Source of the DNA: Fimicolochytrium jonesii
Lineage: Eukaryota
DNA length: 64,000 bases
Direction of reading: 5' to 3'
NCBI RefSeq assembly: GCF_025526975.1
Contig: NW_026515680.1
Span: 620,001 to 684,000, forward strand
The notes under the pieces: generated by a model
What the model saw: the letters and a program-made list of their open reading frames with translations, nothing else
Database searches by the model: none
What the model was told of the DNA's origin: nothing
Translations under genes and position numbers: made by a program
In this document: positions 1 to 64,000 of the stretch, piece by piece
Numbering within the stretch: position 1 is the first letter of the stretch
Layout: each line of letters starts with the position of its first letter

Positions 1-443
1 TGTGCCGTTCATCTTGAGGGTGTTTCGAGTCTGATTTCCGCGGAACGTTGGAAGGTGTTGAGCTTCAAATTGAGCCAGACCCAAAAAGCCCAAAACTGTC
101 ATTTTCCGGCTGATCTCTGACGCCCACGTCTCAACACATTCTCAAGACATGGCACTCCGCTTTCCGCACAAGGTCCTCCACAGAACCCCTTAAACGGGCC
201 TCATATCTCCCACCCACACCTTCTCCTCTGTCAAAGTTGTCGAGAGCCCCTCCACCGTACTGCTATCGCTTTCACATACGGTGTACCACTTTGGAGGTGT
301 GCCCGCTCCAACCACCACCTCGAGAACAACTCGTCATCCCGCTCAGCAGCTGAGGGGTGAATCTTATTACTGTTAAACCTACATGAGAACGTCCTGGGCA
401 AGACGAAGTCATTGGAGTCTCCGCTAAACATCTGCCAAGTTGA

Positions 444-1532
444 ATGCCAGCTCAAGCTGAGCCCTCGATCCTCCGAAGGACTCTCGATCGCCTCTGGGCG
501 CCATTGGCAAAAAGACCTTCGATCCACGAACAACATATCGGCGATGAAGACCCGGAGGGAAGCGGTGACGAGCTCTCAGAGGGCGACCTCGAATCAGGTC
601 CTTCGCAAAGCGCTCCGCTTCTAAGCGACTACAAAGGCAACTCTCGATACGACCTCGATTCTCAACCCCATGCCCGAGCGCCACGGCGAACGATTACCGC
701 TGAAGGAGTAGCAATCATAATATACCCTTATCGCACAGGACCGCCTGCGTTCTCTCTCGATTTGCCGCCAAGTTTGGACGACGCCGCTTTCCCGTCAACA
801 CTGTACCGCTCGCATGTAGCGGAACTGAATGTTCTCTACAGGAATGTTCATACCGAGAGGCAACGGCAGTGGAAAATACTGTGGGGTCTAAATATGGCCA
901 TTGGGGTGCTGTGTCTGTTCAGCGCATTGTGGACATTGTTCAAGCAGCGACGATATACCCTTTCGCTTTTATGGTCTCTCACATTTTTGGCCTTGATCTT
1001 GTTTTACCCAACGCTGGCGCGTTGGTGGTTCGCAGATCTGTCCGACGCATTCGAGGTATGTCTTCTGAGCGATCCCTCGCAAAGGAGGTTCCGGAATACT
1101 CACCTCAGGATCCTTCTTTACGCGCGCGAGTAGACACAGATTACGCGAAGCCTCTTCGAATGGAACACTCGGGCACCTAAGAATGTCAGATTCCGCATAA
1201 TAGGCACCGCCGCCATCGCCAGTCATCCTCGCTACGGTCGGCGAGATTCGCATTCAGCACACTCTGACAACTTCCACTACCACGCCAGCACTACGAGGCG
1301 CAATATCCCTTCATACAGAAGGAGGAACGTCGACACTTCGACTTTGGAGCTGACACGGGATGATGAGGATGAGGGTGCTCGGTTAATTGTCGAGTTGCTT
1401 GATCCGGGAAGAGTTGACGGCGAGAGGGATATGTCCTTCGAACGTGGGGAGGTGCTCATAACACCCGATGGCGACGGCATGATGTTGGCGGTCAAGGTCG
1501 TGCCTAGAGCCGCGCGGTTACAAGGCGGGTGA
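444..1532 (+). CDS. Hypothetical two-pass membrane protein (2 exons: 444-1055, 1134-1532)
   Basis: The ORF has two hydrophobic segments (ILWGLNMAIGVLCLFSALWTLF, YTLSLLWSLTFLALILFY). A phase-0 intron GTATGT...TAG at 1056-1133 joins an open frame ending at TGA 1532. Confidence 0.6.
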
Positions 1533-2053
1533 CAAACTGTTGATGTGGAGTTTTTTGGGTTTGGGATTTCTCTGCGGGTTCTTCCGCATTTGTAAATAGC
1601 GTTTTGGTTGTCTCTCCTTTTGCGTGCGCAATATATTGGTGCGCTCCATTTGCCGAGTTTTGGTCAAAACCTACATGCTTCATGTTCCGGGGTTGCACGC
1701 GAGGAAGGTTTCTTACTGTAAACGTGCTTCGCGAAGGAGGCCCCTGGGAGGCCCTCCTCAGTTACGGCAGGTGAGAGTCACACAGCCACTTTTGTTCCCC
1801 CTACGCCGCGTGAGCCTCAAACAACCGCGCCATTAGTTAATTATGCGAGCGATTCGGCAGCGTCCGTTTGACGACTTAGCTCTGCATTCGTTGTGGTATC
1901 CGGTGGTAGCATAGCAGCTTAGCAGTGCGGAACAGCATCTCGCGTTGGGCTTAGGTGGTGCTTTTGAACGACGGCGAGGATTTTTTTGAAACGCACTGGG
2001 AAGTCGATTGGACCCGAATTTCGACTCCCGCCGAGGAAAGGACCGCAGCAAAG

Positions 2054-3755
2054 ATGCCAGCCCCTCCATCACCTGCAGACCAGCGGATAGTCTCCCTGTT
2101 TGAGCACACAACGCTGGACGTTGACGTAGACGACGAACACGTAAGGAAACGATGCTCTCCCCGTTTGGACTTATTTCCCACCCAATGTTTGCGTCTAATA
2201 ATACCATTTTCTTGTCTTCTCCACATAGAGTGTTTTCGAGTTCATGTCGGCTGCAGAAACGTCCCGGGAAGTTGCAATCCGGTTCCTGTCCTGCGTTGGG
2301 TACGAGGTGGACGCGGCTGTGGGTCGGTATCAGAGGTACCAGGTAGGGATAGGGACTTCAACCTTACTTCTTTGCGCGCAAAGAAGCTAACATCCTCGAT
2401 GTCTAGGCATTAGCGAAACAGAACAGCCTCAAACCCGTCCCTGATCCGACAGCCCTGTTGGTACATTACCTTAACGTGCCATTGTTCTCGTTACCCGGGA
2501 CGTCGGATAAGAATGGCTCGACTCTGATTATCTTCAATGCGAGATACTGGGTTGCTGATGCTGCTGGGACGAGGAGGATGCTGAAGGTGGGATTTTGATG
2601 CAACTCCATTGCTGGAGTATTGGCTGACAAGTTGCATTGTTGAGTTCCGTAGCTTCTTCAATACATATGTCATAAAGCGTCGGCCAGGTGGGTACACCCG
2701 ACCCGCTCAGACTTCTCGAGCGTTGGACGCCATACTGAACCACTTCAACAGCGCACAAACAAGACAAAACGGGATCACACTCATCTCCAATCTCGACAAA
2801 CTCGATGGACGGTCTCAGGTGGTGGAGGTGCACCGATGGCTCATGCAGATGTTGGAGGTATGTGTTGGAAGCCAAACTTCATCACCATCCCGGAACACGG
2901 TTACTCATTCATTTACGTGTATAGTACTATATGCCCGTACATCTCAACCGCGTACTGGTATGGCAAGCTCCATACTGGAATCAAATGTTTCCGTACGCGT
3001 GGCAGCCGGGGGCATGTCCGGATGGGCCTTTGAGCGCCGAGGTGAGATGAGGTTTGTGCAGTGGAACGTGATGTATCGATATTTACGTGTTTGCCATGCA
3101 TCTAGATGGTGACTTGCAAAGACCTGACGACATATGTGGATGCCTCACAATTACCGAAAGAGCTTGGAGGGGACCTTTCCTTCAAGTACAAGGAATGGGT
3201 GGCAGATCAGCTGGTAAGGCCTGACATAAATCGACAATGAAAAAGGCAAGCGCTCTGAAAGCCTCCATCTACCCTCCTCAGCGCCTAGAACAATGTGCCC
3301 ACGACGTATTGGTAGATGTGGATCTCGGAGGCTCCAACGCCGTTCCTTCCTCAAATACCGACGACCTCACCGCTTCCATCACATCCTCAACCACCATGTC
3401 CTCCGTAGTCGCATCAGAACAACCCTCCGTACGATCAAGCGCACCCTCCTCCCCAGCAGCAACTGACTCGCAAAGCCTCAAATCCAGCAGCACAGGAACA
3501 CTAAAAGGATTATTCGCGCAGTCCCCACTATCCTCCTTCCTCCGCGAAAAGTCGTCTGACTACTTTGGACACAAGCAACCTGCGCCGCACATGGATGTCA
3601 AGACGGGAGATCGGTATCTGAATGCGAAGAATAATGGGAAATCGGGCGGCGCGCTGTTTCCCGTAACGCCGCCGCTTACGGCTTCGACGCCGACGTTGTC
3701 GGATACGGACGAGCCGGTCATTGATATGATTGAGCCGAATGATGATTTAGCTTGA
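2054..3755 (+). CDS. CRAL-TRIO/Sec14-type lipid-binding protein with Ser/Thr-rich tail (multi-exon)
   Basis: The spliced exons give REVAIRFLSCVGYEVDAAV (CRAL-TRIO N-terminal motif), LPGTSDKNGSTLIIF, QNGITLISNL, YYMPVHLNRVLVWQAPYW and YVDASQLPKELGG. A phase-0 intron then joins the 3282-3755 frame. The start codon is uncertain. Confidence 0.8.
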
Positions 3756-4399
3756 GGGGAAAGGATGCGAGCGTACATCGGTCAAGCTCCTTCCGGAAGG
3801 CGAGAAGTTTTTTCTACAGTACATATGACTCATTTTTGGCAGTAACTTAGGCGTTGTATATCCAGCATTTATCTGATTCATGAAAACACGTATGCAAAAC
3901 TCGAATCCAAAACACATTTCTACAATCCGTGGTTTGATTCGACGAATCTATTGATACTCGGAGCGATGGGCCTTTTGGACTGAGTAATGGACGGAGATAT
4001 TAGGTTCGAGCGATGATGGGACGGTTTTCGCTGAACCTCAGGTTCCTGATGCGTCAGTGACCTCGGTTGTTATTACTCGTTACACGTCAAGCGCCAACAT
4101 GCTCGCCTTCCTCTCCAACACTCCGGCAGACCCGGGCACACTCAAGATATGTCCCCTTGCGACGATATTTTCCGTATGGTATCATCCCGTGCGAAGTGTG
4201 CGCCGGTTGTGTGATGGACGTGGCTACGTCTTCCGAATGGGCTCCAGTAAGGTTCTCGGAGGCAACTGCCACGCCGAATGACAGTGGTGCTCAAAAGATG
4301 CTATTTCCGGGTCTCGCCGTTTTGGAGAATGCCTTTGAGCGTAGTATCAGATCCCTAATTCAGCTACACCGTATCTTCGGGGATTCCAAGAAGGAGGGT

Positions 4400-5054
4400 T
4401 CAGAGATACACTCCGCCGTCGTCATCTGGCCCCACTCCATTGTTCTGCTCCCCGGCGTTTTCATTCTCACGAGACTCGCTACCATCGACCACCTCATCAG
4501 CGCGTCCCGCTGACCCCGTCGCTCGCGCTTCCACTTCGGTTGAGACCCCGCCTTCTGGGTTTCCCGTCGCGGGTACTGCGGTCTCTACCACCGTCGTGTT
4601 TGCTAAGTGTCCAAGCTCCTGTCGACATGGCCCTCCGCTCTTGGCGCCTGGTGTCCCTAGAAGTTCTGCACGTTGTTGTTCCAACGCCGCAATCTGCCGG
4701 ATACGGCGGGATATCACGCCTGTGTTTTCTTCGATTGCCTGCGCAGAGTTCAACCACTTAAGTACTGCGAACACGGAGTAAACGGCCGCACGAGTGGAGA
4801 CGTACCTCAATGAAGTCCGGGTCTGTGGGATCAGCCATCCTCAGCTCCCTATTGCTTTCCAGGAGTACCTCCACAGACCGCCTCAGGCGGGTGATTTCCT
4901 CTAGTAGCACATCCGCATTTGAGTAGTCGAAGGCAGCAGCGGGCGGAGCAGTCGTATGTGCGTGGGAGTGTGGGCTTGAGAGATAGACGCCCGGCAAGAC
5001 TTCAGTTTCGCCTGGATATGAGCCTGTTGTTTTTGGCGAGAGTGGGACGGTCAT
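4400..5054 (-). CDS. Tma17/Adc17-like small coiled-coil protein (proteasome ATPase chaperone family); intron 4739-4805
   Basis: The spliced product LEEITRLRRSVEVLLESNREL...DPDFIEAIEENTGVISRR...IAALE and the hydrophobic C-terminus GVYL resemble fungal Tma17. Confidence 0.6.
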
Positions 5055-5324
5055 GTCTTCCGTTGTCTTTTGCTCTTGCTCTTTGCTTTGGAGGACTGGG
5101 CTTTGGGCAGCAGCTTTGGGCAGAGTTGTTTCGACGCGTTACGCGGTTCCATCGTCTTGCCGCTCGGGTCCAAAAATCTTCCACCATCAGGACCTCTTTG
5201 TGGCAGCTCTCCTCCCATCTTTCCAGTCCATGAAAAAGTCCAGCACACGTCGTCCATGCCGCCTACCCGATCTCCATCCCAACTCCCCGCCCAAAAAACA
5301 ACCTAACCACAACTCAACCCAAAA

Positions 5325-6008
5325 ATGGCAGACTACAACGACTTCGAAAGTTTTCGGTAAACCCCATCCCCACTCTCTCCCAACCCCAAACCCCATCTCA
5401 TCAGATCCTTTCTCAACCTTCACATTAGAGCAACAATGACCCGCGAAGAAATCAGTGAGTGGTTCCAACGCCGCTTCAACCGCCCCATGGAAGCATACGA
5501 CGTGTACAAGGTCGCAAAGGAGTTTTACCAGCTGGGCGCGTATTCGAGGGCGTTGGTTTGTTTGCAGATTTATGTGAGTTGGCGGATTTGGGGGAATGTA
5601 TTGCCCTCTCCTCTCTTTCGAGAGGAATTTGATTGCTGATATATGCCAAATGGTAGATTACACTCCCTGGCGCAACCACACCAGGCCGACATCTCCTCGC
5701 ATACTGTCTCCTCCATCTTGGCGAGACCGAGCGATCGTTACGGGAGTTCAAGAAATGCGTTAAAGGTAAGGATTCTCAATATCACATCCTTGCTTTGTGA
5801 TTTTAGTGCGTATCTCACGACCCATCCCTTTCTAGAGGGCTATCATGACGATTGGCAGCTCGTTGTAGAACTCACCATTGAACTCGAGCTTGCGCGCCGT
5901 GCTGCTGCGGCACGGGAGCGGGAAGCTGGGCTGGGTGGTGGATTAGGAGTTCCGGCTACAACTCACTTTAGTGGCAGGGCACAGGCGTTTGGCATATATG
6001 GGGCGTAG
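5325..6008 (+). CDS. Small TPR-like helical protein (4 exons)
   Basis: Three phase-consistent GT-AG introns give MADYNDFESFRATMTREEI...AKEFYQLGAYSRALVCLQIY...HLLAYCLLHLGETERSLREFKKCV...DDWQLVVEL. The A/G/Y spacing is TPR-like. Confidence 0.6.
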
Positions 6009-6220
6009 GAATTTGATGCTCGATGGACAAGTGCTGATGCACAGTGTACAGTACATAGATCGAAGTGTGACTGCGTCCACGCCGTCTCCCAGGGTGATGT
6101 CACAAGATACTGTCAATCCACGCGTTCTCAGGTTCTCTCCCCCCCCCCCCCCCCCCCACCAGAAGGCCGCGTACGGGTTAACCGATCCTCCTGCTCCTCC
6201 TCGAACTTGGACAATAACCA

Positions 6221-7033
6221 ATGGCATCGCTCTTGAATAACGATATCAACACCCTCATTACGCTGCCCCCAAGCGTTTTCGAGCAAATTGCCAAACACCT
6301 CTCTCCCACCGATTTGGTACATCTGCGGCAGACATGCCATGCACTTTCCTTTGACGAGATTGCCCCTACAGCGGCATATCATCTCGCTCACCTCCATTTC
6401 ATTCCTCAAGCCGGACTCTTATTTTGTCTCGCCACGGGCCTGTTCACCGTTGCACCCATTGACGTGCACACTCAGATTGTGCGGTATAGCGTAGCTGCGG
6501 GCGGAATCGATTCCAGACGTCGCGCACTCGGCTTATATTGGAGTTTGTTCGCAGTCGCGCGGGTAGGCTTGCCGGCTCTCGACACAGCCAGGCGCTACAA
6601 GGATGTTTATTATGCCTTGAAAAGCGGAATCCTCTACTCGCCGCCGTCGAACAGGTGGATTGAGGTTTTGGCAAACGGTGACCGACCCGTTTGTCTCACG
6701 ACACCGGACAAATACCCTAGCATGGACGTCTTGAAGGCGTTCGGGACAAGGCGGTTGGCCGTGGCTCAAAGCCTGGTGCGGGCCATTCAGTCAATTCCAG
6801 GGCTGGATCTCGACATATCCAAATTCAAGACGTACGCCCTGATGGTGGGCGAGGCCTGTTTTGTTGGCGACGAGGATCTGGTGCAACTCTTTCTGGAGAC
6901 ATTCGGACGGCCAACCCGAGGGCCAAAGGTAGCTATGGAATCGGCTGAGTTTCCGGATCCAAATTTCAGACCCGCAATCCTTGCGTTGCTGGAACAATTC
7001 AACGTTCCAGCCGTCTTTACGCGGTGGTCTTGA
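6221..7033 (+). CDS. F-box domain protein, intronless
   Basis: The N-terminal LITLPPSVFEQIAKHLSPTDLVHLRQTC matches the F-box consensus. The ORF is 270 aa with no interruption. Confidence 0.7.
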   Translation: MASLLNNDINTLITLPPSVFEQIAKHLSPTDLVHLRQTCHALSFDEIAPTAAYHLAHLHFIPQAGLLFCLATGLFTVAPIDVHTQIVRYSVAAGGIDSRRRALGLYWSLFAVARVGLPALDTARRYKDVYYALKSGILYSPPSNRWIEVLANGDRPVCLTTPDKYPSMDVLKAFGTRRLAVAQSLVRAIQSIPGLDLDISKFKTYALMVGEACFVGDEDLVQLFLETFGRPTRGPKVAMESAEFPDPNFRPAILALLEQFNVPAVFTRWS

Positions 7034-8594
7034 GAATGGTACCGTCACCCTGATCCATCCATATTGCATTGAACGCTCTCCTAGATCTGTTCGTTTCGCG
7101 GCTGTAGTCTGCTCGTATACCCAGTTAAGACATCTTTCAGTGTTTCTACTTTCGTCTGTATTTTGTAGAGCATTATGTAGCGTCTACGGTGAAATTGTCT
7201 GCATGCAACATCATACATGGCGTCTAGGTTGTCTTCTTCAGGCGTATCTACCTACGCCAGGTCTCCATATCTGTGATATAGCTGGAAGAATCGCAGGTCG
7301 TCTGCGGAGCCCGCTTGAAAGTCTGGACGGCGAGGTCGAAACGACCATCGTGGGTAGGACGACCCTCTTGGTCTCCTTCGTCTTGCACCTCAATGGCATA
7401 GCCTGTCGTCTGTAGCATCGTCGGTAAGCCGACGACTCCAGCCTCTATGTATATTGTCAAAAATAAATGACAAATCAGAAAGTCCTTACTCTCTTCAGAT
7501 GCATGCCGTAGACATGTCGGGAAGCTGGTAAGTACCTAAAGAACAGTGTCAAATGGCTTCATTTGTCGTTGTCACCTCGATGATATCAGAGCCTCGTTTT
7601 CCGGGCTCGCGAACGTCCACCTCCATGGGCGGAGTGCGAGTGCCAAGTGTGTCCCGACTTACGTTCCGATGCTTGCTCACTTGGTGATGCTAACGACGCT
7701 ACCCGGCACGCCGAGAACCCGGGACACATGTAGCAGCTATGCGCTTCCATCCACATCCGCCGGAAACGGTACCGATATGCGTTTTGCCGGCTGAAAATTC
7801 CGTCAGAAAGACGCCTGGCTACTCCGTTCACAATGTGCCTGCGGAATAGTGATAATAATGGCGGCGCGACCATTAATTGGATGGAAATAGTAGGTCACTG
7901 GTCGATCGTCGAGTTTGCCGTTACTCGTAAAAGCTTAGATTGCGCCCAGTTGTGACGGCTTCACTCTCCTTGTCAATAACCAGTCAAAACTCTGTCAATT
8001 GGAGCTCCATGAAAACTCTACCACAAGGAAAACCTTGTTGAGCGCGGTCATATCTGATGTATGTTACGGATGCGGCGGGTGTATCGTAATGACTGAGAAA
8101 GAGACGACGCATCGGAATCGTCGGATACGCACGTTATCAAAGGGAATATTGAATGTGAACTGGCGCACAGTTCTTTCAATCGCAATGCAGATGTAGATGC
8201 GATTGCAAACATTGCTGAACGGAATAGAGGTCGCCGAAGCCCATGGAACGGCAGTTGGACTGCAGCCTGGTCTGACATGCGTGGTAGTGCTGCCTCCGCT
8301 TCTGGGTGCTCTTCTCATCGTGCAGCCCTCCTTCCACTCTGTTTCGTGATATCATATTTGCAATATGTGAAATACAGGGGAATATGCTAAAGAACTAGGA
8401 TGTGCACCCGTGGACTTGCCGGTAAGCCGACTCCAATACATCCAGACGGGTAGTTGCAACCACAGTAGCTACCAGTAAAAGGTAGACCGAAACGGAAAGG
8501 GGGCGTTGCGCACAGGCTTGAGTCGTAGGTTTTCCCACGGTGCACCTAAGCGACGATGTGCATACAGCAAGGTACTATAGCAGCTGCACCCCAT

Positions 8595-9937
8595 CTACTT
8601 CCTTGCCCTCTTCTTGGGGCTCGCAGCTTGAGGCTCAACCTCCTCCTCGTCGTCGGCCTTAGCGGCACGGGTAGTGCGCGTACGTTTCGCCGGGGCAGTC
8701 TTCGCCGGAGCAGGCTTGTCTTTCGCTGCCGCGCCGCGTTTAGCTTTGGGCTTCGCTTCTTCCTCAGGCTCGGAGCCGGCGTCGCCGTGGTCTTCCTCCT
8801 CAGTAGCCTTCTTGCCTCGAGGTGCAGCTTTGGCCTTTGGAGCGGCCGCCTTGCGAGTTGCCTTTTCTTTCGGTTTGGGTTTCTCCGCCTCCTCCTCTTC
8901 CTCGACTTCGCTTTCGGCTTCTTTGAGGGTAGCCGCTTTCTTCGGGGCGGCAGCTTTCTTGCCCGCGGAAGATTTGCGGGACGTGACAGGCATTTCGTTC
9001 TTTTCCACATCATCTGTCACATCTTCACCGTTTTCTTCCTTCGGGGCGGCTTTGGCCTTCTTTGCCGCCGCCGCCGTCTTTCGTGGAGCAGCCTTGGCTT
9101 TTCCTTTTCCTTTGGGCTTCTCGTCTTCTTCTGTTTCGTCTCCGGCTGCCTCTTCTTCGTCGCTTCCAGCTTTAGCTCCTTTCTTCTTGGGCGCAGCTTT
9201 CGCTTTCGAGGATGTGGACTTTGCCGCAGGTTTTTTGCTTTCGGCTTTGGCGGTGGTACCATTTTCCTCATCGCTCGCATCTCCCTTCGCTTCCTTAGGT
9301 GGCTAAAGAGAGCAAAGAGAAGATCAATGAGCCACCCGTGCACAGTCAGGTGCGATGCCAAACAACAGCCTTCGCGAACAGAAGATTTGCGTATATACCA
9401 TCTCGCCGGCCTCCCATGCACTTCGGACCATCTCCTGATCTTCTTCGGTTAACGAGTCGAAACCATTCAAGGCTTCCACATCATCGACTTTGGCTTTGAG
9501 ATTTTGCAAAACTTTCGTAGTAACACAACCCCTATTGGGTGATACGTCGTAGACAAAAAGGTTAGTTGCTACCCCGATTTCTGCCGGTTGTAGATAAGTC
9601 CCATACCAGTGTCTGAAGGTGTTCATGGGTGTCCCGTTCTTCGCTTCGAACGACGTTCCTACACGAAGCTCCCCTTTCTGCAATAGTACTGCTATTAGAT
9701 ATCTTCAGACGTGGGGCCACTCCTTGGAAAACATTTCAAGTTACTTTGATGGTGGGTTCGGTGCAGGACTTGCCTGCCTTGCACTTTGCCCTTCCTGAAG
9801 ACGCATACTGTAGAAACGGCGCGCGAGTTAGAAACGGCCTCTTGGGAACAGCACGGCCGGTCTCGCACGTAGCCAGAGCTGCCGAAACGCCGTCCACTGC
9901 CACTCACCTCGATAAGGTATTCCGTGTTGTCGGCCAT
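8595..9937 (-). CDS. PARP-type zinc-finger protein with long Lys/Ala/Glu-rich disordered tail (Hpz1-like architecture), multi-exon
   Basis: The spliced exons read YLIE-YASSGRAKCKAGKSC...IK-KGELRVG...FRHW-GCVT...LNGFDSLTEEDQEMV, which fits the zf-PARP consensus. A histone-H1-like KAAAPK-rich tail runs to the stop at 8595. Confidence 0.85.
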
Positions 9938-10265
9938 GCTCCGAGATAGGCCCCGAGGTAGCGATGTGAACGAAGGTTTCAGGTCTACTACGTATCCAAG
10001 TGAGTGTGCGGTCCTCCACAGTCAAGTCACGCAAAGCCCAGAGTCCCCACCAGATTATCCCACGAGGGACTGACTGTTGGGGGTGACGCGTCTCTCCAAC
10101 AGCCTTCTCCCACTGCACCACAAGGTGGTCGGTCGGCCACAGCGCAGAAGGACGTATCACAGAATTGTATCGTGTGCAGCACCGAAGGACGTGGGTCTTC
10201 CACTAGACTTCCCCGTTTCCCATGTGGAAGTGAAATTCCGAAGGCAAAGCCAAATCCCGAGGAGA

Positions 10266-10583
10266 ATGCCATATCGCACAGACTACGACCCACCACAACC
10301 TTCGCACGTCGGCGGCCGGGTTCCGCCATTCTTCTCGGTACATACTCTGAAGGCGTATGGCCTCTCACTTGCAACCCAGGATAAACGTGTATCGTTCGCG
10401 GTTCTGTTTGTGACAGTGTTACTTGGCTACCTCGCCACAGTCGCCGTCTTCAACATATTGAGGGGAACACTTATGGCCGCTTGGAGGGGGGTTAAAATCG
10501 CTCTGATTGTCACTTGTGCGCTGTATGTCTTCATTCAGTATGAGAGCTGGAAAAGCGGCAGGAACCGTGGAACGCGAGGATGA
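10266..10583 (+). CDS. Small hypothetical two-pass membrane protein
   Basis: ATG 10266 opens 105 codons with two hydrophobic helices. The ORF is divergent from the zf-PARP gene. Confidence 0.4.
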   Translation: MPYRTDYDPPQPSHVGGRVPPFFSVHTLKAYGLSLATQDKRVSFAVLFVTVLLGYLATVAVFNILRGTLMAAWRGVKIALIVTCALYVFIQYESWKSGRNRGTRG

Positions 10584-11276
10584 AGCGGCCTACGAACATT
10601 GTCTGAGGACACCGAACGACTGCATGTCCCGTCAAGGGGTCCAGCTCTCATCATGGAAGAAGAATTTGGAGCAGTCAGCCCATCAACGTAGGAGGGCTCA
10701 GTGAATCCGCGGGCCCGATGCCGCTCGCTCCTAGAAAGGTAGCAAAGTGAAGGGTCCATGGAAGCATGAGAGCACATCTTGCAAGCAGGAACACGGGTAT
10801 ATTATCCAGGGCTGGCTCGATCGGCTGCTGAGATTACGACCGCATATAAATACCTTATAGAACCTCCATTTTTGTCAGGACGTTAGATGGAAGGATGTGG
10901 ATTTGTTTGCGGAAGGCCGGGGTGTCATAGATTGTATAGAATTCAAAATTATATGTAAAGGTTACAAGTTCATCAACACAGCCCCTCCTGCGGGACCGTT
11001 TCCCATCCCCGAAAAGTCTAATCAATTGAGCCGCCGGGCTGAATCTAAAGATATATGGAACGAAAGCCCAATTTAGTAGGTGCGGTGCTATTCGCCACGG
11101 AACGGCGAAACAGTGGGAAAACAGAGGATTAAGCAAAGAGGATTAAGCAAAGAGAAGTCAACTCACAGTCGCAGGTATCTTCCTGCTCTCCTACCGGTCT
11201 CGACCATCACTGCCGCCGGTGGGAGAGCAGGAAGAGGCAGTAGTGGAAGTCTGTTGGCAACAACGGCCACTAAAGC

Positions 11277-12124
11277 ATGGAACAAAATGACATCGTGATA
11301 AGTGATTCCTCAAGGAAGGGTGGGACGCTTTTGAGCCTCGAGGTATATACAGTACGTCGGTCAAGAAGGAGAGCCAACATTGCCCCCATCTACCATGAAC
11401 GACAGCGTCTTGCTCTCTGCGGTTTGCACGCCTTGAACAACGCGCTACAGGGCCAGTATTTCACCCAAACCACCATGACGGCTTTTGCTCAGGAATTGGA
11501 CGCGGCGGAGGCGTCCCTTACAGGCACTGTTCCTGCCGATCCCAGCCACAACTGGGCTGCTCAGGGAGATTTTTCCGTGCAAGTCTTGGACCGTGCGGTG
11601 AGGTCTCTTGGCTTGCAGATGAACCGCTGGCAGCATCAGAGTGGGACGGACCCTGTCCACGACTCGGGTGCGATAGTAGTACATTCAAGGGCCCATTGGA
11701 TGGCATTCAGGAGGATCAATGGGTCGTGGTTCAATCTCGATTCCCTGCTACCGCAGCCAGTTAGTATGACTAATGGCGATTTGGTAAGTGGAATGATGCC
11801 GTTCCCTCCCGTTGGACAGGCTCCTCATCTCCTTCTCTGTTCCAGAGCGCATACCTTGCTCAACTGGTTGCTCCACCCGCCACTTACAACATATACACTA
11901 TCAGCGCGGGTACCGTGGCCTTACCTCCTTCACCCGCTGACAATGTTGCTGTTGCTGGTCCGATTGCCGCGGGTCCGAGTACCGCAGGTCCCAGTACTGC
12001 TGGTCCGAGTACGGCTGGTCCGAGTGGTGCCGGCAGAGGATCTCGCGGCGCCGTTAGAGCTAGAGGATCTCGCGGGGCTGGTCGAGGAGCTCGCGGCGCA
12101 AGAGGATCGCGCGGTGCTGGTTGA
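11277..12124 (+). CDS. Josephin-domain (MJD family) deubiquitinase with AGPST repeats and RG-rich tail; intron 11784-11845
   Basis: Motifs IYHERQRLALCGLHALNN, GDFSVQVL, HWMAFRRI and WFNLDS give a Cys-His-Asp triad. After the intron the frame reads LSAYLAQL...YNIYTI...LPPSPAD, like the end of the ataxin-3 Josephin domain. The start codon is uncertain. Confidence 0.85.
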
Positions 12125-12560
12125 GGAGCTTGCCCGTATTACATGTACAGCAACACAACACAACACGACATAGGCGCGGCGCGAAAGTGTACGCTGTTGG
12201 TTTGCCGCCTTTCCCCTGGCCTGATTGGCTTAGGAACGTCGCCGTGGCGGCTTTGACTTCGACACTGGTGGCTTTGACTTCGACACTGTCATGGTGATTT
12301 GCCTGGGGAATGGAGTGTACGTGAGTTAGTTGGGGGCAAAGTACGGTAGGTAGGTCGTCACGGGGGCATGGGAGCGGGTTTTCGAGGTAGAATGGCAAAC
12401 GAATCGCGAGACTGCCTCTATTGGCTGCCTCAAGCGATCGCGAGTTGATAGCGCTGTGGACGAGTGTCGCTGCATCTAATTCTCACCATGGTGTTGCGGA
12501 CCGTCCCGTTCCTTCCAAGTAGATGCGCGGCGTGGAGGTATGCCCGAGGTTACCTGAGCG

Positions 12561-12700
<140 letters not shown>

Positions 12701-13001
12701 GGGATCGGGGGCGAGAATGGCGCTCCCATTGTACCTTGAAGAGGACGGTTATGATTGCAGCGGCATGTCGACACCGGCTCGCCTGCTTTTCGTTCGAAAG
12801 GACCCTGAAGAAAAAGTCCACTTTGGAAAGTCACGCCTGCATCTCCTGCATGGTACGTACCCCGCAGTCTGCCCCGCAATGCAAAGCTGGAGGGACTGTA
12901 CCAAACAACCCTCTAACCTCTAACTGACCTATACCTTACTTTATCAGCCAACTACTATACCCCCCGGCGTCAACCTACAAAGCCGCTGCCCATGCCTGCC
13001 G

Positions 13002-14864
13002 ATGTTCACCTTCGCTGTATGGTGCCGCCGTACAGCCAGATGCTTCTCGATCGCTCCCGCCCGTGACATTACGGTCAGTCCACTCGAACATTATCTCCAA
13101 CCACATTCCATAACTCCAACTTCGATACCCGGCTCTCTGCCAGCAACGATACCCCGCGAACCCGGCCTATATACTCTATTGCTCTTGCAAGCCCATACCG
13201 CGTACCTCAGCAAGGCAATGTCGTTCTTCAGTAAACGAACGCACACGAGGAGCAACCCCGACGTGAGGCTCCTCTCGATCGTAACGGGAATCTACGCGGA
13301 TAACAACGGGCCGGACGAAGCGGTCCGGTTTTTGGAAACTTTCAGCGGCAGAAGCGGCACGCGGCCCGACACACACTGCTACAACCAGATCTTAGCCCAC
13401 TGCGCGCGGACAAAGAACGTAGCAGCATTCCATGGAGTGGTGCAGCGCATGCATCACGCCGGCATGAACCCGAATGTATTCACGTACCTACACACGATGC
13501 AGATTTATGTCGAGACCGGGGACGGCGCGAAAGCAATGGAGGTGTGGGATCAAGCGAGGCGGATGGGATTGACGCCGCGGCGGCAGATGGACCGGTTGCT
13601 TGTGTCGGCGTACTTCTTGGAAGGGGATGTGAAGGGCGCAAGGAGGGTGTTGCGGGAGGCTGCCCCATCTCAGCGGATGTACACGGTGGTGATACAGGGG
13701 CTTTTGCGCTCTGGACTGGATGAGGAGGCGTTCGAGGTCTATGATCAGATGATCGAACACGGATTCGAGCCCAACGCGGTCACGTACACGATGCTGATGG
13801 ATATCTACGCCAAACGCGGCGATGAGGACATGGTCACAAAGTACTTTGACGAGATGGTCACCAGCGGACACCAGCCCGACGCCCATACCTACGGCGTGCT
13901 GATATGGACGGCGTTAAGGGTGCAGAGGTCGTATGATGTCGTTCTCCAACATCTCCGCGCGATGCATGCAGCCGACATTCCCCTCAACAAAGTCATCATG
14001 GCCACCATCATCGACGGCCTCTGCAGGCTGGGAATGACCGACGAAGCCCATACCCTCCTCCACGCAATGGACCCCCACCTCAAATCCCCCTTGGCAACCA
14101 CATCCTACATCCACGCAACCCTCAAATCCTACCACCTCACACCTACCGAAATCCGCCACCTCATTTCCACCCTCCCGGACACACCCACAACCCTACAAAT
14201 GGACGTCGTAACCTATACAGTCCTCATCACCGCCCACACCCGAACCCGTCAACACCTCCCCTTTGCAACCGTCCTCCTCAACGAAATGCTCGCACGGAAC
14301 ATTCAGCCGGACGCAGCAATATTCAACGCCCTCATCGCCGCCCACGCACGGCACGGCACCACCGAATCCACCCTCGCCGTGCTTACGCAGATGGAAGAAT
14401 ACGCCGTCCGACCCACCGTGGAGACGTTCACGACCCTCGTGTGGATGTACAACCGCAACGCCTGGTCTACACCCACCGATCTCACCAACCTCGACACGGC
14501 ACTCACCAACATCCGCACCTGCCTAACCTCCCACTCCCCGCGCGTCTCACCCGACCTCCGCCTCTTCACGACCCTCGCCCGCGCCTACGCCCGCCGCAAA
14601 GACGGCCCCACCCTCCGGCGGCTCATCGGTGAGATGACACATCTGGGGATAGAGGCGGATGAGGGGATGTGGAGGTTGTTGCTTGTGGCGTGTGAGGGGG
14701 ATGAGGGGGCTGTGGGGAGTGTGGCGCGGGAGATGGTGGGGAGGGGGGTGAGGATTGGGGAAGGGGGCTTGCGAGTGTTGGGGAAGTGGGGGATGAGGGT
14801 TAGGATGGTTGAGGGGGTTGTGAGGGTGGTGGGGAGGGATGGGGGGGTTGTGGGGGGTGGTTGA
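13002..14864 (+). CDS. Pentatricopeptide repeat (PPR) protein, probably mitochondrial
   Basis: Repeated 35-aa motifs (PDTHCYNQIL, PNVFTYLHTM, PNAVTYTMLM, PDAHTYGVLI, PDAAIFNALI). The Arg-rich N-terminus resembles a presequence. Confidence 0.92.
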   Translation: MFTFAVWCRRTARCFSIAPARDITVSPLEHYLQPHSITPTSIPGSLPATIPREPGLYTLLLLQAHTAYLSKAMSFFSKRTHTRSNPDVRLLSIVTGIYADNNGPDEAVRFLETFSGRSGTRPDTHCYNQILAHCARTKNVAAFHGVVQRMHHAGMNPNVFTYLHTMQIYVETGDGAKAMEVWDQARRMGLTPRRQMDRLLVSAYFLEGDVKGARRVLREAAPSQRMYTVVIQGLLRSGLDEEAFEVYDQMIEHGFEPNAVTYTMLMDIYAKRGDEDMVTKYFDEMVTSGHQPDAHTYGVLIWTALRVQRSYDVVLQHLRAMHAADIPLNKVIMATIIDGLCRLGMTDEAHTLLHAMDPHLKSPLATTSYIHATLKSYHLTPTEIRHLISTLPDTPTTLQMDVVTYTVLITAHTRTRQHLPFATVLLNEMLARNIQPDAAIFNALIAAHARHGTTESTLAVLTQMEEYAVRPTVETFTTLVWMYNRNAWSTPTDLTNLDTALTNIRTCLTSHSPRVSPDLRLFTTLARAYARRKDGPTLRRLIGEMTHLGIEADEGMWRLLLVACEGDEGAVGSVAREMVGRGVRIGEGGLRVLGKWGMRVRMVEGVVRVVGRDGGVVGGG

Positions 14865-15575
14865 TGGCGAAGAGTGGAGTACGATTTAGGTCCGTTCTGG
14901 ATACCGAGACTCGATTGTGGACATTTGCATCATCGCCTGGTGGAGTACGACCTGGTTTTCAAGATACTCGGCTGTGGACGTTATCGCGGGAATGCATTCA
15001 CACATTCATCAGCGGGTCACGCCGGATCGTGCCTCAACCCTCACGTCACACTCGAAAACCCCATTTCGTACCCAGTAAGTCTATTGGATTATCGCATTGG
15101 CGGATCGCACTTTCTGAGCAACCAAACCCCTAATCAATGATCTCTCGTTTCACCAGTCGCCCAACCGGGATCCGAGTCGGTATAAGACCACGCCCCCAGA
15201 TGTCCTGTAGATAGACCGCGCCTCAGATCCCCTCCACCCCCCGAATCCGCAACCATGGCGTCCCCGTTCATCTCCCGCCCCCCGACATCGGCCGCTTCCC
15301 ATCACCCCCAGTCGAACACAAACCACCGACCGAGCGATGGCGAGATACATCCCCCGCCTCCTGCGATATCCGTATATGTGCATGTATAATGTATATGGCC
15401 TGGCGAAACGCGGTGGGAAAGTGAGATTGGGTTGTTGGGAGTTTCGGCAGGAACTGGGGGGTTTTTTGTGAAGTGGGAAAGCTGGGATTTTGGCAGATCT
15501 GCGGGGATGATCAGGCTTGAGTGGGATCTCGAGGTTGGGGAGCTGGGGATTTTGCAAAAGTCAAAGACAGCAAAC

Positions 15576-15814
15576 ATGTCTCTTCTCTACCCAGTTCGGA
15601 ACGTCCACACTCAAACGTTCGAACGTCTCGATGCCCAAAAACGTGGTTATATTCTCGATCTATGTACATTCCGGAAAACGGTGAGAGAGCTGTATCTCCT
15701 GCTGCTGTATCTACTGTATCTCAGCCCCTAATACAGGTGATACCTAAACCTGCGGGTAGACGCCGTAACTACCCTCATCAAGCGGTTCCAAAAACCCCGT
15801 CGCTGGTCGGGTAA
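15576..15814 (+). CDS. Possible small spliced ORF (about 60 aa), intron 15681-15736
   Basis: GTGAGA donor, CCTAAT branch point and CAG acceptor in phase 0. No recognisable domain. Confidence 0.3.
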
Positions 15815-17126
15815 TCTGTCTACGAACGTGTGCATAGGCTGCTGCCTATTATCGTCTCCTCCCCTGAATTTGGCAGTGTGTTGCGTTGAGCGGGTATTTG
15901 CGTCTATCGACGTTTTGTCTGCCGGCCGCTTCGACCGAGGAGGCGAGAACTGGCCGCGGGGAAATCTGGCAGAGACGCGAGTCCTAGCTCCGGTTGAAGA
16001 GCGAGGATTGCTTCCCGAAGTCGTCGGCAGCCCGCCAGATGCACAACCGGTGCTTCGACCGGTCGTCGATGGAGGAAGTCTTGATTCGCACCCGGCGGTG
16101 CCGAACCCCTTTCCGCGTGCGGAGGGCCCCTTCCTTATCGGATTCGGGTGAATGAAGCGGTCGTTTCCCTCTGCGGATGTCCGTCCGTCGCGGGATTCCT
16201 GTTCGACGATCGCCAGATTCCTGGCCAACAGCATCATGTGAAGGTCCGGTGAATTTTCTTCTCGGTCCTCGCGTCAGATCGACCAAGTTCGGGTCCGCCC
16301 TTCATCTTCCGCTCACCCCGCTGACGCCATCCCAGAGCTTTACCCGTCTCAGAGAGTACCAGCAAGCATTGCGCCCGTTCGGAACAGGGATCTGCCAGCC
16401 ACCACAACCCCGCGCGCCGTCCTCTTTGTTTGCCATCCAAAGGTGCTTTGGAAACGCTGGGAGTGTTCAGCGCCGATTGGACGCACCGCGGCGAAAGCTT
16501 TAGGGAAGAGGATCATCGATGCCGCATTCGCTCATCGCTGGATCTTTGTCGACTCGGGAGTTTCTAACAACACCAGAATAACCACCCATCCAAGCTACTC
16601 AGCAAATGCACGGTGCTGGTCTTCACGCGCAATCAAGCCCCCGCCTCCCGGACCCTCCGTGCTGAACGCCGTGGAAGAAGATGGGTCAGTTGATAGGTTG
16701 AAGCCCTAATGCGAGGCATCATCGGCACCATCATCAAGACCAACATGCCGAAGCGGAAGCGAACGCTCGTCCCACCCCTGGTGCTGGGCCAGCTTACCTA
16801 TTCCCGTGAGTCTTTGCTGTCTTGAATTCGCCTTTTATCTTGCGTTGAACAACGGTTTCTAGGCTACTGGCAAGACATCCCACCCGCCCAATATGATCCA
16901 ATCACGTATGCCAGGTTTAGAATCGGAACAGAACCGTACAAAGTTCACACGGAGCGATCAATTGTACAAAGCTTTAAGAGAAACGTGGGAATATTGTCTC
17001 GTGGACTGGGAGCCTTTTCCCATCGGAAAAGTGCGGAGAAAATCCTCAACAAATCCAACTTAAGTAGAAATCCTTTCTGGTCCGGCTGTCACCTGTTTTT
17101 CTGGAACGAAACACCCTCCACCCCAC

Positions 17127-17350
17127 ATGCAGGCCACTCGGGCTCATGCAGGTCCCCGTGCTGGCCACTCGGGCACGCGGGGACCATTGGGAATAGTGGG
17201 CAGGACCTGCCTAGTGAGTCTCCGCGGAGTCTCACGGTCCTGTTTAGGGTCCTTCATGCATGTTATCAGTCTGGCTCCAGGCCCAGGAACTGCGTGGGCC
17301 ACTCGGGCTCATGTAGGTCCCTGTGCTGGCCCTCAGGCACGCAGGGATCA
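17127..17350. repeat. Imperfect ~55-bp direct repeat (two copies)
   Basis: GGCCACTCGGGCTCATG(C/T)AGGTCCC(C/T)GTGCTGGCC...GGCACGC occurs at about 17132 and about 17297. Confidence 0.8.
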
Positions 17351-18621
17351 CCGGTTCTGTTCAAAGGCCAGGAAGCATGACAGATTGCGTGCACGGAGGT
17401 CGTTCCTTCTTTTATACATCGTGCTAACCCGCTAGTCTCTTGTTAAAGGCAAGCGATTACTTCGGCGCTTTGTCTACATGGCTTGGGAGCCCGGAAGCAA
17501 CTACATTGCAAACACTAGCGAAAGTGCAATCATCCGCCGAGCTGATCTCGGCAAAGGTAATAGCAGCTTCAGCATTTTCAATTTTCATGCGCATGTATTT
17601 TAACACGTCGCGATCAGACTGCCGAAACACATAGTGCCCTGGTTGCATAGCAAACATGGACCGGCTGTCTGGAAACAATGCAGAGCGAGGTAGGTGCTTG
17701 TACAGACACCCAGTCTTTTCATACGGGCCGAAATAACCTACTCCTGCTGCCGCATAGGATGAGGAAGAGCAACCCCCGTTTCCAAAGAAGCAACGGCAAT
17801 TAACTCCACTTTCCTCAAGCTCCGATGAACATGAGCCTTTCTTTGACGTGACTCCATTGACTGACCTTCGGCCCAGCGCTGTTAGTGATTTGCGTCAAAG
17901 TCAACATATTGAGTCGCCCGACAACTGCCACCAAACTTCACATGCACCGTACATTGATCAGTTATGGAAACTCGCTGAAATTCTGGGAACAAATCACAAC
18001 TTTTACCAGCGACAACGGGGCCGACATGCCTTAGCAAAACTGGATTGGAGCTGCGTACCGGAAGAATTGTACAAACAGGCGGGACTTCCCGAATTGCCAA
18101 CCGAAGAAAGGCCTGCGAAGCTCCTACCAATGATAGACCTCAACACGGTTTCGCACATTCTCAACGAGAACTCAACAACGGCGCCAATCATCCCGGTACT
18201 GGTCGGGTTGCCAGTTGTAGGGAGGAGTCTGTTAGCTCGTCTGATTCCTGGCCTGTACCGCGCCCACTATTACATCGATTCCCTGACAATAATCTCAATA
18301 GTTTCAACAATGGTCACGTATTGCCCAACGCCGGCGAGAGGACCTGGAGCCAGGCCGTCGGAAGCACAAGTCCGCCAATTTTGGGCGAAAATCTTTGGCA
18401 AGGCCGTTTCATGTCATACAGCAACGGTCAAGTTAGTGATGGAATTCCAACATCAGCTGCCTGGACATTCCGGGGAAGGCTCCGCCAGGGGGGACATTGC
18501 GTTAATTGCATCTGGCTACGACGGTGCCTTCTTCGCGGGATTGATTGCGGAAGTGCAAGTCAACGGGACCGAACGCCACAAAGACAGTGTCGTGGTCGTT
18601 TCCGAGGCCGTATTCGAACTA

Positions 18622-18757
18622 CCCGTGCCAAAGGTCTCGTATCATACTCGACCCGGTACTTCCCGCGCTGCGTGAAGCCGGGCACTCTCTTCCAGTGGCG
18701 CGACTGGAAGAGAGTGGCGCGACTGCGGGCGAGTATGATACGAGACCTTGGCACGAG
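18622..18757. mobile_element. 136-bp MITE with ~29-bp terminal inverted repeats and TA target-site duplication (Tc1/mariner-type)
   Basis: The left end CCCGTGCCAAAGGTCTCGTATCATACTCG is the near-perfect reverse complement of the right end CGAGTATGATACGAGACCTTGGCACGAG. TA lies at 18620-21 and 18758-59. There is an internal hairpin CACTCTCTTCCAGT/ACTGGAAGAGAGTG. Confidence 0.88.
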
Positions 18758-21533
18758 TAGGACGCATACTAGCAAACGCGCGGGGGATAACAACTTCCGA
18801 AGTCAACAGCATCAAACTGTATGTCGTGCTCATTAATGGCTTACATGTGACGTTCTCCACCATACGCCCTATCTATAATGAAGCCGACCGGAGCCTTATC
18901 TATCTACAAGACGCCGCGGTACGCACATTCGAGCTCGGACCAGCAGCGGAAAGGATCCAAGATGCTCTGGATCTGATTGTCTTCCTGCGCACTACAATTA
19001 TACCCAACAATGATCTTAGAAAGCGGCTTGTATCGCGGGAAGGTGCAGCGTATAATGCAGAGCTCATTTCTGCTTTGCCGCAACTTCCGGTCCAAGTCGC
19101 GGCTTCACGTACAGCTTCCGCAGTGTTCACTCCAGTGAAGAAATGTGGTTAAGCCATATGTATAAATGTTATAAATGTATTTATGTACAATGAAGTAAAT
19201 TGCGAAGCCAATTTGAGAAAATGTGCCCTAGCTACCTTGCAACCATCAACCAAATTCTCTCGCGCGTGCTTCCATTCCACACCAATACACCCTGAATTCT
19301 CCCCGGCCGAGAATTCTTCGTACCGGTACTGCGTGAGATGAGTGTCCTTGGGGAGCGCCAAGATGTAATCACACTTCTTTGGACCAGGATCCGATTTGCA
19401 GGTGCTGCTGAGCGTTTCCGAGTTCCGCACAGGAGCCAAGGCACTAGGCCGTTACATGTTCCTTATACTGTATGTCCCAGTCAAATCCTTCCCTTTCTGC
19501 CTTCCCTTCACACTTCTCACTGATACCGGATCTTCCACCTTTTAGTCCGGCCTGTCCTACCGTAGCCATGAGGCCCCATGAGGCCCCATGAGTGGTTGAC
19601 GTACTTCTCTCGGTGTTCGTTTTCAGTCAGTAGTGTTGCGTCGCCTATTATCCCCTCCCCTCCTCTCATATTTGTCGTCATGTAGTCGAGTTTGGGAATT
19701 GTTCATACCTCGTAGATTTGATCCTACTTTTACTCCACCTGCTTCACCCTTCGACTCGGTTTGAGAAATGTTTATGGCTCAAGAAAAAAGACACATAGAA
19801 CAGACAGAGAATCAACAGATTGTAGAAACCTCTAAACCTGTCTGTTCGGCTTCACGCTCTGTCGAGGTCAGTCTTGTCGACCATGTCAGATTCGAGACAC
19901 TCGAGAATATGAGCCACTTAGACCCAACTTCGTGTGAGCACGGGTCGCACCGTCCCATTTTCGATTTTGCACGATCGCTACTGTCGAGGAGGGAGTCTCG
20001 CCGTTATGGTAGTAGATATAGAAGCTATGGGGTTTTGGCCTATGGGTATGCGTAAATGATCCCAGGTTTACCGTTGATGTGGAAGGGCTGGCAATCCTCC
20101 AATTAGCTCAGCGTGAACGTCGAAACGAGACCCGCCACTACTTTCTGGAGCTGTTTTCCATCTGCGCGACATACACCTGAAGGCTCCTCAGGATACCGGA
20201 AGCAGGGCTTCCTAGCAACGTTTAACTGACACTCGCCAGGATTTTTTGATGTGCGACCTGGACCATGCGACACCTGAGTTAAGCACGGCTTACTGGCCAT
20301 TGATAGCTTCGAAAACCAGGCAGTCGAATAGCACGTCGATTCACCCACCATGTATCGACCGCACTCACAATCGACGGCCCAGCTCTACCACGTAAGTCAC
20401 TGGACTGATGCATGGACACCGCCATCTTATTGGATCTTCTGGTACATGGCCGCTGAATGGCGCCCATCGTTGATGTGGTTCGTCGGAGAGACGATCCGGC
20501 GTCGGACACCCTCGCTTTCATCTTCGATGTGCGACGGCGGCCGATTGACGGCATCTGTTCGCAGTGTGGGATTGCAGCTCGAATCTGTTGCACCGGTGAT
20601 CGTATTCAGTGCAGGCAAAAAGGATGTATTCGGCCTCAATTTCAAAATATGTACATAAAATGCGCTCGCAAAACAGATATCAAGCCAAGACGCCGCCCCT
20701 TTCGCAACCCACATCTACATCTTACTCTTCACACCCCCAACCCCACTCCCCGCGCTCCCCCACTCATCCCGATGCATGGGGTCCTCCTCGGTAACCAATT
20801 TCGGGTGCTGATTGTTCTGCACCGCCTGCCTCCCCGTCGCCGCAGCGGCCTCGTCGGCGGATTTGGGAACGATGCCGCCGTCGATTTCGGTGCGGCCTTT
20901 GAGTTTGGTGAGGTCGGCGGCGGTGGTGGAGGACGGGGATGACGAGGGAGAGTGGGTTGCAGGCTCGGCGCCCGCGGCGTTGGGGCGGGAGGCGAAGGTG
21001 TCTGGAGTCGGTTTTGTGGGGGATGGGCTGCGAGGAATTGCGGGGATAGATTAGATGAGAATGCAAACCCCCCTTTTCTCCAACTGGCATGCCCAACTTG
21101 CGCAAAAGCTGGGGCCCCACTACACCTCACCTTTTGGCGCTCGGCTTGCCACTCTTGTCGAAATCCGTGGACGCGTCCTTGTCCAGCCCGCCGAACGTCT
21201 GCTTCCAGGTGGGTTTCGGAGTAGGCATGGCTTGTGTATTCGTGATCTACGCGTGGTTTGGATGCTTGCTGGTGGTGGATCGAGGTCGGATTGACAAAGA
21301 TCGTGTTTCTTTTGGCCAAACGGTGATATCCCGGTCCCTCTGAGTGGTCTCGGGGGTATTTATGCAGTCCACTGGAGTCCAGGAATGAGCACCTTCCCCC
21401 GGCATCAGCCCCCGATGGTGAAAACAAAGACCTGCACTTGCTTGTTTTTCCCTGCGATCTGCAGGTGATGTCACCAGCGACGCACGGCCATTGGGGGCAT
21501 TTTGCGGATCATCTGCCGAATTTGGAATTGACG

Positions 21534-21601
21534 CCAAATATCGACAGCGCGTCTCCAAACATCGACAGCGCGTCTCCAAATATCGACAGCGCGTCTCCAA
21601 A
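21534..21601. repeat. 21-bp tandem repeat x3
   Basis: CCAAA(T/C)ATCGACAGCGCGTCT occurs three times. The minus strand reads the heptad LETRCR(Y/C). Confidence 0.9.
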
Positions 21602-22597
21602 GCTTCAAGGTCGACGTTCAAACTTTCTTGCAGCTCAATGAGGATTGAGAACGGCGATGGGCGACACAACACGGGGAAATTTTGCCTACCGCAAGAGCTT
21701 TGGTTGGGTTGTGAGGAGGGGTGGCTGGATGATTTCCGACGCCCCGATATGTGTCGAGGCGTTCATATTGCCCTGCCGCCACGCGTCCTCTGCACCCAGT
21801 GACAGCTGCTTCACTCGAAAGGCGGGACGTTCGCCATGTGGAGGCAACGGAGAGCGGTAACCGGATGCGTCAATATTACATGTTATGATTTTCACGGGAG
21901 CATGCATTGCCGGGCCTGGAGGATAGAGGAGTTCTGCAAAGCCGAGGGGATGTAGTCCGCACCAGGCGATCGCCCAGGCGGGTAGGGTGAATGGAAAGGA
22001 CATGGTCGCCAAGCTCGATGAATTTGTGGACGATCTGGCCGGAACCAGTAATTCATCTGGGATTGCTGTTGGTAGCCCACGGAACCATTTCTCACAGGAA
22101 GACTGTTCGCATTCGGAGCGGGGGAGGTGTATGCTCCATTGCTACCTCTCCTCATCCATTGAACTCATGAACTACGTTCCTCGTCCAGAGCATACAGTGA
22201 TTTCAGTCTCCATCACGCGCACTTGTGAACATTGACATTGAGAGCAACAATTTTCATTAAGATAAATAAATAATAAATATAGTAAATAAAAATACAAAAA
22301 CACAAACACAACGCCACTCGCGCCCCTAGTACCGCCCCTAGTACTGTACATCGGTATAGGAGAGCGATGTTGGGCATGCGCGTAATGTTCTCAACAATTC
22401 ACCGTGGTACTCGCGTTCAAAAGCGCACGCTCGGAGCCCCAGGGCACGGCCCCGCAGGGACACCGGTCATCGCTTCGGCGGCAGTCGGCGGGCCAAACAC
22501 AGGCAGCCCCACCCCCTGATTATGGGAAATGAGAGGAAACAGATGCAGTTAGCAGAAATCCTTGTGATTCGAAGAGCATGAGGATCTGAACAGTGAT

Positions 22598-24779
22598 TCA
22601 ACTTACCGGAAAGCCAACACCCGCAAAAAACGCCGCCCGGGCATCGAGCACGGCGGCGGCTGGTGCAGCCGCACCTGCGTACTGTTGCCGGGGCTGCTGG
22701 TGAGGAGGGGTGGTGGTGTCGGTGGTGGTGGGGATGGTGGTGTGGGGGTGTGCGGGGGTGGAAAGAGGAGGAGCGATCGCTGGCGCCCATCCCCCTTCTG
22801 GATGAGGAGGAGGAGGGTCCGGCGGCGGAGGAGGCGGCGGAGGAGGAGGACGACGAGGACGAGGAGGCGGAGGGACCGGCGGCGGCGGAGGAGGACGACT
22901 ACGACAATGAGGGACCGGCGGCGGCTTTGAGGTTTGCATTTGGGCCGTCATTGCCGCGAGGCGTCGCTCAAGCTTGCGCGCCCTCTCCGCAGCGCGTAGG
23001 ACCTGGCGCTTGCTCAGCTCCCTTTTCGCGACGCGCCCGTCGCGATTGGCGGCTTGGGAGTCCGTGGGCAAGCCGGCATCCGAGTACCTTGGCCCCGCGT
23101 ACGACTTTGACCGCCGGTCTTTCTTGGCCACGGTGGGTGAGTGTGCGGTGAGTGGGCGGAGGTTTGGGTGGAGAGGGTTGGGTGGATGGTGGGGGTGTAC
23201 CCACCGAGTCTCCAACCATACGCTGGTGTGTACCCACCCCAAAACGAGCCCAGCCGTTCCCCACGAAAGCAACCAAACGTTCACAATCTGCCACTTCAGC
23301 TCCCCTCTCCACAGCGCCTGTGGCAAGGCCAGCAGCTGAACATCCACCTTCTTCCCCGCCTCCAATGACGCCGAAAGCAGGCGGACCATGGTGAGAAACC
23401 CGACGGATCCCCACATGGACTCCCCGATGGGGACGTATAGACGCATAAGCGTGTACACCATGGCTGCAAGGTGAACAGATCCTTGCCATTCCACAAAACG
23501 CAATGCGTGGAAAGGATTTATCCGCCAGCCCCAACCCCACATATGACCCATCTGACGCTGAAGAAAGAGGTTGGTGGTGAATTTTCAGAGCCGTCAGAGG
23601 TACTACGAAAACTGAGGAACAACATACCAGCGCTCCCCTCACACCTCCCGCTTTCGCACCCCCCCCCCCCCCCCCCCACCACCCCCACCAATCGTCTCCC
23701 AACCGACTTTCCAGCCAAACCGAAAAGTCCGCGCATCCCAAAATGCATCGAGTATGTGTTTTCCTTCCCTTTCCCGACTTTGATAGTCCCCAGCGCCATC
23801 CGTCCCTCTTCGATCTCCTATTCGCTGTCATTATTGATTTGGTGATGTCTTCCTGTGGTGAGGAATGTGAATGAGACCTTCTGACCGGCCGATATGAATA
23901 GTGCGGGGGGTTGAGAAGCGGGTGCGCGTGACGAGACGGCGCAAGTCGGCGGGGTCGGGGCCGCTGGATGAGGAGGCGTGGGTGGGCAGTTGTGACGAGA
24001 GTATGGAGGCGATCTCCGTTGGGGGGCGGCAGACGCCCCAGTGCCTTGGCCGCGAATCCTTGCGTGTCAAAGTCGGGCGTCGCGGTGCGCTTCACCTCCT
24101 CCGCGTTCGACTCGATTAGTGCGTTTTCCATCTCGGCGTCAATGTCGATGGCAGAGACACCAGCTCCGACACCGACATCCATGTATCCGGCCTTGCTGGC
24201 ACCAGCAATGTTTCCACAGCTCGCGAGACCGCTGGAGCATTGCTTGTTGACCGCGGAGAGGGCAACAGATTCTGGGTCTCCGGCATCGAGCGCACCCATA
24301 CGCGACGTGGTCACAGCGGCTCCGACACCGACATCGATGTATCCGGCCGTGATGGCACCAGAAATGTTTCCGAGACCGCTGGAGCATTGCGTGCTGAGCG
24401 CGGAGAGGGCATCAGATTCTGGGTATCTGGCGTGGAGCGTACCCATAGGCGACGTGGCTAAACCGTTCTTTGGCTTCGCCGGTGTTAGGTTGTCGTGTCC
24501 GTAGTTGTACTGCCCTTCGTTGACGCTCTCGCTGATCTTCTCATCGTTGCAATTGCCGTCGAATGGAGCCGTGGCGTGCTTGCAAGGGGGGAGGCTGTGG
24601 TGGTGCGGGGCGGGGAGTTGCTGTGGATGATGTTGGGACGGGTGGTGTCGATGCTGTTGCCTCTTCGACTCCTTCATGAAGGCCGCGAACATCGATGCTG
24701 TTGCCTCTTTGACTCCTTCATGAAGGCGGCGAACAAGAGGAACCGTTCGGTATCTTCTTTGAAGCTGATGGCAAGCCAC
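22598..24779 (-). CDS. Hypothetical low-complexity/membrane protein region (gene model unresolved)
   Basis: Overlapping long ORFs (603 and 317 aa) with hydrophobic segments near 23230-23510, poly-Pro stretches, and an AT-rich tract at 22250-22310 that could be a 3' end. Confidence 0.3.
24161..24432. repeat. Internal ~120-bp duplication, in frame in the minus ORF
   Basis: Copies at about 24161-24283 and 24317-24432 encode ES.ALSA...QCSSGL..GNI.GA..AGY.DVGVGA twice. Confidence 0.85.
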
Positions 24780-26419
24780 TGTGAATCTGTCGGAGTAGGA
24801 GGGATAGCTTTTCTCGACCTATTGGTATCGTGCCGCATATCCGGGAATGCGGCGGCAGCTACGTGTGGAGATGTCGGTTCGTATGCGGCGCGCGAGATCA
24901 GGCATCATCGTTTCGTGCGACACTTCAGATAGATACGGCGGTCTATGTTGGTTTGGCGGCATGTACATCATCGCTTGTGGATGCTGGTGTGGTGCGGGCA
25001 TTGAGTACTGTGGTGTAGGATCTGGCATGCCGGGGGTCCGGGATCACAGCAACCATATGAACCGTTTCCTGATGTGCTATATGATCTTGGTAATTGTATG
25101 CAGGAGGGGCCATTCCTCGAGGTATTTCGGACGCGAAATTTGCCACTGGACCCAGCGGAGCAGGATGCACAAATTCCTTTGGCCGGTCAGGTTGAATATC
25201 GTGTCATGGCAACGGATGTTGGTGGTGATGCTGTTGATGCTGGTGCTGATGCTGGGGATCGTGGAGACTGATATGCTGTGATGGGTTCGGATGCAGTGTT
25301 AGTCCTAGGGACGCTAGTGTCGCACTCAGAGGCGTCAGCTCGGGGATGACGGCCAGGGTATCGTGGGATGAGAGCGTGGTAGGGTGGCCGGCGAGGTTTG
25401 CGGCGAAGTTTCCGTCATCGCCGTCGTTGTCCGTCTCGGCGTACTCAAAGTTGGGTGGCATCTTGTATGATGCAGAGGAACTGAGATGAAGCGAATGCAC
25501 GAAGCTCGGAGGTATGGAATGAGTCTGGAAGCTAGTGTTAGGTGTCGAAGTACTAAGATCGTACAGCGAGCGTACGGTAGAGCTCACCCTAGCCCTAGCC
25601 CAAAGCGACCCGCATCACCCGGTAGAAGACCTTGCTTGCTCATCGGTCCTTGGTAAACCTGGACTGCACTTAAGAAACATATGATGAACTCAGATGAACT
25701 CGGGAGTTGTGTTCGATGAGCTTGCTTGATCACTCTTAACGAGTACATATTCAGCTTAGACCATGTCCAGCACTGTGTTGAGAGCGTTCACATCCTGTTC
25801 GGTCTAAGGCTACGTCATGTATATCGCTGATACGCCCTCGTCCAGGCTATATCAGGGATGGAAGCCGGTATGAGTAGGGGTCGAAAGTCACAACGAGAGA
25901 ACGTCAAAGAAAGATGTACCTGCGGATCAAGACGAAAAAGGTTGAACACAGCTTCCGTCTTCATCTGCAACTCCATGAGATTTGTTTCCAGAGTGCGCTG
26001 GGTTTCCTGCTGTTCTGAAAGATCCGTCGTATGCTGCTGGCCTGAGACTTCTTCACCCTGTTCCAGAGCTACGATACAAGACCTGGTATTGGCGAGATCC
26101 ACCGTTTGCCGGCTGAGCGTGGATTGCTGATCAAGCAGTTTGGACCTAAGACCCAGATGGGTGAAGTTAGAAAGCAGAGTCACATCACGCAGGCGGAGGT
26201 GGTGCGTGATGTGGCTCTGCTCCTTAACTTCGCCGATCTGGATCTTGTTGCTAGCTATGCCATTCTCGAGGGTTTGAACAGTTTCTTCGAGATGTTGCGC
26301 CCGTACACCGTTTGTACCATGTACCGTCCGTGTCCTTGGATCTGGAAGAAGAATCCAGTAAGAAAATGGAAGGACGATGATGACAACGAACCGACGATGG
26401 TGAGACTAACAGTCAGTTT

Positions 26420-27298
26420 TCGAAACGCATCCAGCAATTGCGAGTGCCACGTGAATCTCATCCTGGTAAAACTCATCCAGGGCGGGATCTGGGATATGGA
26501 TGTCAGCCCATGTATTACGAAAGTTGAAGACGATGCATGATACATCATACCTGCATGTTCGTAATCCACAATGAAAGGGGACGGGGACGGGGACAGGGTT
26601 GAGGAGGGCGTTGATGGGGATGGCGGGGGCGGGGACAGCGGGGACAGCGGCGACAGCGGGGACAGCGGGGACAGCAGGGCAGTAGTAATCCACTGAAACG
26701 TACCGAAATGACCGCTCCTTCTTGATGTCTCGACAGAACCAGAGGTCACGCTTGTTTAGATCAATGCTGACGATGTTTGGAGCATCCCTTAGTTGACCGA
26801 ACAGATGACTGGATTCGAGATTTGCGCAGCGGGATAGCCGAAAACAGCCGCATTCCACGGCGCTCATAGAGGCGTGAGAGCTCACAATAGGCACCTGTGA
26901 CGAGGCAGGTGCGGACCATGATTAGACAAAAGAGGAAGCCGCGGGGGGGGGGGGGGGGGTAAATATACAGGACATAACTCACCTAAATATGGCATTGCGT
27001 CCACCGCAAGGCTGTACGCAAGCGGTTCATCCTGCGGAGGAAACAGAGCCCATAACTCGTCGAGGACGGTCCGCTCAAGTCGTGTGAGGCGCGCAAACTC
27101 TTCTTCGGTTGGAAACTCTTCAAACGTCGCATACTTTGCAAATTGACGGACACGCTGATAATACTGTCGCCGCTGCCCTCGGTTGGCTCTGGCTCTACGG
27201 AGATGCAGTTCGACTTGCTTCAAACCAATCCTGTCGTTGACGTCCCTGTCCGTCACGGCGGCTAGCTGCGCGCCCCAGTTAACCGAATCCACGGTCAT
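26420..27298 (-). pseudogene. Decayed Fanzor (eukaryotic TnpB-like RNA-guided nuclease) fragment with spliceosomal introns
   Basis: Across intron 26895-26982 the frame reads LFPPQDEPLAYSLAVDAMPYL-GAYCELSRLYERRGMRLFSAIPLRKSRI, resembling the Fanzor1 Y...P..YL...E..G...F...PLR.S.IP motif. After a frameshift or deletion comes NIVSIDLNKRDLWFCRD...SFRY (RuvC-I-like), then LDEFY. No RuvC-II or RuvC-III was seen. Confidence 0.6.
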
Positions 27299-28342
27299 AT
27301 GGTTTTCAAGACGTCGCAGTGGCTCGTCGTCGGAGTGTAGGCCCGGCCGTTTGGAGCTAAAGCCTTAGCTTCAGGAGAGCTACAGTATTTTCACCCGACT
27401 CGGTGCGCTGGCGTTTGCAGCTAGGGCCTTGATGATGAGGTGGCCTGTCTTCCGTTGCCGCGGTGTTCTTTCCAGCTTCCTTAGACTTCCATAACCTTGT
27501 AGTTGGGCTGGCCCTGAATGAAAGCCCACCACAACGTCAGAGGGGTTCGACGATGCAGCAGCCATCCCTCAGCCATCCCTCAAGTTGGAAAAAGGCAACG
27601 GTTGAAGCAGGGTCTCCTTCAATAGTAGCGAACGACCCCTAACCCCAACCCTTCCCCTCGTCATGTGGCGATTGACGTACTGGAACGCTGGAAACCCACT
27701 GGGCGATATCCTTTGATTTGCGGACCTGCTGAGCGTACATACCAGCTCGATGTCCCCCAGGACACATCGTCAATGTCAGGATCGTACTGTAAGCTCGAAT
27801 CTCGTCGTGCGTTGGAGGCGTTGGAACCGCGTCCGCGCCTGCCCCGCTTGCTGCGGCAGACTCGTCATTTCCGACAGGTTGGAGCGGGCTCCCTCGGGTG
27901 GTTGAATCTCCAGATGCGGATGGCCTCATTGGGACTTCATGACGACCATTGTTGTTGCCACCCGTTAGAGCAGACGGTGAGGGCACTGAGGGATAATCAA
28001 CAGGTCGAGGTCGCGGCAGGCACCTTGACGGGTCGCTAAGGAATTTGTAGTAGTGCCGGAGTCTGTGGTGTCGCTTGCAGCAGGTGACTCACGGGCTATT
28101 CCACAACGGGGCGGAATGAGCGCGTGCGCTGTTCCACTCTTCCACTCCGGGAACATTCCGTCCCACCTGCAGGTTCACAGTCCGCACTGTTGCCCGCTGG
28201 GCCAGAGACGATGACGGTGCACAAGTAGGACCAGTGCCTAGACTGGTACTTAACCAGGTGCCAGACGCCAGTGGATCCACCTCCTCCAGTCCACCCCCCT
28301 ATTCCGCAGCTGGTGCCCGTCCCCCACCCACTTTGAAGCAAC

Positions 28343-31300
28343 ATGACCATTACAGACACTCGTCCAACTGTTCCCGCCGCTGGCAACCGCAACCCTCTCG
28401 GCGCCGGCGGTCTCTTCTCGCTGCTTACCGTATCGTGGCTCAGCCCACTCGTTAACCTCGGCTTTGAGCGTCCTCTCGAGCTGGAAGATGTCCCGCCGCT
28501 CGGTCGAGGTCTGCAGGCCGGCCCTCTCGCTTCGAAATTGGACGTCTACTGGGACGAGTTGGCCCGTTCTCAGGGTAGCAGCAGCAGAGGCACACACAAA
28601 CCGCCGAGCTTGTTGTGGCATATTGCCAAGGTTGCGGGAGGTGCATGGATGCTGTCAGGTGTCGGCGTCACTCTCGCCGTGGCTTGTGAGCTAGCAAGTG
28701 CTGTCATTCTGCAGCAGCTTGTTATGGTCCTTGCTCCCCACGGCTCGGACACGTTCGTGTGGATCGACTCGGCTGCGACTCTCGCCGTGACCCTGTTCTT
28801 GCTGCAACTGGTGCGCTCAGCGGCACGCTCGCTGAAGTCTTCCTTTGATATAGTGGTTCGACTGAACTGCCAGTCTCTGCTGACGGTACGCCATTATTGA
28901 ATCATTCGATGAGACATTCCGATCAGTTTCCTAACATCCGTCATCTCCACAGGGCGTTATCTACGAAAAAGCCCTCCGATTACACTGCTCCGAAACGCAA
29001 GAGTACTCCGAGGGCCGCGTCATGAACATGATCAGCGCGGATGTGAAGGACATCTTTGCCTCGGCTTCCGATCTGCATCTCGTCTGGCTCACTCCGGCTC
29101 AACTTGTGGCGACGCTGATCTTGCTGAATCGCTTGATTGGATGGTCTATGTGGGTCGGTATTGGATGCATGTTGGTCCTCATGACCATCTTGATGGCGTT
29201 CGCTCCGGTTTACGAAAGATTTTGTGAACTCTTTCTCGAGCATGAAGATACCCGCCTCAATAAGATCCGCGAAATGCTTTTGGGTAAGAGCGTGGGCAAC
29301 GGGGTCCTCACCAGAGAGTCGCTGGCCGTACAGGCCAACTCATGGCTTCCCGTCCGCTTACAGGTATCCGCATGGTGAAACTCCGCGCCATGGAATCAAT
29401 CTTCGCCAATGAAATCAACAGCATGCGTGACAAACAAATCGACGCCCTAAAAAGCAAAGTCGGCGTCAACACCTTCGCTTGGACATTAACAGCGCTCATC
29501 ACAATCATCATGCCAGTCACGTCATTTCTAGCGTTCGCTTCTCGATCGGATGGGACGTTCTCCGCAAGCATCATCTTCCCCGCGCTGGCGCTCTTCAGCG
29601 CCCTCGCTGAGCCGTTGAACTTTTACCCGGGGATGTTGACGGATGTTTGGAAACTGCGGGTGTCGTGGGCCCGTGTCGCTGGGTTTTTGCGTGCGCGTGA
29701 GGTTGATCCTGTTCGCAAATCGGTGGACAGCGAGAATCCGTATGATGTTGAGGTCGTCAATGGTACATTCACTTGGGCGGCGGCGGCAGCGGATTCCGGA
29801 GAACCATCCGAAACGGATCCGTTGCTATCATCTGAAGCCCGTCCTGCTCCCATCTTGAAGGGCGTCGACGTCTCCATACCCTCTGGAGCACTGATGATGG
29901 TTGTTGGAGCAGTCGGCTCAGGAAAATCGTCGTTCCTCTCTGCGTTGCTGGGCCATATGGTTCAGATATCTGGCGAGGTGAGCTCGCAAACTGGTTTTTT
30001 GGGCGCGCCCACTCGTACCAACGCTTACATAGGATGTTACATCTTACAGACAAAGATGAACGGCTCGACCGCTTACGCGCCTCAACAGCCGTGGATTACT
30101 ACAGGGACAATCAAAGACAACATCGTTTTCAACGCAGCCATCAACGACGCAAAGCTCAAACAAGTCATCGAGGCTTGCTGTCTGGAGAGTGATTTAGGGC
30201 AGATGCGAGCCGGATTGGAGACCAGTATTGGAGAATTGGGCGTGAATCTGTCAGGCGGGCAGAAGGCCAGGGTGGCTTTGGCTAGGGCTGGGTATGCGGA
30301 TGCTGGTATGAGTCGTGGTTTCCCGAAAAAGTTTCAGTGTGGCTGCCCTACTGATCTGAACCTCCAACAGATATCATACTCCTGGATGATCCGCTCGGCT
30401 CGCTCGACCCGGTCGTCAGTCGGGACGTTTTTGCGAAATGCATCCAAGGGGTACTTGCTGGCAAAACTCGAATCCTCGTTACCCACCAGCTCCATCTCCT
30501 CCAACATGCGGATCATATTATTGTCTTGAAGGAGAACAGTATTGCGGAGCAGGGCACGTACACGGACCTCATGGCAGCAAACGGCACTCTTTCCGCCCTT
30601 GTGAAAGATCATCAAGTGGACGACGCCGCACCAGCTTCTTGCGCACCCGAGATCTTCAACGCTGAAGACGTCCCGGAAGCTTCCGCGGAAGGAGACGACG
30701 ACTTCCAAAAAACCGAATCCCGAATCCGTGGCCGCATCAGCAAAGCCCATCTAATGGCGTACATCCGGTCCATCGGCGGCTGGAAGATGGTCAGCGTGAT
30801 TCTGATGTCGGTGTCTGTGAAACAGGCGGCGTCTGTTATGGCTGCTGTTTGGCTCGCGTGGTGGTCTGAGAAGCATTTTGCGGATTTCACACAGGGTGAT
30901 TATTTTGAGGTTTATGGAGGGTTGGCGGCTGGGCAAGCTGTTTCTATCAGTACGTATCAGTTTCGGCTTCTGTTTCAATCGTTTGCCCGGTTCCGAGGAT
31001 TTATCCCCCTTACTTCCTACAGGTCTCTTCCTCGTCGTGGTCTACTACGCCGGGTTCCGCGGCAGCAAATACTTCCACCCGGCCGCCCTCCAAAACATCC
31101 TCAGGTCGCCCCTCTCCTTCTTCGAACGCGAACCCATCGGCCGTATCATGAACCGCTTCTCGGGCGACCTCGACACTATCGACGATGACCTACCGTCCGA
31201 GCTACACCTCTTCCTCACCAACCTCTTTGACCTCCTCGGCACGTTCGCCATCCTCACCTGGGTATCCTATTGGATCGTCGTCATCGCGGTTCCCATTGTC

Positions 31301-32717
31301 GCGTGCTACTGGCACCTCCAGCGGAGGTATCGCCCCGTCGCGCGTGAAATCCGCCGTATGATGGCCATCCAACGCTCTCCACTCTTCGCCTACATCTCCG
31401 AATCCCTCGCGGGCGTGAACGTGATCCGCGCATTCTGCCGCGAAAAGGATTTCATCGCGACGCAGAGACGGCATTTGGACGCGAGTTTGGAGGTGAATGT
31501 GATTCGTGCGGCGTGTACGGTGTGGTTGGAGTTTCGCTCGGAGTTTCTGGCGTCGTTTGTGACGTTGGGGATGGCGCTTGTCGGGGTGTTGTCGGAGGCG
31601 GCGGCGGGGTTTGTGGCGCTGGCGTTAGTTTATACGGTGGCGTTGAATACTAGTGTGCAGGCGTTCGTCAAGTAGGTATCTCTCATTCCTCCTTTGAAGC
31701 TCTGGTACCGTTCTCACACAGCTTACTCCCATCAGGTCAAGCGTAGATCTCGAAGCAGCCCTCGCGGCCGTCGAACGTCTCTCCGAATACGCCACCGATC
31801 TGATCCCCGAACCACCTGCCAACCTACCCACCGATCCCACATCAACCGAGTGGCCCACCGAGGGCAAGATCGTCGTAACGGACCTCAAAATTGCATACCC
31901 CAGCAATCCCGACGCACCTGTTCTCAAAGGTCTCACCCTCATCATCAACCCAGGCGAGCATATCGCAGTGGTTGGACGTACAGGATCCGGCAAGTCGACA
32001 TTCATGAGCGCCTTGTTCAGGGTCGTTGAATACACCTCTGGTTCAGTGACCATCGACGGCCGCGATGCCAGCACTCTCGGTTTGAATGTCCTACGTTCAA
32101 GTATCCAGATAATACCCCAGGACCCGGTTCTGTTCGAGGGTACCATCCGCTCCAACCTCCTGCTCGGGCATGCAAACTGGACCCATCATGCGTCCATCAC
32201 CGATGCCGACATCTGGTCCGCAATCCGGCGCGTCGGGCTCGGCAAAATGGTCGAAGACCTCCCCGACAAGCTCGACCACGCCGTCGAATCCGGCGGTCGG
32301 AGTCTGTCATTCGGTCAACGGCAGCTGATTTGTCTTGCGCGAGCGTTGCTTGAACGGCCGAAGATCTTGGTGCTGGATGAGGCGACGGCGAGTTTGGATG
32401 CAGAGGCGGATGCGATGGTGCAGGATGTTATTGCAAGGGAGATGAAGGGAGTTACGGTTATTTCTGTTGCGCATCGACGTGAGTTTTCTTTTGTGTTGGC
32501 GAGCCCCATGTCGATGTACTTACTCGCCCCATTTCCCTTTCGTTCAGTGCACACGATCGCAGGCTTCGACCGGGTCCTCGTCCTTGACGATGGTGAAATT
32601 GTCGAATCAGGAACTCCCACGGAATTGCTGAGAAATTCGGAAACTCATTTCAACCGTCTTGCATCCGCCATGGGCATGGCGAACCGTGAGGCGTTGGTGA
32701 GGGCTGCACAGGCGTAA
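28343..32717 (+). CDS. ABCC/MRP-family full-length ABC transporter (Yor1/Ycf1-like), about 8 exons
   Basis: Lasso motif FSLLTVSWLSPLVNLG; NBD1 GAVGSGKSS, LSGGQKARVALARA, LDDP; TMD2 FFEREPIGRIMNRFSGD; NBD2 VGRTGSGKST, LSFGQRQLICLARAL, LDEATASLD. Confidence 0.96.
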
Positions 32718-33056
32718 TGCGTGAGCAGGACTTGCGTCTTTTTGCGATCTGCAGTCATAGTGAAAGTCGGTGGCGTTCATCATCGTGCTGGAAGGTTGAT
32801 TCGCGTTTGACATTGATATATTTATCGGACCCCGTAGAGTACATAGATCATATAGATGTAGAGAACCTTAGATCTGGTCGTAGACTGTTTCGCATGTTCA
32901 TACGACCTTGAGATTCGTTGTCATTTCGAAACAAATGGAAGAGTGAACCGTCTATACGCAGTATGTGCATGTTCGCAGATATGTCACATAGGGACTTTTA
33001 TCCCAAATCCGACTCGTCGAAACCCGACTCGAGCGTCACAATTCTGATACGGTCCA

Positions 33057-36000
33057 TCAAACGTCCAATTCTTCCTCCGATGCAGGCGCTAGCGCTGCCG
33101 TTTTCAGAGGCGATTCTGCGCGAGACGCCATCGACCGCGCTTTGGATGTTGCACCCCTCCCTCTCGCAAGATCCAGCTTTCTCACCCACTCCTCAAGCGC
33201 CCTCTGGCTTTCCATTTGCACTCGCAGTCGTTCACCGCCCGGCAGTTGCAGCAGCAAACTGTTGTCGGTCGTATCCGCTTCCACGCTAACGCTGTCGATG
33301 ACGTAGAATCGTCCCTCTTTGGTGTCGATGTCGGTGAAGTCGATGTAGTTCTGGACCACTGATATCTGAACAGCTCGCCAGACGAGCGCAGCATCGGGTT
33401 TTACGGGGAGGTATTTGATTTTCTGGTAGATGCTTTGCGATTTTTGAGATTTCTACGGAAGAGTTTGAAGACCGACCAGATGAGATGATTGCTTTTTTGA
33501 TGATGGCATATGTCGACAGAAGCCTATCCATACTCACCAAAGCAATCGCCTTGATTTTCGCTTCCATGGCGTCCTCGATCTCGCCTCCAAGACCGTAGAG
33601 CAGCCAAACCTTGTAACCAAGGAATGATGCGGTCATAGCAGCCGCAACGACAAACGTCACTGCGGTTCGCAGCGCGAATTGCGCGATCCCGTTCATCATG
33701 TTTGGAAGTAGAATGCCGGCGGACAGGATTCCCGTGATGCCCATGTTTGCAGCGTTCACCAGCAGCAGCCTATCTTCGAGTGCAGGAACAGGCCAGCCCA
33801 CTTTGATGGTCTCGTAGGCGAGCTTGCACGCCGTCAGCAGGATTGTCCCCGTGATGATCATCAGGCAAGTTATGAAGCCGATCTGCTTCTTTTCGGTTCC
33901 CCAGCAGATCCAGAAGCGATCTTGCGATGCGTATGTCAGTTGGGGAGTCGGCGCCTCCACGACTCTCCATAGGGCAACCAGAATCTACATCGGAAGGAGA
34001 CATAATGTTATGCGACGTGATGAAAAGATGAGTCCAGCGTCCGCCTGCTGCATTGGATACGTACGACGAAAAGAACTAGTGTTGCGGCAAGTGCACTCGC
34101 TGTTACTTTCTTGAAAGCCATAGAGAAGTCCGTCCCTAAGGCCATCTTATTCTTTCGTCGGGTATAATGTCCCCATGATTTGAGCATAAGACATCTGCGC
34201 GGCAGAATGGGTGAGCAACACCAACGCGGTTTAGCGGTACCTTCGAAATTAAATGCGAACTTACGAGGATGTCAGCCCGAAGGAGCAGGGAAGCATCCAT
34301 ATCTGCACCCGGCATGATAACGCAGTTGGCTCTACGGTGTCGGTGATCGGCAGTGCGAAGAGGCAAATGAGGCCGAGGGCTAGAACCCTGTGAACGATCA
34401 AGATACCTCGGATTAGTCATTGGCTATCCGGCCGGCAGATTCACGAGCAATCGACTCACATATTCAAGTTCCGCGTGGTGCCCTGAATCGCCTGTCCATT
34501 GCGCTTCATGAACAGCAGTCCCGCAAGCGCCAACACCGTCAGCATACAGATACCAGAGATCACGATGACCACCATAGATCCAGCGCTCGTGATTTTGGTG
34601 TTGGCCAATGCACCTTCGAGAACTTGTACACCCATCGTTTCCGGTGACGTTAACGTCTGTTGCAGCTTTGCAGACGCCACCTTCAGCTGCCGGTAGTCGA
34701 GGAATGCTCCACTTTGCGCATCCATTAGAGAGAATTTCATGTACACAGTGTCCGCGCCATCTCGTCGAGCTAGGTTCGCATGCCCAGAGGTCCAAAAATT
34801 GCGATAGATGACATTGTACGTGTTATTGTAGACCTCCTTGATTTTGTTGACCATACGATCGCGTCCGTCCACGGAGTAATCGAAAACGTCGGATGAACCC
34901 GTAAAGATCGGGGTCTGAGAGTCAAAGGAAAAGGTGAGACTGTCGTTCTCGCTTTTTCTCATTTGGCAAGCGATGCCCTCGTAGGCGGTATCGGTGCATG
35001 TGCAGTTCCCGTCCGATACGCACACGCCGGCCGTGGATGAACAACCTAACGAGCATTGGGGAGATCGACATTCAAGTTCGGGGGTGCCTGACGCAGCTAG
35101 CAGTTTGCGAGGCGGATCGCAGCGGGAGATGGTGAGCGACCGGAGTAAAGGGGAGAACTCGGAAATGTCGGTTCCGGAATCGTCGACCAATTTGATCCGG
35201 TAGGTTCCCGGACTCCCGAACACTCGTACATCTACAGATTCGGAAGCTGGTCAACCTCAGATCCGTATGAACGCGCAGAGCAAATCGAACTCACTTTCGA
35301 AGGTCAATTTCCCATTATCGACAACACCCATGGTCGGACCATACAGGGTAGCCACCCTCGAGATTACCTCATCCCCGTCCATATCAACCAACGCGATCTT
35401 CACAACCGCCGCAGTCTCCTGCTCGAACCCAATGAACTGCCCATAGGCGTCATATGTCGATATCCCGAAGATTGGGAGAGTGTCTCCCGGTAAAAGGATC
35501 ACGTCATCCCAGTTCCCAGACGGGACGAACGTAGCGGATGCAGTTCCCCGGTCGGGTAGCAGCGGCGCCGAGTTATCTGCATATGTCACAGAGATGAAAT
35601 CTAAGGATTTGCGGGCTCCGGTGTACCATGCGCCGCCGTACTGGAGCGCCGTGTTTTCGGTGAAGGAGACGTTTTGAACCACGAGGTTCGGCTGGCTGGT
35701 GAAGCGCTCGATGAAGAGGGCGCCGCCGTTGTTTGCAGTGTTGTTTGTGAATGTGCTGAACGGGGAAATGAATGAGTGATGCGAGAGAGCCTTGGGGGAT
35801 CTGGGACCCGTCTGCTTACCTGTTAACAATGGTGATGCTGCACCGTCCAGCGTTGACGTTGCCGTAAATCGCCCCCCCTCGACCTGCGGCTGTGTTAGAA
35901 TTGAACGCGGAGTTTGTGAAGCTTGCCGTGCCGTCGCAGTCACTGAGGATTGCACCGTCGTTTGACGTCCAGTTCTCTACGAAGGCGAGGGTTGAGTAGA

Positions 36001-38551
36001 TCTTCAGCACATAGGCGTCCGGGACGCATCGTGAAACACCCACCGACGAACGTGCACTTATCAACGCTGAAACTGCTGCCTGAGCCCAGCTCTAGGAGCG
36101 ATGCGCCCCTGCAGTGCTGGAACGAGGATGCTTCCAATTGGAGAGTGGATAAGGAACCAGAGAAGATCGTGTTCGCTAGCCCCTCGAAAGTGACCCCTTG
36201 GATCAACGTAGTCGGCCAATCCTGATCGGTTTCTGACCGTTCTAATCTGAATAGCGGTTCGCCGGATGAAAGACCTAGCGAAAACCAAAATTAGCATTTG
36301 CATGGCATTTCAATCATATGGCCTGCGAAAAGTGCGTTACTTACGGGCGAGAATCGTGTCTGTAATCGTCAGATCACCCATCTCGAAAACATGGAAGCAA
36401 TGCGCTGCACATCTTTGATCTTCCGAGAGCATGTCAGTCAGAAAGAGGTTTGCAAAATCCGTATCCCGAATTCACACAAGAACCAACCATCGATCGTCAC
36501 AGAATCCAGAACAGCCTTCGACGTGCCATTCAATTGCAAGATGGCTGTCGTCACGTTGATATGAAGATCAGTTGTGATCTTCGAATTGGTTAAAATGAGC
36601 ACTCCCTTTGACGTTATTGCGAACAAATATGGCATCGCAGGGCTTCCCGGGAGCACCGCCTGGTTATCTACGTAGCATTGCATCAGCGACGGGTCGTCAT
36701 GCAGCCACCCTTCGTCACCGAACTTACTGGTCATTAGCGCGTCGTCGATCGTGAGCGTTCCGAGCACGTTCGTTTGCCCGACATTTCCTACGGACGTGAT
36801 GAACGGAATGCCACCCGAATAGTCGTTCATGCTTGCCAACGTACCAGATGAAACGAAGTTTGATATCTCGACCGTCGCCAAACTTCCAATGAATATCAAG
36901 TCCGTCGGTACGGGTAGGATCGCATCCATGAAGTTTGAATACACCGGTTGAGCGCCAGGGAAGTTTACCGTACTATCTGACATGTTGGGGGCATGAGATG
37001 AGCGCTGGTTTCCACTAGCGAGAAGCAATCAGTTTAGAGAAGGCTCCTACCGACGATGGATAAGCCATTGATGATATTCGTGCCGCGCCTTATGTCTAGC
37101 ACACGCCCGCTCCAGCCTAATTGTACGATGATCAGCACCAGGGAAACAGCAGACGGATCAGTTCCATCGTCGTTTGAGTACCTTTGATTGTCACCGCTGA
37201 CAAGGATCCCCCTTCCGATGACTGCATGCTCAGCACAGAACTGCACCAATGCTTGGGGTTCGACAAATCGTTCTTTTCGATGTGCACATTGGTCAGGGTT
37301 GTCTGACCGGATCCGGCTGTTTGCTGACGGTGGGACGTAGATTAGATACACAAGATGCGTAGGATGACTTCCGGAAGAACGATCCACTCACAGTGATCAC
37401 CGAAGCACCCTCCAGACATAGGCTAAGAGTCGGCAGGCAGGGTCAGCTCAACATTTCGGTCGCCGCGGTCCGTGAATCGACAGCAAACGTGGCCTTACGG
37501 ATCTAAATGGCCAGTTAAACCGGGTTGGGGAAGAGAGACCCTAAAACCCTATCACATGATATACAACTCACTTATGATGACAATATTTGTCAAATCGGTG
37601 GATACGGTTCCGGATCGCGCTTGAAAGATGGAGGGGCCTAGGATAGGTTAGGACTTGCGAATCCAATGCTGCCTAATGTGAGGTGCATCGGCTTGGGCGT
37701 ACCTTTAAAGTATAGATCGCTAATGAATACCATAGCGTTCGGGAGGGTTGGGTAGTAAAAGACGCCTGCGAGGTGCATGCATTTCAAGTTAGATCAACCC
37801 GGCAGATTCATCCGTAGGTTGGCACCTAGCTTACCTTGCAAAACTTTGCAGCCAGTGTACGTGACGGTATCTGACAAATACACGAACCAGTCCAAATACA
37901 CGAACCAGTCCAGTTCGAGTTTAAGGGACAGAACATCGACCATGCTGTCGAAGTCGGGTTGGGGGCCCCCTGCGTCGTGTATTTAGAATTTTTGAATTAT
38001 AGGAATCGTAAGATGGCTTCCACTTCCATGTCATGCTGTGATATACCAGCGAAAGTGACATTGTCAAACGTCAGAGACACCTCCAACTCGGGGTTGCTGA
38101 ACATAAATAAGAAGGTGGAGGGATCGGAGGATTGCTCAGGCAGCCCGAAAACGACGTTCGAGAATGCAATGGAAGGATCGTCGCCAATGATCGACATTTG
38201 AACCACGGAACCCTCTACCAAAGGGCCGCGCACGATCTTCGGCCCGCCGAGCACATTCCAAGACTCTTCCGTTCCTTGAATCGCCAAATTGACGGACAAA
38301 CCATACTCGGCTTGATTCAAAGGATAGTCTCCGGGGGAGATGAGGTGAATTCGTTTGTGGCCTCCATTGGGGCCGAGCAGAGCTTGATTTATGGCATCGT
38401 CCAGCGTCCCCCAAGGGTTTGATTGCGTTCCATTCCCGCGAGACTCAGGTGCATTGCGGTCCACGTAGATGTCGATGTCGCCTCGAACTACAGGTAGAAG
38501 CGACACGCACAGAAGCGCAACCAACGTAACACACAAACTTCTGCGTTGCAT
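33057..38551 (-). CDS. Divergent class C GPCR-like receptor: signal peptide, right-handed beta-helix ectodomain, EGF-like, SEA-like stalk, 7TM, PH-like tail (many exons)
   Basis: Signal peptide MQRRSLCVTLVALLCVSLL; YVD...GNGTQSNPWGTLDDAI; F..NTA..GGA(I/L/W)(Y/F) repeats; EGF-like CSLGCSSTAGVCVSDGNCTC. The spliced TM2-TM4 read VLALGLICLFALP...SCRVQIWMLP...LMLKSWGHY, and TM5-7 lie in ORF 33286-33960. The tail ends ...ESQRALEEWVRKL. Confidence 0.8.
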
Positions 38552-38962
38552 GTCGAGGTGTCTAGAAAACTCAGTAAGGCGGCTAGTTTGAGGTTTGTAC
38601 TTGTATGTCCAAGACGGCATCCAGGGTTTGCTCCCTTGCAATCGGCAGACGGATTATGGGAGGGAAAGGTACAGGGCAGGGAGCTTATCTTCCTGGACTT
38701 CTGTTTTCAACATAGTTCAAAGCTCCGACAATGCCTTGCGTCGGCCATTGTTTCGATGACTTGAAAGCATCGACAGAAATCGACAGCGCGTTTGTGGAAT
38801 GTTCCATGTCTCCCAAATGGGAACCGTAAACGAATTACAGAACGGCTTACTTGAATGTACTCCGTCCTCCCCAGCAGAGCTCGCTCGGCCCGCATAGTTC
38901 TCGATGACCGCGTCTAAAAGGCAAATGGGAAATATGTTAAGCGTACGACTGCAGAGGCACCA

Positions 38963-39061
38963 GGATTCGTTTTGGACTGCCTTTTTACTTACCCCGGATT
39001 CGTTTTGGACTGCCTTTTTACTTACCCCGAATTGTTTGGGACTGCCTTTTTACTTACCCCC
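38963..39061. repeat. 33-bp tandem repeat x3 in the shared promoter region
   Basis: GGATTCGTTTTGGACTGCCTTTTTACTTACCCC twice, plus a diverged third copy. Confidence 0.92.
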
Positions 39062-39104
39062 TGACAATTCCACCTCCATCTGCCAGACAAAGCGACACTT
39101 TACA

Positions 39105-42100
39105 ATGTACAACGGCACTACAGCGCTGAGTGTGCTTTGCGTTCTATACCTGCTTGCATGCCCGGTTCTTGGTGAGTGCATATTGGATGTGCCGGCGATC
39201 CGGGTTGACACTAATCGACGTCCCAATGGCATCCGCAGGGATTGACGTGAACCTTCTGGTGGATGGGACCCTGTCGGCGGATGCGCCGCCCTCGTTTATG
39301 AGCATCGGAAACGGTAAGAGTCGGCCCCGCCACCGCATAAGAGTTGAGACTACCTGTCATTGACATTTGCATCCTGACAGCTTGGGAGTACGCAATAGCT
39401 CAGGCGAAAGCGCAACAACCAACAAATCCGACCATCACATTAACCTTCCGTCCGGGCTCCTACCAGATCCCACTAAACAGTACATCAGCCGAGAGACAGT
39501 TTGGAAATTGCACGCTCAGACATGTGGCCGAAACGCCGGGAACCGTGAGTCTGATTGCGCCGTTCCGCCAAGCGCGCCAGGACGCTATATCGACGATCAC
39601 CAGCCTGAGCGAATCGAAGTGGGGCAAAAACACTACGTTGGAGTTCACTGGCCTCACGGTATCCGTCCCGGATACGAAGCTCTTTGCGTTCAAGCTTGAA
39701 GGCCTTAATGCCCGTTTGAACATCACAGACTGTACCTTCATTGGTAACGTAGACGCTGGAACGCAATTTCATGCGAACGTCAACTTCTGCAATAATTGCG
39801 GCGCTTACATTCGAGATCGAACACTCTGCAGGAGGCGGGAACTACTCGCGAGCCTATTTTCGTGTTGGATCACCAGACATCGCTCGTCAGGCTAGTCTGA
39901 TTGTGACTCGATCCGTCTTCCGGAGTAAGTCACGCGATACAGGTTCCCCTCCAATTTCGAGATCGATCATCACTGACTAATGAGGAATCAGACATTCAGC
40001 AGGACATCGCAGTATACGGTTATACAAGCGTTACTGTGAAGGGAGGCGGGACCGACACCGGCTACAGATGGTTTAATACGCTTTTCAGGGCGGAGGCTGG
40101 AAACGTAACCATTGAAGATTGGACAGTCACCGGAAATGGCGACTCGGCGGCACCCCTAGTGTCTGTTCTGCAACACAATCAGACGCCAGGAAGGAGGGAG
40201 GCAGCTTTCTGGTATTCTGGATTAATTATGAGGAATGTGCTCATCAAAGGAACGAATTTCGGAGGGCCCGCCTTTCGGTTTGAAGCAGGCTACATTCGTC
40301 TGTTCAATGTAACTATCAGCGATTGTACCACGTTCGGCGGGATTGTCGGCACCACCCGCCTCTTGCAAAGATCCCTCATGCGGATTTATGCTGACACGAA
40401 GGTCACCATTGACGGAATGCGTGTCACAAGTAAGAAGGGAGGAGAGGTTCCAAATAAGTTCATTCTGAAAAAGACTCTCTCTCTGCCAGACACTAGCTTG
40501 GAGACCGGGGTCGACTTTTGGCAATCAATGATATCGATGGCCATGACGAATTCATACTTTGGAGGTAGTTTTGCGGCATCGCCGGGACATCAGTGGGCGC
40601 GATCTAGACACCCGCACTTCGATCTTACAGGGAATACGTTCCAAAGATGCTTCGACACCACGGAGAACACCCGGATCAACCTGACCGGGGTCACGTTTGG
40701 TGAGCGGCGATTGTCCCTATTGCTCGTCTATTGCGCATGACATTAATCCCTTCCAATCCCGTCTCTCCCATGTGGCAGAACGAAACAACTGCAACTTCAT
40801 GCTAATGTCCAACACGACCACACACATCGAGAATTCAGCGTTTATAGGTGCGCGACCGATAAGAGTCCCGGTGCATAGCCTCGTCATCCTGCGTCTGACT
40901 CTCAGGAATGAATTGTACAGACAACACATACGCAACCGGATCGCCCTTCTTTGATATATCGGCATCGGAATTCGTCGCCACGAACAGCACTTTCACCGGT
41001 GCGTAATACGGTCCTGCTTCCCTGTTCCTTGATCACCAAGCACATGCTCAACAGATTTGTATCATCCCAGGCAACCAAATCGGACGTAACTCCATGTTTT
41101 CTGTCAAGGAGCGCTCTTCACTGATACTCGCCGGGTCCGATATCGCCAACACCTACGCATTTCGGAGCGTGCTGTCCACAGACGCCTCGAGTGCTGTCGA
41201 GATCAAGTCCACGATCTTTCGTCGAAATGTCGCAGACCTCCGCGATTTGGTGAGCCTCAACTATGCTGGGAACATCAATGTCTCGGACAGCTCCTTCCTC
41301 GGTGAGTATCCCGGCCTCTCATTCCAGCCGTTGTGATCCTTAGGCTGATGGCTTCTGCTACCCCAGGAAACAAGGCACTGAGTGGAAACCTGATCAGAGT
41401 AGCAGCCGGTACAGGCCTAACGCTCAAGCGCTCCACATTTACCGCCAACGCCGGCTCCATCTCCATCGACGCTAGCGGCACCTTACGAATCCGAGATAGC
41501 ACATTGGAGAGCAACGGCCCGGCCCCGATCCTCTATTCCGAAGGCAGTCTAACCATCTCCGGCTCTACATTAACGAACAACTCGAGTCCCAACGGCGGAG
41601 CGATTTTGCATGTGCCCAAGAAGCAGAACGAGTACCTGATGGTTGATAGCACGGCTTTCGTCTCGAATGCGGCGGACGGCGATGGCGGGGCAATATATGT
41701 TGACGCGAGTGATTTTGATCCGTTGGTGTATAGCAATGTCACGTTTACGAACAACACGGCGAAGAGAGGAGGAGCAGTGTTCCAGTTGCAGAGCCAGTGG
41801 GCTAATGTCGGGTTCAACACGTCCGCGGGTTTGCGGATGACGAATAATGTCGCTGCGTGGCAAGGTACTTCCGTGCGACCCACGTGGAAGTTCTCGGGGA
41901 CATGAATCGAGGTCAAGATTGACGTCGAGACGCACGGATTTGGAACTTACGCTTTGCTCATCTCCCACGCAGGGAACGATCTGGCAACAGGAATCGCGTC
42001 CCTCGTTGTGGTCAACAAAACATCCTTCTCAAGCTTATCAGGCGCCTACCTGGACGACATCACTGTACGCGCTTTAGACGGTGAGTGTCTTCCGACCCAT

Positions 42101-44705
42101 CCAATACGCACCACCTCGGAATAACCGAACCATTTCACCAGCCTACGGCAACACCTTCCGCTCCCCCCGTTCCGCCATGCTCAAAATCGCCCTCACCCTC
42201 AACGGCACCGGCACCCTTGTCGGCTCCACATCCGGTTTCATCCTCACGGGCGAGGCTACTTTCAGCCGTCTGCAGCTGTACGCACCGGTTGGAAGCCAGA
42301 CGCTGCACGTGAAGCCCACAAGCGCGTCGTACGATCCGGAGCTGTACCACGCGGCCGTGACGCTGAATACGCTGCCGTGCGCGACGAAGGGGATGGAGGA
42401 GAAGGTGGTGGAGGCGAGTCCGTGGGCGGCGTGTGTGCTGTCGGTGTGTGCGGGCGGGTGTTTGTCGGATTATGGGTATTGTCGGGATAACTTCTGCATA
42501 TGCACGGCGGCGGATCGTGAAGGTTGGTTCAGCGTCGTGAGCTTTGAGACCTGAGTCCGCAACGTCCTCGGACTGATGGCCACTGCCTGACCAACCCCAA
42601 TAGGGATCAACTGTGGCCTCAAAAAAGGCAGCCGCGACGCCGTCAGCCTAACCCTCCCCTCCACCTGGGTCCCCAACGCCGTAAACCGAGACAAACTCCT
42701 ATCCTCCATCACAGCCAGCCTGAACGGGACAGCTACGGCCGAGTTCCGCTCCTACACCAGCACCCAATCCGCCAACAGCACGATTCAACGACGCGGCACA
42801 TCCACTAATGTCTTTACATTCGCCCTGCTTGATACGCGCGGGCAGTATATCGAGAGCAAAGCGCTGGCGACGTACGGTGCCGCTACCGTCAATGCGCTTC
42901 CGGGAGTTGTGAGTGGGAGCGTGAGCGTGAACACGGTGGAGTCACCCAAGGTCGTAGTGGCGAGCAGGGATGCTGTCAGTATCGTCTTCATGGTACTTGC
43001 GGCGGTATCCATCGCCACGTCAGTTGCGATTTCTGTGTTCTTGGTGGTGTATCGTGATGATAAGGCGTAAGTTCTGGGTAGTGTGACCACTCAATCGTCT
43101 TCACATACTCATGATCTCTTCCTCCCTGCAGAGTCAAAGCGTCGTCAATCCTTTTCAGCCAACAGATCATCTTTGGCGTCACGCTTGGCTACGCTCTGAT
43201 TTTTCTCGATATCGGCGAGCCAACGAAGGCGACCTGCATTTCACAAGTATGGGTTGGCGGGCTTGCTTTTACACTCGCTGTCGGGTGAGTGTTGGTAGCC
43301 GAAGGGCGGTGCCATTTTCCAAAATCATTGGTTGATCATGGGTGTGCAATCTGGGGCGTTATCAGAAACCTCATCGGCAAAAACTGGCGCATCTACAAGA
43401 TCTTCACGACGACGGGCAAGTCTAAGGCGGTGAAGGACAAAGATGTACTGATCCTCGTCATGGGAATCATGCTTTTGGAAATCGTAAGCTAGGATGCTTA
43501 CTCTCACGCGCGATGTCGTTCCGAAAACCTGCTGACAGGTCTTCATTTGCATAGGCCATCGACGCGATATGGACAGGACTAGCCCCACTCGAGCCAGTAC
43601 GTGCTCACTCCCATTCTCCAGCCTCAACATCGTTTCTCAACACTAACATCCCACCGCAACCAGGTGCTAAAATCTAACGACTCAAGCCGATTCTACATGT
43701 GCGACTCCGATGCGGCGGCAAACTCGGCCATGACGATTATTGCGCTGACCTACAAAGTGATTCTTTTGCTCATCGTCTGCGGGCTGGCGTTTCTGACGCG
43801 AGGCGTGGATGTGCTGTATAGCGAGAGCAAGGCCATTGGGGTGTCTTCATGTAAGTGTGATGTCCGGTTCTCGATCCTCATTTATCCCTGCTTGACGGAT
43901 CTCCTCACCCCTTTCTACAGATACGATGCTCCTATCCGGCCTAATCATCATCCCCCTCGTCTTCCTCCCCCAAACAACCTCCAAATCCTCCTTCTACCTC
44001 AAATCAACCGGTATCCTCATCTCAGGCCTCGTAACAACCTTCTCCCTCTTCTGGCCCAAACTCTGGCTCGCCGTCTTCACCGACATGACTACACGGAGCA
44101 TTTCCCGAACGTCCAAGCGGCGCGGGAGCAGGAAAGCGCGATCGCAGACGGGCGGCGGGCAGAGAGGGTCGATTATCTCGGGGGAGAGCGCGCGGTCCGG
44201 CAGCACCACGCAGTACCAGGGGCAGCCGACGGAGGAGGATACGAGGGTTGTGCAGACGCCGGCGGACTGCTCGTTGTATGTGAGGAGTGGGCTTGTGGGG
44301 AGGTTTCAGGCGGGCGAGATTTGGATGGATATCGAGACGAATATTATTTTCGTTTGGCGGGTGTCAAAGGAGGGGGTAAGTGGCTATGGATGCTTCCTTG
44401 TTTTGGAGGAACGAATCAACCACATCTCATCTCATCCACTCTTCTCTTCTCTTCAGACGCGGGGAGATATCCCAACTTCAGGCGTATCCTTCCGCCTACA
44501 ACATCTGAAACTCTGCAGCTGGGACCAATCCGACAACTTCCTGCTACTCCAAGCCGGCGAAAACAGCTTACAGCTGACGTTCGCCAAGAGTGGGGTACTG
44601 CGTTCGTACGTGGCCGAGATTCAGGCGCGGATTGGTGAGTTTGAACTTTCGCAAGTGGGGATAGTGACGGCCAAAGCTGACCCAAAGATTTCATTTGCGT
44701 TTTGA
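39105..44705 (+). CDS. Class C (GABA-B/7tm_3-like) GPCR with beta-helix ectodomain, EGF-like, SEA-like stalk and PH-like tail (many exons)
   Basis: Signal peptide; NGGAI/DGGAIY/RGGAVF repeats; EGF-like CAGGCLSDYGYCRDNFCIC. The 7TM carries VKASSILF, TCISQVWVGGLAFTL, KNWRIYKIF, LAFLTRGV...YSESKAIG and FWPKL, all hallmark class C motifs. Confidence 0.9.
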
Positions 44706-45137
44706 AGCCAAGGCGGGCGGCACAGGTACGGTGACAGCCTCTCAGCGACCCATGAGTTTCATCCAAGGAATGATGACCACCCGGGGCGGGTAGGGATTGA
44801 AGTCTTTATGTACTGTACATATGCAGGTCCGAGTCTACAATGGAGGACCGATTTGGGCTGTTTTGACGGACGACCGTGAAGTCGGGTGCCCTGATATACA
44901 GTATTCGTTCTGCCCAGCTGTTGCGAGCAGTCGTCGTCCCGGGGGGGAGGGGGGGTGGGGGGGGGGGGGGGGGGGGAAGATGTCGGGGCAGGGTTAAGCC
45001 TATTAAGCAGGTTGAAGCCGGTTGATAAGCCAGCTCGGAAGAAGGCAACCCTAACCGCCCGCGTCGCAAAAACGACCGACTTCCTGGCTCGTCGCAACCT
45101 TCGATCCCACCCACATCACACCCAACCCCCGGACGCA

Positions 45138-45944
45138 ATGTCATTCATCCTCCCCCTAACCTCCGGCCTGCTCGCTGGAACTGTCATATACCACCTGTTC
45201 CAAAGCAGGATCCGCAACGACTCCACTTATGCCGCGCAGGCCTTTGCAGAGATGCGGAGGGAACTTGAGCTTGTTTTGCCACCTGGGATTAGGGATGAGG
45301 TAGGGATTTGAGGGGATGGGAGTGGGAGTGGGGGGCGAGGAGGGGTGGGGATGGGGGGACGAGCGCTAGCGAGGGGATGCTTGACGGCCCAGCTTCAGCG
45401 TGGAAAATGCGGCGAGTGGTATTAACAATGGCTGCAAGTCCGAGCGTCAGCGAGCAAATGCGCAAGAATGCTTGAGGTTGCGAGTCCGGAGGAACGAGGG
45501 GGAGAAGCAGCACGAGCGACCATGAGAGCATACTGCGGCGAGCGATAGTGAGGCACAGGAGATGCTTGAGGCCAACCGATAGGGAGGGACTGCGCCGGAG
45601 GCATAGGAATGCTCTCGCTTCATCTTCGCCCCGACTCCTTGTCGCGAGCGAGTCTAAAGTCGTTTGCTTCCACCCTTCTCAATTCATTTCATTCACCGTC
45701 ACCATCCCTTTTCTCGCTCTCCCTGTCGTAGTCCGCGATAACCCCACCATCCACCCTCCTCTCCCCCCAACAAGAGACTCTCACCCCCTACAGCCACTTC
45801 TACCGCACGCCATCCGACAGCGTCTCCCTCTTGGGCTTCAGAGTGCCTACGTCGTCCGCATGGAGGAGGAAGAGCGAGGAAATGAAGAGTAATTGGAATC
45901 GGAGTGTGAAGGGGGTTGCGGAGTGGGTTTCGGGGCCTTATTAG
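45138..45944 (+). CDS. MICOS subunit Mic12/Mic13(QIL1)-like; exons 45138-45299 and 45732-45944
   Basis: N-terminal TM with GxxxG (SGLLAGTVIY) and C-terminal MKSNWNRSV carrying the WN motif. The phase-0 intron is 432 nt. Confidence 0.7.
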
Positions 45945-46761
45945 GGGGTGGGATTGTCAAGTTTAGGAGTGGGTATGGGATGAGGGAGGGATGAAAGTAG
46001 TGGAAGTGGAGAGTTGCGTATGGGGGGGAGAGCAAAGCGGCAAGCGATTACGGCGGTGGGACGTTGTGGCGCATCGTTCACCATGGTTCACCTCGATTGG
46101 ACATCCGCGGCGCCCCGGCCACCCTTTTTCGGCTTCGCACGTCCCTCTTCCGGTCATGTACGCCTTTGCATGTATATACACAATGGCATCGGGGCATCGA
46201 GTCCCGCCCTTTTCATTGAACCATTGTAAATCATAGTAGATGTCTCGCTAGGTACCTTTCCTTCAACCTGAGAATGAGATGTAGTGAAACGGACCTATTA
46301 AGAGCAGCTGTCAAAAAGCGAACTCCACCAACGCAAACTGAACACCACCAACGCTTGCAAACCAAACACCACCACAACTGTCTTTATTGTAACTCACAAG
46401 GGAAGGAAGTGAAAGGGAGGTTATCCGAGTTGATAACGAGAGCTGTTATCTATGTATATGTACTGTATATGCCACGGATGGGCACGTAGTGCGGGAACAA
46501 GCGAGTCAACTGAAAGATGCGACAAGGAACGAGAAATTCGACAGCTCGTCCCGCTTCCACGAGCTCTTACACGCGCGCGGTCTCACCCCACGCCGTGCTG
46601 GACGCTCAGCGCTCACATCCGGAAGGCCGGGATCTCTTGAGGGGGCCATATCGCGCTGCAGTAGCCAGGGGCTAGGACATTGCTTCTCCAAGTATGGGTC
46701 ACGAATACTTGACTAACGGACAGCACGAAATGCAACAGTCCCGTCGTTTCTGCACAAGCCG

Positions 46762-48768
46762 TCAACAATCTCCTATTCCCGCATCCAACCCCGAACCACG
46801 CTTATATCTCCTTCCTATCCTCTTCGCCCTCCACCTCTTTATCAACACCACTTCTTCGCTCAAGGTACACCCCGTCATTAAACTTCAAAACCTCATTCCC
46901 CCAACTCGTCCACCCCGGCAAAAGATTCCGCGCAAACAGTTCCAGCTTGCGTGCGGTCGCGGGGATGTAGGGTGTCAGCACGTCTGGTTGGATGATGGAA
47001 GACGGGGGATGTTAGGATCCATTCTTGATGGGTGGGTGGGAAGCAGTGTGGGAGAAGGTGAGCGTACCGTCTAGGAATGGTTTGCGGGAGTGGTATTTGC
47101 TGGGGACGGAGCAGATTGCGCGGCGGGCGGGGATGTCGATTGTGGGCTCCTCCTCCGGGTCGCCCGGTTTGCGGCCGATGATGAGCTGTAGTGAATTTCC
47201 GGAAGCGGGGGCGGATGTTAGCTACAACGATGTTTCAACCAATCCGGTGAGCGTACGTCGAGCCTTGGGGACAGGACACACTTACCACTTCATACGGCTT
47301 CCGGTGTAGGCTTTTCACACCAAAGGAGTAACGAAAAATCGTCCCAGTTAATACCCACGCATCCCAACCCATCACCCACACAACCCAGTCACCCCCCCAA
47401 CCTCACCTCCCCAACTCCAAAACCCACTCCCCGCCCCTCGTCACCTTCACCCAATACCACTCCGCCTCCACTCCAACCCCCCACGCCGGAAACAGCTTCT
47501 CCCGCACAAATGTTTGGTATTTGGGTTTATTGGTCACCCACACTGCGATCAGGGCGCCGGGGGCCAGGAGGGAGGGGAGGGGGAGGGTGAAGAGGGTGTA
47601 GATGTCGAGGGGGGTGTAGTGGGCGGATCTGGGGAACAGGTGGGAGCGGATGGGGGGATGGTTAGGTGGGGGTGATGTGGGAAGAAAAGGAAGGGACTGG
47701 GGTTTACCTGCGAACGCTCTTATTGGGCCATGCTGTAGAAGGACGGGATGGGAAAAAGAAAGGTGGGTGTCAAGGAGGATTTTCCGACTTTGTATCATAA
47801 CAAGCACGGAATGATTCAATACTGAACGTACGTGGATCCATAACAATACAATCAAACTGCCCCACTAACATCCAGAAACGAAACACACACATATTATTAT
47901 CCATATCCCCCAAAAAACCCCCCAAAAAGATACAATCCCCAAACATACATGTCCCCAACACCCGCCCACACCTCCCCAGATCCGACATACACATCACAGC
48001 CCCCCGCGGCACGACATATGTATGTCCAAACACTTCGAGCATGTACGTCCCTCCAGATGCGTTGCGGAGGATGGTGTTGAAGAGTTTGCTGGCGTCGTCC
48101 TGAATGTCTGTCATTGTCCGGGGGGTGTTAGCGGGGAATCGTGGGAGTGGGTCGATGCACGAGTTCTCCAATCGGGTACCGGAGAATGAAAGTTCCTCCA
48201 CGTCGCTGTCGAAATCACATCCCAAGCTTGCCAGGTCGCCGAACTTGACGAGATGTAGGTCCTGGAATCCATCTCCCGCGTCCCTGCTCGTATCCTCAGA
48301 TATCCCTTTGGTCCCAAGTGCCGATGTGGGGCCGCTCAACGCCTGCACAAGGGCTTTGCGGGCTTCTTCCAACCAGGCGAGGAGGTGTGGGTCGACGGTG
48401 TCCATTTGGGCGGGGTTTGGGTTCCGTTTGCGTTTTCGTGTGTTGGGGGGTGCGACGACGGGCGGTCCGGTATCCTCGTCCTCGTTTGGTGGTTCGTGGG
48501 CCGCGTCCTGGAAGTTCTCACCCGCATCGCCCATCCTACTCTCCCCGTCCCGTATCCCCATCCCCGCTCCACCCGTTGTTCCGTCCCCATCCATCTGCCC
48601 ATCCCGTCTCGCGTCCATCCCCACCTCCCCACCCAACGCCTCCCCAGCCCCTCGCTTAACATACGGCTCCATGACAGCAAACGCCGAAGCCGGCCACGCC
48701 CATCCGTCGCCTAGATCGTAGAGGTGTGGGTGAAGTGTCCAGCCGTAGTCTGTCGGAGGGGAGGCCAT
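46762..48768 (-). CDS. METTL4: MT-A70 family N6-adenine methyltransferase, METTL4-like (multi-exon)
   Basis: FDCIVMDPPW (split by an intron) followed by PNKSVR; IAVWVTNKPK; WYWVKVT..GE; KPYE; HSRKP; LELFARNL; GNEVLKF. Confidence 0.88.
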
Positions 48769-50689
48769 TTCTGGGAAAAGCAAGGGGGTTTGATGTGCGT
48801 GTTGTCGACAGAGAACGGTGTCTTGCTGAACGATCGATGTCGATTCACGTTTGGCGGAGGTTGAGCATCGCGAGAGAGAGAATCCGCATGTTGCCAACCG
48901 AATGACGGCACTGGAGAACACGCCTTCCGTCGCGGCTTGGCAAAACTCGCGAGGACGCCTCCCATCGTCGCGGCCAGAAGGTCGAGCGACGAGGACCCTG
49001 ATGACTTGTCCACACATCAACCCGCCAGGAAAAGACCCTGAGCGGGGGTTTCTCAGAGGCTGATCCCCTATTAGAGTGTGCGGCCCTAGGGATCCCCTGC
49101 ATCGTCGGTCATAGCACTGCAAGAAGCATCTTGCGTAGGTAGCTGCGGGTCATTGAGGGATCGGAGGAAAGATGTGCGCGCAGTGATTATGATTGAAGAG
49201 CGCAGCCGGAGGATATGGGCTCTCAGGGCTATGGATCTCCGGCGTCACTACGTAGCTCTACCGTGCCCTAAGAAGTCCGAGGGGCCTCCGCGGCTGACGC
49301 ACCCGTGACACGGTCTTACGTAAGCCACCCACGACAAGAAGAAAGTATAAGAGAACCCATCGTGTCGAAACGATTTTGTCGCCGGGGCTATGTGATCGGG
49401 CGGTGTTGTGGTTGAAAGGCTTGGGGTTGGGGATGTTGGACTCGTTGGGGAGACTAAGTAGCCGCCGGGGATGCTCTCGGTCGCTTCGCTGGGATTTGTC
49501 TGCCGAGTCTTTCTCGCAAGCCGGTGATCCCCCGAGCACGCATCGGGAACATCGTTGCCGACGAATTGAGGCAACGGCGGTACGATCGCGCGAAGAGAAG
49601 CTGAAAATAACGAGAATTACGGCAGTTAGGGTTTGAGCGCAATTGTCCGGCTTTATGGGACCTCTTTGCAGGGAGTTGTCGCAAATTGGCGTGATTGCAT
49701 GTTTCTATCAGTGCTGCTCGCGACGCTTCAGGCTGTAGGAAACACACTCTGACGGTTGCGACGGCACATATCCCATTGCAGGTAAGACAGCGGCAGGTCT
49801 TGCAGTACCAAACGGCCTCGCGACAGGCGATGAAGTCAGAACCCCGCGCCTGGACACCATTTCGGTTGCCGTAGTGGAGAAAAAACAGAATTTGTACACG
49901 ATGAGAGCTCGAAGAGATCGCCGAATGTTCCCAAAGCCCAATCCGTGCGTTTACTTGCAATCTCCTTGAGCTTAATGCTTCGTGTATGTTTAGAAACGGA
50001 CCTCGCGTACATTGCCATTGCAGCAAGGGCGCTTTGGTGACCTTCATCGGCCTACTTACGTCTTCCCATGGTCGAAATATTCTTTGCTCATCTGCGTCTT
50101 GCCAAAAGAGATAAGCAGCAAGAACCGCCTTTCCGCGACCGAGACCGCATATCTATCGTCCACGCCGCCGATGCATGCGCAAGCCGGTCATCGCAGCATC
50201 GTCGCGTTGTAATAGCGGCCACGCATCCTAAAACCCGCCGGTCGCACCTTATTCTGGTCTGCTTATTCACGAAGGTTTTTAAGTTTACAGAGTGGGTGCT
50301 TATAGATTTCATACGCGCACGGATGCCAGGGCACAATCCGCCGATCGTAAACGGGTTAGAGATGGGACGCGAATCAATGCCTCAGGTCCCTTGGTATGAA
50401 TCTCTCCATAGTTTCCGCGCCTGAATCGGTGCCATTGAGGGCTTAAAACCTTGATAGCTTATTCGAAGGACGGACGCTTGGATGTGGCCCCCTTCCCGTT
50501 ACGGAGCTTCTGTCCCAAAGCGGAAAGCTGAACAGGACGTTCTGGCATTAATTTGCACTTCAACGCCAATCAAACTGACTATTGTTCACATTAGCACGTT
50601 GAGTTTGGAGAGGTGCTAGGGTTTTGCGGGATCCTTGCGTGCACAGGGCATCAATGACCGTCGCGCGAGCTGAAAGCAGTTACATTGTC

Positions 50690-51150
50690 CCCAAGCTGAA
50701 GCTCCTACTTCTCAGCTTATCCGCTCACAAAGCGACACAATGACAGTCTTTTTCGGCACGGAAGTGACATTTTCAGCTTCTCAGCCATCCACCTCACAAA
50801 CCGATTTTCCGCTGACCAGCTCACAAACTGACACAATGACTCTCAGGCACGGAGTCGAACTTTCTAGCTTCTCAGCTGGACACCTCACAAACCGACTTTC
50901 CTTAGCTCACAAACCGACACAACGCAACATGCAACACTTTCCCGGCATGGAATGGAAGTTCTCAGCTTTTCGGACCCAGCACGGAATCGAAGTTCTCAGC
51001 TTTGCAGCACAAATCCGCACGATGGATCCTTCTTCAGATCGGAATCGAAGCTTCCAGCTTTCAGCTGTATTTCAGCGCGGAATCGAGGCATTCCTGTTCA
51101 GCCCTCACAAGCCAACCGATTGAGATCCTTTTTCAGCAAGGAATCGGAAA
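50690..51150. repeat. Degenerate tandem/satellite-like repeat region
   Basis: Recurring motifs TTCTCAGCT, CTCACAAACCGA and CGGAATCGAAG. Confidence 0.7.
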
Positions 51151-54100
51151 ATTCGCAGCAATATATTCGAAAGCTAAGCACGCTTTAAGATTCTGATTCT
51201 GTATGTGGATGTGGGCTGTAGGAATGGTGCATGGAAGCTCGGATGCCAATCGAGGCGGTAACCGTTGACGACAGGATGTCCGGTGCCAACAAGTAGCTTC
51301 CAAACTCGTGCTCTGATGGGCCAACAGGGGAAAGGCTCGTGCCGGGATGCCACGGGGTGGGCTCTCGGAGGCATGATAGGAACCTATTCTCCATTGTATC
51401 AATTGCCTGAATCTGCGGTGACACCGTTATTTCGAGGCGGGAAGCGGGCTTCCCCGTTTACACCTTTCTGTAGCAACCGCATAGAGGCATCTCGCCTCGT
51501 GCCATGCCCTGAGGGTGTCTGAATCCGGTATCTCATACAGAATGAGTAGGTTCAGCTATGTCAAATATTAGCAAAGTCTCTTGCCACCCAGAGACACCTT
51601 AGGCTGCCGCGCCAGAACGGTGAATCAATTTGCCTTCCCGTGGATTCCAGTGGAAAGTTGGAAGCGCGATTGTTTAGACTTTTAGACTCTGCGCGCGGTT
51701 TGGATATTAAATTCTTTATTACGTAGGGGAGATTAATCACGGAATGTTCCACAATCTTGATGATTCGCGCCGTAAAAAATGGATTTTGAAGATCAGCCGT
51801 CCGCCGTCCATTGAACTCCATTCTGGCCCACTCTGCCGGCCTAGTGCATGTATACAGGGTAAGCGGTAAAAACGTGATGCGAGGGAGAATCCGCTACATA
51901 GACGCATCGGTCGTGGCCCGGATGCGGGCTTCAAGGACCAGGAATGTATCACTGGGAAGTCATTGCGTGGCGCAAGAACAGATTTCTCACCAATTTGAAT
52001 CCAGGCAGTCGTTTTCCGCTTCCGTTTAGACCCATCGCCCACCCGTCATATAGCTTCTGCGTACCGAACGATAGAAGCGGTATGGTTCTCCTGGATCGAA
52101 GGCGGCTCCAAAATAGCTGCCCTTCGGCCGCTTAGTGGGCGGGATGTCGCGAAAGGTAAGGAAACGCGTGGTCGGCTCCATAACGTAAGCACGCCTCTCG
52201 CCCGCCGCCTTCCCTAGACGCATTGTGGAGAATGCCCACCACATATCCATGGTCTTGCGCCGCGGAAAACCACCGCCGCGTCAGAGATGACAGAGATCAA
52301 GCTGTTAATGCACGTTGACTCCTGGTGCATAAAAGGTGCGATTCCATATGACTGCGTGTCGTATGGCAGCGAAAACCGCAAATGTTTTATGATTAGCACT
52401 TGCCGCGTTAGGCCCTGAACATCACCGCTCCTTATCATGCTCCCAGCGTCCAATGCTCACTGTCGATCGGATTCGTGTTGTGCATCAAAGTCAATACAGC
52501 GTTGTTCAAGACTATTGCGTCAATTGGGACGTCCAATGGATGATCCGAGCTTATGTTGCGAGCGTTGTCTAATCGCACGACTGCAAACTCTATGCACAGG
52601 TTAAATGTGCAGAGGCGGTATCTCCGCGAGGTCACAGGTGCAAGGTCGGAGGCGTTACTTGTCAAAACCTTGGCATGGGTAAGGGAGACTAAGGCTGCAA
52701 CCCCGCAGTAGAAGCGCAAGAGTGTAGCCTTGCAAAAGCACATCTAACAAAGGCATCTTCCACTTGACCAGACGGATAACAGAAGACGGGTCTTGCAAGC
52801 GCATGGCGAGATCCGTGAGCCTTGCCGTGGTAGAGACGCCGGACATGTACATATATGGTCAGCGGGAAAGCCGCATGAATGAAACGGTTGCAATTGCGGA
52901 TGACAACATTGCGAGGACATGACGAGAATGCGGTTCAGCAGTTCCGGATTAACGTCAGCAGTTCCGGATTAACGTTGAGCGCCCCTCATCGAAAGCGGGT
53001 CCGTCGTTATCTACAAATCCGACATGCGGTAGTGAGCCTTATCCGTCCGACGGCGCGAATGGATCACGGAAGGCTGCTTCATAGATGCGCACGTATTTCA
53101 CACGATACCGTTTGCAGCGATTGTAACCGCCTGTATTCATTCAGGTAGACACAGTGGGATACCCAACACGCAGAGATAGTATGGGGATGTTCACGATATA
53201 AATACCCTCTACAGGCCTACGAAATACCTCCTAAAATACTTGGAACGGCGATGAAGGCTCACAGCTAAACTCCCGCCAGACACCGTCCCACATACAGACC
53301 CAATCCACTGACATATGTTCGGGCGTCGCATGTAACCCTGGAGCAAATACCTAAAATCTCCAAGACCATTGACACTTCACCGCAGAAGCGCGAGTCCTTG
53401 AGCGACGCCACTGGGTTCACAACCTTCTTGCATGTGTGCACGCTGCGACGTAGGCGTACGGATTAGGGGTCGTAGGTTATCGGCGAAACCACGTACATAC
53501 GTAGCTTTGAATATGCGCGCTGGCTCGCACGTCTCAGATCATTCGAGATTAGCCGGCATGTTAGACGACCGGTGATGGGTTACTACTGGTAGACCGTACG
53601 TTCGCTCACCGCTCCAGAGGTGTGTGTCGCATAACCTACGGGGATCTGTTCCACCCTGAATATTGGTTCGAAGTTCAGACTCGACGCAGATTTGCACAGG
53701 TTGCATGCAAATGTCATATGCCGTCCATATGACCCAACTGGGCCATTCTCGCCATACGTCACATCCAGCAGCAAATCCCTCTCGACCATGAACGCCGCGA
53801 TGCCCATCACCACAGGCCGTCTCAACGAAACCGACGCTTGTGCTTGACAATGACGTATTGAGTGTGCGATATGGGCGCCCCACATCCCCTCGCATACGTG
53901 AACAGGGCGGACGCCAATTTGCAAAGAAAACGGTACTACGCAAGACCTTGCCTACAACAATCCCGGATCGAAGGCGATGGCGGAGTTGGGAGGCCTTTGC
54001 ACCGTGGAGCTATCGCGACGTACGTGGAAGCAGATTTGGGATTGAAGACATGTCCCGTTAACGTGTGATGTTTCATGTGATGGCGTTGTTGGGTGTAGGA

Positions 54101-54437
54101 GGCGAGCGATCTGCGTGTGACGGGACAGGTATGCACATTTGGGAAGTGGCCAGCACCTCGCAACCCACCGCCGCATCAGATGCGAGCAGCAGGGTCGGTC
54201 GTTCTCCGAAGGGCCATCGATCATCTTCCCTCCCTTGACACCCAACGGCAGTCATTCGCCGGCGGCGAACATGTTACGCGGGAGGATGGTATAGTTGTGC
54301 CATCAAAATATGCACGCTCTCTGCAGCGCCGCACAAGATCGAAGGAGGGGTTTGTGTGCTACTCGCCGATTTGGATGACCAATGCTCCATCTAGATTTAA
54401 TCAGCACCGTCCAGGTACGCAGCCCTTCAAACGAGGC

Positions 54438-55718
54438 TTATGTTTCACGCATGTCCTCTTCCGCAGTTTGTTGGTGGAGCCATTGAAGGATTTCCGGCAC
54501 GTTTGCGTGGATGCGGCCCAATCGGATTTGCTTTGGGGTATATCCTTCCTTTCGATGTGTGAACAGCCACTGAACAACTGCTAGATCCCCCTTCTCAATC
54601 GCGGCGTCCATGGCGTCTTTCGTGCATCCCTCCTTTCTATGGAAATGCAGGAACTTGACCACGTTGAGGTGACCCCCTGCAGCCGCTTTATCCATGGCTC
54701 GCGTGGTACAGCCTTCAGCTCTGTGGAAATGCAAGAATTTCACCACTTCAAGGTGACCTGAGCCAGCAGCCAAATCCATGGCCAATGCTGTACAGCCCTC
54801 CTTGCGATGCGTGTGGAGCCATTCGACTACTTCGAGGTGACCGTTTGCAGCCGCCCAATTCATCGCATATGTCGTACATTCGTTGCCATGGGTGTGGAGC
54901 CACTTAAGAACTGATAGGTGACCAGACCTAGCTGCCCAGTCCATCGCCCGGTACGTGCACCCTTCCGAACGGTTATCGTGAAGCCATTCAATCACCGAAA
55001 GGTGGCCATTGTCAGAAGCATAGTTCATTGCTTGTTCACTGCAACCTTCCAATCTGTTTTCGTGAAGCCATTGCGCTACCGCCAGATGCCCGTTTCCGGC
55101 CGCATGGTTCAATGCTTCCCGCGTGCACCCTTCCAATCTGTTTTCGTGAAGCCATATCACCACGTTAAGGTGTCCCTGTGCAGCTGCCCAGTCCATCGCG
55201 TCTGCACTGGCCATCCCTTCCGGCCCGTGGTCATGAAGCCAACGGACTATGGCGAGGCGACCAGCGGCGGCTGCCTTATCCAGTGCCACGTAGGGATCTG
55301 CTTCGAAGTTAGGCCCGCACGAGGGCACAAGGTGACGTTGAGTGACAACCCGCCTCAGTTCGTTCGGGTACTTGGTGTGGATCCATTGCGCGATATCGAG
55401 ATGGTCGTTGTCCAGAGCGACTTCGATAGCGCTGGCTTCTACACACCCGGAGATACTGTACTTGCACAGCCAACGCAACGCTTCTAGGTTGTTCGATCCC
55501 CATAAGTTCGGGCAGGCATAAGCTGGGGAAGAGAGGAGCTTCCTTTTGACTGCCTCTCTCTTGAAAGCGATTGCATAGTGCACCGGAAGATATGAGAGGA
55601 TATGATCGAATATTTCGACGGGAAATCGTGGAAAGTTGGGAATGCCGCCGGTGGGTTGGCCTTTATCGGACAGCAAACGTCTACTACAGGCCTGTTGATA
55701 TGGCTGGGGTGGATGCAT
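54438..55718 (-). CDS. F-box plus short ankyrin-repeat protein, intronless
   Basis: FPVEIFDHILSYL (F-box-like), then about 9 repeats of CT..AMD.AA..GHL.VV.WLH..R.EG. Confidence 0.9.
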   Translation of the reverse strand: MHPPQPYQQACSRRLLSDKGQPTGGIPNFPRFPVEIFDHILSYLPVHYAIAFKREAVKRKLLSSPAYACPNLWGSNNLEALRWLCKYSISGCVEASAIEVALDNDHLDIAQWIHTKYPNELRRVVTQRHLVPSCGPNFEADPYVALDKAAAAGRLAIVRWLHDHGPEGMASADAMDWAAAQGHLNVVIWLHENRLEGCTREALNHAAGNGHLAVAQWLHENRLEGCSEQAMNYASDNGHLSVIEWLHDNRSEGCTYRAMDWAARSGHLSVLKWLHTHGNECTTYAMNWAAANGHLEVVEWLHTHRKEGCTALAMDLAAGSGHLEVVKFLHFHRAEGCTTRAMDKAAAGGHLNVVKFLHFHRKEGCTKDAMDAAIEKGDLAVVQWLFTHRKEGYTPKQIRLGRIHANVPEILQWLHQQTAEEDMRET

Positions 55719-57464
55719 TTCGGTGGATCGGTGGCTTCAATGGCACTGCTTTGTGTGAACCAGATACAGCGACAATCAGGGAGAGGTCTTCTGTTGCAAA
55801 CGACATTCCGGACATTCCTCGCACAAGGTCATACCTGGTGGGGCGTGCCCGCCTATGGGGTGTTTCTGAGCCACTGTGGACTGTGCTTGGGACCAACGGA
55901 GGTGCTGTGGAGAGGCGGTCGTTGCTGACCTTGCCAGGTTGAAGTCTGGGTTGCAGTCGCAATTCCCAGCCCACACCCAACTGGAGAACACCCTCCGCGA
56001 AGCCCGACAGGCGGCTCCATGTCTGGCTCCAAAGTCCGCGAACAAGTAATTGGTCCTCTGATTTTGGAAGAGTTTAGGTGACAGTGTTCTGACTTTTGGA
56101 TACAGAGGGTCCGTATTTCGATTAAAGCGTTTGGAGGAGGTGGGAGAGTTCTTGATAAAATGTATGTATGGGTGGGTAGGGTAGGTTGGTGTGAACAATA
56201 AGTATAGATATAGAGTTGAATAAATTGTATAATGTATCACTTTTCTTCCCATATATCCCCCTGTACAAGCCGTGCTCTCTGACTCTGACTACATGGTAAA
56301 GCAGTAAGACGCAACTGTAGGCAAGGTCTTTCTTTGAAAATGTGGTCTCGCATTTGACTTTTGTAACTTTTGGCGGTGGACATTGACGATTCTAGAGGCT
56401 GAAAGAGGTGTTCTGCGAAGCTCCATTCGACGGGAATACGGAGATTTACGGATTCGAAGGAATTCAAAGTGGGGATAGAGTCGCTGTTGGCGATGTTCGA
56501 AAGAGCATTGGGACATCATCAAGGCTTTGCGCGAATAATGCAAGTAAAGAACGGCGGTGAACCGATGAAGGATGACTGAGATGAAGGAGCCGAACGGCAA
56601 GAAGCCCCTCGTTTACGTTCCACCCATGCGAAGTCGATGCCTTTGCCGCCTCGCTCATCCATCACCCATCCAACTAGATTTTGTGAAGCTCCATCCGATA
56701 TGAATACCGAGAAGGAATAAGGCGTGGAGAAAGGGTCGCTGTGGGCCACATTTGAGACGGCGTTTGGATCTCACCACGGCTCCCAACGGATCAAAGCGCG
56801 CGAGGGACGCCGATAACGTATTGTTGAGACGAAGGAGGCGGATGCGAGGAAGCCGCTGCTGGTCTTCTTCAACCCATACGACTATGAGGAGTTTGCGGCG
56901 GCAAACCATCAGCTGTCAAAGAAGATGCTCCTTGGCATTGCGACACGTGGAAGACGGACGAGAAATCTGCTGCACCAACTGCAATGCAGATTACCGTCCA
57001 GACTGACGTACTGTAGTCCGCATACGACGAGCGTTACTCTCCTGCCATCGCGTCTGGAGGTATCAAGCCTTCTGTCGTCATCGTCCATCTCAATGCATGC
57101 AACACCTATGAACGCGTCCCCATCGCCGACATCTTTATATTTGCATGTTTGGACCACCGACATTGGCCGTTCGACATTCCTACATACACCATATTCTTCC
57201 AACACATTGCCACGTTGCGTTGTCGTCTGAGCCAACGCCCAATTGGATTTGCGTTGTTCCCATATCTCCCATATTTCAGTTTTCAAGCCGTTTTTCATAA
57301 AGACCGCACGACGCAGAGCGTTTAAAACCCAGTAAGTACGTAGTAGAGTTCAAAGTAGTTTTATTAAGAGATAGTATTATGATATAGAGTACAAGACAGA
57401 GATAGATTACAAGAGAGATATATACAAGTCTTCCCCGTCCCACCCGTCCCACCCAGCCCATTAC

Positions 57465-57765
57465 TTGTCTCCCGAAGGAGCCACCGAGTGTCACGGTCGC
57501 TTTGCGTTGATTTGCACATTCCAGGTTCATAACGCCCATTACGCGGGCTATTTAACGTGTGTCTTCCATCACGGAGCGTTTTCTGTGGTAGCCCAGCACC
57601 GGCCCTTTAACGTACGCATGCCTACCAGCACGAGGCGTTTAATGTGGTTGCCCAGCACCGGCCCTTTAACGTACCCATGCTCCCAGCACGATTGTCTCCC
57701 GAAAGAGCCACCGAGTATACCGGTTGCTTCACGAGGGCCTTTTAACGTGGGTGCCCAGCACGTCA
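57465..57765. repeat. Cluster of nested direct repeats
   Basis: TTGTCTCCCGAA(G/A)GAGCCACCGAGT at 57465 and 57692; GCCCAGCACCGGCCCTTTAACGTAC at 57591 and 57650; recurrent TTTAACGT. Confidence 0.85.
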
Positions 57766-57789
57766 GGATGGATGTCGACCATAGGCTAA

Positions 57790-57960
57790 GACTAGTAGTA
57801 TTGGCAACCCAGTAGTAGTAGTCGGCAGTAGGCCAGAGACTAGTAGTACGTGAGCGACCAATAGATACGTAGTCGAGAAGAGTAGTAGTCGAGAAGAGGT
57901 AGTAGTCGAGAAGAGGTAGTAGTAGTGAAGAGGTAGTAGTAGTGAAGAGGTAGTAGTAGA
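57790..57960. repeat. (AGT)n-rich low-complexity tract
   Basis: Repeated AGTAGTAGT and GAGAAGAGGT units. Confidence 0.9.
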
Positions 57961-58630
57961 GGAGATTGTTGTGTGCGGAACTGATGCGGAAAAAGTGGAG
58001 GGGAGGGCGAACCGAGGTCCTCCTTTTATAGACTTCGGGCTCACTAGGACGCACCTCGTCCGCCCGCAACGGCTCTCTCTCTGGTCGCTACTGCTCTCTC
58101 TGGAAACGAGGTCCCGAGGAAGAACTCATTCTCAAAAGGTGGCACAGTATAGGACTGCGCCCGCAATCCAGTGTCTTTTGCATGACTCGCCAGGAATTGC
58201 GTGCTCGCATTTCAAATGCGCCGATGATTCATGGGCCTAGAGCGCTCCACGGTGGTCTATGACTGGCGACGAAGGTCTGGGCCTGGGTGTTTCTTGGTAT
58301 GCGTTGTGGGATGCACAATGTGTGCAAGGGGGAAAACGCGTGCAAAGGGGGTTGCGACGCGAGATGACATGTCGACGCGCTCTTGGCACGGGCCGTGAGC
58401 GCACGAGGACTAGGGATAGGCCCGTGGAGTGCCGTGCCTGGATGACCTGGGCCTTTGACGAGGAATGGTACGACTGTGACGACGACAGGGGGAGGCGGTG
58501 ACGACGACGCATAGGTGGTGGTGGGCGCACGTGGAATGGCGACGAAGTCCAGTTCAGTTCGAGGATGACTGACGACGAGCGAGGAGGTGTTGTCCGGGTG
58601 GTGCGACGAGGAGGTCGGTCGGTAGCGTAT

Positions 58631-58692
58631 GGGGATGGGGATGGGGATGGGGATGGGGATGGGGATGGGTATGGGTATGGGTATGGGTATGG
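58631..58692. repeat. (GGGGAT)n/(GGGTAT)n hexanucleotide repeat
   Basis: Directly visible. Confidence 0.95.
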
Positions 58693-59899
58693 TAATGTCG
58701 TTTCGTTGGTGAATGCTTTCGGCCTATTTTTTCTCTCCTCCCTTTGTATCCATCGGCGTAGTTGAGCTTGTAGCCCAGAGCCTCGTTTATAGTAGCTTAG
58801 CGCAGGTGTGAGGTATGGGCTAAAGTCTCGAGTCGTATATATAGCGTGTTGATATGGGCCAGGGTTACGACGGACTGGTGGTTGATATGCACAGAGACGA
58901 CAAGTCCAATCGCCTGTGAATATGGAGACGTTTGTGCATGGCGAGTGGGTGGGAGACTGAAGACCAGTTCTTTGACGAACTTGAGGACGCCTCGATCGAA
59001 GTGATCATCCGCCAGCTGGAGCAATCTCGGCCGCCCATCCACTCCAACGGGGTACCCAAAGGTAGTCTGGAAGCCATCATTCGCCAACAGCCGCAGCTGA
59101 TGAGTAGGTGCGTAGTGAGTGGCTTTGAGAGCGTCAACTCTACGCCCTCACCTATTGATCTTATCTGACATTGTCCTTTCCAAACACCTCCATGGACCGG
59201 AACATTCCCTCCTTCGACAACCATGACCGTTCTCGACGACCAATGATTGGCGAAGTGGATGGCAAAACCCGTATTCACGCCGAACGGTGTGTGCAGCTTG
59301 GATCTGTCGGACTGGAGATAGTTTTTTATGTATCATGCACAAGTAGTTATAGATCATCACTGATGAGATAGGTTAGAAAATTGGGGTTGTATGTGGATAC
59401 GTGTAGGCTCACAATGACAACAAACATGCATGGACCGAATTGTAAGATCTATCGGTGAACTACGCTATGCAGTATCTACGTGGAGATGTGCGTCCAACAA
59501 GGTTTCAACTGGATGGTTCGTGCTTGTTCTACGGCATGATAGGACGAGGTAGTGGGAAGGAAGGAAACTACAATGAAGTGCATATTGCCCTCGCCCACCG
59601 GATGTCGTTGACGCGGCAGAGCAATACCGAAGACGGCTGCATTCAACTTCAGGAGGTGTGCGTCTCTTCTCCAAGCCCGTGTATTTCCGGGGTTTGGCAT
59701 TATTGAGTACCGAATACCCACATCCAATCCGGAAACACTGTGAGATCCCCATCAAAGCCAACAAACTCCTCACTCAACGCCATCAGAGAGGGCGGATATG
59801 GGTTCGGACGCCACAGGCGCAAAAGGGATGTCAGCACCCGCCACAGCCGCACCGAATAACAGTGATCGCAACCTCGTGCGTTCCCGCAACCGTGTCAGC

Positions 59900-60660
59900 T
59901 AGCTTTGCGTTGAACGTACCCGCCGAAGATTAGAGTTGAAGCGTGGTGGTAGATCTTCGGCAGATCTTTCGACGGCTTTCGCTTCTCTTGCGGCAATTTC
60001 TTCCCGGCCTCTCTTCTGACCCGTGCCGAGCATACGTAGCCCGTGATGACCGTCTCCCCCCGACGGTTATCGAACAGGGCTGCGTATGCTTCCGCGTACG
60101 GGGAGGTGCCAGTCCTTATCAAGGATACCTCGAATTACGCACAGGTAGCGGCCAAAACTTAGGTTCAACGCGCTTCAGAAATTGACAGCGCTGGGCGACT
60201 GGCCAGACTCGCCGGCCCCCCGTCAACCACCTTTCTGTGAGGTGATGGCCGGTGACTTTCTGCTCTCTTGGAAGCCATCAGGAAAGACTTCATCGCGCGT
60301 TGAACCTGTACATGTAAGTTTTGGCCGCTACCTGTACATATATGTAGGCTGCAATGCCTCTAGGAAGTCAAGAGCCTCGGTGCACAGCGGCACAAACACG
60401 TCGATCTTCTCCGAATCCTTGGCTTTCCGCTTGAAATGGAGCTCGGAGCCTCGGCTTTCCGGCAGATTCGAAGCACGGACTGAGAGCATGATAAAATGTC
60501 TAAGTTGGTATTCTTCGACCCTGGCACACATTTCGAAGGGGTTCGAAGTCTTACATGCCGAGGTCTTCGCAAGTGTGAGCATCCCAAGCAGGGTATCGTC
60601 AATGTTCAGCACCAACGGCAACAAACGCATACTGCGCGTCAACGAGACCCCAAACAGATG
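59900..60660 (-). pseudogene. FCP1/SCP (NIF-domain) HAD phosphatase-like pseudogene
   Basis: LPLVLNIDDTLL (DxDxT motif with the first Asp changed to Asn), ALDFLEAL, FEVSLIRTGTSPYAEAYAALFD and KDLPKI. It is interrupted by a MITE and an in-frame TAA. Confidence 0.55.
60142..60334. mobile_element. 193-bp Tc1/mariner-type MITE
   Basis: CAGGTAGCGGCCAAAACTTA (60142-60161) and its exact reverse complement (60315-60334), extended inward by GGTTCAACGCGC/GCGCGTTGAACC. Flanks are CA (left, possibly a mutated TA) and TA (right). Confidence 0.82.
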
Positions 60661-62947
60661 AGCGTCAGTGTGCTCGCTCTGCAGACCTCGCCTTACGCAT
60701 CTTTCGCGTAGTGCAGGCCTCTTTCCCTCCAAACTGTCGTTCAGAGTCTCGATGCGGAACCCGCTTACCTGCCGAAGCAAGGGGACGGGTCGCAAGAAAG
60801 CCCGCGGCCCCAATGAGCATCGATTGTATGCTTGGAGGGACACGCCTCCTTGGGGCACATGTCCACATACCGGCAAAGCCGCTCGCTGCAAGAGAGTGAG
60901 GAACAAGACGTTAACACCATCTCAAAACGGAACGTTGCAATGCGAGTACCCCACTTTGGCTTCGTCCTTGGACATTGGCGACGGTTTCGCGGCACGACAG
61001 CAACGTCAAAATCCACACGCCAAATGAGCTAAAAGGTTCACGTCGAGGCAACTAAACACTTCACAATGCGCTCCGCCATAAAGTTGAGGGCCGATAGCAA
61101 GAAATGGTACAACGCCCGTACAAAACGCCGGTATGTTGCCTTTCGTTGACGCACAAAGTCACCTCTTGCTCTGAAACCTCGTGCATACATATAAGCGCCT
61201 CGCAAAAAGAGAAAAGGAGCCGAAGGCGTGCCCGTTTGCGACCGTGAGTACGCGAAAGGTGCTGCGGCGATGAACTTTCTGGTCTTGAATGTGTTGAAAA
61301 ACCTATCCGCCTTTGGCCACAACTCTTACAACTCTTTGGCCGTGTAGAGCGCGCTGTCACGGTAAGCATGCATCAATGGAAGAGTCCGACTGCCAATTCC
61401 GAAAAGACATTGATTGGCTTCTGCGCAAACCCGGTGTTGGGGCCTCGGCGGCATGGTACATCGTGGCGATTGAGCCCGTAGACTTTCCCGAGATGTGGAA
61501 TATTACCGCCTCAAATGGGGTCGATGTTTGTGCTCCCGGCCCGCTTGCTGCCCGGGGGTTTACTCATCGACGTTATGGCTCGGACGGGTACTCGCATGTA
61601 GCAACGGCCACGTCGGGCCTGTTTTCGGCAGCGCTGTGTTTGTATATCTGGATCAGGCTCTGTTGGGAGATGATGCATTTGCGAGACGAAGAAGCAACCA
61701 TGACCTTTCAATAAATTCCCTCTCCCCCTCCTCTGTCGACTTTGTTGGTATCTCCTTAGCTCCAATAAGATGGAGCGAATTGCAATACATGAATTGAAAG
61801 ACGACGGCTCCTCCGGGGCAATCTTGACCCGTCCGTTCAAATTGAGGAGCACTGCCATGGGAAATGAGGGCCATACTTCGGGTGTAGGGCCGGATGAGCG
61901 CTTCCTGCTCGACAGTAATGATTGAAATCCATCTCAATCGCTCCTGCAAAATATCACGGCGCTCCAAAACTGCTCTTCCACCTGCCGTCGGTATCCTGCT
62001 TTGTATATTAACTCGAACATTTGAGCACGCGGCGTTTTGTCCTGCGTTCGGAATGGTCGGAGGCATGATCATGGACTTTTTTTTTATCTTTCTGTTCCTC
62101 AATCACTGCGTAGCTTGAGCGGAAGTCAGATGTGGTGTTTTAGCAGCGAAGCTAATCCGTAGACTGGCCAAAATTTGACAGGACCATGAAGGTGACTTGG
62201 CGACAAAAAATACAATCCATCGGAGCCTTTACCTCCGACTCAACGACACGTCCAAAACCACACCAGCGCAACATCAAGATCCAGCACGCAAAACGATACT
62301 GCAAACAGCTTTTAATTCTTGTTTGATATCACACGCGAGAGTTACTATTTTCTTATACGAGTACAGCGAGCGCTGGAACGGGAAGAGGAGCAATGGATCG
62401 CACGAACATACCTAGGGAGCCGACGCAGGGCTGCGATGGCCGAAGTTTTGGGAGATACGGTAGCGCATCTCGACATTTGGGATGCAGAGTCACGTAAGCA
62501 CTTATCCAACTTAAAAAAAAGGAGTCCGGCAGAGCGTGCTGCAACTGTCGTTGGTGATGTCCTGAGGGAAACGAGAACGTGAGCACCGATGATTGACGCA
62601 AGCCGCCGAGACTCGAAGGCGCTCAGCCGCATTCGCATCCAATCCAGTTCCCTTTGCGAGTTGGAATTTTCCTGGCGAGGAACGTGAAGCGCGACAGGAG
62701 AAAGCGGTGATCAGCACCGCATCGACCGCGAATCGGACTATCACCCGCCTCGATGCCGAGCGCTCGTCTGTACTTCCCTTGAACCGAATTCGCGTTTCAG
62801 GCTGTTGAAAACTGGCGTCCATCTACAGAGAGCCGCCGTAGGCGGGGAGATTGCTATGGCTGCAAAGCCCCTGCAATGCCGTTATGCTTACTAGTGCACG
62901 GTGCCTGGAAGCCAGTGGACAGTCTCTGCCTTAGAGGAATGTCAGGA

Positions 62948-62983
62948 GGGGTTAGGGTTAACCCTTTCATTAACCCTAACCCC
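62948..62983. repeat. Inverted telomere-like repeat (TTAGGG/CCCTAA), 14-bp perfect stem
   Basis: GGGGTTAGGGTTAA-ccctttca-TTAACCCTAACCCC. Confidence 0.8.
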
Positions 62984-64000
62984 ACATGGAGCTAGAGATT
63001 GCAATTCATCAGCGGCAGGCAGATCCCAAAGGCACTCACAGCATTACCGGTTCAAGCGTGAGATGGTTGCATGTAGTTCAGCTGACTATCCCCAGCTGGT
63101 CAAAGAAAAAATTTCTCACGTATGGGGAAGATGTTGGTCTTTGAAGTGGTGAAGGCAGTAAGAAGGGAACGAAAGCAACGGCGCAGAGGCCGGTGAAGAA
63201 GAGTCACTGTCAGTCAGATGCGGCACGCGTCGCGGCCGTTGGTCATATGAGCCCTGCGCGTTTCCCCCGTACGGGACACCATGCGACGAGCGCTAGGGCT
63301 CTGTCTGCTTTGCAGCCATAAAAAATATGCGAATGCGAGCGCTTGCTGCACCCGTTGGGCACTGGTCTCTGATGTCGGTAAGAAAGGAAAAGAAGAGTGG
63401 AAACCAGAACCACTTCAGGTGTGCATCGATACGGTCGGCCGCCTCCAACGCGTCGACGCACCTATATATATAGACGTGATTGATCTTTGGCCTCGCCTTG
63501 ATTCATGTACTATCCAACGCCGCTAAAGACTTTATGCGAATGCGGAGCAGAGTGGATCCTCCAGGCTTCTTAGCGCGTGCCGAAGGACTGAAGAGTGCTG
63601 CGACGAGGATACCTCAGGAAGAGAGATGCAGTGTAAGAATGGAGGGACAAGGAGATGCGCGTTGAAAGGTTCGCATACGTACCGCCGCAAGTTGTAACAA
63701 GAAAAGGTGTTATGAAAAAATTTAGGGAGCTTCCACGCTGGCTGTACAAGTACATCCAGTTGGTAACCTCCGCACGTCGGCCCCCGGCAACGCACGTTTA
63801 CGGTCAGAGCTGCAATCTTGTCCCAGCCCGTACGGACAAGACCACCTCCAGCACCCAGTTGCAGGAATCAAAAAGGACCCACGACCGGAATGCTGGGTAC
63901 CCCGGGCTCCATAGCCTTCCCATTGTGCCGAACCAGGACGCAAGATATTGGGCCTCCACTGTAGTATACTCTATATGTGGGCTGAAACGGAAAGACATTA

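Follow-up and report, generated by a model that had tools for sequence, protein, structure and literature searches.

The closest described relative of the element analyzed here is SpuFz1, the Fanzor1 protein of SPu-1 from Spizellomyces punctatus (PDB 8GKH, 9CEU-9CEZ; Bao and Jurka 2013, PMC3627910; Xu 2024, PMC11423790), which belongs to the same clade as the proteins of the chytrid Fimicolochytrium jonesii and is about 43% identical to them over the fold. As in F. jonesii, SPu-1 is present in its genome in numerous copies, both full and partial, with 42 loci reported, 19 of them full length (Saito 2023, PMC10432273). SpuFz1 is encoded by a single open frame of 1,917 nt for 638 aa (PMC10432273; PMC3627910), whereas the F. 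jonesii family is intron-bearing. Fanzors with introns and with truncated or internally deleted copies as such have already been published (PMC10530073; PMC3627910). The Fanzor1 genes of Chlamydomonas (CRe-1/2/3, CrFNuc) are likewise multi-exon and are accompanied by many truncated and internally deleted copies (PMC3627910; PMC10530073), but they are algal, Helitron-associated and of another subfamily, and their copies keep the 3' end that is lost at our locus.

The F. jonesii family has been listed before. Table S2 of Yoon 2023 (PMC10711439) contains 33 F. jonesii rows of the same family, five of which are the proteins that we number P0016, P0018, P0019, P0020 and P0022. These 33 rows are raw HMM hits, all of them C-terminal fragments no longer than 410 aa, and the curated Table S3 lists none of them. 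Three further accessions, the longest intact-looking ones for which we searched, were absent from the tables of that study, and its main text does not name F. jonesii. The species name was also absent from the readable files of Saito 2023 (PMC10432273) and from the files of Jiang 2023 (PMC10530073), the latter being a weak blank since Spizellomyces is absent from these files too. Among the listed titles of the Fimicolochytrium literature, none was a Fanzor paper.

We analyzed a stretch of 64,000 nt, hereafter the window. The locus described here is very probably a dead, intron-containing Fanzor1 fragment, whose intact family members are likely to be omegaRNA-guided nucleases, as predicted from their relatives, of an SPu-1-like DNA transposon. 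The relic has two complete introns and two internal deletions and has lost both ends and two of the three catalytic residues; compared with SPu-1, the element ends and the omegaRNA are missing.

Homology and anatomy of the relic

Three open frames on the minus strand were queried one by one against 177,635 PDB sequences, and SpuFz1 (8gkh_P) was ranked first for each of them, with E 2.2e-5 for the frame at 26882-27364, E 3e-6 for 26761-26982 and E 0.61 for 26406-26921. The matches are collinear on SpuFz1 at residues ~158-248, 242-276 and 373-404 (numbered after subtracting the 394-residue tag of the PDB chain), with ~96 residues absent between the second and the third match, which spans the catalytic D383. 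Our own profile of 19 relatives, which was built without the window sequence, recognized the frames with E 7.8e-30, 9.7e-15 and 3.7e-13; as controls, the best other frame of the window reached E 1.3, and E 2.4 was obtained for the reversed window. No Pfam model matched the relic pieces or the full-length F. jonesii members at E<0.01, a Cas12f1-like TNB model giving a weak match at E 0.076, and the F. jonesii members bear a precomputed PF26935 label. The relic is a Fanzor1 of the SpuFz1 clade: its pieces are homologous in sequence to the REC, WED and RuvC regions, and a full-length member is homologous in both sequence and fold. The Fanzor identity proposed in the first-pass annotation thereby holds, although the profile search that it had suggested was empty in Pfam and succeeded only with the PDB sequences and our own profile. 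At 60.9-61.3 kb, tblastn gave a weak match (E 0.025) that obtained no support in the search with our own profile.

Table 1. Parts of the Fanzor1 relic and the neighbouring hairpin, in window coordinates
Feature	Position	Strand	Description
Exon A, Fanzor1 REC region	26983..27247	-	P0023 266-354; SpuFz1 ~158-245
Complete spliceosomal intron, 88 nt	26895..26982	-	Phase 1 in G354 codon; GTGAGT donor, CTAAT branch motif, CAG acceptor
Exon B, around the FSAIPLR motif	26797..26894	-	P0023 354-386; E 3e-6 to SpuFz1
Deletion junction 1	26793..26797	-	~99 codons gone (P0023 387-485, most of WED), frameshift
RuvC-I exon piece	26704..26795	-	P0023 486-516
Second intron, 5' remnant (inferred)	26576..26703	-	GTACGT donor at 26703, 9-nt tandem repeat; poorly aligned stretch
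Short exon remnant	26551..26575	-	P0023 565-573
Complete intron, 62 nt	26489..26550	-	Phase 1 in D573 codon; GTATGA / CTGAC / CAG
Last exon piece, PALDEFY	26445..26488	-	P0023 573-586
Imperfect 44-bp hairpin, 11-nt loop	26148..26246		200 nt beyond the 3' break of the relic

In the spliced alignment, which follows the residue numbering of P0023, homology extends from 27247 to 26445 on the minus strand and covers ~174 of the 761 codons of the Fanzor1 gene in four exon pieces (Table 1). Exon A is identical to P0001 and P0025 at 78 of 87 residues, and since homology begins right after CAG, an intron acceptor instead of a break could form its 5' edge. The GT..CTRAY..YAG pattern of the 88-nt intron occurred in 5 of 20,000 random 88-mers, and peptides read through from the ends of this intron are seen again in P0007, P0008 and P0010. 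Exon B agrees with P0002, P0006 and P0023 at 32 of 32 residues, and P0007 reads the same residues as the relic across junction 1. The codon of the catalytic Asp (SpuFz1 D383) lies at 26762-26760 within the RuvC-I piece. We take the poorly aligned stretch behind this piece for the 5' portion of an intron because it starts with GTACGT and shares a 12-residue read-through with the mis-spliced model P0013, and because the P0006 and P0011 models resume at Y517. Deletion junction 2 would then have removed the acceptor of this intron together with ~48 codons (P0023 517-564). Read-through of the 62-nt intron is found in P0004, P0006 and two F. jonesii rows of Table S2 in Yoon 2023, and the last exon piece is identical at 14 of 14 residues to 10 of the 28 family models. 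Altogether, the relic contains two complete introns and one further donor, both complete introns having a CTRAY branch motif and a CAG acceptor.

Much of what the first-pass annotation had read from the letters agrees with this anatomy. The 88-nt intron that it proposed has a donor, a branch motif and an acceptor, its removal gives the noted reading, and P0002 is the same across the junction; the shifted-frame RuvC-I piece with the catalytic Asp codon does follow, from ~26795, and the spliced alignment bears out an internal deletion. In other respects the picture has changed. Between FR and PALDEF an intron is indeed present, but instead of the single one assumed there are two plus a second deletion, and the Y of 'FRY', which had been taken as coding, probably represents the first letters of the GTACGT donor, judging from the mis-spliced models P0006, P0011 and P0013. 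The assigned extent of 26420-27298 was too wide, and the copy, rightly described as internally deleted, is more broken than claimed, with two internal deletions and a loss of both ends.

No piece corresponding to P0023 residues 1-265 or 587-761 was detected anywhere in the 64-kb window by tblastn or by our own profile. The relic is devoid of a start, both ends, RuvC-II, RuvC-III and the zinc finger; of the RuvC D-E-D triad only the first Asp is left, and the frame ends in a stop 12 codons past junction 1. Judged from its sequence, the relic is unable to make a nuclease, since the start is lacking, the frame is shifted at junction 1, and E541, D606 and the zinc finger are gone. Most likely, it has no function at all.

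Several other features of the window were recorded. A full-size, intron-bearing ABC transporter gene with two membrane and two ATPase domains, which we take to be MRP-like, lies at ~28343-32717 (+), 1.1 kb from the relic and divergent from it. The 616-codon frame at 22968-24818 (-) carries a 154-nt tandem duplication (24157-24457) with a sub-threshold Thiolase_N match (E 1.7e-5) on the repeated part. A 205-nt element at 60136-60340 with 26-nt, 92% inverted ends, presumably Tc1/mariner-like, is a possible MITE. The regions 6218-14864, 34456-44638 and 54438-55736 contain F-box, Josephin and PPR genes; beta-helix/PMP-repeat and 7tm_3-like frames; and an ankyrin-repeat frame whose DNA includes tandem repeats.

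The family and its introns

Exon A as query retrieved 14 clusters at 58-90% identity, every one of them from F. jonesii, and the cluster members together with those added by a second search form a family of 28 F. jonesii gene models on many contigs. The occurrence is multi-copy, repeat-like and eukaryotic, and the neighbours of the relic in the window are intron-bearing eukaryotic genes. Exon A of the window reaches 90% identity at best, the pairwise range within the family is 78-95% (21 pairs), and the next species, Gaertneriomyces, matches exon A at 34 of 87 residues. RuvC-I, II and III plus the zinc finger are kept in 10 of the 28 models, and the CCCC zinc finger (TNB/NUC), which is absent from the window copy, in 12. 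Two models additionally retain the N-terminal WED strand, P0023 (KAI8821362.1, 761 aa) and P0024 (KAI8822135.1, 693 aa), both of which are automatic gene models. With these two whole-looking members, an intact intron-bearing family of the kind anticipated in the first-pass annotation has been found, and the identity within the family suggests that they belong to the same genome as the relic. The window would accordingly stem from F. jonesii or a very close relative; a sister species, in which intact copies would not have to occur, is an improbable source, given an identity inside the F. jonesii range and the distance to Gaertneriomyces. In P0036, a tyrosine-recombinase-like N-terminus (PF00589, E 5.6e-4, below the cut-off) is joined to a Fanzor fragment, by nested insertion or association.

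P0023 aligns to SpuFz1 over residues 129-759 (E 4.6e-149), with D497, E656 and D731 at the positions of D383, E541 and D606, and it also keeps the CCCC zinc finger as well as Q129, Q130, R291 and Y345 of SpuFz1. In the predicted structure of P0023 (mean pLDDT 72), SpuFz1 structures are the best match (E 9e-51, TM 0.82 on the target), followed by PpFz1 and GtFz1. In contrast to SpuFz1, the F. jonesii proteins have a predicted disordered N-terminal extension of 130 residues with a basic PRRKRRK stretch, residues 1-131 of the P0023 model having a pLDDT below 50, and N385 is replaced by Gly in most F. jonesii copies.

Outside the species, HDU85_005947 of Gaertneriomyces sp. JEL0708 (P0027, 53%) is the sister of the F. 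jonesii family with support of 100/100, and the Spizellomyces proteins are grouped with the soil-metagenome loci L001 and L005 with 89/93, in a tree of 20 rows that omits the majority of the F. jonesii copies, leaves the deeper forks open, includes no clade test and in which the outgroup branches are long. The soil-metagenome relatives L001-L006 are all members of the clade. None of five pattern matches on viral contigs was confirmed, and among prokaryote genomes 1 of 20 pattern matches was (L009). This SpuFz1-clade Fanzor (P0037) comes from a Bacteroidota MAG, in which its contig of 3.3 kb is probably eukaryotic contamination, and forms one unbroken frame over 152-593.

The introns at G354 and D573 are family-wide, as read-through of them occurs in P0004, P0006, P0007, P0008 and P0010. 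Additional putative introns near residues 175, 201, 473 and 639 are hinted at by mis-spliced models; in total, the family has at least two introns seen directly and about five more that are putative. Several of the automatic family models are wrong at splice junctions, two of which are fixed by the DNA of the window. Of eight metagenome loci, four distinct ones were mapped (L001, L003, L004 and L005); L002, with 99.9% identity to L001, was not counted separately, the partial loci L007 and L008 stayed outside the mapping, and L006 was kept out of the intron counts owing to an ambiguous spliced alignment. The four mapped loci are intron-bearing at positions unlike those of F. jonesii: all of them share a phase-1 intron at G273, an intron at G698 occurs in two loci and one at I649 in a single locus, while none has the G354, R516 or D573 introns and the window copy is without the G273 intron. 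After removal of the introns, three of the four mapped loci were free of stops, and L003 contained one. Compared at the level of sequence, these positions suggest that the G273 intron is older and was lost in SpuFz1 and in F. jonesii, that separate gains took place in F. jonesii, and that intron positions turn over within this transposon clade.

The downstream hairpin and the origin of the relic

The hairpin downstream of the relic is the most stable of 2,556 100-base windows, has a z of -5.8 and is the longest inverted repeat of the whole stretch with arms under 3 kb apart. It lies on the side where an omegaRNA would be expected, and S. punctatus has protein-less ghost elements with working omegaRNAs, according to Saito 2023 (PMC10432273). 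The 3' part of the relic might accordingly have been lost by a third internal deletion rather than by truncation, with the hairpin as right end or omegaRNA of a ghost-like guide donor, but we regard this as unlikely. The seven departures from perfect pairing comprise three G-U pairs on one strand, three on the other and one on neither, and thus indicate no strand preference; the hairpin has no Rfam match and, by eye, is unlike the 75-nt scaffold of SpuFz1. The SpuFz1 end motif has 5 matches in the window versus 5.65 expected and none near the relic, the post-stop segments of L001 and L004 have no match above shuffles in 24.5-28.3 kb, and an inverted partner upstream of exon A is absent from the 25 longest repeats. 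The hairpin is probably a decayed DNA palindrome and not a guide RNA, and no omegaRNA is recognizable at the window copy, whose 3' end is missing.

The frames spanning the hairpin were also considered as host genes and rejected: the plus frame had no homologue among longer proteins, the minus frame had 0 matches among 1.84 billion, and the best score was 0.78, a low recognition. Just beyond the hairpin, an inverted-repeat pair is located at 25691-25967 (24 nt, 83%), and further pairs are at 18631-18749 (23 nt, 96%) and 10528-10663 (24 nt, 83%). A pair of ~30-nt TIRs with a TA target duplication, as expected of an SPu-1-like element, was found neither around the relic nor around L001, L002 or L004. 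A weak structured segment is common to L001 and L004 (score 59; 500 shuffles, mean 28.5, maximum 61.5). These candidate omegaRNAs, L001:4919-5060 and L004:2785-2930, are foldable, weakly conserved and located past the stop codon, and they start near TTCC and end with ACTA like the SpuFz1 scaffold.

By analogy with SpuFz1, intact copies of the SPu-1-like transposon would be spliced and take up a guide RNA whose coding sequence lies directly behind the stop codon; they would cut DNA beside a TAM, which would help to retain the element in the genome, and a putative transposase elsewhere would move the element. On the simplest view, the relic would descend from a derivative in which a deletion had already taken place and which was copied in that state before it eroded further here. 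Copying after the deletion is suggested by junction 1, which is common to the relic and P0007, a copy at another locus with different flanks that still has exons lost in the relic and shares the same junction residues and a DLNK variant. P0039 has DLNK without the deletion, and P0008 has neither. Simple descent from the P0007 lineage is weakened by exon A, in which P0007 reaches only 69 of 87 residues compared with 78 of 87 for P0001 and P0025 and has a 5-residue gap that is absent from the relic. The copies may therefore be mosaic, or the small deletion may be recurrent.

The retained pieces contain zero stop codons and have an identity within the family range, a pattern more in line with rapid deletion than with gradual decay. 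Our preferred source of the deletions, by a modest margin of belief, is abortive gap repair with template switching, a process familiar from DNA transposons in general. It is unlikely that the patchwork is in part an assembly artefact within a repeat family; junctions of multi-copy repeats are places where mis-assembly is possible, but junction 1 recurs at a second locus with different flanks and the window has no N. Deleted products of the P element act as repressors or decoys, and by this analogy the fragment could have been kept for a truncated REC-domain product with such an effect on the family. The open exons A and B with their in-frame splice and the recurrence of junction 1 at a second locus would suit such a role, which is nevertheless highly improbable: the first 265 codons are gone together with promoter and start, a stop follows 12 codons beyond junction 1, and none among the longer database matches is marked as the window's own protein.

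Target motif and implications

SpuFz1 reads the TAM CATA via R96, Q129, N133, Q130, R291 and Y345, as given in Saito 2023 (PMC10432273). N133, in contrast to the four residues retained in P0023, is replaced by Ala in eight of eight aligned F. jonesii models, and the loop of R96 is five residues shorter and without Arg, although this shortening may be an artefact of gene prediction at a putative intron. From these residues, the TAM of the F. jonesii proteins is predicted to be changed or relaxed relative to CATA.

The relic itself is ordinary dead scrap of a family that was listed before and not characterized. Modestly new are the intron positions, which are unlike those of the relatives, and the exchange of N133 for Ala at a TAM-reading residue. 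The lead that emerges is the pair of full-length proteins, P0023 and P0024, which are absent from the Fanzor tables searched and near enough to SpuFz1 to reuse its structure and engineering, with a difference in a TAM residue. This closeness combined with the changed residue makes them cheap candidates for wider Fanzor targeting. Tentatively, and somewhat against the odds, F. jonesii may harbour a recently mobile Fanzor of the SpuFz1 clade that gained up to seven introns of its own, lost an older one, still spreads together with deleted derivatives and uses a non-CATA TAM. If this is true, the family would provide the best-engineered Fanzor with a natural, uncharacterized TAM variant, and it would be a dated case of intron turnover within a mobile DNA element.

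What the first reader, a model, noticed from the sequence alone, without database searches (positions are those of the whole stretch)
33057..44705. Head-to-head pair of beta-helix class C GPCR paralogs: candidate obligate heterodimeric receptor in an early-diverging fungus
Seen: two ~5.5-kb multi-exon genes start 553 bp apart on opposite strands (ATG 38551 and ATG 39105). They share one domain order (signal peptide, GGA(I/L/V)-repeat beta-helix, EGF-like, stalk, 7TM, PH-like tail) but have strongly diverged sequences, so this is not a recent duplication. Known: class C GPCRs work as dimers, and GABA-B1/B2 and T1R taste receptors are obligate heterodimers. Class C receptors with pectin-lyase-fold ectodomains have been reported from anaerobic gut fungi, so the ectodomain alone is not new. 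Inference: a bidirectional promoter co-expresses two subunits of one receptor, which may sense polysaccharide or surface cues. I know of no description of such a paired locus.
Basis: partly seen in the sequence, partly recalled or inferred. Interest (0 to 1): 0.9.

Follow-up and report, generated by a model that had tools for sequence, protein, structure and literature searches.

The report
Linked unequal chytrid class C receptors
A chytrid fungus has two head-to-head genes for GABA-B-type seven-helix receptors that stay neighbours in most related genomes checked, and one of the two lacks the residues that animal receptors of this type need to switch on a G protein, so the pair likely works as one two-subunit surface receptor.

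Summary
Two intact multi-exon genes (A, minus, 1410 aa; B, plus, 1408 aa) start 553 bp apart in Fimicolochytrium jonesii. They share one layout: beta-helix, Ig-like, EGF, ferredoxin/SEA-like, class C 7TM, PH-like. They are 24% identical.

The pairing is conserved. In 7 of 8 other assemblies holding both genes, the records are consecutive or within three accessions. A second, diverged A/B pair is adjacent in Spizellomyces 'palustris'. A and B types form separate supported groups.

The two are unequal. B keeps TM3 Arg3.53/Ile3.57/Phe3.58; changes at Arg3.53 or Ile3.57 abolish GABA-B2 signalling. All 14 A-type rows lack all three but mostly keep the inactive-state lock (Arg3.53: 0/14 A, 12/12 B, 27/27 other class C).

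Best reading (about 0.55): an asymmetric heterodimer in which B couples to G protein and A is a non-coupling partner. Binding, co-expression, cleavage and ligand are untested. Beta-helix class C receptors are known from gut fungi; I found no description of this pairing.

The parts
33057..38551 (-). Gene A, 19 exons, 1410 aa: A-type class C receptor, predicted non-coupling subunit
   Evidence: Model; orthologues 37-51% identical; residues 1077-1410 identical to deposited piece P0044
35560..38479 (-). Gene A right-handed beta-helix ectodomain (about residues 25-700) ending in three GGA/Pmp-type repeats
   Evidence: Pfam Chlam_PMP on two exons; AlphaFold2 model of orthologue P0001, mean pLDDT 81.8, all-beta over about 25-680; Foldseek top hits are beta-helix PL6 lyases and tailspikes at low TM-score
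34588..34965 (-). Gene A ferredoxin/SEA-like juxtamembrane domain (residues 878-1003), after Ig-like and Cys-rich/EGF modules
   Evidence: Beta-alpha-beta-beta-alpha-beta order in two models; the two Atlas feature hits shown are SEA clusters at 0.76, a lead only; no Pfam SEA hit
34762..34773 (-). Gene A dibasic motif LARR (residues 942-945) in the beta2-beta3 loop; predicted Kex2-type cleavage site
   Evidence: the loop has pLDDT under 50 in the models of homologues
33601..34587 (-). Gene A 7TM domain (residues 1004-1258), divergent class C
   Evidence: 7tm_3 46-75 bits in 5 of 5 orthologues scanned (cut-off 33.5); A-profile best PDB hit mGlu1, E 9e-17
34155..34181 (-). Gene A end of TM3: Lys3.50 kept (K1092); 3.53, 3.57 and 3.58 are Gly1095, Arg1099, Arg1100 instead of Arg, Ile, Phe
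   Evidence: numbering through B's alignment to GABA-B2
33165..33422 (-). Gene A C-terminal PH-like domain (about residues 1290-1375), after a short linker
   Evidence: Seven strands plus C-terminal helix in the model of paralogue P0040; Pfam PH E 0.048 on P0040, below cut-off; 53-57% identity to orthologues
38552..39104 (.). 553-bp spacer between the start codons; candidate bidirectional promoter (inferred)
   Evidence: Sequence; length and 49% GC; no transcript data
38960..39060 (.). Three tandem 33-bp copies in the spacer, 45-145 bp upstream of the gene B start codon
   Evidence: role unknown; one of 29 tandem-repeat rows in the window
39105..44705 (+). Gene B, 20 exons, 1408 aa: B-type canonical class C receptor, predicted G-protein-coupling subunit
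   Evidence: Model; orthologues 50-55% identical; residues 739-1174 identical to deposited model P0007
39171..41864 (+). Gene B beta-helix ectodomain (about residues 23-690) with three GGA repeats
   Evidence: Pfam Beta_helix 35.8 bits and Chlam_PMP 40.3 bits on exon 11
42615..42968 (+). Gene B ferredoxin/SEA-like domain (residues 858-975)
   Evidence: Aligns with the A domain; Atlas structure neighbours are mostly ferredoxin-fold domains (S6, EF1-GNE, ACT), TM 0.48-0.64, all under the tool's bar; no feature hit
42783..42794 (+). Gene B dibasic motif IQRR (residues 914-917) in the same loop; predicted Kex2-type site
42969..44069 (+). Gene B 7TM domain (residues 976-1224), canonical class C
   Evidence: 7tm_3 on three exons; 133-173 bits in 5 of 5 orthologues; best PDB hit GABA-B2, E 4e-17
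43379..43405 (+). Gene B end of TM3 with K3.50, R3.53, I3.57, F3.58 (K1064, R1067, I1071, F1072)
44070..44243 (+). Gene B Ser/Thr-rich tail linker with an RRxS motif; A has a short linker without it
   Evidence: 7 of 7 B1 rows versus 0 of 6 A1 rows
44244..44633 (+). Gene B C-terminal PH-like domain (about residues 1283-1385)
   Evidence: 49-56% identity to three orthologues; fold inferred from position and from A; not modelled; no Pfam hit on these exons

Best explanation
Genes A and B are two old, linked class C receptor paralogues that likely assemble into one asymmetric heterodimer, in which B would activate the G protein and A would act as a non-coupling partner. Shown: both genes are intact; the linkage recurs in relatives; A and B types form separate groups; B keeps and A has lost the TM3 residues 3.53/3.57/3.58, while A keeps Cys3.29 and mostly the Lys3.50-Glu6.35 lock. 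Inferred: the spacer co-expresses both; the 7TM domains pair as in other class C receptors; the two long beta-helices bind a surface or polymer outside the cell; a Kex2-type protease cuts the loop of the SEA-like domain so that the ectodomain stays attached non-covalently and could be pulled or shed; the signal leaves through B's TM3/ICL2, with B's Ser/Thr-rich tail as the regulated site and the PH-like tails as lipid or G-beta-gamma docking modules.
For: Linkage: consecutive records in 5, within three accessions on a contig of the same length in 2, of 8 other assemblies with both genes. A second pair only 29% and 35% identical to A and B is also adjacent; I chose it from tree symmetry before seeing its origin. 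In one Geranomyces assembly the order is A, B N-terminal piece, B C-terminal piece, so B's 5' end faces A. Trees: A 14 rows and B 12 rows each form one side of a branch at 100/96, with three mirrored subgroups. Asymmetry: Arg3.53 in 0/14 A, 12/12 B, 27/27 other rows; Phe3.58 in 0/14, 12/12, 26/27; A keeps Lys3.50 in 13/14 and Glu6.35 in 12/14. In GABA-B2, R577A (3.53) and I581W (3.57) abolish signalling, and GB1 binds ligand while only GB2 couples (PMC8222003, PMC9360005). A's 7TM is still 47-65% identical among orthologues, more than its N-terminal beta-helix at 30-43%, so it is maintained. Dibasic motif in 31 of 42 stalks against a shuffle mean of 4.9 (max 12 of 1000), and 32 per 5204 residues against 6 per 23,683 in the rest of the ectodomain. 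SEA domains are cut in the beta2-beta3 loop (PMC6954182).
Against: An extra A type and an extra B type in P. arcticum are on different contigs, as are the A-like and B-like proteins found in Blastocladiella; their true partners are unknown. The Thoreauomyces pair is on two short contigs. Neighbourhood can simply be inherited from an inverted duplication, and I could not measure background synteny among these genera. Orientation of A in relatives is unseen. No GABA-B-type long coiled-coil tail is evident (linkers 26-32 and 54-61 aa) and gene B's tail has no RxR motif. The adjacent S. 'palustris' A2 protein lacks the dibasic loop, as do 13 of 42 rows. SEA identity rests on topology and sub-threshold hits. 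A and B labels come from the same alignment in which the residues were counted, and several rows are near-duplicates.
Confidence: 0.55

Rival explanations
1. A and B are co-regulated but work separately. B is a homodimeric G-protein-coupled receptor. A is a G-protein-independent adhesion or scaffold 7TM protein that signals through its PH-like tail, or a decoy/modulator that only sometimes meets B.
For: B has every canonical motif and its own full ectodomain, so it needs no obvious partner. A has its own conserved intracellular motifs and PH-like domain. Some A and B types are unlinked.
Against: A and B subgroups mirror each other, and both known linked sets join one A with one B. Class C receptors act as dimers with one coupling protomer (PMC8222003).
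Confidence: 0.27
2. The linkage is only a relic of an old inverted duplication, kept by ordinary synteny. The two proteins have since taken unrelated roles and are not co-expressed.
For: Two introns lie at identical column and phase in A and B, and a third within one column, so they arose by duplication. Background synteny was not measured.
Against: The pair stayed adjacent through a further duplication that left about 30% identity, and the spacer is only 553 bp.
Confidence: 0.12
3. A does couple to G proteins, by a changed interface built from its conserved basic RRKNK stretch and altered ICL3, so the locus encodes two receptors with different G-protein preference.
For: A1 proteins keep an invariant basic ICL2 motif and a conserved ICL3; lysines in ICL2 contact Gi in GABA-B2.
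Against: Arg3.53 is present in all 39 non-A rows and absent in all 14 A rows; the basic motif is not kept in the A2, A3 and Blastocladiella-type rows.
Confidence: 0.06

Closest known systems
Gut-fungal class C GPCRs with pectin-lyase-fold/beta-helix and EGF-like ectodomains (PMC5168858; passages and a supplement term search seen, Figure S2 not readable)
   Same: Beta-helix plus EGF-like ectodomain on a 7tm_3 domain in a zoosporic fungus, without a Venus flytrap domain.
   Different: That study used transcriptomes; its main text has no occurrence of 'dimer'. In what I saw it reports no linked pair, no non-coupling subtype, no SEA-like cleavage loop and no PH-like tail.
GABA-B receptor GB1/GB2 (PMC8222003, PMC9360005; passages seen)
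   Same: B's best solved relative is GABA-B2. The proposed division into a coupling and a non-coupling subunit is the same.
   Different: No Venus flytrap domain, no long coiled-coil tail seen, PH-like C-terminal domains, and the two genes are neighbours. That the GB1 and GB2 genes are unlinked is recalled, not checked.
SEA-domain receptors cut in the beta2-beta3 loop: GPR126/ADGRG6, Notch, MUC1 (PMC6954182; passages seen)
   Same: Ferredoxin-like juxtamembrane domain with a dibasic motif in the beta2-beta3 loop.
   Different: Here it sits on a class C 7TM, not an adhesion GPCR, with no GAIN domain. SEA membership and cleavage are not shown.
Chytrid rhodopsin-guanylyl cyclases RGC1/2 with NeoR (PMC7655827; passages seen)
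   Same: A tested case of an obligate heterodimeric membrane receptor built from paralogues in a chytrid.
   Different: Microbial rhodopsin-cyclase, unrelated to class C GPCRs; the passages give no gene linkage.
Fungal glutamate-class (class 16) GPCR catalogues (PMC3251606, passages and section 20; PMC12842992, passages and one supplement row)
   Same: Class C receptors are abundant in Chytridiomycota and Blastocladiomycota; 11 are counted for F. jonesii.
   Different: Section 20 of PMC3251606 lists periplasmic-binding-type ectodomains and no beta-helix. Neither main text contains 'dimer'.

Membership tests
Class C GPCR 7TM (Pfam 7tm_3) - gene B | 7tm_3 above the curated cut-off, seven helices | tested here: met
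   One exon alone scores 37.8 bits (cut-off 33.5); orthologues 133-173 bits
Class C GPCR 7TM (Pfam 7tm_3) - gene A | 7tm_3 above cut-off and class C fold | tested here: met
   Orthologues 46-75 bits over nearly the whole profile in 5 of 5. Model of paralogue P0040 matches class C chains at Z 22-23, rmsd about 3, about 250 aligned, above class A at Z 17. The window's own pieces score only 16 and 23.7 bits; its whole 7TM could not be scanned in one piece.
Class C GPCR 7TM | Cys3.29 and the Lys3.50-Glu/Asp6.35 ionic lock | tested here: met
   A: C1071, K1092, E1200; B: C1043, K1064, E1166; definition from PMC11621567
G-protein-coupling class C protomer - gene B | Arg3.53, Ile3.57, Phe3.58, ICL1 serine | tested here: met
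   R1067, I1071, F1072, S1012/S1013
G-protein-coupling class C protomer - gene A | Arg3.53, Ile3.57, Phe3.58 | tested here: not met
   G1095, R1099, R1100; none of the three in 14 of 14 A rows. Columns 3.57/3.58 depend on local alignment; 3.53 is anchored by Lys3.50.
mGlu / GABA-B / T1R subfamilies | Venus flytrap (ANF_receptor) ectodomain | tested here: not met
   The ectodomain models as a beta-helix; no ANF_receptor hit in 10 orthologues
Obligate heterodimeric class C receptor (GABA-B type) | Physical A-B complex required for surface delivery or signalling | not testable with these tools
   Needs co-purification and signalling assays
Obligate heterodimeric class C receptor (GABA-B type) | C-terminal coiled coil masking an RxR retention signal | tested here: inconclusive
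   Linkers are short; B's tail has no RxR, A's has two in or after the PH-like domain; no coiled-coil predictor was run
SEA domain | Ferredoxin-like beta-alpha-beta-beta-alpha-beta fold | tested here: met
   Secondary-structure order in two AlphaFold2 models; ferredoxin-fold neighbours at TM about 0.5
SEA domain | Sequence or structure match to SEA family members | tested here: inconclusive
   Atlas feature hits to SEA clusters at 0.76, under 0.9; none for B; no Pfam SEA hit in 20 proteins; the domain was not folded and searched alone
SEA domain | Cleavage in the beta2-beta3 loop | not testable with these tools
   Motif present in that loop in 26 of 42 rows by my reading; cleavage not shown
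PH domain | Seven-strand sandwich with C-terminal helix | tested here: inconclusive
   Pattern present in the P0040 model; Pfam PH 14.6 bits, below cut-off 25.1; fold searches were filled by the 7TM
Polysaccharide lyase / hydrolase beta-helix enzymes | Conserved catalytic acid/base residues on the helix | tested here: inconclusive
   Invariant charged residues: 2 in six A1 sequences, 10 in five B1 sequences; not mapped onto a groove; Foldseek TM-scores 0.1-0.2

The most novel reading that the evidence does not exclude
Chytrids evolved, independently of animals, a gene-linked obligate class C heterodimer with a G-protein-dead subunit and a coupling subunit. Its protease-cut SEA-like domain makes it a Notch/adhesion-GPCR-style sensor that reports attachment of the beta-helix ectodomains to a substrate, for example when a zoospore settles.
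Probability: 0.25. Interest if true: 0.9.

Novelty: new variant of a known kind. Interest (0 to 1): 0.72.

Why it matters
The tested heterodimeric class C receptors that I know are animal (GABA-B, taste receptors, mGlu pairs; recalled). A conserved, linked fungal pair with one subunit stripped of coupling residues would be an independent case of the same division of labour, and the linkage names the partner in advance. That makes a so-far orphan fungal receptor family testable: single-gene expression tests would fail if both subunits are needed. A cleavable SEA-like domain on a class C receptor would join the class C and adhesion/Notch styles of activation, and bears on how chytrid zoospores recognise a surface. 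A related species, Spizellomyces punctatus, can be transformed (PMC7213984, seen as a search listing only).

Tried and rejected
No whole genome is held for this window, so no paralogue census or synteny baseline was possible. No RNA holder was listed; this says nothing about expression.

The complex prediction on the two 7TM domains of the Powellomyces orthologues returned no answer (score 0.00 in two runs, alignments not used, no controls folded). It is evidence neither way.

A search with B exon 14 found only the gene's own deposited piece. Metagenome scans for genomic DNA of relatives found nothing for A. For B they gave 18 loci, all distant 7TM-only matches without ectodomain or partner; all 18 were set aside. 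Orientation in relatives therefore could not be read from DNA.

A deep origin of the A/B split is not established. The Blastocladiella A-like protein and an unnamed relative join A in both trees but on long branches. BLAST puts the Blastocladiella protein nearer B (144 versus 111 bits), and an AU test does not reject grouping them with Blastocladiomycota B-like proteins (p 0.18).

Pfam SEA was not hit. The wide VIA search of the ectodomain model could not be run. I recalled that human GB1 lacks Arg3.53 but could not confirm it, so it is not used.

Pseudogene or assembly artefact was rejected: both frames are open, with orthologues in several genera. Recent duplication was rejected (24% identity). 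No third paralogue lies in the window.

Literature searches showed no paper on such a pair in the listings. The library lacks most subscription journals. Figure S2 of PMC5168858 was unreadable and the sequence supplement of PMC12842992 was cut; both may bear on novelty. Earlier scan notes: nothing by place or sequence.


Full report
Observation. Three-frame reading and coordinate-built models give gene A on the minus strand (38551-33057, 19 exons, 1410 aa) and gene B on the plus strand (39105-44705, 20 exons, 1408 aa). Neither has an internal stop, and all 37 introns are GT-AG, 58-108 nt. The start codons are 553 bp apart. A and B align at 24% over 741 aa. Two introns share column and phase, and a third is one column off, so the genes are old duplicates. 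A deposited piece identical to B names the organism as Fimicolochytrium jonesii, a Spizellomycetales chytrid. Deposited pieces match my models over A 1077-1410 and B 739-1174.

Anatomy. An AlphaFold2 model of an A orthologue (P0001, 24-sequence alignment, pLDDT 81.8) shows about 650 residues of beta-helix, an Ig-like domain, a Cys-rich/EGF module, a beta-alpha-beta-beta-alpha-beta domain and the first helices. Foldseek returns beta-helix PL6 lyases and tailspikes at low TM-scores, which gives the fold class but no ligand. A model of a more distant A-type protein (P0040, pLDDT 75.6) has seven helices that match class C chains at Z 22-23 and a C-terminal PH-like domain. Pfam 7tm_3 scores are 46-75 bits for five A orthologues and 133-173 for five B orthologues. 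B itself was not folded.

Linkage. A orthologues and B orthologues were found separately and their records compared. Eight other assemblies hold both. Consecutive in five: Powellomyces KAI8911189/190 and g01313/g01312; Geranomyces HDU88_006777/006776, KAJ3140495/494 and KAI8589268/269+270. Three accessions apart on a contig of the same length in two, where the B record lies farthest from A and covers only the C-terminal part: P. arcticum KAI9094675/678 and Gaertneriomyces KAI8998274/271. On two short contigs (10.9 and 14.1 kb) in one: Thoreauomyces. Three more assemblies yielded only one of the two genes. Adjacency is inferred from record numbers and contig lengths, not from DNA. In one Geranomyces assembly B is split and the order is A, B-N, B-C, so B points away from A; A's own direction in relatives is unseen. 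NCBI files P. arcticum under Chytridiales; I recall that phylogenomics places it in Spizellomycetales.

Wider family. A mixed A/B profile listed 150 representatives. I kept 53 rows for the 7TM tree: those scoring at least 20 bits on an A or B 7TM profile over at least 170 residues, leaving out six near-duplicates or out-of-frame models and all shorter pieces. A (14 rows) and B (12 rows) each form one side of a branch at 100/96. A quick tree on 33 rows of the juxtamembrane region shows three mirrored subgroups. I looked up ten of these proteins: four A/B sets guessed from the tree and composition, one A to test against a known B, and one further B-like protein. One guessed set is adjacent (S. 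'palustris' g04258/g04259, 29% and 35% identical to A and B). Two are from one species but on different contigs (P. arcticum, Blastocladiella). One could not be judged. The deep placement of the Blastocladiella A-like protein is unresolved. F. jonesii has 11 class C receptors in a published count (PMC12842992 Table S3).

Asymmetry. B aligns to GABA-B2 across the end of TM3. In GABA-B2, changes at Arg3.53 and Ile3.57 abolish signalling (PMC8222003, PMC9360005; passages). Arg3.53 is present in 0 of 14 A rows, 12 of 12 B rows and 27 of 27 other rows. Phe3.58 is in 0, 12 and 26; Ile or Leu at 3.57 in 0, 12 and 27. A keeps Cys3.29 in all 13 rows that cover it, Lys3.50 in 13 of 14 and Glu6.35 in 12 of 14, that is, the inactive-state lock (PMC11621567). 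Gene A and P0044 are the same gene and some rows are close relatives, so independent counts are lower. B1 proteins have a 54-61 aa linker with 28-38% Ser/Thr and an [RK]RxS motif (7 of 7); A1 linkers are 26-32 aa without it (0 of 6); three other B-type rows also lack it. A's 7TM remains 47-65% identical among orthologues. I infer that A is a maintained, folded receptor that does not couple to G protein.

Cleavage site. A [LIVM]-x-[KR]-R motif occurs in the juxtamembrane domain of 31 of 42 homologues (shuffle mean 4.9, max 12 of 1000), at 32 per 5204 residues against 6 per 23,683 in the rest of the ectodomain. The 42 include near-duplicates. In 26 rows it lies in the loop between strands 2 and 3, which has pLDDT under 50 in both models; in 13 rows the loop is absent altogether. 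Fungal Kex2 cuts after KR or RR (PMC6339444; passages). SEA domains of GPR126, Notch2 and MUC1 are ferredoxin-like and are cut in this loop, and cleaved SEA domains hold until force is applied (PMC6954182; passages). Atlas features point to SEA for A at 0.76, a lead only. B's domain gives ferredoxin-fold neighbours under the bar, and Pfam SEA is not hit. 'SEA-like' is therefore likely, not shown, and cleavage is predicted.

Mechanism. Most likely (0.55), the shared spacer expresses both genes, A and B pair through their 7TM domains, the beta-helices bind an outside surface or polymer, and the change passes through the EGF and SEA-like domains to B, which activates the G protein. Rivals are separate action of a B homodimer and a G-protein-independent A (0.27), relic synteny (0.12) and atypical coupling by A (0.06). 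Nothing here shows binding, expression, cleavage or ligand.

Comparison and novelty. Beta-helix/EGF class C receptors are described from gut fungi (PMC5168858; passages), and fungal class C receptors are catalogued (PMC3251606, PMC12842992, PMC5705715; passages). A term search of PMC12716839 found no 'heterodimer', 'head-to-head' or 'beta helix'. An obligate chytrid heterodimer is known for rhodopsin-cyclases (PMC7655827; passages). Searches listed no report of a linked pair, a non-coupling fungal subtype or a SEA-like cleavage loop on a class C receptor, within an incomplete library. Both genes belong to the 7tm_3 family but not to the Venus-flytrap subfamilies. Verdict: a real, conserved and apparently undescribed variant of a known kind; interest 0.72.

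Noticed in passing
window 38960-39060: Three tandem 33-bp copies (85-100% alike) in the spacer just upstream of gene B; possible regulatory repeat or chance minisatellite.
   Followed up: partly
window 37875-37912: An 18-bp in-frame tandem duplication inside gene A exon 2 repeats six residues.
   Followed up: no
window 37499-37502: A 4-nt micro-exon in gene A, needed to keep the frame and supported by orthologue alignment.
   Followed up: partly
window 39105-42603 and 35232-38551: Introns in the ectodomain-coding parts are almost all phase 1 (13 of 13 in B; 11 of 14 in A), a pattern that would suit exon-wise growth of the beta-helix.
   Followed up: no
window 43851-43920 and P0007: The deposited model of gene B starts at residue 739, retains intron 18 and runs out of frame, losing TM6-7 and the tail; gene A is represented by a 334-aa piece. 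Such split models may explain why the pair was overlooked.
   Followed up: yes
window about 29288-32717 (+): A full-size ABC transporter gene ends tail-to-tail with gene A. Further off: F-box (6218-7030), Josephin (11274-12170), PPR (12924-14861), thiolase-like (22971-24818) and ankyrin (54441-55736) reading frames (32 frames scanned, 24 without a hit). No G-protein or protease gene was seen among them.
   Followed up: no
P0026 (Sorochytrium record KAL7754353.1): A 3017-aa model whose C-terminal half is a B-like receptor and whose N-terminal half is unrelated; probably two genes fused in annotation.
   Followed up: no
P0086 (Blastocladiella) and P0059 (unnamed): Receptors of the same layout that also lack Arg3.53/Ile3.57/Phe3.58; either deep A orthologues or an independent loss.
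   Followed up: partly
P0021 and P0034: The dibasic motif has moved to a different loop of the same domain (after strand 1) in these two proteins.
   Followed up: no

What the first reader, a model, noticed from the sequence alone, without database searches (positions are those of the whole stretch)
33590..34520. Functional asymmetry: the minus-strand receptor has lost all three canonical class C intracellular motifs
Seen: the plus gene has KNWRIYKIF (end of TM3), YSESKAIG (ICL3/TM6) and FWPKL (TM7). The minus gene has KSWGHYTRR, LEDRLLL and LGYKV at the equivalent places. It still keeps the TM3 Cys/Trp (SCRVQIW), the ECL2 Cys (RFWIC), open frames and clean splice sites. Known: these motifs contribute to the ionic lock and G-protein coupling in class C receptors, and only GABA-B2 couples G protein in the GABA-B dimer. 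Inference: one subunit signals and the other is a ligand-binding or allosteric partner kept under selection.
Basis: partly seen in the sequence, partly recalled or inferred. Interest (0 to 1): 0.75.

Follow-up and report, generated by a model that had tools for sequence, protein, structure and literature searches.

The report
Paired chytrid receptors, one likely silent
Two back-to-back genes of a chytrid fungus encode related cell-surface receptors that appear to stay neighbours in related fungi; one keeps the residues that engage G proteins, while the other has lost them but keeps its off-latch, so they likely work as a two-part receptor in the manner of the brain's GABA-B receptor.

Summary
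The minus gene (38551-33057, 1425 aa, open) keeps the lock residues K3.50, E6.35 and K7.51. It lacks the G-protein contacts R3.53, I3.57/F3.58 and probably the 6.33 aromatic: 0 of 3 in 13 of 13 members of its clade, 3 of 3 in 9 of 9 partners and in 102 of 120 other class C-like proteins. Loss of P7.50 is ordinary (62 of 109).

The head-to-head partner (39105-44705) is GABA-B2-like. The two types are neighbours in 11 of 12 checkable cases in six genera, including three paralogous pairs (10 judged by accession and contig length). Both carry a beta-helix/EGF ectodomain, known from gut fungi. The minus tail has a PH fold.

Best reading (0.5): a linked heterodimer with a non-coupling subunit. Pairing, ligand and expression are untested. 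Five literature searches found no such fungal pair. The scan noted a similar idea for an unrelated placozoan pair.

The parts
33057..38551 (-). Minus gene, 18 exons, 1425 aa: signal peptide, beta-helix ectodomain, EGF-like repeat, stalk, class C 7TM, PH-fold tail (the putative non-coupling subunit)
   Evidence: open frame; last exon starts at 33452; orthologues
33600..34584 (-). 7TM domain of the minus gene (exons 14-17)
   Evidence: the orthologue's model has seven helices and the ECL2 hairpin; fold matches class C receptors
34179..34181 (-). K3.50, ionic-lock lysine, kept
   Evidence: Lys in 13 of 13 clade members
34155..34172 (-). Positions 3.53-3.58: Gly for R3.53 and Arg-Arg for Ile-Phe; G-protein contacts lost
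33769..33783 (-). Positions 6.33-6.37: Ala for the aromatic at 6.33; E6.35 kept; Arg for K6.37
33745..33750 (-). A6.44 and N6.45 (the partner has Y6.44 and T6.45)
33610..33615 (-). Y7.50 (Pro lost) and K7.51 (kept)
33177..33422 (-). Cytoplasmic PH-fold domain of the minus gene
   Evidence: model, Foldseek, Atlas features; no Pfam PH hit
35296..35974 (-). PMP-repeat (beta-helix) part of the minus ectodomain
   Evidence: Pfam Chlam_PMP above cut-off in exons 12 and 13
34966..35055 (-). EGF-like repeat
   Evidence: Pfam EGF_Tenascin E 0.006, below cut-off; six Cys in the sequence
38552..39104 (.). 553-bp spacer between the two start codons, with three 33-bp tandem copies at 38963-39060; likely a shared promoter (inferred)
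39105..44705 (+). Plus gene, 19 exons, 1425 aa, same architecture, canonical GABA-B2-like 7TM (the putative signalling subunit)
   Evidence: orthologue P0008 hits GABA-B2 at E 3e-25
42969..44065 (+). 7TM domain of the plus gene with K3.50, R3.53, I3.57/F3.58, Y6.33, E6.35, P7.50 and K7.51
44265..44633 (+). C-terminal domain of the plus gene, probably also PH-like
   Evidence: aligned to the minus PH region by HHalign; Atlas score 0.77, a lead only

Best explanation
The minus gene encodes an intact, conserved class C receptor that keeps its inactive-state lock residues but lacks the G-protein contact residues, and it likely works as the non-coupling subunit of a heterodimer with the canonical receptor encoded head-to-head beside it. 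Shown: both frames are open; the residue pattern is fixed across each clade; the two types are neighbours in this window. Inferred from accession order and contig length: they are neighbours in related fungi and were duplicated as a unit. Inferred by analogy with GABA-B: a shared promoter co-expresses them; an extracellular ligand (unknown, perhaps a polysaccharide or another polymer, given the beta-helix) would rearrange the two ectodomains and bring the TM6 helices together, with partner Y6.44 meeting minus N6.45; only the plus 7TM would engage a G protein. The minus subunit would supply ligand contact, allosteric control or trafficking, and its PH-fold tail would bind lipid or a signalling protein.
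For: (1) Selective loss. The triad R3.53, F3.58, aromatic/Leu 6.33 scores 0 of 3 in 13 of 13 minus-type proteins, 3 of 3 in 9 of 9 partners and in 102 of 120 background proteins; only 5 of 120 have one or none. The lock pair is kept in 11 of 13, 9 of 9 and 113 of 121.
(2) These positions are G-protein contacts in GABA-B2 (PMC8222003). Human GABA-B1 likewise keeps K3.50 and D6.35 and has Trp at 3.53 (both subunits have the lock, PMC8163086).
(3) Linkage in 11 of 12 cases where both types of one assembly were named: this window, Powellomyces, four Geranomyces assemblies, two pairs each in Phlyctochytrium arcticum and Gaertneriomyces, and Spizellomyces.
(4) The paralogous pairs group apart from this pair in both 7TM trees (bootstrap 99 and 98), as expected if the pair was copied as a unit.
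(5) Complementary TM6 face: Y6.44 in 9 of 9 partners and 0 of 13 minus-type, N6.45 in 0 of 9 and 13 of 13. In active GABA-B these two residues hydrogen-bond across the subunits.
(6) Conservation: 7TM identity 65/53/46% to three orthologues.
Against: A shared promoter or slow rearrangement alone can keep neighbours together, and no baseline for ordinary neighbours in these genomes could be computed. Ten of the 11 linkages rest on accession order and equal contig length, not on DNA; four are one species. The Thoreauomyces genes lie on separate contigs of 10.9 and 14.1 kb. No partner was identified for P0003, P0006, P0024, P0008, P0021 or P0154.

The 6.33 call depends on register: anchored on the upstream Pro-Ala-Leu, as in GABA-B2, the minus gene would keep Leu there, and the model is unreliable at that spot (pLDDT under 50). 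The Y6.44/N6.45 pattern was noticed after the fact, each clade counts as one event, and Y and N are each common in the background (87 and 72 of 124 rows). GABA-B1 itself can couple G protein in some settings (bioRxiv 2020.04.21.053488). Nothing identifies a ligand or says which subunit binds it. The background set is unnamed and was fetched with the minus-type profile.
Confidence: 0.5

Rival explanations
1. The minus protein is a G-protein-independent scaffold receptor, working like GPR158/GPR179. It stays locked, recruits an RGS protein or another effector through its fixed basic ICL2 patch, ICL3 Gly-Trp-Pro or PH tail, and is only co-regulated with its neighbour.
For: GPR158 holds the same K7.51-E-K3.50 cluster and signals by recruiting RGS7-Gbeta5 (PMC8611064, passages). 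RGS7 was identified in chytrids (PMC3971589, passages). New intracellular residues are invariant among the close orthologues.
Against: It does not by itself explain why paralogous copies keep a canonical partner beside them, nor the complementary Y6.44/N6.45 pattern.
Confidence: 0.2
2. The minus protein is an inhibitory or decoy partner: it binds the plus receptor or its ligand and holds the pathway off until released, like the restraining member of some head-to-head plant NLR pairs (analogy recalled; only a search listing seen).
For: It keeps the residues of the inactive state and lacks those of coupling; linkage is conserved; its 7TM changes about 1.4 times faster than the partner's.
Against: The sequence cannot tell a helping partner from a restraining one. 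N6.45, fixed in the clade, belongs to the active-state interface of GABA-B.
Confidence: 0.14
3. The minus receptor still couples a G protein through a rewired surface (basic ICL2, Leu in ICL3), perhaps a different G-alpha.
For: In the alternative register Leu sits at 6.33. Basic ICL2 residues contact G-alpha in GABA-B2 (PMC12499500, passages). GABA-B1 can couple in some settings.
Against: R577A abolishes GABA-B signalling. R3.53 is present in 118 of 124 background proteins and in 0 of 13 minus-type, with no basic substitute among the residues listed.
Confidence: 0.13
4. The minus gene is a decaying or neutrally drifting duplicate.
For: Lower 7tm_3 scores (46-75 bits against 133-173) and longer branches.
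Against: Open 1425-aa frame; full-length orthologues in several genera; 65% 7TM identity to Powellomyces, like the partner's 67%; a clade with 100/100 support that includes paralogues; the losses fall on coupling residues, not on lock or disulfide residues.
Confidence: 0.03

Closest known systems
GABA-B receptor (GB1/GB2 obligate heterodimer)
   Same: Class C 7TM. The partner's best PDB match is GABA-B2 (E 3e-25). One type has the coupling residues; the other keeps K3.50 and the 6.35 acid but lacks R3.53, as human GB1 does.
   Different: Beta-helix/EGF ectodomain instead of a Venus flytrap; PH-fold tail; the genes are adjacent and head-to-head. The minus subunit also lacks I3.57/F3.58, Y6.44 and P7.50, of which human GB1 keeps F3.58, Y6.44 and P7.50. 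Not orthologous by any test made here.
Pectin-lyase-fold/beta-helix class C GPCRs of anaerobic gut fungi (PMC5168858, passages)
   Same: Large ectodomain with parallel beta-helix repeats, in a few cases an EGF-like domain, on a class C 7TM.
   Different: The passages seen report architecture only; the word 'dimer' does not occur in the main text. No linked pairs, motif loss or PH tail in what I saw. Supplements not read.
GPR158/GPR179 (non-canonical class C receptors)
   Same: No Venus flytrap; K3.50, E6.35 and K7.51 lock cluster kept.
   Different: They keep L/FxPK, have a Cache/PAS ectodomain and recruit RGS7; no linked canonical partner is described in the passages seen.
Head-to-head paired plant NLRs (sensor/helper)
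   Same: Genetically linked pair of paralogous receptors with divided labour (abstract starts in the search listing).
   Different: Unrelated proteins; analogy of genome organisation only.

Membership tests
Class C GPCR (7tm_3), minus gene | Seven-helix class C fold with ECL2 hairpin | tested here: met
   Model of the Powellomyces orthologue (mean pLDDT 58, low) has seven helices and the hairpin; all Foldseek rows listed are class C receptors, best E 1e-7
Class C GPCR (7tm_3), minus gene | Pfam 7tm_3 above the 33.5-bit cut-off | tested here: met
   Four of four full-length orthologues score 46-75 bits. The window's own TM3-end fragment scores 23.7; the whole spliced protein was not scanned. 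Two distant members fall below (P0027, P0028)
Class C GPCR (7tm_3), minus gene | TM3 Cys and ECL2 Cys (disulfide) | tested here: met
   C1086 and C1172; conserved in orthologues
Class C GPCR (7tm_3), minus gene | Ionic lock K3.50 with D/E6.35 | tested here: met
   Residues present in the window and in 11 of 13 clade members; the salt bridge itself was not measured
Class C GPCR (7tm_3), minus gene | R3.53 and Ile-Phe at the end of TM3 | tested here: not met
   0 of 13
Class C GPCR (7tm_3), minus gene | FxPK motif in TM7 | tested here: not met
   Pro absent; Lys kept in 11 of 13. Pro is also absent in 62 of 109 background proteins and in partners P0090 and P0064
Class C GPCR (7tm_3), minus gene | Activates a heterotrimeric G protein | not testable with these tools
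   needs an assay
GABA-B-type heterodimer | Venus flytrap ligand-binding domain | tested here: not met
   No ANF_receptor hit; PMP/beta-helix repeats instead. Not filed as a GABA-B member
GABA-B-type heterodimer | One coupling and one non-coupling 7TM | tested here: inconclusive
   The sequence pattern fits; function is inferred
GABA-B-type heterodimer | Obligate physical heterodimer | not testable with these tools
   needs co-expression and co-purification
GABA-B-type heterodimer | C-terminal coiled coil masking an ER-retention signal | not tested
   No coiled-coil analysis run; the tail holds one short helix and a PH fold in the model
Fungal beta-helix class C GPCRs (PMC5168858) | Beta-helix/pectin-lyase-like repeats, EGF-like domain, class C 7TM | tested here: met
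   Chlam_PMP and Beta_helix above cut-off, EGF weak
PH domain (minus tail) | Beta-sandwich with C-terminal helix | tested here: met
   Core pLDDT 78-88; the top Foldseek hits are PH-containing chains, best E 2.4e-4; Atlas 0.90 to PH clusters
PH domain (minus tail) | Pfam PH profile match | tested here: not met
   No PH family at E up to 1
PH domain (minus tail) | Phosphoinositide or G-beta-gamma binding | not testable with these tools
   needs an assay

The most novel reading that the evidence does not exclude
Chytrid fungi evolved, independently of animals, obligate two-subunit class C receptors: head-to-head gene cassettes that are copied as units, each pairing a G-protein-coupling subunit with a locked, non-coupling subunit, with beta-helix sensors outside and PH-fold domains built into the tails.
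Probability: 0.42. Interest if true: 0.78.

Novelty: new variant of a known kind. Interest (0 to 1): 0.6.

Why it matters
Asymmetric class C heterodimers are known from animals (GABA-B; taste receptors, recalled). A fungal version with a different sensor domain would show that division of labour arose again, and would say which 7TM residues are needed for the silent role (lock, disulfide, N6.45) and which only for coupling. The linkage also tells anyone trying to find ligands for fungal class C receptors which two genes to co-express; single-gene screens would miss an obligate pair. A PH fold in the receptor tail suggests a built-in membrane or G-beta-gamma link that my one search for it did not find described.

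Tried and rejected
Complex prediction of the 7TM-plus-tail regions of the Powellomyces pair gave no verdict (score 0.21, mark 0.34, alignments not used, controls not folded); it is no evidence either way.

No RNA holder was listed for 33000-42900, so expression and splicing were not checked against reads. No whole genome is held. The metagenome scan found no related locus (86 pattern matches, none confirmed), so dN/dS and gene orientation in relatives could not be computed. No VIA-align result was obtained. Binet et al. 2007 is not held.

Rejected: 'ionic lock lost'; P7.50 loss as a sign of silence; pseudogene; a recent inverted duplication of one gene (minus and plus types as one clade rejected, AU p 0.005 on 41 selected rows; long branches may pull).

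My first acceptor for the last minus exon (33422) was replaced by 33452, which matches the database fragment and the orthologues. The Mantel correlation of the two trees (p 0.004) is not used as evidence of co-evolution, since shared species history gives it too. The scan's own notes held no look-alike of this stretch.

Full report
OBSERVATION. Exon models built from window coordinates give two open genes facing away from each other: minus 38551-33057 (18 exons) and plus 39105-44705 (19 exons), 1425 aa each, with 553 bp between the start codons. They are 24% identical over 741 aligned positions (E 1e-38). A database protein identical to the last 334 residues of the minus model is labelled Fimicolochytrium jonesii, so the window is from a chytrid fungus and that annotation has the same TM3-TM7 splices. 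Both proteins have a hydrophobic N-terminus, PMP/beta-helix repeats, a Cys-rich EGF-like stretch, a stalk, a 7TM domain and a C-terminal domain.

REGISTER. Numbering is counted from GABA-B2 K574 = 3.50 and D688 = 6.35 (PMC9360005 and PMC11621567, passages). K3.50 lies 21 residues after the TM3 Cys in both genes. In TM6, BLAST, MAFFT and HHalign agree that the minus Glu matches the partner's E6.35 and the following Arg matches K6.37; the conserved Asn then falls at 6.45, ten residues on, as in GABA-B. In TM7 the Lys is kept and the Pro is not. K3.50, D/E6.35 and K7.51 form the inactive-state network in class C receptors (PMC8163086, PMC11437087, PMC8611064; passages). So the minus gene has not lost the lock residues. 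What it lacks are R3.53, I3.57/F3.58 and the aromatic at 6.33; in GABA-B2, R577A abolishes signalling and I581A, F582A and L686A lower potency 9-32 fold (PMC8222003, passages). Against this: an upstream anchor on Pro-Ala-Leu, which GABA-B2 also has, would put Leu at 6.33 and Asp at 6.35. The acid is kept in either register; the 6.33 loss is less certain, and the model cannot decide (pLDDT under 50 there).

IS IT UNUSUAL? A profile of five minus-type sequences found 145 proteins among 1.84 billion representatives. I counted on 13 non-redundant minus-type proteins (dropped: P0001, P0004, P0005, P0029, P0033, P0039 as self, near-copy or fragment), 9 partners (dropped: P0008, P0014, P0017, P0019, P0020, P0079, P0154) and 124 other, almost all unnamed, class C-like proteins. 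The triad R3.53/F3.58/aromatic-or-Leu 6.33 is 0 of 3 in 13 of 13, 3 of 3 in 9 of 9, and 3 of 3 in 102 of 120 background rows filled at all three columns. The lock pair is present in 11 of 13, 9 of 9 and 113 of 121. P7.50 is missing from 62 of 109 background rows and from two distant partners, so that third 'loss' carries no weight. The 13 proteins are one clade (100/100), so this is one ancient change kept since, not 13 events.

SELECTION. 7TM identity of the minus gene to Powellomyces, Geranomyces and Phlyctochytrium arcticum orthologues is 65, 53 and 46%, against 67, 64 and 69% for the partner; tree distances are about 1.4 times longer. New residues are invariant among seven close orthologues, including the Gly-Trp-Pro of ICL3 and Leu-Gly-Tyr-Lys of TM7. 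dN/dS could not be computed.

LINKAGE. Where both types of one assembly were named, they are neighbours in 11 of 12 cases.
- This window, by DNA.
- Powellomyces hirtus g01312/g01313.
- Geranomyces variabilis HDU88_006776/006777, KAJ3140494/495, KAI8589268/269-270 and HDU89_008896/008898.
- P. arcticum KAI9094675/678 and KAI9099526/529.
- Gaertneriomyces semiglobifer KAI8998271/274 and KAI8999157/160.
- Spizellomyces sp. g04258/g04259.
Nine of the ten database cases also share a contig length; the KAI85892xx case rests on accession order alone. The exception is Thoreauomyces, on contigs of 10.9 and 14.1 kb. No partner was identified for three minus-type (P0003, P0006, P0024) and three plus-type (P0008, P0021, P0154) named proteins; the searches were not exhaustive. 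Three of the pairs are distant paralogues, and they group apart from this pair in both trees (bootstrap 99 and 98), which fits duplication of the pair as a unit. Orientation in relatives was not seen; in one split case the partner's N-terminal piece lies next to the minus gene, which fits head-to-head. The two types are not sisters (AU p 0.005, 41 of 159 rows), so the pair is old, not a recent inverted copy.

TM6 FACE. Partners have Y6.44 (9 of 9) and never N6.45; minus-type proteins have N6.45 (13 of 13) and never Y6.44. In active GABA-B, Y6.44 of each subunit bonds N6.45 of the other. Only a mixed dimer could make this contact here. This was seen after the fact and is two clade-level events, so it is suggestive only.

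TAIL. The last minus exon folds into a beta-sandwich with a C-terminal helix (core pLDDT 78-88). The top Foldseek hits are PH-containing chains (ASAP1, Dbs, GRK2; best E 2.4e-4) and the Atlas places it at 0.90 with PH clusters; Pfam finds no PH. The partner's tail aligns to it by HHalign but is only a lead in the Atlas (0.77).

MECHANISM. Most likely (0.5) the two genes are co-expressed from the shared spacer and form a heterodimer in which the plus 7TM couples G protein and the locked minus subunit contributes ligand contact, allosteric control or trafficking. Open frames, residue pattern and adjacency in this window are shown; adjacency in relatives is inferred from records; co-expression, pairing, ligand and coupling are inferred by analogy. 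Rivals: a GPR158-like scaffold receptor (0.2), an inhibitory partner (0.14), rewired coupling (0.13; GABA-B1 can couple in some settings, bioRxiv 2020.04.21.053488, passages), decay (0.03).

KNOWN AND NEW. Class C receptors are abundant in chytrids (PMC3251606 and PMC12842992, passages), and beta-helix/EGF ectodomains on them were described in gut fungi (PMC5168858, passages). This pair is not a GABA-B member: it has no Venus flytrap. Searches for a fungal or chytrid class C pair or heterodimer (at most 20 rows seen of each) and for 7tm_3 with pleckstrin homology in fungi (no paper) showed no description; PMC3971589 has no 'pleckstrin' in its main text. The library lacks most subscription papers, and I read no supplements, where domain lists of these surveys might record the PH fusion. 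The scan's notes hold a similar idea for an unrelated placozoan pair (e1-7272203), not tested here and not used as support.

VERDICT. New variant of a known kind; interest 0.6.

Noticed in passing
window 34762-34767 (-) and 42789-42794 (+); stalk of relatives: Both receptors have an Arg-Arg site in the stalk about 60 residues before TM1. A [KR]R pair lies in that 75-residue window in 22 of 28 related proteins, against 33 of 244 other ectodomain windows (P0026 left out, too short). It resembles a Kex2-type cleavage site (recalled), so the ectodomains may be cut from the 7TM.
   Followed up: partly
window introns 34264-34195 and 34064-33985 (-); 43285-43365 and 43484-43554 (+): Two introns sit at the same aligned position and phase in TM3 and TM4 of both genes, pointing to common ancestry although the two types are not sisters in the tree.
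   Followed up: partly
proteins P0045, P0152 (unnamed): They also lack the coupling residues and form the sister branch of the minus clade (100/98); P0042, P0048, P0049 are sister to the partner clade (89/89). The pairing may be older than the genera named; their neighbours could not be looked up.
   Followed up: partly
window 37499-37502 (-): A predicted 4-nt micro-exon in the minus gene; with it the protein aligns without a gap to P0011 and P0005 by eye.
   Followed up: partly
window 37875-37912: An exact in-frame 18-bp duplication in exon 2 of the minus gene.
   Followed up: no
window 38963-39060: Three 33-bp tandem copies ending 45 bp before the plus start codon.
   Followed up: no
window 33057-38551; protein P0001: The database record found for the minus gene is only a 334-aa 'uncharacterized' fragment, and several partners appear split into pieces, which would hide these pairs from domain surveys.
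   Followed up: partly
window 29288-32717 (+): An ABC transporter gene with two ABC_tran and two ABC_membrane hits ends tail-to-tail with the minus gene.
   Followed up: no
window 6218-7033 (+), 11274-12173 (+), 12924-14864 (+), 22968-24818 (-), 54438-55736 (-): F-box, Josephin, PPR-repeat, weak thiolase-N and ankyrin-repeat hits; 40 of the 48 frames scanned had no Pfam hit.
   Followed up: no
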